A DNA stretch of 64,000 nt, taken from positions 1 through 64,000 of the forward strand of contig NIVC01000029.1 in NCBI GenBank assembly GCA_002269645.1, given 5' to 3'. The translations under genes and the position numbers were made by a program. How positions within the stretch are numbered: position 1 is the first letter of the stretch; each line of letters begins with the position of its first letter. The notes beneath the pieces are model-generated. The model was not told the DNA's origin, searched no databases, and saw only the letters and a program-made list of their open reading frames with translations. This DNA is from Macrostomum lignano (Eukaryota). Positions 1 to 64,000 of the stretch are shown piece after piece.

Positions 1-1010
1 TCCTCTAGAATCATCACCCTTAGAATCTCAACCCCTTAGAGTCTCAACACTCTTAGAATCTCACCCCTTAGAATCTTACCCCTTAGAATATCACCCCTAA
101 AAATTCACCCCTCCCAATCACCCCTTAGAATCTCACCCCTTAGAATCTCAACCCCTTAGAGTCTCAACACTCTTATAATCTCACCCCTTAGAATCTCGCC
201 CTTTAGAATCTCATCCTCTAGAATCTCACCCCTTAGAATCTCGCCCCTTTAGAATCTCACACTCTAGAATCTCAAACCCCTTAGAGTCTCAACACTCTTA
301 TAATCTCAGCCCCTTAGAATCTCACCCCTTAGAATCCCACCCGTTAGAATCTCGCCCCTTTAGAATCTCATCCTCTAGAATCTCACCCTTAGAATCTCAA
401 CCCCTTAGAGTCTCAACACTCTTATAATCTCAGCCCTTAGAATCTCACCCCTTAGAATCCCACCCTTAGAATCTCGCCCCTTTAGAATCTCATCCTCTAG
501 AATCTCACCCCTTAGAATCTTGCCCCTTTAGAATCTCATCTTCTAGAATCTCACCCCTTAGAATCTCAACCCCTTAGAGTCTCAACACTCTTAGAATCTC
601 AGCCCTTAGAATCTCACCCCTTAGAATCCCACCCCTTAGAATCTCGCCCCTTTAGAATCTCACCCCCTTAGAATCTCAACCCCTTGAAATCTTACCCCTT
701 AGAATCTCGCCCCTTTAGAATCTCATTCTCTAGAATCTCACCCCTTAGAATCTCACACCTTTAGAATCTCACCCTTTATAATCTCATCCCTCAGAATCTC
801 ACCCTTTAGAATCTTACCCTTTATAATCTCATCCCTCAGAATCTCATCCCTAGAATCTCACACCTTAGAATCTCACACCTTAGAATCTCACCCCTTAGAA
901 TCTCACCCTTAGAATCTCACCCCTTAGAATCTCACACCTCAGAAATTTACCCTTTAGAATCTAAAACTCTTTAGAATCTCACTACTTAGAATCTCACCCA
1001 TTAGGATCTC
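1..1010. repeat. Minisatellite, ~15-bp unit (TTAGAATCTCACCCC), degenerate; runs off the window start
   Basis: Unit seen directly, repeated throughout 1-1010 with small indels. Confidence 0.95.
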
Positions 1011-1729
1011 AATCCTTTTAAGTGTTTTAAACATTCCAACTCACTCTCGGATATGAAACGGGTATTGAATCTCAAACTAAATGATTAATGTTCATTTGCT
1101 GTCCAAACTGTTCTTTTGTCAACCCACTGGCTTTTGAACTCAAACAGCACAAAGCACCTGTGACCAAGTCAGCAAAAATAATAATTATACGAAATGTTAT
1201 CGCTTTCTTTCCCTTTTTGCTTTTGCCGAGAATCCGATTTTGCATGCGTTTAATTAGAACAAAAAATGCGCTGTTCCGTCCCGCCCTCAGCTCTCTCTAG
1301 CAAACAGAACCCACCATATGGGAGTGGGGCGGCGTCCCCAGCTGACCTTCGACGTGTCGCCTTGCGAGAAACTAATTGAATTGGAACTGCCGGGACAGCT
1401 CGAAGCTCGTCGGATAAGATCGAAGCGGGAAAATTGGATAATTCCTCCATGCTGCTCTGTTGGCGGCCTGTGCTTTGTTGGTGTTTCTTAGAAATACATG
1501 TGCCGCCTCTTCTGGCAGCCAGAGCTGGATGTTCTTTTTGCCTTTCCTTGTGCTTTCTTGTGATAAACGAAAAAGGTCGTGCAGTTGCTTCAATATAATT
1601 TCTGCATTTTTCTGTTGCATTTTTAAATGTTTTCTACCGATTTTTGCGGGCCACAATATCCTAATGACAGCCATACTCTGTACTTTTCACTCTTTATTAA
1701 CTTCATTCACTTTTCTGTTCATTCCTCCG

Positions 1730-2670
1730 TCGGTCACCTTATGGCTGACTCCGTCGGTAAATCTACTATTCACTCGGTCAGTCACTCTATTATTCACTCG
1801 GTCAGTCACTCTACTATTCACTACGGCAGTCACTCTACTATTCACTACGGCAGTCACTCTACTATTCACTCCGTCAGTCACTCTACTATTCACTACGGCA
1901 GTCACTCTATTATTCACTACGGCAGTCACTCTACTATTCACTACGGCAGTCACTCTACTATTCACTCCGTCAGTCACTCTACTATTCACTCGGTCAGTCA
2001 CTCTACTATTCACTACGGCAGACACTCTATTATTCAATCGGTCAGTCACTCTACTATTCACTCCGTCAGTCACTCTACTATTCACTACGGCAGTCACTCT
2101 ATTATTCACTACGGCAGTCACTCTACTATTCACTCCGTCAGTCACTCTACTATTCACTCCGTCAGTCACTCTACTATTCACTCCGTCAGTCACTCTACTA
2201 TTCACTCCGTCAGTCACTCTACTATTCACTCCGTCGGTAAATCTACTATTCTCTCCGTCAGTCACTCTACTATTCACTCGGTCAGTCACTCTACTATTCA
2301 CTACGGCAGACACTCTATTATTCAATCGGTCAGTCACTCTACTATTCACTCCGTCAGTCACTCTACTATTCACTACGGCAGTCACTCTATTATTCACTAC
2401 GGCAGTCACTCTACTATTCACTACGGCAGTCACTCTACTATTCACTCCGTCAGTCACTCTACTATTCACTCCGTCAGTCACTCTACTATTCACTCCGTCA
2501 GTCACTCTACTATTCAGTACGGCAGTCACTCTACTATTCAGTACGGCAGTCACTCTACTATTCAGTACGGCAGTCACTCTTCTATTCACTCCGGCAGTCA
2601 CTCTACTATTCACTACGACAGTCACTCTACTTTTCACTTCGGCAGTCACTCTACGATTCACTCCGGCAGT
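1730..2670. repeat. Minisatellite, 24-bp unit (CAGTCACTCTACTATTCACTCCGT / ...CACTACGG)
   Basis: Seen directly; explains the overlapping repetitive ORFs 1460..2758, 1627..2724 and 1687..2754. Confidence 0.95.
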
Positions 2671-3127
2671 CACTCGCATATTTACACAATCACTGTACTT
2701 CTCACATTTCATCAACCACTGTAGCAATCTTTCACTCTCAAAAAAACTATACAAATAAAGCCATTGAACCCCAAAAGTAAAAAGGTTTTGTGCATCGGAA
2801 ACATTTCTTGGGAGTTCTTTGACGATTTTCTTCTGTTGGGCGGCGTGGCAGATCCGACTGGGATGGCGGGGTAGATGGGGTCGTGCTTATTGGCAACAGC
2901 TGAAAGCAAGTAAGAAAGTCAGTCAGTCAGAGGCGTAGACAGTTAAAAAGACCAAGATATCGGGATCTTAGGAGCTTTAAAAGGAATTAGCATCAGGTGA
3001 CAGTTGGGGTTGGGAAAACGAAGCGATAAAAAGGAGAGGAAGCGGTCGAGAATTACTAAAAACTATCTGGATAGGAACTGAGCTTGCTAGTAAATAAGGA
3101 AGTTTCTTTAATCAATGCTTGAGCGGA

Positions 3128-3302
3128 CCATAGACTACAGAAACGTATTTGCATTTATTACCCTGTACTTGCGCCCGGCCACAGACTACAGAAACGTATT
3201 TGCATTTATTACCCTGTACTTTTGCCCGGCCATAGACTACAGAAACGTATTTGTATTGATTAGCCTGCACTTGTGCCCGGCCACAGGCTGCAGAAACGTA
3301 TT
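3128..3302. repeat. Tandem repeat, ~51-bp unit x ~3.5 (CCATAGACTACAGAAACGTATTTGCATTTATTACCCTGTACTTGCGCCCGG)
   Basis: Copies start at ~3128, 3179, 3230 and 3281. Confidence 0.9.
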
Positions 3303-3703
3303 TCTTTGTTTTAAGTTTAAAAAATTTAGTTTTAAAAGGAGAAAATATCCAATCCAGATTCTCCTTGCTTTAAAACACCATAGGACGAGCCTTTTAGGAT
3401 CAGAGAAGCGGAAGACGGGACCGAAAGGCTTAAACCCGCGAACAGCTTCCAGAAAGCAGCTGGGATGCCTCATCAGCATCAGAAATCGATTGGCTGGGTG
3501 GGTGGGAAGCCAGGGGGCTGCCTAGCAATATGGAATAGAGACATAAAAGATAAGCTTGGCGCATATGCTCGGAGAAAATAGCAAATAGAAATAGCAGACG
3601 CGAACCAACTGCTGGCATTTGCTTTTTAGATGCAGCCTTAGCCGCCCATATTTTTGGCTAGATTTTTTTGAAAATTAGATTTTTTAGATTCGTCTGCTAG
3701 AGT

Positions 3704-3889
3704 CAGTGGCGCAACCAGGGGGGGCGGGGGGGCGGTCGCCCCCCCCTTAGGCGGGGGACCGAAAAAAAATCAAAGGGGGACCAAGCGAATTTTCGCCAAA
3801 AACAGAGCCACCCCTCCGCCGCCCCCCCTCCCGGGACTTTACCCTCAGAATCCGCCTCCCCCCTTGAAAAATTTCTGGTTGCGCTACTG
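3704..3889. mobile_element. hAT-type MITE, 186 bp, 15-bp TIRs, 8-bp TSD
   Basis: Left TIR CAGTGGCGCAACCAG 3704-3718; right CTGGTTGCGCTACTG 3875-3889 (1 mismatch); GCTAGAGT duplicated at 3696-3703 and 3890-3897. An 8-bp TSD with CAG termini is typical of hAT. Confidence 0.85.
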
Positions 3890-4089
3890 GCTAGAGTTAG
3901 AGGGGACACAGTTCTTGGCAATTCTCTGTCCTGGTGAACTCGTTTGGCTGAAAGTACACAACTAGAAAGGAAGAAAGTTGAAAGTACTAAATGTACTTAA
4001 AAATATGAGACAGCGTTGACAGTTTGAGTAGAGAGTGGGGGAGAGGAGAAGATGTAAGAGAGTAGAGAGCGTAAGAGAATAAAGAGCGG

Positions 4090-5720
4090 GGAGAGTAGAG
4101 AGCAGGGAGAATAAACAGAGGAGAGAGTAGGCAGTGGAGAGAGTAGGCAGAGGAGAGAGTAGGCAGAGGAGAGAGTAGGCAGAGGAGAGAGTAGGCAGAG
4201 GAGAGAGTAGGCAGAGGAGAGAGTAGGCAGTGGAGAGAGTAGGCAGAGGAGAGAGTAGGCAGAGGAGAGAGTAGGCAGAGGAGAGAGTAGGCAGAGGAGA
4301 GAGTAGGCAGAGGAGAGAGTAGGCAGAGGAGAGAGTAGGCAGAGGAGAGAGTAGACAGAGGAGAGAGTAGGCAGAGGAGAGAGTAGGCAGTGGAGAGAGT
4401 AGGCAGAGGAGAGAGTAGGCAGTGGAGAGAGTAGGCAGTGGAGAGAGTAGGCAGTGGAGAGAGTAGGCAGAGGAGAGAGTAGGCACTGGAGAGAGTAGGC
4501 AGTGGAGAGAGTAGGCAGTGGAGAGAGTAGGCAGTGGAGAGAGTAGGCAGAGGAGAGAGTAGGCAGAGGAGAGAGTAGGCAGTGGAGAGAGTAGGCAGTG
4601 GAGAGAGTAGGCAGTGGAGAGAGTAGGCACTGGAGAGAGTAGAGAGCGGGGAGAATAAACAGAGGAGAGAGTAGGCAGAGGAGAGAGTAGGCAGAGGAGA
4701 GAGTAAGCAGAAGAGAGAGTAAGCAGAGGAGAGAGTAGGCAGAGGAGAGAGTAAGCAGAAGAGAAAGTAGGCAGAGGAGAGAGTAGGCAGTGGAGAGAGT
4801 AGGCAGAAGAGAGAGTAAGCAGAAGAGAGAGTAAGCAGAGGAGAGAGTAGGCAGAGGAGAGAGTAGGCAGAGGAGAGAGTAGGCAGTGGAGAGAGTAGGC
4901 AGTGGAGAGAGTAGGCAGAGGAGAGAGTAGGCAGAGGAGAGAGTAGGCAGTGGAGAGAGTAGGCAGTGGAGAGAGTAGGCAGAGGAGAGAGTAGGCAGAG
5001 GAGAGAGTAGGCAGTGGAGAGAGTAGGCAGAGGAGAGAGTAGGCAGAGGAGAGAGTAGGCAGAGGAGAGAGTAGGCAGAGGAGAGAGTAGGCAGAGGAGA
5101 GAGTAGGCAGTGGAGAGAGTAGGCAGAGGAGAGAGTAGGCAGTGGAGAGAGTAGGCAGTGGAGAGAGTAGGCAGTGGAGAGAGTAGGCAGAGGAGAGAGT
5201 AGGCACTGGAGAGAGTAGGCAGTGGAGAGAGTAGGCAGTGGAGAGAGTAGGCAGTGGAGAGAGTAGGCAGAGGAGAGAGTAGGCAGAGGAGAGAGTAGGC
5301 AGTGGAGAGAGTAGGCAGTGGAGAGAGTAGGCAGTGGAGAGAGTAGGCACTGGAGAGAGTAGGCAGAAGAGAGAGTAAGCAGAAGAGAGAGTAAGCAGAG
5401 GAGAGAGTAGGCAGAGGAGAGAGTAGGCAGAGGAGAGAGTAGGCAGTGGAGAGAGTAGGCAGTGGAGAGAGTAGGCAGAGGAGAGAGTAGGCAGAGGAGA
5501 GAGTAGGCAGTGGAGAGAGTAGGCAGTGGAGAGAGTAGGCAGAGGAGAGAGTAGGCAGAGGAGAGAGTAGGCAGAGGAGAGAGTAGGCAGTGGAGAGAGT
5601 AGGCAGGGGAGAGAGTAGGCAGAGGAGAGAGTAGGCAGTGGAGAGAGTAGGCAGGGGAGAGAGTAGGCAGAGGAGAGAGTAGGCAGTGGAGAGAGTAGAG
5701 AGCGGGGAGAGTGGAGAGCG
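4090..5720. repeat. Purine-rich minisatellite, 16-bp unit (GCAGAGGAGAGAGTAG / GCAGTGGAGAGAGTAG)
   Basis: About 100 units seen directly; rare GCACTGG variants recur 720 bp apart. Confidence 0.97.
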
Positions 5721-6130
5721 GAGGAGAGCAGAGAGTGGGAAGCATACAGAGTAGGCTTTTCATCAATCTGTAACACAATACAGCTATAGATATGCATCAG
5801 TTGTTAAAGCTCGCATCAGTTCAGTGGAAATTTGACGCACTGAATCAATACGATCGGATATGGGATAGGTTAGTTCCGGTTCATTTTCGGAAGTCTTCGG
5901 TTGAAACAATGCTAGACGTCTAAAAAACTGATAGTAACTTTACCCTCAGAATAGTATATATAAGACATATCACATAAGATACATCATGTTGCTCAGTAGT
6001 TAGAGAAATCCCATATCACTTTTCCTCTTGTCTGTCTAATAAGTAATTAAATACTTATCTTACTCTGTCATTGAAATTTAAGAAGTCAATAATAAAGTTA
6101 AACTGGGTGTTACTTTAAAGATTTAACTAG

Positions 6131-7200
6131 ATAGATCACTCGCTATGGATCACTTGCTATAGATCTGTCGCTATAGATCACTCGCTATAGATCTGTCGCT
6201 ATAGATCACTCGCTATAGATCACTCGCTATGGATCACTTGCTATAGATCACTCGCTATAGATCTGTCGCTATAGATCACTCGCTATCGATCACTCGCTAT
6301 AGATCACTCGGTATAGATCACTCGCTATAGATCACTCGCTATAGATCACTCGCTATAGATCTGTCGCTATAGATCACTCGCTATAGATCTGTCGCTATAG
6401 ATCACTCGCTATCGATCACTTGCTATAGATCTGTCGCTATAGATCTGTCGCTATAGATCACTCGCTATAGATCACTCGCTATAGATCACTCGCTATAGAT
6501 CACTCGCTATAGATCTGTCGCTATAGATCACTCGCTATAGATCACTCGCTATGGATCACTTGCTATAGATCTGTCGCTATAGATCACTCGCTATAGATCT
6601 GTCGCTATAGATCACTCGCTATCGATCACTCGCTATAGATCACTCGGTATAGATCACTCGCTATAGATCACTCGCTATAGATCACTCGCTATAGATCTGT
6701 CGCTATAGATCACTCGCTATAGATCTGTCGCTATAGATCACTCGCTATCGATCACTTGCTATAGATCTGTCGCTATAGATCTGTCGCTATAGATCACTCG
6801 CTATAGATCACTCGCTATAGATCACTCGCTATAGATCACTCGCTATAGATCTGTCGCTATAGATCACTCGCTATAGATCACTCGCTATAGATCTGTCGCT
6901 ATAGATCACTCGCTATAGATCACTCGCTATGGATCACTTGCTATAGATCTGTCGCTATAGATCACTCGCTATAGATCTGTCGCTATAGATCACTCGCTAT
7001 CGATCACTCGCTATAGATCACTCGGTATAGATCACTCGCTATAGATCACTCGCTATAGATCACTCGCTATAGATCTGTCGCTATAGATCACTCGCTATAG
7101 ATCTGTCGCTATAGATCACTCGCTATCGATCACTTGCTATAGATCTGTCGCTATAGATCTGTCGCTATAGATCACTCGCTATAGATCACTCGCTATAGAT
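6131..7200. repeat. Minisatellite, 14-bp unit (ATAGATCACTCGCT / ATAGATCTGTCGCT) with higher-order structure
   Basis: Seen directly; a diagnostic variant recurs at 6311, 6647 and 7025. Confidence 0.97.
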
Positions 7201-8324
7201 CCAAGCAATTCCTAATCCATCTGCTAGTTTTACAGCATCACTCTATTAAAAAGCAAGACTCACTTTCTGTTTCCCACCCCCAAGTCTCTCCGCTAGACAG
7301 CAGTGCACTGGCATCCACACCCAATACACCGTACTACCGTACCCCCCGCTCAGTCATACCTGAGGAGGTTTCTTTTAGCAATACTCATCATTTCACTTTC
7401 CCCGCTTGCCTATCAGTTAGGGTTATAATAGGCTTTCCGTTTTCTGATTGGTCGCAGTGAAATCTAGGCCAATAGCAGAGCTTTTTGTAGAGAGGGAGAC
7501 ACAGAAGAGACGCACAGGGAGCAAGAACGTATATCCCTAAAATAGAGGGTTTGGTGGTTGAGACTGACGTATTCCCAGGCCGCGGGAGGACAGAGCTTAG
7601 GGAATTACAGAGGGAGAGAGAAGAGCCTCGACTTGCAAAGTATTCGTGAGCCTTAGCCTAGTTTTTTATTATAAAGCAACTGGTATTACGAAGGTGCCAC
7701 GCCCCTACACAGCATCTCTATAGGTTAATCAGTATCTCCATTTAAAAAGAGAAGTCACAAAAAACAAGGAGATTAAGGTAAGACTTGATTAACCTTTGCT
7801 CAATAACGACAAGAACTCGATATGTAACTTTTTCGAATTCTCGAGTCTCGAATATTAGAGAACTTGTAAAAAAAGTCTCAAAGAATTCTCACACTAGTTC
7901 TCAGGTACCTGCTAAGGGGTTGCCTTCAGAAAGAATAGACAGTGTGGCACCTGCCATAATTATGGGTCATAATTTATGCAACTCCCCTACAAGTCGCCAG
8001 CCTGCCTTGGAGCATTTCAATTTAATTTCACTAACACGCAACCAAGGCTGCTTGCGTATGGCACCCCCGCTGGGTTGCGACAAGAAGACGATATTTAATC
8101 AAATCAAGTGGGATGGGACCAACCGCAGACACTGTCAGACAGACAGGCAGACTGACAGGCAGACAGACAGACAGACAGAATAAGAAATTCACCCAACAAG
8201 AACCCTTGCAGATTTAAGTTAGTCTCCTATTTCTATTGCAATAAATTTTACTTTTAGTCTCAATAACACTTTTTTATAAAACTAGTCAGATGACAGATAT
8301 CCAAAGCAAGGTTTTTCAGTTTTG

Positions 8325-8962
8325 GCATCTCTAACATACTCAGGTACCTTCAGTTCTGACATCTCTAACATACTCAGGTACCTTCAGTTCTGACATCTCT
8401 AACCTGCTCAGGTACCTTCAGTTCTGACATCTCTAACCTGCTCAGGTACCTTCACTTCTGACATCTCTAACCTACTCAGGTACCTTCAGTTCTGACATCT
8501 CTAACCTACTCAGGTACCTTCAGTTCTGACATCTCTAACCTACTCAGGTACCTTCAGTTCTGACATCTCTAACCTACTCAGGTACCTTCAGTTTTGACAT
8601 CTCTAACCTGCTCAGGTACCTTCACTTCTGACATCTCTAACCTACTCAGGTACCTTCAGTTCTGACATCTCTAACCTACTCAGGTACCTTCAGTCCTGAC
8701 ATCTCTAACCTACTCCGGTACCTTCAGTTCTGACATCTCTAACCTACTCAGGTACCTTCAGTTCTGACATCTCTAACCTACTCAGGTACCTTCAGTTCTG
8801 ACATCTCTAACCTACTCAGGTACCTTCAGTTCTGACATCTCTAACCTGCTCAGGTACCTTCAGTTCTGACATCTCTAACATACTCAGATACCTTCAGTTC
8901 TGACATCTCTAACATACTCAGGTACCTTCAGTCCTGACATCTCTAACCTACTCCGGTACCTT
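8325..8962. repeat. Minisatellite, 34-bp unit (CTCTAACCTACTCAGGTACCTTCAGTTCTGACAT)
   Basis: Period 34 (e.g. CAGGTACC at 8341 and 8375); about 19 copies. Confidence 0.97.
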
Positions 8963-9491
8963 CATTTCGAACTGGGTTTTATCTTAATATTAAACTTTCG
9001 CTCAACACAGCGGAGAGTATAAGCTGGTTAGGCAGAAGTCTCACCTTCAGGACTCAGTGGCGAATGAAATAAAGCGAGAGTGAAAGATTTTGTGCTCGCA
9101 GGTCGTCCACTTCCTGTAGAATCATCGGGTCTGCGGGTCTGTTCCGGCATTGCCATCCGCCAATGAATGGCGAAGTTTTGCAACGCCCGCGAGACGGGGG
9201 GAGAAGCGGCTGGGACCCTCTTCAGGGGCTGGGAGGTTGCGTGAGTTCCGCTCTCAACTGTGGCTTGGGCTGGGGTTGCGATTCTATATAGGAAACTGGG
9301 CGAGAGTGACTGCCCTGTGGGAGCATTGGGGAGAGGCAGGGGGTATTCTTGTGAATGACAATGGGAGCTTTTAGTACCATAACAATGCCATGTGGAATAG
9401 GGGAGTTGGAAGTGTAGAGTAGAGAAAGGGAAAGGAAGGTTGTGGGACACAGGGAGAAGTAGCCTAGTTAATTTGTGATAATAGCATTATG

Positions 9492-9817
<326 letters not shown>

Positions 9818-10624
9818 CTGTCTTTAATATTGCGTAATCACTCTATTACTGGCAATATCATAGGGGAATCAAGTAAGCGCGGATGTGACATTTGTCTAAT
9901 TACTCGAAATTATGAGCTTTTTGATGGTCACAGATTTTCCAAGCTTCGCACGGATGCGCAACTAAAGTAGAAAGAAGGACGCTGGATTCGATTTTTCCTA
10001 GAAATGGGCTGGTAAGAAAAGGAGCGTATATATTTGCCTTATGTAACTCTACGAATGGCGCTAAAGGGGTTTGGCCATAGACAAATTCGGTGGAAAAAAT
10101 CCGATGCCATAGACATGTGCAGAAAATCAGCAACCAATTCGGTCTAAACTGCGTTCTATTTGGGCTAGCTAACGATATAGAGCGCAAAAAAGGTATACTA
10201 CACTCCAGCAGTCCATGCCTGCTCCTTGATAGATTGATAATTCCATAGCAACTGACTCATTAGCACAGCGTGGACAATATCGCACATTCATCCAGTTGGA
10301 TACGTCTACAGTCGAACAATGCAAACAAGAAAGAGTTGCAGCAGTATATCGTAAGCAAGCAGAAGGAAAGAATAAGCTAATGGAAAAAATCGACACTTAC
10401 TTTTATTAGCTGAAAAGTGACTCATGCTAGCTGCTGAACTTGGAGCCAAACCTGCTTGCTGGACGACCAATTGCTATTGCAGACATTGCAGCTTAGGCAT
10501 GGCTCTGCAGATGGATGAGTGGGCTGGGTATATTGGCTGGCGTTCCAATTTCTACGCATGTAGCCATGGGCGTGCCTAGTTGTGATTTTACCGACTGTAT
10601 CTTTCAAGGTATCATGTCTGCGTT

Positions 10625-11150
10625 CTTTAGTGTCTTATTAGTACCACAATATGTCTTTCTTTGGTGTCTTATTAGTACCACAATATGTCTTTCTTTGGTG
10701 TCTTATTAGTACCACAATATGTCTTTCTTTGGTGTCTTATTAGTACCACAATGTGTCTTCCTTTAGTGTCTTATTAGTACCACAATATGTCTTTCTTGGT
10801 GTCTTATTAGTACCACAATATGTCTTTCTTTGGTGTCTTATTAGTACCACAATATGTCTTTCTTTGGTGTCTTATTAGTACCACAATATGTCTTTCTTTG
10901 GTGTCTTACTAGTACCACAATATGTCTTTCTTTAGTGTCTTATTAGTACCACAATGTGTCTTCCTTTAGTGTCTTATTAGTACCACAATATGTCTTTCTT
11001 TGGTGTCTTATTAGTATCACAATGTCTTCTTTAGTCTTATTAGTATCACAATGTCTTCTTTAGAGTCTTATTAGTATCACAATGTCTTCTTTAGAGTCTT
11101 ATTAGTACCACAATATGTCTTCTTTAGAGTCTTATTAGTATCACAATGTC
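10625..11150. repeat. Minisatellite, ~34-bp unit (GTGTCTTATTAGTACCACAATATGTCTTTCTTTG), decaying rightwards
   Basis: Period 34 (10630, 10664, ...). Confidence 0.95.
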
Positions 11151-12464
11151 TGTCTTCTTGGGATGTCTTATCAGAATCGTGAATGTTCCAAAATCTCTGC
11201 ACGACTGTCCCTCCATGGACCCTGGCGGTTGAAAAAGTCGGAATTCGTCATGGAATTTGTTATTCTATTAAGAAATTTCAAGTGCCATTAGTCCTACTGT
11301 TTATAGGACCTAAAAATCTGCACAACTATCAGTCAAACAAATCTATATTCAAGCTCCGTATTTTCTCACGAAGTCTTTCACTTTATAATATTTAACCCGT
11401 GGCTATTAATATATATATTATTTATTTATCTTTGTCCAACTCCCAAAGAGGATATGAAGGATAGAATAATTAATTAATAGTTAATGGGATATGCTGACTA
11501 AGAGAGAGAGAGAGTGTGTGTGTGTCTGTGGGAGATGGACATGGCATCGTTAATTGCTGATGATAAATTGTCCAGGCAGGTACAAACACACACACACAGA
11601 ATAAGTGACTGCAACAGTTCCAGCCTGATACTAGATTAGTGGTTTTTGTTCACTCATATTTGTGGACTTAAGCTAAACCAACAGCTTATATTGGTGTGTA
11701 ATGTAGAAATAATGACCCCCATAAGCCACCAGTTCGTGTGTACACACACAGCGCACACGAAACTGTTTTTTTACCCTCGTGCGCTGTCTTAAGGACCGCG
11801 CGGGATATTTCAGAAGCAGCAGCAACAGTCAGCTTTTGTCCCCGGAATTTCTTCTCCTCTCTTCCGCAAGAAGTGAAAAGGTTAGATACATAGATATACA
11901 GGAAGCTATGCCAGTCTACAACTGAGGAAACATTTTTAACCCCCTATAGCGTAGTGCAGAATGACAACCATAAGTTTACACAAGTTGTGTGTCAGTAAAT
12001 GTGTCAAAGCTTTCTGTGTGTGTAGCCAGCAGCCCTCTCTGTGTGAAGGCGGCTATGACAGGGTAAATCACATCACTATGACAGGGGGATTTTGTTATTC
12101 TCTGCTTCTAAGCTCTAGCAATATCGAGGAGTGGAAAAGAGGGCGAGACTATAGGGAAAATTATCCCCAACCCCTAGGATTCAACTTTTCTTCGCCGTTT
12201 TTTTAAACAAAAAAGCATAATCGCAATCTTGAAAAGCTTTTTCGAGGCTTGAGACAAGCAATATCCTGCTAGGGTCTCAGTTAATCTATATCCGAATTTT
12301 AATCCCTTTCACAAACTATTAAATATAAATATAGTAATCTACGTCAGGGGATATTGCTAATACAAATTATAATCATAAACCAGTGAACTGGTAGTCTAAA
12401 ATATATATAACTAGGCGTCGCTACCTGGGGGACCCGTTACATAAATAAAAAAATTGCATCACGG

Positions 12465-12876
12465 CGCTAAAACGAGTGCCCGCGGCGCCAAAATGAGTGT
12501 CTGTGGCGCTAAAACGAGTGCCTGCGGTGCCAAAATGAGTTCCTGCGGCGCCAAAATGAGTGCCTGCAGTGCCAAAATGAGTGCCTGCAGTGCCAAAATG
12601 AGTGCCTGCAGTGCCAAAATGAGTGCCTGCAGTGCCAAAATGAGTGCCTGCAGTGCCAAAATGAGTGCCTGCAGTGCCAAAATGAGTGCCTGCAGTGCCA
12701 AAATGAGTGCCTGCAGTGCCAAAATGAGTGCCTGCAGTGCCAAAATGAGTGCCTGCAGTGCCAAAATGAGTGCCTGCAGTGCCAAAATGAGTGCCTGTAG
12801 TGCTAAAATGAGTGCCTGCAGTGCCAAAATGAGTGCCTGCAGTGCCAAAATGAGTGCCTGCAGTGCCAAAATGAGT
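12465..12876. repeat. Minisatellite, 21-bp unit (GCCAAAATGAGTGCCTGCAGT)
   Basis: Seen directly; explains the AKMSACS and LILALQA ORFs. Confidence 0.97.
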
Positions 12877-13729
12877 AGAAGTACTAACAACACTGATTCT
12901 AAAACTGATACAGGCATTTTTCGCTCAGAATAGTTAGTTTTGTCCCCAGATATTGTCAGAAATTCATAAAATCCATGGCGACACCCACAACCTCAGTGTA
13001 AATTGTCTTCCCCCACAGGTGTGAAAACAAAGGGATCATTTATTCGTATTAATAATCGATACAATAGTACAAAACCGTCAGGCCCTGATAGTGAAATCGA
13101 TTATAAAGACAGGTTAGCCAGGTACGACAGGCAGGATAAGTGAAAGTGACTCAGTGTACAGAGGCATTAGACACTATCAGAGCGACACGAAGTACTCAAG
13201 CCGCTCAAGAGAAGAAATTGCATCAATGTACGGAGCGCTTCAAACTGTACAGTCACATTATATGATTGAATTAAAAGCAGCAAGGCAGGGATCTAAGGGG
13301 GAGAGCGACAGAAGACAGAGACGGAAAGACAGCTTTAATTGAGAGGGCTTAGAACCTGCAGGCAGTGCGGTGGGTGGTTAAGCCACATTACTGACTGACA
13401 GGGAGAAGAGAAAGAGAGAGGGAAAGGGAGAGAGAGAGAAGAGACTAGAAAAAAAGATTTAGAATGATTGACATGTACGAGTAAATTGAGCGAGGCAGAT
13501 GAACTGCTGACACTATGAAAGTGGGCTTGGAGACAGATGGGCAGGGCCAAGCCTATAGTTTGTTTTTTCTGTGTGGACAGCCAGAGTGTTAGGGCAGATT
13601 CCTAAATATAGAAGGAAGTTATTAGGGCTTTTTGTTCTCTGGCACCCGAAGATTTTGACTTTTTTATGACCGCCATTGAGTTGGGACTCGCTTTCACTTT
13701 ATAAAGTGCCAGTGGGTGCAAAAATATGT

Positions 13730-14097
13730 GTCAGGGGCAATGAAATTGAGGTGTCAGGGACAATAGAATTGAGGTGTCAGGGGCAATAAAATTGAGGTGT
13801 CAGGGACAATAAAACTGAGGTGTCAGGGACAATAAAATTAAGGTGTCAGGAACAATAAAACTCAGGTGTCAGGGGCAATAAAATTGAGGTGTCAGGGACA
13901 ATAAAATTAAGGTGTCAGGGACAATAAAATTAAGGTGCCAGGGACAATAAAACTGAGGTGTCAGGGGCAATAAAATTGAGGTATCAGGGACAATAAAACT
14001 GAGGTGTCAGGGGCAATAAAATTGAGGTATCAGGGACAATAAAATTGAGGTGTCAGGGACAATAAAATTAAGGTGTCAGGGACAATAAAATTAGGTT
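13730..14097. repeat. Minisatellite, 23-bp unit (GAGGTGTCAGGGACAATAAAATT)
   Basis: Period 23 (13748, 13771, ...). Confidence 0.95.
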
Positions 14098-14716
14098 ATC
14101 GATGTGACAGAAACGCTAAAATGAGGGAACAGAAGGTCACAGAAGAATCGTAAAATAATGTGTCAGGGATGCTTAAAAGCCACACCTGAAGGGAGTCAGT
14201 AGGTGGGGCGAGTTGTCAGAAGCGTCAGGCTTATAACCACGACACACGACTGCACGTATTTTCAATATTTTGCTTTCCTAACCAAAAGAAACCTAAAGTT
14301 GCAACTTCTCTGTCATAAAGTTTGGCGAGCTTCCATTCTGACTTGGGGATCGAATTGCAAACGGACCGCCCGGCAGTGAGTCATGGACCACTAAGGCTAT
14401 TAAGGACCGTTCAAGCAGTGACCTCCGGTCAGGTAAAGATGAAGATTAGAAGGAAAAGATTGGACTTTCTGTCCTTTATACTTGTGTTATTTTTGCGCAC
14501 CGAATGGCCGCTTTTGTTATTATTGGAACCATAAATTGTTTTTTAAAGCTTTTCTGCTTTTCGAAACCACTGCCCCAAATATTCTTGGGGATATTTTGGT
14601 ACGTTAGAAATTTAGGAAGGTCAGGTTTTGGAACTGTAAAACTGCGAGCCGCGCGATATGAATATAGGCTCTAAGGTGATAGTGGCACTCCCAGTCACAC
14701 TGTATGGAGATAGTGG

Positions 14717-15020
14717 CCCCTGTCTCTTGGTGGATTTCCCTGTCTCTTGGTGGGCGCCCCTGTCTCTTGATGGGCGCCCCTGTCTCTTGGTGGGCGCCCC
14801 TGTCTCTTGGTGGGCGCCCCTGTCTCTTGGTGGGCGCCCCTGTCTCTTGATGGGCGCCCCTGTCTCTTGGTGGGCGCCCCTGTCTCTTGGTGGGCGCCCC
14901 TGTCTCTTGGTGGACGACCCTGTCTCTTGGTGGACGACCCTGTCTCTTGGTGGATGACCCTGTCTCTTGGTGGGCGCCCCTGTCTCTTGGTGGGCGCCCC
15001 TGTCTCTTGGTGGATTTCTG
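14717..15020. repeat. Minisatellite, 20-bp unit (CCTGTCTCTTGGTGGGCGCC), first array
   Basis: Seen directly. Confidence 0.95.
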
Positions 15021-15101
15021 TCATGTCCTCTTCTTCTGCTTCTATACCGACTATTGCCTCCAGGCTACCATCTGACATCAAAGTCAAGTCGAAGAAGCAT
15101 T

Positions 15102-15295
15102 GGGCCGTATGCAGAAAGCTCTGTCTAGGGTAGTCCGGTCTTGAAAAGCTAGTCTGGACTTGGATTTGGTATGCAGAAACACAAAGTTAGACCGGTCTAC
15201 TATAGACAGAACTAGGGTAGCTAGACCATAGACTATAGACTGAACTACCCAAGTCCGGACTAGCTAGTCTGGACTAAGCTTTCTGCATACGGCCC
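15102..15295. mobile_element. PIF/Harbinger-like MITE, 194 bp, 19-bp perfect TIRs, 3-bp TSD
   Basis: GGGCCGTATGCAGAAAGCT 15102-15120 and AGCTTTCTGCATACGGCCC 15277-15295; ATT on both sides (15099-15101, 15296-15298). GGGCC termini with a 3-bp AT-rich TSD fit Harbinger. Confidence 0.75.
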
Positions 15296-15477
15296 ATTAT
15301 TTAAAATACGAGCTGTTCACAAGCTTTATTTGCCTCTAGCCGGCGCACGTCTTGCTTGCCCTTTGTAATACTGTTAGCCTTCGGCTCTTAAAGAAATAAA
15401 ATATTGTACCCTAGACTATAGACAAAAGAAGGGAAGCATTAGTGCATTTGCTAAACCAAAAGTCCATACACAACAAT

Positions 15478-15775
15478 TTCCCTGTCTCTTGGTGGATTTC
15501 CCTGTCTCTTGGTGGATTTCCCTGTCTCTTGGTGGATTTCCCTGTCTCTTGGTGGATTTCCCTGTCTCTTGGTGGATTTCCCTGTCTCTTGGTGGATTTC
15601 CCTGTCTCTTGGTGGATTTCCCTGTCTCTTGGTGGATTTCCCTGTCTCTTGGTGGACGACCCTGTATCTTGGTGGACGGCCCTGTCTCTTGGTGGACGAC
15701 CCTGTCTCTTGGTGGATTTCCCTGTCTCTTGCTGGGCGCCCCTGTCTCTTGGTGGATGACCCTGTCTCTTGGTGG
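15478..15775. repeat. Minisatellite, 20-bp unit (CCTGTCTCTTGGTGGATTTC), second array of the same family as 14717-15020
   Basis: Shares the CCTGTCTCTTGGTGG core and the GGATTTC, GGACGAC and GGGCGCC variants. Confidence 0.95.
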
Positions 15776-16934
15776 GCAAGAGGTGGCAAGAGCTGAGCTC
15801 TTGTCGAGCTTAGTTGTCTCTGTCATTGGCAGTAGTCATCGGCGATTTAAATCCCTACGATAAACTTCAATAAGCCACGCTAAGCTTCAAAGCTAAGCCA
15901 TTAACAGAATAAGACATCACTAACCGCTAATACGGAACAACAAACGGCATGCGTTGCTTGATACTATCAGATATATAGAAGACGCCTACAGATATTTAAA
16001 AGAAAATCAACACAGATAAAGCTGAGGACGAACGGCCCATCTAGCGATTGTTTGACAATCATTAAGACGCGATACAATGACTCATTTCGCGGCGCTTGCA
16101 AGATTCAGTAGCGTATTTACCCCCGACGAGTTTTCACACCTCAAGCTTGGCTGCATCTCCAGCCTCCTCTCCTCCCCATCCCCCGGTTCAGCAGTTCTGC
16201 TTCCTGGAAAATCCAGAAGCACCTCCTCATCCCACACTCCCCGCCTCTCTCCCACAATGCTGGCTCGATGCCTGCAGACAAATATCTTTCAGCAAGCAGC
16301 ATCGCGTCAGGCAAGAACTGGGATCGTTTCTTCCTAACTGCCTCATTGCCCTGAGCCGTGTCACACTTTGAGAAGGCTTTCGTGCCTTTGGGAAGAGAAG
16401 TGAATAGTAGGAAACGGGGGGAGGGGGGAAAGTAAGGAAGAATTGGGAGAAAACGGAGGTCGATTCTCGCTTCCCGATGCTTGTGAAACCCCTGGGCCCC
16501 AGCCGCACAGACCGAGAATGAGGAGTATTAGTGAGTGGGAGAAAGGGAAAATGGGAAAGATGTCTGAGAAACATTCATTATACTCCATGGTTCCCGCGGA
16601 GCCCCGGTGCACGCAAATAGAGCGACGAGAGGTGACTAATAATTCATGCCTTGCTGTGAGACCTCACTGCCAGGACCAGCAAGGCCATTCCACTCCTCCC
16701 ACTTTTCTCACGTCGCTCTTGCTCTAAACTGCACCAAGGAGTTCCCAGAAACAGAACTTGGAGCAAAGACTTCTTGCCGAATTTCATTTTTTTTTCACAG
16801 ACAGTCGAGAGTGATTGCATAACAAATTAATAGAAAAACTAATCTAGATAAAAAATCTCTTCTTCCATTTTCTAAATGTAGAAAACTGTTCTTATGAATG
16901 AAATTATTTCTAAATAAGTCTTAAAAAAACTTAA

Positions 16935-17245
16935 AAGCAAGTTTTGTTATAATCCGTTCGGCTAAAAACCGTTTATTCAGATTTAAAATGAAAGTAAGTT
17001 TTGTGATAATCGGTTCAGTTAAAAATCGTTTATTTAGATTTCAAATGAAAGCAAGTTTTGTTATAATCGGTTCATTTAAAAATCGTTTATTCAGATTTTA
17101 AATGACAGAAAGTTTTGTTATAATTAGTTCATTTAAAAATCGTTTATTCAGATTTTAAATGACAGAAATTTTTGTTATAATCGGTTCATTTAAAAATCGT
17201 TTATTCAGATTTTAAATGACAGAAAGTTTTGTTATAATCGGTTCA
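16935..17245. repeat. Tandem repeat, 57-bp AT-rich unit x ~5.5
   Basis: AAGTTTTGTTATAATCGGTTCA recurs about every 57 bp. Confidence 0.9.
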
Positions 17246-17899
17246 GATGCTCCGATAAATTTCTTTTAGTTTTAGTATAGTGGATGTGCAAGAGATGCAT
17301 AATTCCAAGTTCTGTTTTTGGGTGTCCTTGGCACAGCTCCATACCCCTTAGGCATCTCTATTATATAGCTAAAACGTAATTTAGTGTAAGCAGCCTGAGT
17401 AATGTTCCCCACTGCAGCGCCACTGCTGAGAATCCCAAAAAATCACCCTGACCCCCTCCTCAAAGGCCGCAATGGTTTCAATGTCGCTAAAGCATTTAGC
17501 CAGATCTGCCCGGCTCACTCACCCCAGCTTTCATCCTATGAAAGCCTTGCCCACTGGTATATACGCTGTTAATGCCCTTCACCGCTAAACCTTCACCTAG
17601 AATAGCTGCGATTATACTATGGGCTTACATTGTATTATATACTGGCCAGCGTCAAATCTAGGCATTTTAGTGAAATTAAATATTAATTACTAAGCAAAAC
17701 GGGCTATTGTTGCAGAGATCAGCGTCTGCATTAACTGTAAGCTCTTTTCTAGAGGCTAATAAAACTCTTTGAGCTCGTCGCCGCTTAGTTTCCTAACTAC
17801 GAGTAGGAAACTAATTCGTGATTGAGTTTTTCTTACAGCTAAATAATTTAATTTACCACCTGCTGCTCAACAGGACTTCTCCACTTCTCCCTACCTATA

Positions 17900-18502
17900 T
17901 CCCTCTATCTCCCTCTCCATCTCCGTCTCCATCTCCCTCTCCATCTCCCTCTCAATCTCCCTCTCCCTCTCCCTCTCCCTCTCCCTCTACCTCTCCCTCT
18001 CCCTCTCCCTCTCCCTCTACCTCTCCCTCTCCATCTCCCTCTCCCTCTCCCTCTCCATCTCCCTCTCCCTCTCCCTCTCCCTCTCCATCTCCCTCTCCCT
18101 CTCCCTCTCCCTCTCCCTCTCCCTCTCCCTCTCCCTCTACCTCTCCATCTCCCTCTCCATCTCCCTCTCTCTCCCTCTCCCTCTCCCTCTCAATCTCCCT
18201 CTCAATCTCCCTCTTCCTCTCCCTCTCCCACTACCTCTCCCTCTCCCTTTCCCTCTCCATCTCCCCCATCTCCCTCTCCATCTCCCTCTCCATCTCCCTC
18301 TCCATCTCCCTCTCCATCTCCATCTCCCTCTCCATCTCCCTCTCCATCTCCCTCTCCCTTTCCCTCTCCATCTCCCCCATCTCCCTCTCCATCTCCCTCT
18401 CCATCTCCCTCTCCATCTCCCTCTCCATCTCCCTCTCCATCTCCCTCTCCATCTCCCTCTCCATCTCCCTCTCCATCTCCCTCTCCATCTCCCTCTCTAT
18501 CT
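17900..18502. repeat. Pyrimidine-rich compound microsatellite (CCCTCT)n / (CCCTCTCCATCT)n
   Basis: Seen directly; source of the poly-SP and EMER ORFs. Confidence 0.97.
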
Positions 18503-19088
18503 ACCCTCTCTCCTATTTTATCAAATGCTTATTTTGCAAAACTCCGTTCTCTGAGCCTCTCCTTTAAACTTTTTTTTAGATTTTTATGCTCTGTTTCGCA
18601 TGCAGTCACATGTCGCTTTTAAAATCCTTTCTCTCTTACACGTTTTTTCAAGAGAAAGGTAGACCTAAAGCCAATGAACCAAGCTACACCCAACTGTAAC
18701 ACTTCAAAAAGGTGAAAGGCCATTTTGAGCTGAGTTAGCGAGGCGAGAATAGCGGATGGATAGAGCCAACTGCATCATGAGTGAGGTTATACAATCCATT
18801 TTCTCACCTGCAACACCTGTCAATCATCAGCTTCCATTCGCATGCTTTGTTCCAGCAGCAGTGAAAAAAACTGAGCTTTAAGCCGATGTCGATTTTCTCT
18901 GCTTTCCACGTCATCAAAAATTCTTGAAATTTCCCTGACTGCCAGACTGAAGTCAGGGAGGTTCAGGGGTTGCCAGTCTGAAAAAACCTTGGCAGAACAG
19001 CTTCTACGAGGGTATTAACTAGGAGCGTTAGGAGTCTAACTTATCCGTACATGTTCATTACAATCCGAATTTTTAGACACGCTGCACA

Positions 19089-25568
<6,480 letters not shown>

Positions 25569-26898
25569 ACTCGAACCCTTCGCTAAAGGAACAAGATTGG
25601 ACAAAAAAGGATATTGAGCTGCACAGACGATCCTGGCCGGGTAGTCAGGTGTTCAAAGAGCTTGGTTATAATAAGCCATTGTCACTTCCCGAGTATTGTG
25701 AGGCTTAATACCGGTAGTCAGCCAATGATGAGGCGGGATCCTCCCTGCCCCATTCCACCAGTAAGTGGTCGCGCTGAACAAGAGTGCAAAACTCTCTTGC
25801 GGGGCAGTTGCAGTGCCTATATAGGCCTAAATTAGGTTCCAAGTTATTTACCAAGCAGATCAATGTTCAGAATTATTGCGCTAATACTGTCCATTTTACA
25901 TGTATCTGATTTCTATCTTCTATTTTATCTGTCAACAATGCAACACTGCCTCTTCTTGTGGTAAATGGTAGCACAATCAGCTGACACAATGTTATGTACT
26001 ACTATTAAAGTATATACGTGTAAATAATATCGTATGTTTACTACTAGTACGAATATATAATTGCAATCACAATTAATTAAGTCCTCAGCTTTTTTGCTTT
26101 TCAGCAGAGACAATGATTCTTTATGCAAGCTTTTAAACCCGGAGAAATTAGTATCCAATTCTTTGTTGGAAATAAACTGCTTGTCTGTGAATTTCAAATT
26201 CGTGTTGGGTTAGTTTTTTAAACTAACTTCGCTTTGTTTTATAAATAATAAATATACTCAACTAGCACTTGGCCTGACGCTTCTTGGGGTTCAAACCTAC
26301 ATTTCAATTTGAAAGCCTTCTAACTCATATTTTCGAATTGGTGCGAAAAAAGCACTAGCTGCTAAGAGCGTAACAAAGCATCGTAAACCATCGAATTAGT
26401 ATTAAGTTACTAAGATAGCTAGGAAAACGCTGTCTGAAAAATATAAAAAACCTCGCTTCATTGAGCTGATTGCAAAACTGCTGACAGATTACAGAATTTT
26501 CAGCCGCGTTCCAACTGGAGTGCGAGGTGTTGACGCAAAGCCAACGGTGCAGTCGCACTATTGCGGCGCCGACTACAGATAGAAATGTTTTTTATCAACT
26601 GGTGCAGACACTGGCACTCGTCAACTAAGAGATAGAAGCACGCTGTTTAGCGGAAAAGTAATCTATACACTTGGTACGAAGAAAAAATTTACCACTTCAG
26701 CATAATTGTGTGCGTAGTGAGAGTCAATACAATTTGATTTCTTTGGGCCCATTCTGCGCACTAAGAAAGTTTATTGCGCAAACTGCTAACCCGACCAAAC
26801 GGTAGCTTATCTTTCAGTTGGCTGAGCGAGAAAATTCTGCTGACTGAAGCGACAAACCCCCTGTGCCAAAGTATCGACTTTTGACCCCGACAAAATAC

Positions 26899-26904
26899 TA
26901 TAAA
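26899..26904 (+). promoter_or_regulatory. Candidate TATA box of the LLTP gene
   Basis: TATAAA 134 bp upstream of the ATG at 27038. Confidence 0.5.
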
Positions 26905-27037
26905 TGGAAGGAAAAGATTCGTTTTCACCTCAACAGAGCCATCACTGTGGCCAACCAGTGGATTTCTTTCTGCAATCGAAGACAAACAACTCACTAGCGC
27001 AGGAGCTGCAACGCAAGGCCCTGCCATTCGTGCTACC

Positions 27038-30000
27038 ATGAATCTGAAGCTGCTCGTTGCAGCCTGCTGTCTGCTTGCCGCTGTGCAAGCACGTAAGTCG
27101 CTATTCAACTATTTGGATATTTAGCTGTGCCATTACTAGTATGATAATCCCATCGAAAGCGCATAGAGGATTGAGCCAGCTAGTTAGTCGTCAGGAGAGT
27201 TGTTAACACTGCCTCAATTCAAACTGCAACAATCGATTACGAGTATGTTCGTGTACTCTAAGAACTCGAAAGAGAGAGCGAGAGAGAGATGCTTTACCTC
27301 ACAACTTCATAAGAAAATCTGTTACTTATTACAATAATTATGCATTCCAACAATCCAAAGGACCCCCGCGGCCCCTGAGCAGCAGCTGCTCAGCGTCCTG
27401 CGTCTCGCGCACCTTCTGGTCCGGCTACCGGGCTGGCAACGTGTACACCTACGACTTCGACCAGTCTGTCGAGCTCTCCTCCGAGCTCAATCCGAGCCAA
27501 GCTAGTCACCTGCAAATCAACGGCCAGGCCAAGGTTGAAGTACTCAGCGACTGCGAGATGGCGCTCACCGTCGAGGTTAAGAACGCAAAGGTTGGCGACT
27601 TGGACGACGCCAGCTCACTCAGTCCGCGCGATCCGCCAGCCAAGGTGCTCGCTGGTCTGCGCGCGCCGCTGCGCTTCGCTTTCGACAACGGTCGCGTCGT
27701 GGAGCTGTGCCCCGGCGCTGAGGAGACCCGCGCCAGCTTGAACCTGAAGCGCGGCCTGCTGTCCCAGCTGCAGGTGTCCACCGAGCAGCGAGGCCAGGCT
27801 CACGAGCTCGAGGAGCGCGACATTCTCGGCGACTGCTGGACGGAGTACACGCCCGAGGGACCCAACACGCTCGTTAAGACCAAGGATCTGGCCAAGTGCA
27901 AGAAGCTGAACTATCAATCCTATCCGCTGCTAGGCGTGAAATCTTTTGAGGATGAGGTGCGTATTTCAAGATTGCAACAGCTTTTTTGTTCGTTTCATGA
28001 ACAACTACAGCTCCCGACAGTGTATCTGACAACCTATAAGCTTTAACTCTTTACTAATCAACTCTTCAGACCACCCAGTCAAAGCGCCCGATTACCAAGG
28101 GTAGCCTGACTTGCCGAATGGAAATCGACCCCGAACGGGACATTGTCAAATCCACCAGCTGCCAGGAGGAGCAGCGCCAGAGCGCTCGTCACCAATCGGA
28201 CAGCATCGAGGAGAAGATCCGCACCACCACCCGTCTGACCCTGAAGAACGAGGAGAGCGGCCTCATCAGCGCACTGCACGAGGTGAGCAAGAGAACCGAC
28301 CTGCGCCACGGCCACAAGTCGAGCAGCCAGTGCCAGAATGCCAGCGCCTGGCTCGAAGAGGACATCTTCCACAGCGCCACCGAGTGCGTCGAGAGGAAGC
28401 ACGGTGCTGAAACCTCAAGCCAGTACTTTGCCAAGGCCAACGAGACCCTCAACCAGTTGTGCGAGGCCACGAAGAATCAGTCGATGAGCCGCGATGTGCC
28501 GAAGAAATACGCCGATCTGATCAAATACATGCGCGGAATAACCGACAAGGCGCAACTGGCCCAGCTCTACAAGCAGGTCCGAGCTGCAGGATATTGTGAC
28601 AGGAATCCCCTGATGCTGGTAATTCTGCGCTCGGCTATCCCGACCGTGGGCACTAAGCAGAGCGTTCAGTTCATCATCGACGAGCTGCAAAAGTCCGAGG
28701 ACAGTGCCGCAGGCCGCAACGACTGGATTGTGAACGGTGTCGCCCTGATGCAGCATCCGACTCCCGAGATCCTGCCGGGATTGCTGGTAAGAGCAACTTG
28801 ATTAAAATAAACTGACCTTATTTTACTGTCTCCATATCTGTTTATTAAAACAAACGAATCCTGACCTTTCAGAGCTACGTGAGGTCCCTTCGCGACCAGG
28901 ACCAAGCACTCATCACTGGCGTGAACCGTGACGAGCCCCTCGCTTTGTCCGCTGTTGTGCACAAGATCTGCCAAGAGCTGCCGAACTGCGAGTCCGACTC
29001 CCGCGTGAAGGCCGTTATCGACTATTTCGCCGACTCGCTAGGACCGGCGTGCGCCAAGTTCAACGGTGCCGATTCGGACAACGCTTTCGTGGCTCTGCTG
29101 GCTATCGGAAACATGGGTCGGATGCGAGGAGGCGTCAACTCCCTTGTCCAGTGCGCCAACAATCAGCGTCTGCAGATCGTCTACCGAGCCTTTGCTCTGC
29201 ACTCGCTGCGCCGATTTTCTAACTTCTCCACTACTGATAAACATCAACTGAGCAATCTGCTGCTCGACGAGAGCCAAGACGCCGAAGTTCGAATCGCTGC
29301 TTTCCAAGCTCTGGCCCGCCACGGTTTCAGCAACCCCTCAATGCTGCGCGATTATATTCGTCAACTCCTCGATAGGACCGAGGCCGACCGTCAGGTTCAG
29401 ATGTTTGTCTACACTCACCTGAAAAACCTGAAGGGCCAGGACGCTCGCATCATGTCCCCGATTCTACTGAGCGCCAAGACCGCCACAGAGCTGAAGAAGC
29501 TAAGCCGCCGTCAGTATTCCAACGTCCTCAAAGGCCAGTACTACAGTCCTGCCCTTGAGGCCGGAGCCCAGGCCGAGGTGCCCATCGTGTTCTCCGCCCA
29601 GTCCGCCATCCCGCGCTACATCGGCCTCAACCTGACGGTGAACATGCCGAGCCAGGGCCAGTCCATCAATCTTATGGAGATCGGCCTGCGCATGCAGGGG
29701 CTCGAGAAGCTGATCGAGCAGACGTACAGCCTGATTGCTAAAAAGTACAGCCAGTCCGAGCCATCCTCTGATGAGGCTCCCGCTACTGCCCAGCAACCCG
29801 ATGACCTTACCGATGAGCAGCGCCGTCTTACCCAGACGCGAATCGAGCCGCGAATTGACCTGTTCGTTCGACGCTACGGGGTCGAGCTGTCGCACACCGA
29901 TCTCAGCGGCGGAATCATCGAGTCCCTGCCTGCTTTGATTGCCAGCGGACAGGCTGGAAGCCTCATGCCGTCTATGGTCAGCGGGAAACCCGGCGCCGCG

Positions 30001-33000
30001 GCTGGAACTCTCATGGAGAGCACGTTGTCTATCCCTACCACTGCAGGCCTGCCAATTCTGGTGAAGCAAGAGTCTCACTACGTCACCAACCTGCGTTCTG
30101 AAATGAGCTTCAGCCAGAGCACCGGCTTAGAGGCCACGGTGCAGGTGCAACCGACGGCCGCCATCCAGATGCTGCGCACAGTTGCTGTGGACGCCATCTT
30201 CGAACGCGCCGGAATCCAGTCTAGCACCAGCTTCCTGTCCAGCACCGGAGTGCGCGTCAACCTGAAAAAAAATCTTGATGACAGTTCCGATCGCCAGCTG
30301 TTGGTCAAGATCGAGCCACTGAACAAGAGGCAGAGCGTTGCTGAGGTCAAGACTGAGGTGAAGTTTTTCCAGCACACCGCCGGCAAGCAGCACGTTGAGA
30401 AGGCACTGACACCGCAGCAAGCTAGCGTCCAAAGCGAAAGATGCGTAGAGGGTCTGGCCAAGAAGCTTGGCGGACACAAGATCTGCTTCAAGACTGAGAG
30501 CCTTCCAAACTGCCAGACAAGCCCGTGCAAGATCCTCCAGTGCCCAAGCAGCTACCAGCTGTTCCTGGAAAAGAGTGACGACTTTAGCGCCTTCGAGGTG
30601 AACTACAAGTGGAAGAGTCAGCGCAGCGAAAAGCAACTGCAGCTATTGATTGGTGATCGAAAGTCAAAGGAGCGACTGCTGAAGTTCAACATCCAGTCGG
30701 TCAGCCGTAGAGACAACATCAGCTACAAACTCGAGCTGCAAAACCCGATCTTCCCGATTGTCATTGATTCAAACTTCACCAAGTCCGAATCTGGACACCA
30801 GGTGAACGCAAAGGCTCAGATTGGCTCTGTCGAGTATTTGGCTACTGGCTCAGTTCGACCTGACTCAGAGAAGGGAGTTATGTAAGTGTATGAGTAATCA
30901 TTAGTATTAGCTCTTATTCCTTCATATCAGTGCCTGCCACTTCGAATTTAAAGAATTCGTATTTATTTTTAACAGCATTCAGGGAGAGGTTCACCCGAAA
31001 GATAAGATCGACCAGAAGGTGCAAGTGACCCTGGAGCACAAGTTCTCTGGCCTGACTCCGGTGCTGCTGCCAATCGCTACCACTAAGCTGCAGGCTAAGA
31101 TGCACACGAAAAACGAGCTTAACCTTGAGTACGATCTTAAGCTGCAGGAGTCTAACTTCTTCTGGCAGATGGGCTCCGAGTACAAGACTCAGAAGGGCGA
31201 CACGACCGCCGTGCGCTACCGGGTTCAGTACCGCCAGACTGTCGAAGGCAGCGCCGACGACGCTTCCACCGTTTTCCTGTACGACTTTGCCCTGCAGAAC
31301 CCTATGGGCAAGAATTTCATGCACAATTTGCACTCAAAGTTGACCAGCCGATCGGAAGCTGACGGAAAGCAGTACAGCGCCACCATCAGCCACAAGCTGC
31401 AGTACGGCAGCGACAGTGCTAAGTCTCCATTCGACTTCGATGCCCGATTCGGCGTCAAGAAGATCGAGCAAAGCCAGAAGACTGAAATTTCCGGCTCTGG
31501 AGAGGTCACCTACTCGAAGGAGGGCAGGTCTGTGACAGCCAAAGTGGATCGGGTGAAGATCGAGATGAGTCAGTTTACCAACGCTACTGATGGACTTGGA
31601 AAGCAGTACAAATATGCGCTGAGCTATGGAATTAGCTTTGAGGTAAGCAAATCTGTGGGTTTTTACTAATCGGAACCTTGGCTTTAAAATATACAGTTGG
31701 ATTTAACTCTGGAAAAATCCTATCAATATCACAGGGACAAACTGCCCAGTACCAAGCCGAGCTGCAGCACCTTCCATGGGGTCGTTGGTCCCTTGGAAAG
31801 CAGGCGGTCCAGATGAAGGCTAAAGCTCAACTTGGAAGCAAAAGTTACGCCATCCAGGTTAAGCATGTCCTGAACACTGAGAAGATGCTGAGCGAGCAAA
31901 TTGCCAAGGCCGAGTACAACGATTACGTCTACTTCCATCTGCAGAGCAAGCTGCAGAAGGCGGAAGGCGTTGACGCAATCAGGCACGAGTTTTTCTGGCA
32001 GGACTGGCAGGATAACAAAATGGAAATCAAGAGCGGCCTGACCCGACCGGAGGAAGGTGTCGTGAACGCCGACGTCATTGTCAAGAAGAACGACGCAAAG
32101 GTTCTTAGCAGCATCCATAGCCTCCGTCTGAAGCAGGTAGGCCCAGAGAGAGATCACGAGCTGAAGCACAAGATGACTCTGGAGACCCGGGAGAAGACTT
32201 ACGACGTAGAGAACCGCGTTAGTATCGATCAACAGTCCCTTGCCGACATTGCTGAACTCATGGCTTACCAGGTCCGTCTGGTAGCTGGGAGATACAGGAT
32301 CGAAAAGAGCCTACAACTGCTCAACGACCTGCTGTGGGGCATGCGATTCGAACACGAAAGCAAAATGACTGGACCAGCAGCTACTCAGGAAATCGTTCTT
32401 CAAAACGTCATCAAGCTAGAAAGCCGCGAGGGCGAGATCTGGAAACACCTGCTTCGCGTGAAGGGCTGGTCTGATAGCGAAGTTAAATACGGTGTGAGCG
32501 CCGCCAGAACTAAAGACAGCGCTTCTGGCAAGGGAATCAAGGTCGAAGTCTATTGCAAAGATCAGTCTATAAAGTCGAATGCTAGCTATGATGGTGAGAG
32601 TGGCAGTTTGAAGATCGCTTCTATGGACTCTTGGAGATGGCATGACGTCAAGATGGACATGAAGATTCGTTATCTGGATTATTCGACGAGATCTCCTAAG
32701 TACGAGGCCCTAGCCAACTTGGAGGGTCAAATCAGTGCTGTGCCATTGAGCTCCAAACTGAACGTCACTGGTGGTCGTGCAGATTCCGAGAACTACTTGG
32801 TCGCTGCTCTTACCATCCGGGAAACTAAACTGCGTCTTGAACTCAATGCAGCCCCAACTCGAAAGGCAGCCGAACTGAAGCTCGAAGGCGACTTTGGAGT
32901 TTTGCCCCTCAAGTCGATGAAGGCAAAATCTGAAATCAGCCAGGACAACGGCGCTCAGTTCGAGTCGGAGATTGAGATCGACAACACCAAGATCGTGGGC

Positions 33001-36000
33001 GCCATGCTGAAAATCGAATCAAACATCTTCATGGTCGATCTGAAGACGGCGCATCCGCTTCTTCAGGAGGCTGGCATCAAGATCAGGTTGGAGACTGACG
33101 TTCCTGAGGCAATCAAGTTTGACGCCATCGCCAAGATTGTTAGCCTCACAAAGCAGATGCAAATCAAGAAGAGTGGAACAGCAACATTCAGCCGCAGTAC
33201 GCCTGGCTACAGCTTCCTTCTGGGTCTGACAGGAAAAGCCGAGATCGAAGGCTTTGAGGGTCAGATAAGCTACAAGAAGCTAGAATACGAGCTAATGCTG
33301 AAGAAGAAGCCTACGATGGAATTTGAGTTCGTAGCATCAGTCAGCTCGCCCGACCATACCACCACAAAGGAGCCAATGCTGCTTTTGGCCAGCGCTATTA
33401 ACTATTGGCCATTCAAGGCAGAGGCCAAAGTAAAGGCAAAGAACTACGGAAGCTGGGAAGTTAAGTACGGTGCCCGCATGGAGCTGGACAGCAAGAACGC
33501 TTTTGCTGGTGTGGAGTACAACGACGAAGAGGCTGCTGCCACCTATGAAGTTGAGGACCTGTCTTGCGGCACTAGGAAGGTCAACTTCCGTGTCAAGTGC
33601 TCCTTCTGCACGAACGAAGTGGCTCGCGACTTGATCGTTGGACAAGCCAACATGACTTACCCTCTTCAGCCGACAAGGTTCCAGCTTGGCCTGGACATGG
33701 ATCTAGCCTCTTCGAAGCTACAGATGGTTGCTTTCCGATTTGAGCACAGCCAATACAAGAAGCAGATTTTGGCCGCCTTCCGTTGGAATGGAAGTACTCA
33801 CAAACTAATCAACTGTGCCTACACTCAGACTGACGCTGCTGATGGTATCAAGGGCGAAGTCCTGCTGCATAGCGACCTTCGATTTTTCTTAGGGGACATG
33901 GCGCGTGTCAAGCTGCAGGCAAGCTACAACTACGGTTCTGACAAGACGCTTAACGCCTCACTTAGCATGGCTGATCGCGACGAAGAGCTGCTCAAGGCCA
34001 AGCTGTTCTGGCTCAACTCACCGCGAAGCGACTCCTCGATCCCAGTGGCGAATATCGACCGCGGAATGCAGATCAAGGGCTCCGGCATTGACGCCTACTT
34101 TGTTCGCGCAGTGAAACCGGAGAATAACTTTGAATGGAAATCGTCTGTGCAACTGCCCCAAGTGCGCGAACCAATAACTGCCAGCTGGGAGTATGAAGAC
34201 GCAAAAATTAAATCTGGCAAAGTCAGTGCTTTCGGACGCGAGTTCGCTGTAACCTCTGGCTCTGATGGCGAAATTCAAGTAACCATGACGACCGACTCCG
34301 ATGAGGCCAACACGCTTCAGGTGAAGTGGGAAGGTAAATACCAGAACTGGCAAGATGCTCGTGCCAAGATCGAGATTGAATCAGATGGTGAGACTAAAGT
34401 CATCGAGGTCAAAATGCAACAAAAACAGATTGCCATCAACTACGGCAAGAGCTCTCGTCCGAACTTACTGCGAGTCGACTACGAGCTAACGGACGCGTCA
34501 GCCGATCTGACCATCAATCACGAGACCAACGCTGAGAACACCGAGCTAACTCTTTGGCCGAACTACAAGATCCAGTTGCCAACTACCAGCTACCCGATGA
34601 AGCTAACCATCGGTGCTAGGTTTCAGTCCGCAAGCTTAGCATTGTATTTGAGGCTCCTTGCATCGGTGTGAAGAGCATGAACTACGAACACGACTTCAGA
34701 AACGCACCCCAGGCTTTCAAGATCGAGAGCGACCTGGTCAGTACTAGCGATGAAAAAATCTGGGTAATGAAAGTCGACGTTGATATGGATATGCCCAGTG
34801 TCGAGGCTACCTGTAAGATTGGAAACCAATTCAGTGCGTCTTTTAGAGAGCCAAAGTTTGAACTGAAGCTTAAGGATAAGATCGATCTAAAGGTTCAGTT
34901 TCCCAAGTTCCTGTCTGGAGACGATGACTCGGACAAGAAGGAGCTGATTGTTCAGCTGGCGCTGCCCGGCACTGGAATCGATCAGCCAGTCAGCCTCAAG
35001 GCTGAAGTTCAGCAGCTAACTGAAGGCCGCCAGATGAAAGTTCAGTACGGTCTGGGCGAAGACACCGAGCAGATTGTGTGGGTGCTGACTGCTCGTAAGT
35101 ACCGCTTCAAGCCAAGACTCAATCTTGACCTGGAGACTAGCCTGACATCTAAGTTCGATTTGCTGTCCAGCTGGCAGATCAGGTCTCTGGAGGCGCGTCT
35201 GGAAAGTAAGATGGAAAGCGACTCTGATGCCTACACTCTTGTCTACAAGGACACCATCAAGATCAACGGCGAAGATCTAAGCACAACCGATGCCCGCCTT
35301 GACGGACAAAGTGGTTATGGGGTGAAGAAGGTTGAAGTTCAAATCACTGGCAAGATGGAGTGGAACATGAAGTTTGAGTCCGCTAGCGAGGACAGGCCGG
35401 CTAAACTGAGCTTCTCTCTCGACAAGTTTGGCGACAACCTTCAGAAGTATTCTCTGAAGTTGAGCTACAACCCAGCGAAAGAGAATGCCGTGCTTCCTGA
35501 CTTCAAGTTGGAGACAGAGTGCCCGCGTCGTCAGTTTGTCATCGGCAAAGAGTTTAGGGAAACAGCTAGCGAAAGTCTGGTTACTATGGAGCTCTACCTC
35601 GACAAGCGACAGTCTCATGGAGTTACTGTTCTCTACAAGTCCAAATCTCCTGCCTCTGAAGCTCGCACATACACTTTGGAGATCATCCTACCAACAAGGA
35701 AAATCCGCATGGACGTACAGCCAGAGGTAACTGACAACAAGCTCAAGATCAAGAACACCATCGCCTGGGATGCTGACGTGTCCACTGAAAAAGCGATCGA
35801 GTTGACCATCCATCTGGCCGCTAAGGCGCTTGATAGTGAGTTCGAGCTGGAGTGCAAGGCTCCTTTTCTGCGCAATCCTATCAAGCTGGAGGCTCGTCTC
35901 GAGCACAATGACGGTGGCTACACTGTACAGCTAAAACATAAGAATGGCGAAATCGACGTACTGGCTGCGAAATATGCCTACAGCCGTGATAGCCAGGGTG

Positions 36001-39000
36001 ATCACCGGATTAATATGGAAGTAAGCGGCTCTGAAGACTCGAAAATCATTTTGTCAGTTCGATCGCAAGTTAACTACAACAAAAACTGGAACACACAGTC
36101 CAAGATTGACGGAACCCTTAAGTTGAAGCTGGGTTCCATGGACAAAAATATCAAGTTCGTGCTCCAACCTTGGCGCGAACTGACTGTCTCGGTGAGTTAA
36201 TTTTAGCAATATAACTCTTTAAAGGTTATAAAAAGTATGCATAAAAGTAAATGACCTAAATATAACAATAAACCACCAAAAACTTTCAGTGCAAAGACGG
36301 CGTGTCTCTCAGCCTGAAGTCAGATGGCAAGAACTTTTTCAAACTGGTCGCATTCGCTTCATCCAAGGACGAGAGCGCATCCCGTCTTAAGTTTATGATT
36401 AGCGCACCAACGAAGAAGATCACACTTAAGCTGGATCAGGGTCGCGGAAGCTTCCATCATGACTCCGACCTAAGACTGCCCAAATACACCCCAGAGAAGG
36501 TTCTCCTGAGATCTAAGATCAGCGTCAACAGCAAAGAACTCATCGCGACTGTTTTCATAGGTGAGATGACTGTGGGTCAGAAGCCCGATCTCTTTGATGC
36601 CGCTTCTGTGCCTGCTCGCCTGGGCTTCTATGGCCTAGCTTATCGACAGATGGATGACAGCAAGATGAGCTTCCGTGTCAACTGGAGGCATCCGAGCCAG
36701 GAGAATTCTGCCGTGAGAAGCATGCAGCGCAGCCTTTCGAGCTCTTGGACCGACGCTATCTCGGCTGTTAGCGAGTTTAGCGGTCTCAACCCGCTGCTTG
36801 GTGGCACCTCCTCGAACGTGGACGCCGACTGGATTGCCGAGGAGATCCGAAATTTGGCCTCCAACGACATCGATAAACTGTCCCGCTACGTGAAGCGCGC
36901 AATGAGGAACAACGATCTTTACATCCGCAGCGCCCTCGAGGCTTGCCAATCTGCTACTCAATACGCACAGGGATGGCTTTCAGTAGCGTCAGAGGTGCTG
37001 AGCGGATGGATGGAGGCTCTCGACCAGTCGAAAATTCCTCAGTGGATTGCCCAGTGCGTTCAGCAGGCGCTGGATTTTGCCGCCAACTTGTGCAACAAAA
37101 TCTCAATCCAGGATTTCATTGACAGACTAGTAGCTGTCCTGGACCAGGTGAAGGACATCATTAAAAGCTGTAGCGATAAGGCGATTGAGATAATCGACAT
37201 CCTTAAGAGCTGGCTTTCTGACCTGACCGACATCCAAGGCACATGGAGCTCCGAACAAGCAGAGGAGTACCTGAATAGCATGGCTCCATGGGCAAACGCC
37301 ATCAAAAACGCCGTAGCAAAGATCTGGGCCCCGATGCGTACAATGCTCGCCGCAACTGTTGCTGGGGCCAAGCCTCTGGCCGTTGACGACCTGCTGCCTC
37401 TCGGAATGAACCACATTGCTGACATTCAGATCATCAGGAACCTGTGCAATAATCTGATGCTCGAGCTGCGCGTCTGGTACGATACTGGAGCCACACCCGT
37501 CGAACGTGAAGCCCTTAGCGAGACTAGCGAGCTGCTGAGCTACGTTTTCTCGGAGAGAGCCTCAGTAAGTGGCGTTACCTGGCTGAGACCATTCAACTGA
37601 TCCTCAATGGTGACATCCGCCAAGGCATGTTGCGTCTTAAAGACGAGATCAGATACACTGTTTGGCGCCCCGAGTGCATTGATGCATGCCTAAGAAGCGA
37701 GACTCCCTACGCTGCTGTGGAGGGCGAAATTATTTACAGCAAACTGCCACGCTGGTCATCGTACAGTGCACCCCAGATTGTATTGAGACGCGTTCTTAAT
37801 AAACTGACGCGTCGCGGTCTGCCCAAAGCGTCCGACAAGATGGCCGCCCTAATTAAGCTGGCTCTTGGCGACTGGAATCCGGCTTTCCGGCTGCTTGCAA
37901 TCCGCCACCGCACCGCCATCCTGTCTGGTGATAACCATCTGATCACCTTTGACGGTGTCGCACTCAGTCACAAGCGACCGTGCTCCTATCTGATTGCCCG
38001 CGACTTCGAGTGCAGCGCCTTCTCTATCGTGCAAGAGTACCGCAGGGACTCTGCTCAACCAGAGCGTCAGGTTCGCGGAAGCCTCCGGATTCGTTTCGGG
38101 ATGTTCAGCTTGAGCATTGAACGCAATGGAACGGTGAAACTGAATGACAAAACTGAGAGCCTGCCGCTGGAGAAGAAGTCCTCCGATGACAAGTCTGTTG
38201 ACGCCAGGCGCGAAGGAGACCTCGTCACCGTCCGATTCCATGGCAAGCTGCCCAATACGTTGGTGGTTCGCTGCAGCCGCGCCGCCGACTCCTGTCTGAT
38301 CAGCGTCCATCCGCTCTATCAGGGTCGCGTTCTCGGCCTGGCTGGCAGCAACGATGGCCGCAGGGTGAACGACATCCGCGAGGGCCGGGCCAGCCGGCAC
38401 ATGAACTTCTGGACAGCCGGCCAGTGCGAGGTCGAAGCTGTCAGCGACTCAGCCGCAGAGATCACCGACGAGCAGACTGAAGACCGTGACAGCAGCGGTG
38501 ACTGCTTCAACTGGTTCGGCAGCAGGCAGTCGCCAATGTTGGACTGCTTTGAGACCGTCGATCCCCGACCCTATTGGACTATTTGCCGTCGGCAGGAGCG
38601 CCAGGATAGTGACGCGTGCGCTGCCACTCGCCAGTACGCGGCTCGTTGCAAGGCCGAGGGCATCAGCGTCCGAGTGCCAAGCAAGTGCGTCGCCTGCCAG
38701 GTCGACAGCGAGGGACCCATCGTCAAGGGCGGCAAAGTGTCGGATAAGGCCTCTCTAAAGGAGCGAATGCAGGTTGTGTTCCTGGTTGAGGATAACGCCT
38801 GCGGTGCTGAAGCTGCCGTTCCAGCCGAAAGAATCAAGGAGCTGGCTCAGAAGATCGGTGAGCACCGATTTTACTTGGCATTTTAGCAAGTAAACTTATA
38901 GCTTTAAAGATTTGCCACATGTATAAATTACATAAATCAAACAATTTCAGATCAGCTAAAATCAACGGACGGAAATCTGAAGTCGGTAAAATTCGGTATC

Positions 39001-39914
39001 GCCAAGTACAACGACGCTCTGTACGCTCTGCCAGTGAGCGACGAGCACCTTTTTGGATCCTACTCTGAATTGGAGGCTGCTCTGGACAACCTTCGCCTGT
39101 CGAGGACTTCTTCAGCCTCACCGATGAACGCTCTGCAGGCGGTTGCCGACTTGCCGGAGCAATACGAGTGGGAACGACTCGCGCAGAAGCACTTGTTTGT
39201 CCTCACCTGCACACCGTAAGTCACAAGTACTGTGCGACTCTAAATGGACAATAGACTAGACCTCTCAGTTTAAGAGGAAGGTGCATGTACTCGCAACTGG
39301 GAAACTTTTCCCTTAACTTTCGATTTACAGATGCACCGGCCTAGCCTGGAGCTACAACTCAGTCTTTGCCAAGGCCCAACGCAGCGTCAAGGACCAGATC
39401 TTTGTGCACACCATCAGCAAGACGGCCATCAAGGATGCTGCTGAGGATGACGATGTGATCGGCTATGGTGCAGCGAAGTACTACAAGACCGGCGACCGAG
39501 CTGTCCAGATGACCGATCGAGCTGATCGACAATTCGAACCAGAGTGCACGACCGAACTAGCCTTGGATGCTGACAACAAAGGTAAGAAATTATGAGTATA
39601 TTAATTTTTTGTCTAACTATGGCAGAATACTACTTACCAAGATAAGTCAGTAGGCCATTCGAAGTATTCATTCGAAAGAATAAAACCTACTGTATCTTTA
39701 GAAAATCTATCACCGTTTCATTTCAGCCAAGGGCAGCGTGTGGCGACTCGACAAATTCTACGCGAGCGGCTCCTCTGGCGAAAACCAGTTGGCGAAGTCG
39801 CTGGTAGCCAACGAGATCGCCAGTCACCTGAGGCAGCCCAGATGCCGGCAGTGCAGCTGCAACAGCGCTACGACCGCCGCCAAGTGCAAGATTGTTGAAT
39901 GCGAAGCGAACTGA
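27038..39914 (+). CDS. Apolipophorin/apoB-like large lipid transfer protein (vitellogenin superfamily): signal peptide, LLT domain, long beta-rich region, vWD, C8-like and an extra C-terminal module; ~3,920 aa; two apparent -1 frameshifts
   Basis: Exons 27038-27092, 27361-27956, 28070-28786, 28873-30881, 30976-31642, 31735-36191, 36290-38857, 38951-39215, 39331-39581, 39727-39914; GT-AG, phases match; 11,773 nt plus 2 missing bases gives 3,925 codons. Signal MNLKLLVAACCLLAAVQA; LLTP motifs CSASC..GYRAGNVYTY, LELCP..E...LNLKRGLLSQLQ, DILGDC, LLAIGNMG, EVRIAAF, LMEIGLRMQGLE; vWD start AILSGDNHLITFDG, GLAGSNDG; C8-like VDPRPYWTIC. Frame breaks at ~34628 and ~37547. Confidence 0.88.
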
Positions 39915-40656
39915 CAAAATGCGCGACAAACTGAAGCACAACAATCTGCCGAACCGCCCCCAGAATGCCTGTCTAAACGCTTTAAATTGAAATACTACAT
40001 CTTATTTCAACTACTTTAATTTTGCGCTAAGAAATTCACCGGGTAGAAAGGATTTCGTTTTATTTTATTCAGTAGAACATCTCACCTTTATACTCTCTTT
40101 AGATTCACCGCCTGAAAATATGCAATATTAAATCGTTTTGTAAGACAAAGACTACAACAATAGATCAAGATAAACTAGCTTGAGCTTGTAAAAATGTAAG
40201 TTTGTTGGAATGTAGGCGTGATTACAAATGAAATCAAATGTACTCAGCGACTCTTTGAATAGTTTGCCACATTTTCTTACAATTTGTTTTGGCGTCTGTT
40301 AATACTTTGCTACAATGGATAAATTTTCGGCGTCATAATTTCACCAAATATGAATTATTTAAACAAATCTGACTCCCGGTTTGAATGTTCGCGCGCTTGC
40401 ATTCAAATATAAGATGGAAATTGCATACATAAAATCTGCAAGTAGTTACTCTCATTTTAAAGAAGTGTGTTTGATTCATTTTCTGCTTTAATTCTATAAA
40501 TTCATATGGTTTCAGGAAAATTCACAATGAAAACTGACTATAATCTATCAATTTTATTAAATCATGCTTAGTATTAACACTAAGCAATTCTACAGAATAT
40601 GCAGTACGCTTGTATCTAATCAATCAGATAGAGATAGACCGAAAAACCGGCACCGG

Positions 40657-41968
40657 CACCGGCCTAGCCTGGAGCTACAACTCAGTCTTTGCCAAGGCCC
40701 AGCGCAGCGTCAAGGACCAGATCTTTGTGCACACCATCAGCAAGACGGCCATCAAGGATGCTGCTGAGGATGACGATGTGATCGGCTATGGCGCAGCGAA
40801 GTACTACAAGACCGGCGACCGAGCTGTCCAGATGACTGATCGAGCTGATCGACAATTCGAACCAGAGTGCACGACCGAACTAGCCTTGGATGCTGACAAC
40901 AAAGGTAAGAAATTATGAGTATATTAATTTTTTGTCTAACTATGACAGAATACTACTTACCAAGATAAGTCAGTAGGCCATTCGAAGTATTCATTCGAAA
41001 GAATAAACCTACTGTATCTTTAAAAAATTTATCACCGTTTCATTTCAGCCAAGGGCAGCGTGTGGCGACTTGACAAATTCTACGCGAGCGGCTCCTCTGG
41101 CGACAACCAGTTGGCGAAGTCGCTGGTAGCCAACGAGATCGCCAGTCACCTGAGGCAGCCCAGATGCCGGCAGTGCAGCTGCAACAGCGCTACGACCGCC
41201 GCCAAGTGCAAGATTGTTGAATGCGAAGCGAACTGACAAAATGCGCGACAAACTGAAGCACAACAATCTGCCGAACCGCCCCCAGAATGCCTGTCTAAAC
41301 GCTTTAAATTGAAATACTACATCTTATTTCAACTACTTTAATTTTGCGCTAAGAAATTCACCGGGTAGAAAGGATTTCGTTTTATTTTATTCAGTAGAAC
41401 ATCTCACCTTTATACTCTCTTTAGATTCACCGCCTGAAAATATGCAATATTAAATCGTTTTGTAAGACAAAGACTACAACAATAGATCAAGATAAACTAG
41501 CTTGAGCTTGTAAAAATGTAAGTTTGTTGGAATGTAGGCGTGATTACAAATGAAATCAAATGTACTCAGCGACTCTTTGAATAGTTTGCCACATTTTCTT
41601 ACAATTTGTTTTAGCGTCTGTTAATACTTTGCTACAATGGATAAATTTTCGGCGTCATAATTTCACCAAATATGAATTATTTAAACAAATCTGACTCCCG
41701 GTTTGAATGTTCGCGCGCTTGCATTCAAATATAAGATGGAAATTGCATACATAAAATCTGCAAGTAGTTACTCTCATTTTAAAGAAGTGTGTTTGATTCA
41801 TTTTCTGCTTTAATTCTATAAATTCATATGGTTTCAGGAAAATTCACAATGAAAACTGACTATAATCTATCAATTTTATTAAATCATGCTTAGTATTAAC
41901 ACTAAGCAATTCTACAGAATATGCAGTACGCTTGTATCTAATCAATCAGATAGAGATAGACCGAAAAA
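40657..41968 (+). pseudogene. Tandem duplicate of the LLTP 3' end (most of exon 9, intron 9, exon 10 and 3' flank)
   Basis: Near-identical to 39334-40646 (offset ~1,323 bp); the breakpoint is 3 nt inside exon 9, so the native acceptor is lost. Confidence 0.9.
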
Positions 41969-42754
41969 ACAAAGCCCATAGTCACTGTGTAGGTATACTG
42001 CATCAGCGCAGCATACTATATTTTCTAGAAAAATAAATAAAAAGATTGAATAGACACGCTAGAATGCAGAAGCGAACAAAGCACTTTGTCAATAGCGTAC
42101 GTTGGATGACGCACTAAAACTGAACACGAAAAATAAACGTCTGTACAAAAAAGGAAAAACTGGGAACCCCAATACTAGTGCAACAATTAGAGACGAATTA
42201 GAGACGTACCAGGTAGGTAGTGCTTGAATATATGATAACTTGAAGCGGAAAAAAGCACAAACAGGCAAAAAACACGAATTATAATTTAACAAGCTGAAGG
42301 CTTAAATATCGCTATTGCAAACCAATATCCTAAATCGCTAGCAATGCTAATTCCAATGTCTTAATCCTAAGTCGCATGGAATATAACGACTTAGGATAGC
42401 TATAAGTCGGCTGGCTTTGGGTCAAATTCAATAATTCAACTTTCTAAGGAAATTTTTATCACTTACCGAGTTCACCATATTTGGCGTGGAGAAGTGTACT
42501 TTTTAAAGGCTCTTAGTCATGACTAAACAATGTGAATAACAGCAGAAACACGTACTTACATGCAATTGTTATTCGCCTTTCAAACCCGCATTTGCCATAC
42601 ATCAGCGCGAGAGTGTACTGGCAGATCACTAAAAATATAGCGATGACACGAGGACAAACGGATCTCGTGAGAGATCAAGAGAAACAGATGCCTTGTGCTG
42701 CAAAATGCATTAGTGAAATTTTAATTTGAGACAGGACTCTGCGTGAAACCAGCT

Positions 42755-43035
42755 GCGGCGCACTTTAAGCGACATAGGCACACAACCGGCGAGAGGCATT
42801 ACTGCCCATTCCGCCGACTCCCCTGAGCAGGCACACAAGCGCGCGGATACGTACGCAGTCATACGCACAGGCACACACTCACACAGGAGTGTACAGCGGC
42901 CCTAACTTTATTTATTGTTAGGCATGTACACTTCACTGTGCCTTGGGGTTGGCCTTCAATCTGGCCGTTAATTGCGCGAGCAGAGCCAAGCCGAGATTCC
43001 AATTAAGTCTCAAATTGATGCGACTGCACTTGGAA
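42755..43035. repeat. Unclassified dispersed repeat, ~280 bp, copy 1
   Basis: Aligns in the same orientation with 58614-58895 (GGCGCACTTTAAGCGACA...CAGAGCCAAGCCGAGATTCCAATT). Confidence 0.85.
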
Positions 43036-45025
43036 GAGCGTCGCGCTATTCATGTAGATCACCAGGCTGCGGACCCATGCAGCTTGCTTCGTAAAGTTTA
43101 GATAAGAAATATTTAAAGGTTTTTATTACTACTAAACTCACAATAACCATATTTTCTGCTGGACTAGCAAATTACAAATAGAGAAAGCTGGTGTTCAGGC
43201 AGAGGCTACTCGAGAAAAGCTCAAAATACAGTTGTGTTTAGTAAACTAAGTTTAGCAGATATTTCTGCAGTGTTGAACCATATGCCATATAGGTAAAAAA
43301 CGAGTTACTTTATACGGCTTACGTCACTAAACGAGTCAATATGACTATTTTTCTGACGCGTAGAAAATGAAGAAGCAACGATGAAGCCCTGATTTCAGTC
43401 AAAACTTTATTTTTAGAACTCATGATCGAGGGACACTTTCAGATCAGAGAATTATTAGCAGAAAATTTGATTAAAACACGAAAGCATCTTGAGGAATTCA
43501 AATTGCAAAAGGTCTGCAAAGGTGGCTAGCAGCTTCGAGTTACAGCAGGCTTTCTGTATTTTATTTTAATTTAGCCCAATTATTATAGGCTTTGCTTTTC
43601 TGATTGCAGACGGATTGACCTTGTGCTCTCGCCTCTCTTTGATGTCCTATCAGATATCCGGGATCTATCCCAGACTTGACGATATTTTAATAAACCAAGG
43701 CTGCAAAACACTTTAATCCAAATCCCGCGAATCACACAATAGAGAAGATTGGAATTTAATTCCTTCAAATAATTTGCTTATCTATTTCCTTAGTTTTTTT
43801 TTTATATTACCCTGAATAAAGTAGCTAGACAAAAGATCACGCTAAGAATTCCGTGGCAAAGAGCTGCTGCCCCCAAAACAACAATGAAAAAGATTTTGAC
43901 TGTCGAAAATCGACTTTAAGCGACCATCGCGTCGCCATGATATGGAATTTATGGTGGAGGGACAAAGCCAAGAATTTTACAAGTGTATGACTAAAATCCT
44001 GCATGTGCATTACTTTCAGAATCTGTGTTATCACTTGTCAGCGCTCATTTTTGTCGTCCTGAAGCGACGACCCTTTAAGCGACTCGGCGCGGATGATATG
44101 GCCCGTCAGCTGGAGTCGCCCGGATGAACCATGTGGGAGCGGTGATGCAGTGTCGCGCTGGTGACCCGCTCTTCTCGACCTCTGGAGGTCAGGTTGGGCT
44201 TCGGACTGCAGGACTGCCCTCCACGCAAAATTCAGCCTCAGACAAGCCCGCGGCGACGCCGCAGATCTTCGCCTTATTATAACCTAGCTCAGCTTATTTA
44301 CATGTAGCTGTGCGTACTAACCGCCGCCAAATTTGCTTAACTTGTGAAGCGCTGGCGGCAAATGCACTGACCAGCTGAGCTGCGGTAGAAATTAATACCT
44401 TTTTGGAAGTTGCGACCACCCCCAAGATGAATAGTGTTTGATGAATGATCAATTTTTATTATAACTGTTACGGAATATTTCTTTTACTCAGAACACTTCA
44501 AGTCTTGACTTTAGGAGAAATAAATAGAAACATCAAATAGAGAAGCAGTTTTTAATGAATGCTTGAACACAAAAAATGTTGTCTTTTTATTTAATTGATT
44601 TTAAAATTTCCGGCTTCGGTCAAACGCTGCGAAATAAAAAAAAACGCGGGGAAAAAGACAATTACGACGAAAGAGAAATGTTTTATTTCAGACATAGTTG
44701 TTAATCGCATTGATGTTCGGTTTCGAATAAGAGCTGTTTGCCGATCCATCAGCGTGCGCCAGATGACTAGCGCCGAGCCAAGCCCAGCATGTTGGCAGCC
44801 TGCAATTCAGTCCAGTCAGAGGTAGAGACAGCTGAGCTACGAATATTAACCAGTTGGGGAACTCGAAAAAAACTCGGGATACAAACGTCGAAAAAAGCAA
44901 AAGAGAGTTCAGTTCACACACACACACACACACGCAAGCACACAAAAACTTATTTAGTTCAGTTAGTAAACTGTTCAGCTGGAACCGCCAGACTAGCTTT
45001 ATTAATCAACTTTCTTTGAATCAGC

Positions 45026-45376
45026 TTAGCCATATCGCGGCCTGTTGACCACCAGCTGCATGTAGCGGGTGACCTGGGCCAGGTACCAGTTAGCCTCGGC
45101 CTCAGTGATCGTGTGCGACGGACGACGGGACACAACGTACCAGAAGTAGCGAATCTGGGGCAGCGAGTTGAAACCAATCATTGCCGAGTTCGGTACGGAA
45201 CGCTTGCCAAACCTGGGCCGATTGACCGAGTGCATGTAGTGGTAGAGGAAGTCAAGGTAATCCTCAACACCGCTGGACGACTTGTCCGACTCAACAGCAG
45301 TCGGAGCGGCGAGATCAGTGGACACAATGGACAGCAGGACGGCGGAGGCCAGAGCAATGATGAGTTTGGAGTTCAT
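45026..45376 (-). CDS. npy/npf: Neuropeptide F/Y-family precursor, 116 aa, single exon, two predicted amidated peptides (...RPRFamide and ...RPRYamide)
   Basis: Hydrophobic signal peptide MNSKLIIALASAVLLSIVSTDLA; peptide 1 ...DYLDFLYHYMHSVNRPRF-GKR (Tyr at -10 and -17, the NPF/NPY hallmark); peptide 2 ...WYLAQVTRYMQLVVNRPRY-G-stop. TATA box upstream, AATAAA downstream (44998-45003, - strand). Confidence 0.9.
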   Translation of the reverse strand: MNSKLIIALASAVLLSIVSTDLAAPTAVESDKSSSGVEDYLDFLYHYMHSVNRPRFGKRSVPNSAMIGFNSLPQIRYFWYVVSRRPSHTITEAEANWYLAQVTRYMQLVVNRPRYG

Positions 45377-45466
45377 AATTCCTTAGTAGCTTTTTAAGCT
45401 TGCTAATCGTTAGTCTTGCCAGCGAGAAGGTTTGTGCAGAAATTTCCCCGTCGAATAGCGCTCGCA

Positions 45467-45472
45467 TTTATA
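45467..45472 (-). promoter_or_regulatory. Candidate TATA box of the NPF/NPY gene
   Basis: TATAAA on the - strand, 91 bp upstream of the ATG. Confidence 0.55.
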
Positions 45473-46482
45473 GACAATCTCTGATGGCTCAGCATCCCCA
45501 TCCGCCCCCAACCTATAACGGATTTTCTGAATCCAATCAGCGCTTCTATTACCTGACTGCCATGCGTGTGGGTGGCATTTTTAAATCTCAAATGCAGTTG
45601 AAGATGAAGCGCGGATTAGCAAACCATCCACCCACCTACGCGTTTCCATTTAACTGGAACAAAAGGGTGCCATGATAGGAGTAGCTGCGTGTAGTCGCAA
45701 AGACTCAACTCGAGTGGAAATAGCGGTTGAATCTCATTATTACATTGCTCATAAGGAGATCTTGTTTTAGAATAGAGACAAGACGCCTGTCTCTCTGTCA
45801 GCATAAGCGCCTTGTACAAAGCGCTGATTTTACTAAGAAGGGAGACAAGAGCGTACACTGCAAGGGTGCTGCGTAGTTCTGACAAGCTGGCTGAGTTGTA
45901 CGAGATTGGATTCCCGATGAAAACGGTACCCAAGGCCAGAGTCGTTGCAGGTATCGCAAGTAAAAATAGGAAGGAAGTGACTCTAGACGACTTATAAACG
46001 AGGTTACGATACAAGTTACCAAAGAGTTGTCAAAGAGTCGCATAAGAATCAATTTAAGACGTTTTTTTCCGATTTATAGTCTGTGACTCTAAAAACGACG
46101 CTTATACGAGTACAATGATCCAACCACTAGACTGTGCGTACCCTAACTTACTGTGTACAAATTAATAAATTGACAAATACTGGCAAGTGATATGAGTGAG
46201 TTTTTACGCTTGTGCATGTTTGTGTTTAAGCATATTTACGCCAGCAAGCGCTCATTGAAGTCTGTGCCCTATTCAAGTTATAGCAGCAGGCGGAGCTTTT
46301 TATCTTTATTATCATATTCACGCAGATTCTACTGCATAAGATCGAAGCAGCGATCGTGACTAGTAATTAATCCAATAATTGGATGCAGTGAGGCGCAAAT
46401 ATTTCTATTGTGCCTTTAAAGCGGCTCAGCAGTCAGTCCCATTAACAGTTAATTAAGATACAATCAACAAGGGTTAAACAAC

Positions 46483-47541
46483 TGTAGTGATCCGCTAGTT
46501 GATGTTAGGCGTCCCACTTTGTCAGCAGTCTCCCTCGCCCTCGCCCTGGGTTGCTGTCTGCCGCTGGTCAGCTTCCCACCCCCCTTGGCCCGTCTGTTGC
46601 TGCCCTTGGCCTGTTCTGCCTTTCTGCGTCTCTGTTCTCAGCCCTCAGCTTCTCTGCTGTGGGCTGTCTCTGTTTCGTTCCCGTCCCGTTTTCCTCTGTC
46701 ATGTGAGCAAGTCACATGACAGACTCTGCGTTCTTCGAGTCCTAAAGTGCAGTAAACATGTTTACTGCACTCGTTGGCCCTGTTTACCGGGAGAATCACG
46801 TGCTTTCGGAACCCTCCCTTCTCTAAGGAGAGGAGTGACTCATGTTGCTAAAAATAGCAACTGAGTCACAGCCGCGTGTACTCTGGCCGGAGACCTCAAG
46901 TGACGTCAGTTCTAAAAATAGAACGAGTCACGAGGTCTTGCGCGCACTGAGACCCTGCCTCGAGATCTCAAGTGACGTCAGTTCTAAAAATAGAACAAGT
47001 CACGAGGTCTTGTGCGTGGGTGTTTCCCGGCTATAAATAGGACCCCTCTCCCCTTGTTTCCGTCAAGGATTTTGGCTTCTTATCTGCGGAGAATTCACTA
47101 AGAACCCGTGTGCGTCAGTGTCTAACTAAGTGCCCTTTGCGTACTGAATCCGTTTGTACTGGTCTGACTGAGACCCCACTAAAGCCCAAGCCTAAGGGAG
47201 GCTAACACTGCCTTCCCAGTCACCCCTGAGCCCGGCGGGGATCTGCTGATCAGGACGCCTTGTTCATTAATCTGCAAATCTGCACGCTGTGCTGAGTTCG
47301 TTGACTTGTTTATTTCGTTCCGACGGGAAGCTCACCTCATCGAAGGCCGAGACCTGAAGGAACTGGTGGCAGCACTACCTACGCTACTGAGAGAGTTGAG
47401 AGAACTTCCCTTTGAAGAGGCTCGAGACTTAAGGTAATCTTAAGTGCCTAACCGGGAAGAAACCCCATTGTACTTCACTGGTGGCAGCGGTGGGATTCAA
47501 AGACCTACCAGGCCACCCCGAGAAAACCCCATTGTATTTCA
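46483..47541 (+). repeat. 5' LTR, 1,059 bp
   Basis: By eye identical to the 3' LTR except one C in a homopolymer (C6 at 46579-46584 vs C5); TATAAA 47032-47037; 72-bp-period internal repeat carrying TGACGTCA twice. Confidence 0.97.
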
Positions 47542-47542
47542 C

Positions 47543-47562
47543 TGGTGACGCAGCGGTGGGAT
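47543..47562 (+). other. Primer binding site, tRNA-Leu-like with a 2-nt insertion (TGGTGACGCAGCGGTGGGAT)
   Basis: Starts 1 nt after the LTR-terminal CA; matches the complement of a tRNA-Leu 3' end (TGGTGGCAGCGGTGGGAT) apart from an extra AC. Confidence 0.75.
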
Positions 47563-47633
47563 CCGACTACGACACACCCAAGCCAACCGCTCTTTCGAGA
47601 ACGACATCGGCCAGTAACTACTACGAGTTCAAC

Positions 47634-48809
47634 ATGTTCAACGAACGAGACGAGAGCCGGTGCAGCAGCCGGCTGGATCAGCACATCAGCAGTTCGAGGC
47701 CTGCGGCAGCAGAAGCCGCCGCAGCAGCAGCAGCGGTCAACGACTTTGGTCAGCAGCCAACGCCGAGGCAAGGTGCGAGAAGCGACGTGTCCGACGACCC
47801 GCCAGACGAGCTTCTGCAAGGCCTGGACAACATCGGCCGGAACATCACGCACCAGGACGTGAGGACCATGATGGCAGCTCTGCAGCAGCAGATGGAGCGG
47901 CCTGTGAGTAAACAAGTTAAAATTGTAAAGTTTACTCCAAGTCAGGACATCCATGTCTGGCTTGCCGCGTTCGAGCAGCGTTGCGAGATGGAGCGCATCG
48001 TCGACCCGTTCGAGATGAAACAACACCTCATCGCGAGTCTCGATTTGGCTACTGCGTATCCAGCCTTGCTTGGTATGAATCTTCCACGTTTTGCCAGCTA
48101 CGAGGAGGTCAAGCAACGTCTGATTGAGCGATTTGCCCGTCATGGTGGTGCTGATGAGTATCGAGAACTGTTGCGACGTCGTCAACAAGGCAAGAATGAG
48201 TCAGCAGAAGAGTTTGCTGACGCCCTGAGAACTCTGGGTGAACGTGCATATCCTCGGATGCACCCTGAAGACCGCGAGAAGGAGATTGCTGATCAATTTC
48301 TTGCTGGTATCCGGACGACTCCAGACCTGCGTGAACGGCTGTACTGGGTCCGCCCAAATAATCTTCTTGCTGCGATTCGAGAACTACGACGACTAGAAGG
48401 CGCCAAAGAATTGGCGCAGCGAACCGCTCAACCCCCGGTTAGGATGTTGGACGGGGAGCAGGACGGCGACCCGAAGCCCGACGTCACCGCCCAAGCCTTG
48501 CTAACTCTAACCGACTTGATCGAGAAGCAGCAGCGACTGCTTGATCACCTGGTGCAGCGTGACCAACAGCAGAAGAACAGCCCGCCGGCGAAGACTACAA
48601 TCTGCTACGGCTGCGGACAGCCCGGTCACCGCAGTGCCCAGTGCCCGATGCGCCAGAACCAGGGAAACGGCCAGGCGGAGAGCGACAACGGCACCGCCCT
48701 CCGCGAGGTCCAAGCCCAGGCTACTTGGCAGACTCCGAGAGGTCACCAGAAGAAGAGAATGTCGGCTGTGCAGGCGCCAATGCCCAGTCCGACAGTCACT
48801 CGTCAGTAA
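47634..48809 (+). CDS. gag: Gag, ~391 aa from the first ATG after the PBS
   Basis: Capsid-like motifs (WLAAFEQ; RRQQGKNESAEEFADALRTL) and a CCHC knuckle CYGCGQPGHRSAQC. Confidence 0.9.
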   Translation: MFNERDESRCSSRLDQHISSSRPAAAEAAAAAAAVNDFGQQPTPRQGARSDVSDDPPDELLQGLDNIGRNITHQDVRTMMAALQQQMERPVSKQVKIVKFTPSQDIHVWLAAFEQRCEMERIVDPFEMKQHLIASLDLATAYPALLGMNLPRFASYEEVKQRLIERFARHGGADEYRELLRRRQQGKNESAEEFADALRTLGERAYPRMHPEDREKEIADQFLAGIRTTPDLRERLYWVRPNNLLAAIRELRRLEGAKELAQRTAQPPVRMLDGEQDGDPKPDVTAQALLTLTDLIEKQQRLLDHLVQRDQQQKNSPPAKTTICYGCGQPGHRSAQCPMRQNQGNGQAESDNGTALREVQAQATWQTPRGHQKKRMSAVQAPMPSPTVTRQ

Positions 48810-51800
48810 GTGACGCGGAGTGCGGAGGTTTCGTGGACACCTCCCCGAATCAAAAAATCCATGCGCGTGAGGCCGATCCGTACGTCACAGGTCGAGTTGC
48901 GAGTCGAGAGGTCCCTTTCTTGCTTGACAGCGGCAGCCGGAAAAACTTTCTTGGTTCGTCAACCTGGGCCGCTATTAGACGTCGGATGCCTCGTTGTATT
49001 ATAGCGCATGCTAATCCCGATTGCGTAACTATGTATGACGGGACGCAGCTCCCGCTTGCTTGTAAGGTGACCATCCCGGTGGAGTTCGGTGATGTCGTCG
49101 CGGACACCGAATTCCTCGTTACGGTCTCCGATTGTGAAAATTTACTTGGCGTATCATTTATGCGAGAGCACTGCCAGAACTTGGACTTCGCTCAAGGAAT
49201 GTTGAAGTTTAACAATGGCGCGTGCATCCCCGTTCGCTATTCGCGTCGTGAGCTTCAGAACTGCCGAGTGTACACCTCCGAGAAGTGCACCCTGCCGCCT
49301 AGAAGTTCAGCGCTGCTTGCCGTCAGACTGGATGACGGCCACCCTGAGAATCGAGGATCGCCATCAATTGTCGAGCTGGTTAAGTCGAGGCTGCATCCCA
49401 GCTGCAACGCTCTGGAAGCAGCGCCGCTCTGATGACGATGCCTGAAGGTCGCGGCTACATTGAGGTCGTCAACACCGCTGACAGCGAAGTGTTTCTGCAA
49501 GCCGGTATCCGTGTTGGTGTCGCGACGCCACTCCGAACTGCCGACCTGATGTACTTGAGCGAGACGCCAGAACCTGAAGTGCGACATCTCCCGAAGAACT
49601 CTGAAGAGTCCAGCACAGCATGGCTAGATGAAGTCGAGATCAACAGCGAATTGTCCAAAGAACAACATCAAAGAGTGCGAGATCTACTAGTCGAATGTCA
49701 AGCGGCCTTCTCCAAGCACCGCTAGACGCCGGCCTGACTCACCTGGTGACCCACGAGATCATCTTGAAGGACCGGACACCAGTTGCGCTACCACCGCGCC
49801 GAATCCCGCCTCATCTGAAGGACAAGCTCGACGCCCTGCTAGACGAGATGCTGGCGAAGCACATCATTCGCCCTGCCTACTCGAGCTACAATTCGCCAAT
49901 GCTCATCGTGCCCAAGAAGGATGGCAACATCCGACTAGTCCACGACTTCAGAGCTCTCAACGACAGGTGTGTGTATCACCCGTATCCGCTGCCGCACATC
50001 CAGGAAACCTTCGCGAAGCTTCGTGGTGCTCAGTGGTATTCCAGCCTGGACCTTGCTCAAGGATTCTGGCAGATCCCGCTGCGGGACTGCGACCAGCACC
50101 TGACGGCGTTCTCAGTAATCGACCGCGGCCAATTCTGTTTTAACGTTCTACCGATGGGTCTCCACGATAGTCCCGGCAGCTTTCAGCGTTGCATCAATAA
50201 GCTCCTGGACGGCCTGACGCCAAAGACTGCGCTTGGCTACATGGACGACATCGTGGTGCACTCAGTGACCTTTGAGGAACAGCTGGATAATTTGCGAACT
50301 GTACTCCAGCGCATCATCGCAGCCAACCTCAAAGTGAAACCGAAGAAGTGTCATTTGTTCCTCAAGGAGCTGCATTATTTAGGTCACGTCGTGACTCCCG
50401 ACGGCCTGAAGACCTGTGAGGACAAGATTGCGCAGATCCGTGATTGGCCCGTGCCACAGTCCGTCACTCAACTGAGACAATTCCTAGGCCTCGCCAATTA
50501 CTACCACAAGTTTGTCGACGGCTACGCTGGAGTGGCTGCGCCGCTGCATGCCCTGACGCGAAAGGACATTGGCAGCCTGCGGCAGCATTGGACTCCCGAG
50601 CATCAGTTAGCGTTCGACACTTTGAAGAAGAAATTGTGTTCTACTGAAGTTCTCGCTCTGCCTGAATTTAATTCTCATCCTGCAGTGAAGTTTGTCCTCG
50701 ACACGGATGCCTCTGATATTCGAATAGGCGCTTGCCTTGGACAACTGCAATCCGACGGCGTCGAACGTCCAATTGCATTCTTTAGCCGTAAACTTCGCGA
50801 TCCTGAGAAGCGCTACACGGTCACGAAGAAAGAGCTGCTTGCAATTGTGGACGCTATGCGACATTTCCGTCATTATTTAATTGGCAAGAAATTTGAAGTT
50901 CGATCCGATCATCGGGCCTTACTGTGGTTACTGAACCAGACTCAGGTCACAGGTATTTTAGGCCGCTGGATCGAACGCCTAAGCGAGTTCCGCTTCCAGC
51001 TCAACCACCGCAAAGGCAAGGACCACGTCAACGCCGACGCCCTGTCAAGAAGACCGGAGACACCACCGATCACCTTCGAGCATGGCCGACTCCTTGAACC
51101 ACCCGGTTCTGCAGCCCAACCCGGTGCCGGCGACAGCCCCAAGACTGAGCGCCGACGTTTCCTGGAAACGGACTTGGACGCGACACCCGAGGCCACTGCC
51201 AGAGCAGCCCTCCCGAAGACTGTCCACTCTCGCTCCTTGGAGGCCGAGACTGACCTGGACGAAGACCTGGAAGCCACCGCGCCAGCAGCCTTCCAGCACG
51301 ACGCCCACCGATGCAGTCAACGCCTGGAGTTCGGCCTGGACGACAACTCAGAGGCCACTGTGACAACAGCCCTCTGCAACGATGCCCACGCCGACTGCCG
51401 CTACTTGGAGACCAACCTGGACGAAGACCTTGAGGCCACTGTGGACACAGACCTCCTTGACGACGCCAAAGACTACAGGTCTCGGACTCTGGAGACGCCC
51501 ACGGACCAAGATTCAAAGGCCACCGCACCAGCAGCCCTTCTGATGACGGCCCGCAACGCAACTCCAGGCAAGCAATTTAACTACAACCCGCCGAGCCTTT
51601 CGCTGAGATTTCTCGCCGTGTTGACAGAGGCCAGAATCTCGCGCCAGCTGCAAGGTCGAAGCTCTGTCCCCCGGGCCGACAGACAGCTGCTCATCGCCTG
51701 TGCGGAAAGTCGAGTCCCCCCTTGCGACACCGCCCAGTGCAGGAGAAGACTCACCCAATTTTGACTACGATTGAGCCGACGGCTACAGCTGCCAGCGACG

Positions 51801-53959
51801 AGGCGTGCTTCACGTGTTGCGTCCCGCCCTACAGCCAAGAGTCGCCTGGGCTAGGCAGTGGAGGCATGCGCGCTGCTCCATCTGCGGATTTTTCTGTCAT
51901 GAGAGCGATGAAGAGAACTTCGATTCTAGATCAACGGACGTACGCCGACGTTGTGAGACAAAGTCCCTCGGAGCGACCTAATCCTGACGCCGACAAGACG
52001 GTGCCGTGTGATCGACCTGGAGCCATTAAAGCGGAGACTGCGGGAGTCATGACCCCTCAGCCATGCCGCGCTGTGCTCACTGATTTTCTGAAGCTGCCGA
52101 TGACTCGCCAACAGTTCGTTGACGCCCAACGCGCTGACCGAGCCATCAGCTACGTGCTCAACCTGGTCGAGAACGAAGCCCCGAAGCCTGAGTTCGACGC
52201 CCGGTTGCGACTGACTAAGGAGCAGCGGAATCTGCTCGGATACTACGAGAACCTGCAGGAGGACAACGGCCTGCTGCTGATTGATCTGACTGATGGCCAG
52301 CAGCCGCCAAAGGTTGTTCTGCCTGAGGCCCTTGACGCCCAGGTGCTCCAGGAGCTCCACAGTTCGCCACTGTGTGGACACCTCGGCGAGACGAAGACGT
52401 TACTGCGGCTACGAGAACGGTTCTGGAGACCCGGATTTGCCCGTGCTACCAAGACCTTCATCAGTAAGTGCCGCACTTGCCTTGAAAGTAAATCGCGACG
52501 GCGAGAGAGAGTTCCGGTCCAGAGCTTCCCAGTTTGCGAAGTTCTGGGTAGAATCCACTGTGATGTAGTAGGACCAATCGCGCAGAAGAGCAAGAGCGGC
52601 AACCGCTACATCCTGACTTTGTGCGATGCGACGTCGAAGTATCCATTCGCCTACCCGATGAGAAACCAGAAAGCCAAAACAGTCATCAAGCTTCTGCAGG
52701 AGCGCTTCATCCCCGAGTTCGGTGTACCATGCTGGATCCACACTGACCAAGGCACCAACTTCACCGGCTCAGCCTTCAAGAAGTTCTGCGACCTGTTTGG
52801 CATTCGGCATACGACAACAACACCGTACAATCCAGCTTCCAACGGACAAGTCGAGAACCTCAACAAACAGCTGAAGAGTGTCCTCACCTGTCTGCTCGAG
52901 CGCAACCACAACGACTGGGACACCTTCCTCCCGGCCTGTCTGATGGCTCTCCGCTCCAGCGTGCACCCGGTGACCGGCTTCACGCCTCACTACCTGGTGT
53001 TCGGCCGTGATTTCCGACTCCCGATCGACAACGCGCTGAAGAAGCTGCCCGAGTACGCCGACCTGCCCGACTACGTCAAGGACTTCCAACGTCGCCTGGA
53101 CGAGGCGACTGAGCTAGCCAAGGAGCGCCTGCATCTGCACCAGCAACTACGAGACGAGCACTATTCGAACCTGCCCGCCGCCAAGAAGCTTCAACCCGGT
53201 GATCTGGTCTTCCTCAACAACCCGGTACTCGAACCGGATGAGGCGGCGAAGTTTCATCGACCTCGCAAAGCGCTGTACGAAGTCGTCGAGCCCAAGGGCG
53301 AGGTCGTCTACAAGATTCGACGGAGACTGCCTAACCCGAGAGCTAGACGAGACGAACTAGTCGTCCATCGCCGGAACCTTCTGCTCGTGCCTGACGCTGA
53401 CTACACGAGAACTTCGGACCCTGAAGTCGACAAACCGAAGAAACGCCGGCGGCCGCCCGACGTCCCCGACGGCGCAGGACCCGCGACCCTGACGCCAATC
53501 CCCGAGGACGACCAGGACGACCCCGACGATGACGATGATGACGGCTACGACGCAAGGCCGGCCTTCCGATGGCACTTCCGGCCTTTGGCGATCCCGGAGG
53601 TGCAGCCAGGAGGTGGACCGGTCACGACACCAGCGAACCAGGCAAGTGCACTTCGGCGTGAGCCAGTGCCGTATGGTGAATGTCATTTGCATGAGCCTGT
53701 TCTTGATGCGTCTATGCCTTCTGTTTCTGTACCGTTCGTTTCTGCTCCCGCCCTTCGTGATGCTTCTTCTGTGGTCCAGACCCCTGGGCCGTCGTTGTGC
53801 ACCACTCCGGTGGAAGCGACTGTAGAATCGGTAGATGCCGGTAGGCCGGCTAGGAACCGTAGGCAGCCTGAGAGGCTGGTTATTAATCCTAGGGCCAAGA
53901 CTTATGTTAGTCGCACTGCCCGCAGCTGCGTGCACCGATCAACCCAACGCAGCGATTAA
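48662..53959 (+). CDS. pol: Pol (protease, RT, RNase H, integrase), entered by -1 frameshift from gag; broken in this sequence by three further -1 frame breaks
   Basis: Protease FLLDSG; RT (YSSLDLAQGFWQI, LPMGL, YMDD, YLGH); RNase H (LDTDAS, KELLAIV, RSDH, NADALSR); integrase (HHCC, DVVGP, TDQG, VENLN). Breaks at ~49427, ~49718 and within 51581-51764. No chromodomain or env seen. Confidence 0.92.
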
Positions 53960-54485
53960 CTCTGACTCTGTGGACTTGGTGCTGACAGGCACCCTCTGAT
54001 TTCTCCCTGCTCTACTTTATGTGGCGCCTCAATAGCGGGCCAGCGCCCCCGCAATGCGTACTCGTTTATCTTCCCGTGAACTGTTGTTCTGATGCAGTTC
54101 TGCATCCCCCTTCTCCCCAGTGACGGGCTCTACCGGCTTACTATGGTATCCCGTATATTTAGGCGCCCATTTTCCGGGCCGGCGCCCCCGAACCGCTGTC
54201 GGACTGATGTCCTGATTCTGCGTACGCCCGAGGGACTTGCCAGCCCCTCCGATTTTATTATTTTCTAGGGCTCTGCCTTGGCGTGGGCAACCCACTGCAT
54301 GGTGCTATTCGCGCTTTGCCATTTCGGGCCACAATCCTGACCTTGGCCCAGCCGTGTAATAATTGGTATGCCTTGTGACACTGTCATCCTTTTGCCAGGC
54401 ATTTGTAATAATTTTATTTAGTAAAATCACTATTTTGTTTATTAAATAAAGCGCGCTTCGCTTTCACTCCGCCTCTTCATTTGAA

Positions 54486-54494
54486 CGGGGAGAG
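54486..54494 (+). other. Polypurine tract
   Basis: CGGGGAGAG directly before the TG of the 3' LTR. Confidence 0.85.
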
Positions 54495-55552
54495 TGTAGT
54501 GATCCGCTAGTTGATGTTAGGCGTCCCACTTTGTCAGCAGTCTCCCTCGCCCTCGCCCTGGGTTGCTGTCTGCCGCTGGTCAGCTTCCCACCCCCTTGGC
54601 CCGTCTGTTGCTGCCCTTGGCCTGTTCTGCCTTTCTGCGTCTCTGTTCTCAGCCCTCAGCTTCTCTGCTGTGGGCTGTCTCTGTTTCGTTCCCGTCCCGT
54701 TTTCCTCTGTCATGTGAGCAAGTCACATGACAGACTCTGCGTTCTTCGAGTCCTAAAGTGCAGTAAACATGTTTACTGCACTCGTTGGCCCTGTTTACCG
54801 GGAGAATCACGTGCTTTCGGAACCCTCCCTTCTCTAAGGAGAGGAGTGACTCATGTTGCTAAAAATAGCAACTGAGTCACAGCCGCGTGTACTCTGGCCG
54901 GAGACCTCAAGTGACGTCAGTTCTAAAAATAGAACGAGTCACGAGGTCTTGCGCGCACTGAGACCCTGCCTCGAGATCTCAAGTGACGTCAGTTCTAAAA
55001 ATAGAACAAGTCACGAGGTCTTGTGCGTGGGTGTTTCCCGGCTATAAATAGGACCCCTCTCCCCTTGTTTCCGTCAAGGATTTTGGCTTCTTATCTGCGG
55101 AGAATTCACTAAGAACCCGTGTGCGTCAGTGTCTAACTAAGTGCCCTTTGCGTACTGAATCCGTTTGTACTGGTCTGACTGAGACCCCACTAAAGCCCAA
55201 GCCTAAGGGAGGCTAACACTGCCTTCCCAGTCACCCCTGAGCCCGGCGGGGATCTGCTGATCAGGACGCCTTGTTCATTAATCTGCAAATCTGCACGCTG
55301 TGCTGAGTTCGTTGACTTGTTTATTTCGTTCCGACGGGAAGCTCACCTCATCGAAGGCCGAGACCTGAAGGAACTGGTGGCAGCACTACCTACGCTACTG
55401 AGAGAGTTGAGAGAACTTCCCTTTGAAGAGGCTCGAGACTTAAGGTAATCTTAAGTGCCTAACCGGGAAGAAACCCCATTGTACTTCACTGGTGGCAGCG
55501 GTGGGATTCAAAGACCTACCAGGCCACCCCGAGAAAACCCCATTGTATTTCA
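54495..55552 (+). repeat. 3' LTR, 1,058 bp
   Basis: See 5' LTR; ends ...CCCATTGTATTTCA, followed by the TSD. Confidence 0.97.
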
Positions 55553-55606
55553 CAACGAACTCTAATCAACGTTACATGCGTCTCTTTTGGATTGCGCACT
55601 TTTCAG

Positions 55607-55744
55607 AGGAAATATGTACTGAATATGCCCTTGTCCCTGATGCTGGACAAGCTGTGTTTGTCCAGGTCTGTCTGTCTGTCTTAATGTCTTAGTGTCTTAG
55701 TGTCTGTCTGTCTGTCTGTCTATCTGTCTGTCTGTCTGTCTGTC

Positions 55745-55775
<31 letters not shown>

Positions 55776-55836
55776 GTCTGTGTGTCTGTCTGTCTGTCTG
55801 TCTGTGTGTCTGTGTGTCTGTCTGTCTGTCTGTCTA

Positions 55837-55867
<31 letters not shown>

Positions 55868-55876
55868 GTCTGTCTA

Positions 55877-55923
<47 letters not shown>

Positions 55924-55932
55924 GTCTGTCTA

Positions 55933-55963
<31 letters not shown>

Positions 55964-56040
55964 GTCTGTCTATCTGTCTGTCCGTCTGTCTGTCTGTCTA
56001 TCTGTCTGTCTGTCTGTGTGTCCGTCTGTCTGTCTGTCTA

Positions 56041-56075
<35 letters not shown>

Positions 56076-56155
56076 GTCTGTCTGTCTGTGTGTCCGTCTG
56101 TCTGTCTGTCTATCTGTCTGTCTGTCTGTCTATCTGTCTGTCTGTCTGTGTGTCC

Positions 56156-56191
<36 letters not shown>

Positions 56192-56332
56192 GCCCGTACC
56201 ACTTATTCCTTGCTTTAAATCTGTGCATTTAGATTGCAAGCAGCTGTCTATTGTCAGAGCTTCGCAATTTTCATCAATGAGATTAAATTTCACAGACAGT
56301 GGACGGCCAATTTCGGAGTTAATAGCGGCTGA
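55607..56332 (+). CDS. Candidate last two exons of an unidentified gene ([20 protein letters not shown] / [32 protein letters not shown])
   Basis: TTTTCAG acceptor; exon 55607-55665; GT at 55666; TTTAG acceptor; exon 56233-56332 in matching phase 2; the TGA overlaps AATAAA (56332-56337). No homology recognised. Confidence 0.35.
55666..56192. repeat. Compound (TCTG)n microsatellite with TTAATGTCTTAGTGTC interruptions
   Basis: Seen directly. Confidence 0.97.
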
Positions 56333-56792
56333 ATAAATATTTTCCCAATCTACTCAGCAGCAATTTTTAAGGAAAATCCATAGCTAACAACTTCATTTTA
56401 ACCGTAAAGCTGTTTCTGAGGCACCTGAAAATCATCATTTTGCTTTGACTCTGACTGAGTTCCGCCTGCAGCGAATGTCGAATGGTCGAAATATTTCTAC
56501 TGCGAATTAAAGAAATTTCTTCATAATTTACAGATTGGCCATCCTCTGCTGAAGATTCTTTGAAAAGCATGCAGTTTTTTTTAAACATAAGCACCTGCAA
56601 CCTACGCACCAATTAAAAATAATAGCTGGCAATTATTTATAATTCGTCGACAGCTTCTCTCAGTGAATGCTGGACAGTGGACACTCTTAGACTAACAGCA
56701 TCGGGACGACTTTAAAATAATAAAGCCAAGCTCTAGGAGCTGACCGTCACACAGATGACAAATGGAAGAAAACGCATAGAATATGTAATAAC

Positions 56793-56990
56793 GCAGACAG
56801 ACAGGCAGACACTAATACATTAAAACAGACAGACAGATAGATAGACAGACACTAAGACACTAAGACAGAGACACAGACAGACAGACAGATAGACAGACAG
56901 ACAGACAAACAGATAGACAGACAGACAGACAAACAGATAGACAGACAGACACTAAGACACTAAGACAGAGACACAGACAGACAGACAGAT

Positions 56991-57053
<63 letters not shown>

Positions 57054-57070
57054 TAGACAGACAGACAGAC

Positions 57071-57101
<31 letters not shown>

Positions 57102-57126
57102 CAAACAGACAGACAGACAGACAGAC

Positions 57127-57157
<31 letters not shown>

Positions 57158-57208
57158 CTAAGACATTAAGAAATTAAGACAGACAGACAGAGAGATAGAC
57201 AGACAGAC

Positions 57209-57247
<39 letters not shown>

Positions 57248-57358
57248 CTAAGACATTAAGAAATTAAGACAGACAGACAGAGAGATAGACAGACAGACAC
57301 AAAGACATGAAGGCACTAAGGCATTAATACATTAAGGCACTAAGACATTAAGACATTA

Positions 57359-57401
<43 letters not shown>

Positions 57402-57420
57402 TAGATAGACAGACAGACAC

Positions 57421-57519
<99 letters not shown>

Positions 57520-57559
57520 CTAAGACATTAAGACATTAAGACAGACAGGACGGACGGAC
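56793..57559. repeat. Compound (CAGA)n microsatellite, inverted relative to 55666-56192; COQ9 intron 2
   Basis: Seen directly; shares the GACACTAAGACATTAAGAC interruption motif. Confidence 0.97.
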
Positions 57560-58468
57560 ATATAGACGCAGCAGTTAAACCTCCCACACTCACCACATCA
57601 AAGGCGCCGCCAGCCACTTGCCGTGCAGTCCTAATAGCGGCTAGATCCTTGTTAATCCTCCGATCCAAAAAGGCCCAAGTGTTGACCAGATCCTCGCTGA
57701 CATCCTGCAGCATGAAGGCTTCAGTCGATGCGTACACCGCCCCAACAGCCAGTCGCCGAGCGTACCACCCGAGGTCGGTGGATCTGTCCCCGGCGTAGTG
57801 GCAGATGTCGTCGGCAAGTCTTTGAAGTCTGGCCGCAGATTCCAGGGCCAGACTGGGCGATCCGGTGAGAGTGGCGATGCCAGCTGGCCAGTAGGGTAGC
57901 AGCGGTCGGATCATGCTGAGCCGCTCGCGACAGGCGAAACTGCATTGGAGAGTGAATGGCTGTGAGAGTGAATGGCTGTGAGAGTGAATGGCTGTGAGAG
58001 TGAATGGCTGTGAGAGTGAATGGCTGTGAGAGTGAATGGCTGTGAGAGTGAATGGCTGTGAGAGTGAATGGCTGAGTGAATGGCTGAGAGCAAATATAAG
58101 AGCATAAAGTATAATACGCAACCAACGCACCCCACCAGCTCTAAAGAAATTTCACCCGCAGAGCTTAAGCCACTTGATCTGAGTTTGAGCTGCGCCTCCA
58201 GCTTATCATTGCAGCTGTCAATAAAGTACAGGGCCAAATCCGCTCCGCCACGCGGCGCCGCCAAATCCGCCATTGTCTCTGGCAGGTCCAGGGTTCGAGC
58301 CCCGGCTTCCACGCAGCTCCGAGTCCAGCCGAGATCTGGCACCCGAGCGAGGGCTTCGTCTAAAACTTGACCTCGGATCTGAGACTCGCACGGCGAAGTT
58401 GACAACAGTCGGCAAGCCACGCAGAGGCGGCTGCCAGCAGAAAACCGAAATGCGATTGACGCGAGCAT
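57560..58468 (-). CDS. COQ9: Ubiquinone biosynthesis protein COQ9 (mitochondrial); exons 58468-58131 and 57939-57560; short final exon not resolved
   Basis: Transit-peptide-like start MLASIAFRFSAGSRLC; COQ9 motifs (LDEALARVPDLGWT, RERLSMIRP, LADDICHYAGDRSTDLGWYARR, STEAFMLQDVSED..NTWAFLDRRI). Phase-2 intron GTGCGT...TGCAG joins ELVG to FACRERL. Confidence 0.88.
57950..58090. repeat. 16-bp tandem repeat (GAGTGAATGGCTGTGA) filling most of COQ9 intron 1
   Basis: About 8 units inside the 191-bp intron 58130-57940. Confidence 0.95.
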
Positions 58469-58613
58469 CTGGTCTGGAAGCAGATTTGTTGAATAAATTT
58501 GTTAACTCAGACTCTACCGGGCAGCTGCTGATATGCTAAGGTTAGGTTACCTACTTTCTGATAGGTAGTTGTACTTAGTTTTCAAGTTAGAGGCAGGAGG
58601 CTGTGTGCACCCT

Positions 58614-58895
58614 GGCGCACTTTAAGCGACACTGTCACACAACCGGCGAGAGGCATTGCTGCCCATTCCGTCGACTCCCCTGAGCAGGCACACAAGCGCG
58701 CGGATACGTACGCAGTCATACGCACAGGCACACACTCACACAGGAGTGCACAGCGGCCCTGACTTTATTTATCGTTAAACATGTACACTTCACTGTGCCT
58801 CGGGGGTTGGCCCTCAAGGGGCGTTAATTGCACGAGCAGAGCCAAGCCGAGATTCCAATTTAGCCCCAGATTAATGTGACTGCACTCGGAATCGA
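58614..58895. repeat. Unclassified dispersed repeat, ~280 bp, copy 2, ~150 bp upstream of the COQ9 ATG
   Basis: Aligns with 42755-43035. Confidence 0.85.
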
Positions 58896-59604
58896 GCCTG
58901 GGCCGCTGGCAGATCACTAGGTTACGGCGTTCTGTAATTTCATTTATGTACATATTGTACCAGCATATGTTGTCTTCTATAAAAGGGCCTTTATTCGTGC
59001 ATAAGCACCTGTGCATCCTTTTGGAGCTCTTTGCACAAGAGCGCATTGTCACCAGAGAGCACCTGTGGGTCGATTTAAGCATGCAAAAAAGCCCAAACCC
59101 GCGGACACATTTTGGTACAACGGATGGAGCTTCCAATAAGCTATTATTATTATAAAATAAGGTTTTGAAATTTTTATTCATTAAACTTGACAACTATATA
59201 GTCCACTAGTTGTGGGACGATCGAGCCAGTAAGTACTGTTGCGAAATCGAACCTGATAAGATGTAGCAACGGTGCCATATAGGAAAATCACGCTTTACAA
59301 TTTATAAACGCTGCCGTTTTTAAATGGCTTGACCGATTTACAAACAGTTTTGGCTAAAATTTGTCAAAGACTTAGTGCTACCAGATCCGCAGTGTTTGGT
59401 TGCCATGGCGACGCATGTTGGTGAGGGTGAAGCGGGGTGTGGTGGACGGTGAGCCCCGACATGTGACATCTCCTACCCAACAATTAAGTCGATTAGGCGG
59501 ATGTATGTATTGGGGATGCATCTAAATATAGCTTCTTAGTTAGTTACAAAGAGCAACTAACCAATCGTCCCACCTTTGAAGACTAAAGAGCCTTCATTCA
59601 CTAG

Positions 59605-59920
59605 TATATCTATATAATAATAATAATAAGTAAATAATTGATTACACCTGCCCCAGTGGGCAAATGTGCAACCGACAGCTCAGCCCCAGCTATTGCGCGG
59701 TGCATCTGGAGTACGGCTGTTCAGTCCAAGGACTTGGGGGTCGCCCACACACCCTCAATTACCCCAGCTAATGCAGGCACCCATTTTACAGCTGGGTGAA
59801 CTGAAGCAATGCAGAGTTAAGTGTCTTGCTCAAGGCCACAAATTGTTCCAGTTTATTCGGGATTCGAACCCCCTACCTTCAAGTCGTGAGTCCGACGCTC
59901 TAACCACTAGGCTACAACCC
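59605..59920 (-). mobile_element. tRNA-derived CORE-like SINE, better-preserved copy
   Basis: The minus strand reads GGTTGTAGCCTAGTGGTTAGAGCG (A box), GGTTCGAATCC (B box), then GGCCTTGAGCAAGACACTTAACTC...CTTCAGTTCACCCAGCTGTAAAATGGG (MIR/CORE-like) and ends in a (TTA)n tail. Confidence 0.85.
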
Positions 59921-59989
59921 CCTAGACACTGGATATCTACGAGCTAGTGAAATAATGCAAGTGTCAAACATGCATGAGTTAGCGAAATC

Positions 59990-60235
59990 AATCAAAACAC
60001 AGAAAGCTGGTTTTGAACTAAATTTTACTAGACAACTGGAGACAAAGATTAAAGAAATTTGCAGTGCTAAGACACTTACTTTTAATACAGCTTCAAATGG
60101 CACTACTTAATAGATAAACTGAACAATGACTGTAAGACCAAAGATCCCCCTTACGAGAACAGGACCTGCCCAAAGTGCCATGCGGAGGTGGAAAGTGAAA
60201 TTCACTTCCTATTTGAACAGGAAATCTCGAATAAA
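59990..60235 (+). mobile_element. Decayed non-LTR retrotransposon 3' fragment (C-terminal zinc-finger region)
   Basis: 60146-60217 reads PPYENRTCPKCHAEVESEIHFLFE, resembling the R.C..C...E.E.HF motif at the end of LINE ORF2; surrounding frames have stops. Confidence 0.5.
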
Positions 60236-61234
60236 GTATCAAAATTTTAAAAGCCTTAACTGCAAAGGATAAAGCAGTTTACCCAATGACTCAAAAAGAT
60301 CGAAGCACATTGGAAATTCCAGCAAAATCCATCAAAGACATGCACAAGCTAGAATGCAACTGCCCTGAGACTTCATATTGGCTTCATAAATAAGCTTGAA
60401 TGCTCTTCTTACGCAAGAGATCTTAACTCCCGTCACGTCGAAAATCTTTTTCACTAGCTTTTCTACAATTTCTACAAAGCTATGTATTTTATACAATTCT
60501 GCTTCTATTATCCAGCAATTTCTTGTTTATGTCTAAAGACAGACGGCAGTAGCCAGACACCCTAATAAAAAATTATTGAATGAAGAACAAGAGAAAAAGA
60601 AAACATTTTAGCGAATTTTGTGATAAAAAACCGGGTCTGTGATAAAAATTGCACAATTTTTAGGAATTTTTCAGAATGTGGAAAATTTAAAACTATTCCC
60701 TAAAGTTATCTATTTCTGGAGCCCCGAAAATTCCTGACTATTAAATTAAAACTTATCAACAGTCTGAATTCCTAAAACTCCCCGTGTTCTTTTAAGCTCA
60801 CTGAATTCCCCAAGCTCTTATCAGGGAAAGCATAACAGAATCTACCACTCAAAAGTCCCCTGTACAGCCAAAGCAAATAAACTTGTTGACGCAACTGTCG
60901 CAACAATTAAGTGATGACAGCAATTTGCACTGCGCGAGAGCAAAGAGTCAAAGAGACCAAGAATTTTAGAATTTCGCTGAATAATCAAATTTCAAACTGC
61001 ATCGAAGAAAAACACCTGCCTAATTATTCGATGACAAAATATTTATAAGCTACTGACTAGACCGAGGTTATATTACTTGAAAAGATGTGCGAAAGCCTCC
61101 CGACATGCCAAGGTCCCAAAGCCCATAGGCCCTGTAAATATAAATTTTCCTAAAATCAAAAAGCCAAACTTCCAAACATCACAACCTAAACTTATTCAAC
61201 ACGTACAACTTAGGCCTTAAGCTTAATTCTCAAT

Positions 61235-62472
61235 TCTAGATCCCTAAAAGTCGATTCTACCATCTCAGATCCCTAAAAGTCGATTTACCATCTCAGATCC
61301 CTAAACTCGATTCTACCATCTCAGATCCCTAAAACTCGATTCTACCATCTCAGATCCTTAAAACTCGATTCTACCATCTCAGATCCCTAAAACTCGATTC
61401 TATCATCTCATCAGATCCCTAAACTCGATTCTACCATCTCAGATCCCTAAAACTCGATTCTACCATCTCAGATCCTTAAAACTCGATTCTACCATCTCAG
61501 ATCCCTAAAACTCGATTCTATCATCTCATCAGATCCCTAAACTCGATTCTACCATCTCATCAGATCCCTAAACTCGATTCTACCTTCTCATCAGATCCCT
61601 AAACTCGATTCTACCATCCCAGATCCCTAAAACTCTATTCTACCATCCATCTCATCAGATCCCTAAAACTCTATTTTACCATCCCAGATCCCTAAAACTC
61701 GATTCTACCATCTCAGATCCCTAAAACTCGATTCTACCATCTCAGATCCCTAAACTCGATTCTACCATCTCAGATCCCTAAAACTCGGTTCTACCATCTC
61801 AGATCCCTAAAACTCGATTTTACCATCCCAGATCCCTAAAACTCGATTCTACCATCCCAGATCCCTAAAACTCGATTCTACCATCTCAGATCCCTAAAAC
61901 TCGATTCTATCATCTCATCAGATCCCTAAACTCGATTCTACCATCCATCTCATCATATCCCTAAACTCGATCCTACCATCTTATCAGATCCCTAAACTCG
62001 ATTCTACCACCCATCTCATCAGATCCCTAAACTCGATCCTACCATCTTATCAGATCCCTAAACTCGATTCTACCACCCATCTCATCAGATCCCTAAACTC
62101 GATCCTACCATCTCATCAGATCCCTAAAACTCGATTCTACCATCCCAGATCCCTAAAAGTCGATTCTACCATCTCAGATCCCTAAAAGTCGATTCTACCA
62201 TCTCAGATCCCTAAAAGTCGATTTTACCATCTCAGATCCCTAAACTCTATCCTACCATCCCATCAGATCCCTAAACTAGATTCTACCATCCATCTCATCA
62301 GATCCCTAAACTCGATTCTACCATCTCATCAGATCCCTAAACTCGATTCTATCATCTCATCAGATCCCTAAACTCGATTCTATCATCTCATCAGATCCCT
62401 AAAACTCGATTCTACCATCTCATCAGATCCCTAAACTCGATTCTATCATCTCAGATCCCTAAAACTCGATTA
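61235..62472. repeat. Minisatellite, ~29-bp unit (TCAGATCCCTAAAACTCGATTCTACCATC) with length variants
   Basis: About 40 units seen directly. Confidence 0.97.
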
Positions 62473-63186
62473 CAAATCTTAGATATCTTCAGTGCGATTC
62501 CCAAATACCACGTCCCTAAATTCTATTCCAATTTTTTTACAGTGAGACTCTAACAGACAAGACCAAAAGTTAAGGAGCAGGTTTCGAAACAAGCAGAAAC
62601 AAGTTGCTTTTCTTATTGACACAGACATCAGGTGTGCTTTCTTCAATAATTATTGTTGACGACAGAAACATTTAAGGAGACTTCAAAGGATTCTGATAGA
62701 TAGAAATAGAAATTATCCAAATGAAAGATTCAAGAAAAACGACACCTACAGCTGCACCCAAGGTGCGAAAATTTTGAAAGAAAAACATTTCTCGGAGCAT
62801 GTAAACTGCTCATTTATGCATTATAAATCCCAGTATTTTAAAGTTAAAGCGAAAACACCTATAAACAGTCTTTAAGAGACTGTAAAAAATCGAAAAAAGT
62901 CATCACGTGACTTTTATTTGCTGGATGCATCATGCTATGCATCAAATGCATCAAAGATAATTCAATGGCAATTAAAGCTAAAAATATGGATTCTACGAGC
63001 GCGTGGATGTCAAAAAGCTATTTGACTACCTGGAACACCGCATGATTTTTTTTCTATTTCTGTATTTTCACTACATTTTTCTTAGCCTTAGTCATTATCC
63101 CTAATTCAAAATATTTTTTCGTAAATTTCTGCGCATATATTTACCACAGGCATCATGCTAATAGCATGCACTCTCCAGTTATCATG

Positions 63187-63408
63187 GAGATGCCAATTCT
63201 CAGTAGGGAAATCGCTGAGATGCCAATTCTCAATGGGGGAATCGCTGAGATGCCAATTCTCAATGGGGGAATAACTGAGATGCCAATTCTCAATGGGGGA
63301 ATCGCTGAGATGCCAATTCTCAATGGGGGAATAACTGAGATGCCAATTCTCAATGAGGGAATCGCTGAGATGCCAATTCTCAATGAGGGAATCGCTGAGA
63401 TGCCAATA
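63187..63408. repeat. Minisatellite, 30-bp unit (GAGATGCCAATTCTCAATGGGGGAATCGCT) x ~7
   Basis: Seen directly; explains ORFs 63106..63477, 63153..63383 and 63166..63429. Confidence 0.95.
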
Positions 63409-64000
63409 GCTAGTCAAAGAATATCGTAAATTACTCAACAACACTTGAGCCCTGAAAGCGACACTTGGTTGTGTCATAAAAATCTAGAAATTTTTACTTG
63501 TCTTTGCTAAATTAAGGGAGTAAGGGATAAATAAGGGAATTTTGTTGACATTTCCTCCGTCACTAGATGCAATACGACGCCAAGAGGACTATAAATAATT
63601 TGCCGATTGCTTTATAACTTAAAATGTAAATCTCTTAAGCAGTTTAGAGCCCGTTACTTGAAGACTTCTTGCAGGTTACTCGCAAATCTTTGATTGCAAA
63701 CTTTCTAATAGTCTCAAAATCTTTCTAACAAACGACACTGCTAATAGTCTGTCTTAATCAGCAACTTTTGACTAAAACTAGATGATTTACAGGTCTAGCA
63801 TAGCTTTTTTCACACTTTCACATCTTTCTCACATAGCTACAGTTCGTATCTGCTTACGAAAGTCTAAGACATTCTCCGTAGTAAGTTTAGAGTGGGTGCT
63901 AACTTTGATGTAATTTGGTTGAGCAGTTTGGGAGTAAATAGCGATCAAATTTGTACACAGACAGACGACACCGAGTTTTCATTTTTATAGGTATAGATAG

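What the first reader, a model, noticed from the sequence alone, without database searches (positions are those of the whole stretch)
45026..45376. One intronless precursor encoding two NPY-family peptides: an NPF (RPRFamide) and an NPY (RPRYamide)
Seen: signal peptide; then APTAVESDKSSSGVEDYLDFLYHYMHSVNRPRF-GKR (Tyr -10/-17); a spacer ending in RR; then PSHTITEAEANWYLAQVTRYMQLVVNRPRY-G-stop (Tyr -11/-18, a one-residue insertion). The two C-termini align (YMH-SVNRPRFG vs YMQLVVNRPRYG), suggesting an internal duplication. Established: NPY/NPF precursors normally carry one peptide and usually have an intron inside an Arg codon of the RxRF/Y motif; both motifs here are uninterrupted. Inference: a tandem precursor that co-releases an invertebrate-type F-amide and a vertebrate-type Y-amide peptide, possibly tuned to different receptors, and possibly derived by retroposition or intron loss. 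I cannot confirm that it is undescribed.
Basis: partly seen in the sequence, partly recalled or inferred. Interest (0 to 1): 0.75.

Follow-up and report, generated by a model that had tools for sequence, protein, structure and literature searches.

The report
Two-peptide flatworm NPF/NPY precursor gene
A small intronless flatworm-type gene encodes a secreted precursor carrying two neuropeptide-Y-family peptides, one ending in Phe-amide and one in Tyr-amide; it is almost certainly real, but it belongs to a family of multi-peptide precursors also present in Macrostomum lignano, so it is an unusual variant and not a one-off.

Summary
Window 45026-45376 (minus strand) is a 116-codon ORF with a signal peptide, a unit ending NRPRF-G-KR, a 24-residue spacer ending in RR, and a unit ending NRPRY-G-stop.

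It is not chance:
- Both motifs fall in one ORF in 0 of 300 shuffles.
- Codon usage fits the organism's real genes in this frame only.
- TATAAAT, an inverted CCAAT and AATAAA bracket the ORF.
- Pfam's NPY/PP model matches both units (28.0 bits in total; cut-off 28.7).
- An exhaustive HMMER search found only two relatives, both multi-unit NPF-like precursors of Macrostomum lignano.

Four M. lignano genes share the layout. All units are uninterrupted by the otherwise conserved Arg-codon intron. One unannotated gene also pairs an RF-amide with an RPRY-amide. Window unit 2 is specifically homologous to unit 2 of another, so the second peptide is conserved.

The framing is overstated. Tyr-amide NPFs are known in planarians and leeches. 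C. elegans flp-34 already yields one RY- and one RF-amide peptide. Multi-unit NPF precursors also sit unremarked in krill and copepod-like data.

Verdict: a real gene and a new variant of a known kind. Expression, processing and receptors are untested. The source species was not identified.

The parts
45026..45376 (-). Complete single-exon coding sequence (116 codons plus a TAA stop at 45026-45028) of a two-unit NPF/NPY-type prepropeptide
   Evidence: ORF listing and sequence. Codon-usage log-likelihood is +0.276 per codon in this frame, negative in the other five, and only 0.15% of random windows reach it. Pfam Hormone_3 scores 28.0 bits. Homologues P0001 (E=5.6e-14) and P0002 (E=3.6e-08) were found.
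45320..45376 (-). Signal peptide, residues 1 to about 19 (MNSKLIIALASAVLLSIVS); the cleavage site is inferred
   Evidence: N-terminal Lys, then a hydrophobic core. Sites allowed by the -3/-1 rule lie after residues 16, 19, 20 and 26. AlphaFold predicts a helix at residues 3-22. The region aligns with the signal peptides of the M. lignano homologues. An in-frame TAA lies two codons upstream of the ATG.
45200..45319 (-). Unit 1: TDLAAPTAVESDKSSSGVEDYLDFLYHYMHSVNRPRF followed by G-K-R. The predicted product is a roughly 37-aa NPF ending in RPRF-amide
   Evidence: Pfam Hormone_3 scores 17.2 bits on this unit alone, over profile positions 16-36. An HMM built only from M. lignano units scores it 34.4 bits, with 0/500 shuffles as high. 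Against A_1 the z-score is 17. Tyr sits at -10 and -17. GKR is the canonical amidation plus dibasic cleavage signal (established knowledge).
45122..45199 (-). Spacer SVPNSAMIGFNSLPQIRYFWYVVS followed by R-R; aromatic and hydrophobic, with no amidation signal
   Evidence: No Pfam hit. It scores 1.0 bit against the unit HMM, not significant at 52/500 shuffles. MAFFT places it opposite the middle units of the 3-unit M. lignano precursors and AlphaFold predicts a helix at 72-84. Its being a decayed unit is possible but not shown.
45029..45121 (-). Unit 2: PSHTITEAEANWYLAQVTRYMQLVVNRPRY followed by G and the stop. The predicted product is a roughly 30-aa peptide ending in RPRY-amide
   Evidence: Pfam Hormone_3 scores 14.7 bits on this unit alone, over profile positions 14-36. 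The M. lignano-only HMM scores it 15.1 bits, 0/500 shuffles. Against M. lignano D_2 the z-score is 10.6, and 6.7 after removing the last six residues. AlphaFold predicts a helix at 92-110 with pLDDT 70-77. Codon LLR is +0.269 and GC3 is 0.87. A Gly-stop terminus is also seen in M. lignano gene D.
45466..45472 (-). TATAAAT, a candidate TATA box 96 nt upstream of the ATG
   Evidence: Sequence. M. lignano genes A (TATAAAT at -124) and C (TATAAA at -77) have the same feature. Function is inferred, not shown.
45533..45537 (-). ATTGG, an inverted CCAAT box about 60 nt upstream of the TATA box
   Evidence: Sequence. CCAAT motifs are also seen upstream of M. lignano genes A, C and D. Weak evidence, since this is only a 5-mer.
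44998..45003 (-). AATAAA polyadenylation signal starting 23 nt after the stop codon
   Evidence: Sequence. It implies a very short 3' UTR and a transcription unit of about 0.45 kb. Inferred.

Best explanation
This is a functional, single-exon neuropeptide gene of the NPY/NPF family. It belongs to a lineage-specific subfamily, shared with the flatworm Macrostomum lignano, in which the NPF unit has been tandemly multiplied inside the precursor and the ancestral Arg-codon intron has been lost.

Inferred mechanism, from established prohormone processing:
1. The signal peptide is removed, probably after about Ser19.
2. A PC2-type convertase cuts after K58-R59 and at R84-R85.
3. Carboxypeptidase E trims the basic residues.
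4. Peptidylglycine alpha-amidating monooxygenase converts Gly57 and the terminal Gly116 into amides. Gly116 needs no convertase step because the stop codon follows it.

Predicted products are a roughly 37-residue peptide ending in NRPRF-NH2, a 24-residue non-amidated spacer peptide, and a roughly 30-residue peptide ending in NRPRY-NH2. All would be released together from the same neurosecretory cells and would act on NPY/NPF-type G-protein-coupled receptor(s).

Shown here: the ORF, its homology, coding-type codon usage, the absence of the intron, and conservation of both units. Inferred only: expression, cleavage sites, amidation and receptor(s).
For: - The ORF and its motifs are exact.
- The motif pair is not chance: 0/300 shuffles put two in one ORF.
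- Codon usage matches the neighbouring large lipid-transfer gene in this frame only, and all four segments score positive.
- TATAAAT at -96, an in-frame stop two codons before the ATG, and AATAAA at +23 define a compact unit like those of M. lignano genes A and C.
- Pfam PF00159 matches both units independently, at 17.2 and 14.7 bits.
- An exhaustive phmmer search of 1.84 billion representatives gives only two hits, both multi-unit NPF-like proteins of M. lignano. The assembly's identity was confirmed.
- Four M. lignano genes (A: 3 units; B: 2 units, RF + RPRY; C: 3 units; D: 2 units ending in G-stop) have every unit uninterrupted.
- An HMM built only from M. lignano units scores window unit 1 at 34.4 bits and unit 2 at 15.1 bits, with 0/500 shuffles as high for either.
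- Unit 2 is homologous to D_2 beyond the C-terminal motif: z=6.7, and none of 3000 shuffles reached the observed score.
- AlphaFold predicts a helix followed by a free RPRF/Y tail in each unit.
- Precedent exists for co-encoded RY- and RF-amide NPY-like peptides that both activate one receptor: C. elegans flp-34 and NPR-11 (PMC6751662).
Against: - There are no transcript, peptide or receptor data of any kind.
- No orthologue closer than 47% identity was found, so purifying selection could not be measured.
- The whole-protein Pfam score (28.0) is just under the gathering cut-off (28.7).
- Unit 2 is short (about 30 aa), has its Tyr register shifted by one residue, and lacks the N-terminal polyproline segment.
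- The RR site before unit 2 is followed by Pro. From general knowledge of convertase specificity this is a poor P1' residue, so the N-terminus of peptide 2 is uncertain.
- M. lignano gene D, the best match for unit 2, lacks a signal peptide in its ORF and is annotated as partial, so it may itself be incomplete or dead.
- The AlphaFold model has low overall confidence (pLDDT 59).
Confidence: 0.75

Rival explanations
1. The gene is real, but only one classical peptide is made. The R84-R85 site, followed by Pro, is not cleaved. The second product would then be a long (about 57-aa) C-terminally extended peptide, or the region after unit 1 is just a CPON-like flanking peptide that happens to end in RPRY-Gly.
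For: - Pro at P1' is unfavourable for prohormone convertases (general knowledge).
- Without its C-terminal motif, unit 2 resembles most other units only weakly: z=1.2-4.1 against the A-C units, and 2.1-2.7 bits against the trimmed HMM, reached by 4-10 of 500 shuffles.
- Classical NPY/NPF precursors do carry a C-flanking peptide (PMC2953531).
Against: - The terminal RPRY-Gly-stop would be amidated whether or not the upstream site is cut, so a Y-amide product is expected either way.
- Unit 2 is clearly homologous to D_2 beyond the motif (z=6.7).
- Unit 2 aligns column for column with all M. lignano units.
- In the M. lignano paralogues the internal units are bounded by clean GKR sites, so separate release is the family norm.
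Confidence: 0.15
2. It is a non-functional or barely expressed retrocopy or young duplicate. It would be an intronless processed copy of an NPF-like gene lying in repeat-rich DNA next to a very young LTR retrotransposon, with its ORF intact only because it is recent.
For: - The gene is intronless.
- It sits about 1.1 kb from a gypsy-type element whose LTRs are about 100% identical.
- No identical or near-identical protein is on record in public gene calls.
Against: - All four M. lignano paralogues have uninterrupted units, and A-C are single-ORF genes. Lack of introns is therefore the family's normal state, not a mark of a recent retrocopy.
- The window gene has its own TATA and CCAAT-type promoter motifs, like genes A and C. 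A processed retrocopy would not bring these along.
- No poly(A) tract or flanking target-site duplication is visible downstream.
- Codon bias is strong in every segment, and the gene is 53-65% diverged from every paralogue yet still has an open frame and intact processing sites.
Confidence: 0.08
3. It is a chance ORF carrying two chance RPR[FY]G motifs, not a gene.
For: ORFs of about 100 codons are common in this 48% GC window. A single such motif is expected 0.67 times per window.
Against: - Two motifs in one ORF occurred in 0/300 shuffles.
- Homologues score E=5.6e-14 against 1.84 billion proteins.
- There is a signal peptide, and the codon bias is frame-specific.
- Pfam matches both units.
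Confidence: 0.02

Closest known systems
Macrostomum lignano multi-unit NPF-like genes: BOX15_Mlig009822g2 (gene A), BOX15_Mlig007142g2 (gene C), BOX15_Mlig025228g2 (gene D), and an unannotated ORF between A and C (gene B). Contigs NIVC01000624.1 and NIVC01000785.1 of assembly GCA_002269645.1
   Same: - These are the only proteins in 1.84 billion representatives that phmmer links to the window protein.
- Same unit pattern: F-x-S-x-x-E-x-x-x-Y-[LVI]-x-x-L-x-x-Y-x-x-S-[VM]-[SN]-R-P-R-[FY]-G.
- 2-3 units per precursor.
- No intron inside any unit.
- A TATA-type promoter (genes A and C).
- Gene B pairs an RF-amide with an RPRY-amide.
- Gene D ends in RPRF-Gly-stop, as the window gene ends in RPRY-Gly-stop.
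   Different: - Identity is only 34-47%, so these are not clear orthologues.
- The window gene stands alone, whereas A-B-C form a tandem cluster within about 13 kb.
- The window gene has a 24-residue non-NPF spacer where the M. lignano genes place units back to back.
- There is no shared synteny.
- They are database entries named 'hypothetical protein', or 'Neuropeptide Y' by automatic annotation. I found no paper describing their multi-unit layout, but McVeigh et al. 2009 could not be read.
Classical flatworm NPF and planarian npy-1 to npy-11 (Moniezia expansa NPF; Schmidtea mediterranea, Collins et al. 2010, PMC2953531)
   Same: - RPRF- or RPRY-amide C-terminus.
- Tyr residues about 10 and 17 positions from the end.
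- The first peptide sits directly after the signal peptide.
- Both F- and Y-ending peptides occur within one flatworm species.
- Planarian NPY-6 appears among the profile hits (P0057).
   Different: - The planarian genes encode one NPY/NPF peptide plus a C-flanking peptide each.
- 10 of the 11 keep the intron inside the Arg codon before F/Y.
- The window gene has two units and no such intron.
Caenorhabditis elegans flp-34 (FLP-34-1, RxRY-amide; FLP-34-2, RxRF-amide)
   Same: One precursor gives one Tyr-amide and one Phe-amide NPY-like peptide. Both activate the NPY/NPF-receptor orthologue NPR-11, with EC50 19 nM and 0.7 nM (PMC6751662). This is the functional precedent for the window gene's layout.
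   Different: It is a nematode gene with much shorter peptides and no detectable sequence relationship beyond the RxRF/Y motif, so the duplication was independent. The order is reversed (Y first, then F) if the -1/-2 numbering follows precursor order, which I did not check.
Multi-unit NPF precursors of crustaceans: Meganyctiphanes norvegica P0005-P0007, copepod-like marine transcripts such as P0013, P0015 and P0023, and an unidentified ENA contig protein, P0020
   Same: They carry 2-4 tandem units ending in RPRF-G-K/R behind one signal peptide, and Pfam PF00159 is flagged on several. P0020 is also one continuous ORF across both units.
   Different: All their units end in Phe. The unit sequences are unrelated beyond the family consensus, so these are independent expansions. 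The krill gene spans 48 kb and must therefore contain introns somewhere.
Short neuropeptide F (sNPF) precursors of arthropods
   Same: Several RF-amide peptides lie in tandem on one precursor (PMC7314547).
   Different: sNPFs are 8-12 residues long, end in xLRLRF-amide, have no Tyr -10/-17 helix, and act on a different receptor family. The window units are 30-37 residues long and match the NPY/PP Pfam model.

Membership tests
NPY/NPF neuropeptide family (Pfam PF00159, Hormone_3) | A C-terminal R-x-R-F/Y followed by Gly (the amide donor) and a basic cleavage site or the end of the precursor | tested here: met
   Unit 1 is NRPRF-G-KR and unit 2 is NRPRY-G-stop.
NPY/NPF neuropeptide family (Pfam PF00159, Hormone_3) | A profile match at or above Pfam's gathering score | tested here: inconclusive
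   The whole protein scores 28.0 bits against a cut-off of 28.7 (E=2.2e-6), with two stretches of 17.2 and 14.7 bits. The M. lignano homologues carry precomputed PF00159 hits.
NPY/NPF neuropeptide family (Pfam PF00159, Hormone_3) | Conserved Tyr residues at about -10 and -17 from the C-terminus, in an alpha-helix that precedes a flexible tail | tested here: met
   Unit 1 has Tyr at -10 and -17. Unit 2 has them at -11 and -18 because of a one-residue insertion. AlphaFold predicts helices at 34-50 and 92-110, each followed by a non-helical RPRF/Y tail, but model confidence is low to moderate.
NPY/NPF neuropeptide family (Pfam PF00159, Hormone_3) | Peptide length of about 36-40 residues with an N-terminal polyproline segment (the PP-fold) | tested here: not met
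   Unit 1 is about 36-37 aa if the signal peptide is cut after S19 or T20, but it has only one Pro. Unit 2 is about 30 aa with one Pro. The Pfam match covers only profile positions 14-36.
NPY/NPF neuropeptide family (Pfam PF00159, Hormone_3) | Gene structure: a phase-2 intron inside the codon of the Arg that precedes the terminal F/Y (Mair 2000, cited in PMC7314547; PMC2953531) | tested here: not met
   Both Arg codons, AGG before TTT and CGA before TAT, are uninterrupted. The same holds for every unit of M. lignano genes A-D and for P0020.
NPY/NPF neuropeptide family (Pfam PF00159, Hormone_3) | Precursor layout: signal peptide, a single NPY/NPF peptide, then a C-flanking peptide | tested here: not met
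   There are two NPF-type units separated by a spacer. Toullec 2013 states that a single copy is the rule (PMC3749230).
NPY/NPF neuropeptide family (Pfam PF00159, Hormone_3) | Activates an NPY/NPF-type rhodopsin-beta GPCR | not testable with these tools
   This needs a receptor assay. No receptor gene lies in the window.
Macrostomum-type multi-unit NPF precursor subfamily (defined in this report) | Two or more tandem units of the shared pattern behind one signal peptide, with no intron in any unit | tested here: met
   The HMM built from M. lignano units alone scores both window units significantly.
Short NPF (sNPF) family | Multiple short (8-12 aa) peptides ending in x-L-R-L-R-F-amide | tested here: not met
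   The units are 30-37 aa, end in RPRF/Y, and match the NPY/PP model.

The most novel reading that the evidence does not exclude
Macrostomid-type flatworms run their NPY/NPF signalling from a family of intronless, multi-unit precursors. That family would have arisen by loss of the pan-bilaterian Arg-codon intron (perhaps through retroposition) followed by internal tandem duplication. Single-base F/Y switches at the amidated end, seen independently in the window gene and in M. lignano gene B, would then diversify ligands for different receptors.

Together with the krill, copepod-like, ENA-contig and nematode cases, this would mean tandem NPF precursors evolved repeatedly. 'One peptide plus the conserved intron' would then not be a safe diagnostic of NPY/NPF orthology.
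Probability: 0.3. Interest if true: 0.6.

Novelty: new variant of a known kind. Interest (0 to 1): 0.45.

Why it matters
NPY/NPF is one of the best-conserved bilaterian neuropeptide systems, governing feeding, metabolism and, in planarians, germline maintenance. Its gene structure, with one peptide and an intron in the Arg codon, is used as evidence when orthology is assigned (PMC7314547).

A flatworm lineage whose NPF genes are multi-unit and lack that intron, with some mixing Phe- and Tyr-amide ends, is a clear exception. It offers a natural experiment on how F and Y termini partition among receptors.

The practical value is modest. The result gives ready-made peptide sequences for receptor deorphanisation and RNAi in Macrostomum-type models. 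It also flags mis-annotated or unannotated M. lignano gene models, and multi-unit NPF precursors in crustacean data that have gone unremarked.

Tried and rejected
- **Word-indexed protein search with the precursor:** no hit. Only the exhaustive phmmer search found relatives.
- **Exact-sequence look-up of the window protein in public gene calls:** not on record.
- **Two scans of JGI metagenome contigs**, one with the profile and one with the single protein: pattern matches but no confirmed relative.
- **Spacer as a decayed third NPF unit.** MAFFT aligns it opposite the middle units and AlphaFold makes it helical. But pairwise shuffle tests give z=-1.0 to 1.9 and the unit HMM gives 1.0 bit, reached by 52/500 shuffles. 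Not supported; kept only as a possibility.
- **Amphipathicity (hydrophobic moment) of the two helices:** not different from shuffles, p about 0.2. Uninformative.
- **Species identification:**
  - The neighbouring VWD/LLTP ORF has only 42-59% matches, all from JGI.
  - There is no shared repeat DNA with the first two M. lignano loci, L001 and L002, about 20 kb. The third locus, L003, was never compared with the window.
  - Rfam found nothing in the window.
  - The window is therefore probably not the annotated M. lignano DV1 gene set. Its GC content (0.477) and its NPF subfamily point to a macrostomid-like flatworm, but the species stays undetermined.
- **Synteny between the window and the M. 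lignano NPF loci:** none.
- **Literature:**
  - McVeigh et al. 2009 (PMC2749192), the paper most likely to list M. lignano NPFs, is not held.
  - String searches for the window, M. lignano, krill and copepod peptide sequences found no paper.
  - So 'undescribed' means only 'not found in the open-access library'.
- **Rfam and tandem-repeat scans near the gene:** nothing relevant.
Full report
**1. Observation**

Window 45026-45376, minus strand, encodes 116 residues from an ATG to a TAA. The parts are:
- a hydrophobic N-terminus;
- a first unit ending NRPRF-G-KR;
- a 24-residue aromatic spacer closed by RR;
- a second unit ending NRPRY-G followed directly by the stop codon.

The Tyr spacing is -10/-17 in unit 1 and -11/-18 in unit 2, as stated. 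The shift comes from a one-residue insertion, visible in the unit alignment. Neither RPRF nor RPRY is interrupted in the DNA.

The motif R.R[FY]G followed by K, R or stop occurs only twice in all six frames of the 64-kb window, both times in this ORF. Composition-preserving shuffles give 0.67 motifs per window and never two within one ORF (0/300).

**2. Is it a gene?**

Codon usage was scored against the neighbouring large lipid-transfer-protein gene.
- It is positive in this frame (+0.276 log2 units per codon) and negative in the other five.
- Only 0.15% of random windows from the surrounding 8 kb reach that value.
- Signal peptide, unit 1, spacer and unit 2 each score positive.

The coding strand also carries typical gene signals:
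- ATTGG at 45537-45533;
- TATAAAT at 45472-45466, 96 nt before the ATG;
- an in-frame TAA two codons before the ATG;
- AATAAA at 45003-44998, 23 nt after the stop.

This gives a self-contained unit of about 0.45 kb. The signals are consensus matches, not proof of function.

**3. What family?**

Pfam's pancreatic-hormone model (PF00159, NPY/PYY/PP/NPF) hits the protein at 28.0 bits (E=2.2e-6; cut-off 28.7). The score splits into two stretches. Each unit alone matches the C-terminal two-thirds of the model, at 17.2 and 14.7 bits, and the spacer matches nothing.

A word-indexed search found nothing. An exhaustive phmmer search of 1.84 billion representative proteins found exactly two relatives, with E=5.6e-14 and 3.6e-08. 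Both lie on one contig of assembly GCA_002269645.1. That assembly is Macrostomum lignano Mlig_3_7 (source names).

**4. The relatives are multi-unit too**

Reading the M. lignano loci in six frames gives four genes.

| Gene | Position | Units |
|---|---|---|
| A | L001 5079-5492 | three ...SRPRF-GKR units |
| B | L001 9126-9437, unannotated | ...LSRF-GKR, then ...SRPRY-GKR |
| C | L002 5001-5426 | three RPRF-GKR units |
| D | L003 9974-10225, on another contig | ...PRPQF-GKR, then ...SRPRF-G-stop |

- In gene C the ORF is continuous. The NCBI model removes one 99-nt repeat as an 'intron'.
- Every unit of all four genes is uninterrupted.
- A-C carry their signal peptide in the same ORF. A and C have TATA boxes at -124 and -77.
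- D lacks a signal peptide in its ORF and is annotated as partial.

All eleven units align to one pattern: F-x-S-x-x-E-x-x-x-Y-[LVI]-x-x-L-x-x-Y-x-x-S-[VM]-[SN]-R-P-R-[FY]-G.

An HMM built only from the nine M. lignano units gave these scores:
- window unit 1: 34.4 bits, 0/500 shuffles as high;
- window unit 2: 15.1 bits, 0/500 shuffles as high;
- the spacer: 1.0 bit, not significant.

Unit 1 is closest to the first units of A and C (z about 17). Unit 2 is closest to unit 2 of D, with z=10.6, and z=6.7 after deleting the last six residues. The two-unit architecture and the second unit are therefore older than the split between these genes. The second unit is a conserved element, not an accident.

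The window's own two units are diverged at the DNA level, so the internal duplication is not recent.

**5. Source organism**

The window is eukaryotic. It carries:
- a ROR-like receptor tyrosine kinase;
- a large vitellogenin-type lipid transfer gene;
- COQ9;
- a gypsy-type LTR retrotransposon;
- many satellite arrays.

Its GC content (0.477) equals that of the M. lignano loci. However, the neighbouring VWD-domain ORF has no match better than 42-59% identity. No repeat DNA is shared with L001 and L002, about 20 kb of M. lignano sequence; L003 was not compared with the window.

I conclude that the source is a macrostomid-like flatworm, probably not the annotated M. lignano gene set. The species is not determined.

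**6. Mechanism**

By the standard prohormone pathway, the steps are inferred to be:
1. signal-peptide removal;
2. dibasic cleavage at KR (58-59) and RR (84-85);
3. carboxypeptidase trimming;
4. amidation of Gly57 and Gly116.

The expected products are a first peptide ending in RPRF-NH2, a spacer peptide, and a second peptide ending in RPRY-NH2.

It favours cleavage after S19 or T20. The first peptide is then 36-37 residues, the classical NPF length.
- RR is followed by Pro, a poor P1' residue for convertases (general knowledge). The N-terminus of peptide 2 is therefore uncertain. Its amidated C-terminus does not depend on any convertase, because Gly116 is the last residue.

AlphaFold has low overall confidence (pLDDT 59). 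It predicts a helix in each unit, at 34-50 and 92-110, the latter with pLDDT 70-77. Each helix is followed by a non-helical RPRF/Y tail, as in NPY-family peptides. The spacer is also predicted helical.

**7. Comparison with what is known**

The literature gives these reference points:
- The Arg-codon intron is a conserved mark of NPY/NPF genes from vertebrates to molluscs, annelids, arthropods and a nematode (PMC7314547).
- The same intron is present in 10 of 11 planarian npy genes (PMC2953531).

Against that background, the window gene and its M. lignano relatives are genuine exceptions on both counts.

- Tyr-amide NPFs are not vertebrate-specific. Planarian npy-5, -7, -9 and -10 end in Tyr, and so do three of five leech paralogues (PMC6389622).
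- A single precursor yielding one RxRY-amide and one RxRF-amide NPY-like peptide is already characterised in C. elegans. FLP-34-1 and FLP-34-2 both activate NPR-11 at nanomolar potency (PMC6751662).
- A profile search shows that multi-unit NPF precursors sit unremarked in public data. There are three krill (Meganyctiphanes norvegica) proteins with 3x GRPRF-GKR, many copepod-like marine transcripts with 3-4 units, and an ENA contig with two full-length NPFs in one ORF.

In a census of the 120 family hits listed, 29 have 2-4 units and none mixes F and Y. This sample is biased towards multi-unit proteins by the multi-unit query profile. The mixed layout is therefore rare. It is seen here only in the window gene and in M. 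lignano gene B, where it arose independently, because window unit 2 groups with the Phe-ending D_2. In the window gene the difference is one base, TTT versus TAT.

**8. Novelty and limits**

I found no paper describing multi-unit Macrostomum NPF precursors. Two concept searches on Macrostomum, flatworm and multi-copy NPF precursors and two sequence-string searches all came back empty. The key catalogue, McVeigh et al. 2009, could not be read. The M. lignano proteins do exist in GenBank and UniRef under automatic names.

There is no expression, peptide or receptor evidence, and no close orthologue with which to measure selection.

I rate this a real gene and a new variant of a known kind. It is of moderate interest to people working on neuropeptide evolution. 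It is not categorically new.

Noticed in passing
window 46483-54890: A gypsy-type LTR retrotransposon: gag with zf-CCHC at 47481-48809, RT/RNase H at 49695-51764, integrase at 51722-53959. Its LTRs (46483-46879 and 54495-54890) are about 100% identical, so the insertion is very young. It lies about 1 kb upstream of the NPF gene's TATA box.
   Followed up: partly
window 27441-38886 (+): A large lipid transfer protein (vitellogenin/apolipophorin-like, with Vitellogenin_N, open beta-sheet, VWD and C8 domains) encoded in unusually long exons of up to 997 codons. Its C-terminal part has no close public homologue; the best matches are 42-59% identical, from JGI metagenomes.
   Followed up: partly
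window 20703-25568 (+): A ROR-like receptor tyrosine kinase, with a Kringle domain at 21699-22172 and a split kinase domain at 24212-25568. It carries long poly-Gln and poly-His runs. The 20.7-22.8 kb region is full of short peptide-level repeats on both strands.
   Followed up: partly
window 57528-58468 (-): A COQ9 homologue (PF08511) split over two overlapping ORFs, which indicates either an intron or a frameshift.
   Followed up: no
window 39333-41304: A 1.32-kb tandem duplication at 99-100% identity, containing identical 73-codon ORFs at 39723-39944 and 41045-41266. Its nature is unknown.
   Followed up: no
window 1460-2758, 3962-5797, 12454-12933, 17818-19898, 55613-57240: Long mini- and microsatellite arrays that create spurious ORFs of 150-600 codons in several frames. 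The arrays at 55.6-57.2 kb have 8- and 12-nt periods.
   Followed up: no
L001 9126-9437 (same sequence as L002 1055-1366), M. lignano contig NIVC01000624.1: An unannotated NPF-like gene (called gene B here) lying between two annotated ones. It has a signal peptide, then ...LSRF-GKR, then ...SRPRY-GKR. It is a second, independent case of a mixed F/Y precursor.
   Followed up: yes
L002 5001-5426 (M. lignano BOX15_Mlig007142g2, P0002): The deposited gene model encodes 108 aa with two units, but the genomic ORF is continuous and encodes three identical-length units. The model appears to splice out one 99-nt repeat.
   Followed up: partly
L004 5001-5609 (ENA ERZ25767047, ctg37439): A single ORF from an unidentified organism (GC 39%) encodes two full-length, spiralian-type NPFs in tandem, each ending RPRF-G-R. 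This is another intronless tandem NPF precursor.
   Followed up: partly
P0005-P0007 (Meganyctiphanes norvegica) and marine transcripts such as P0013, P0015, P0023 and P0008: Krill and copepod-like precursors carry 3-4 tandem RPRF-GKR units. This contradicts the published statement that NPF precursors hold a single copy in all organisms (PMC3749230). The krill gene spans 48 kb, and its DNA was not retrievable.
   Followed up: partly
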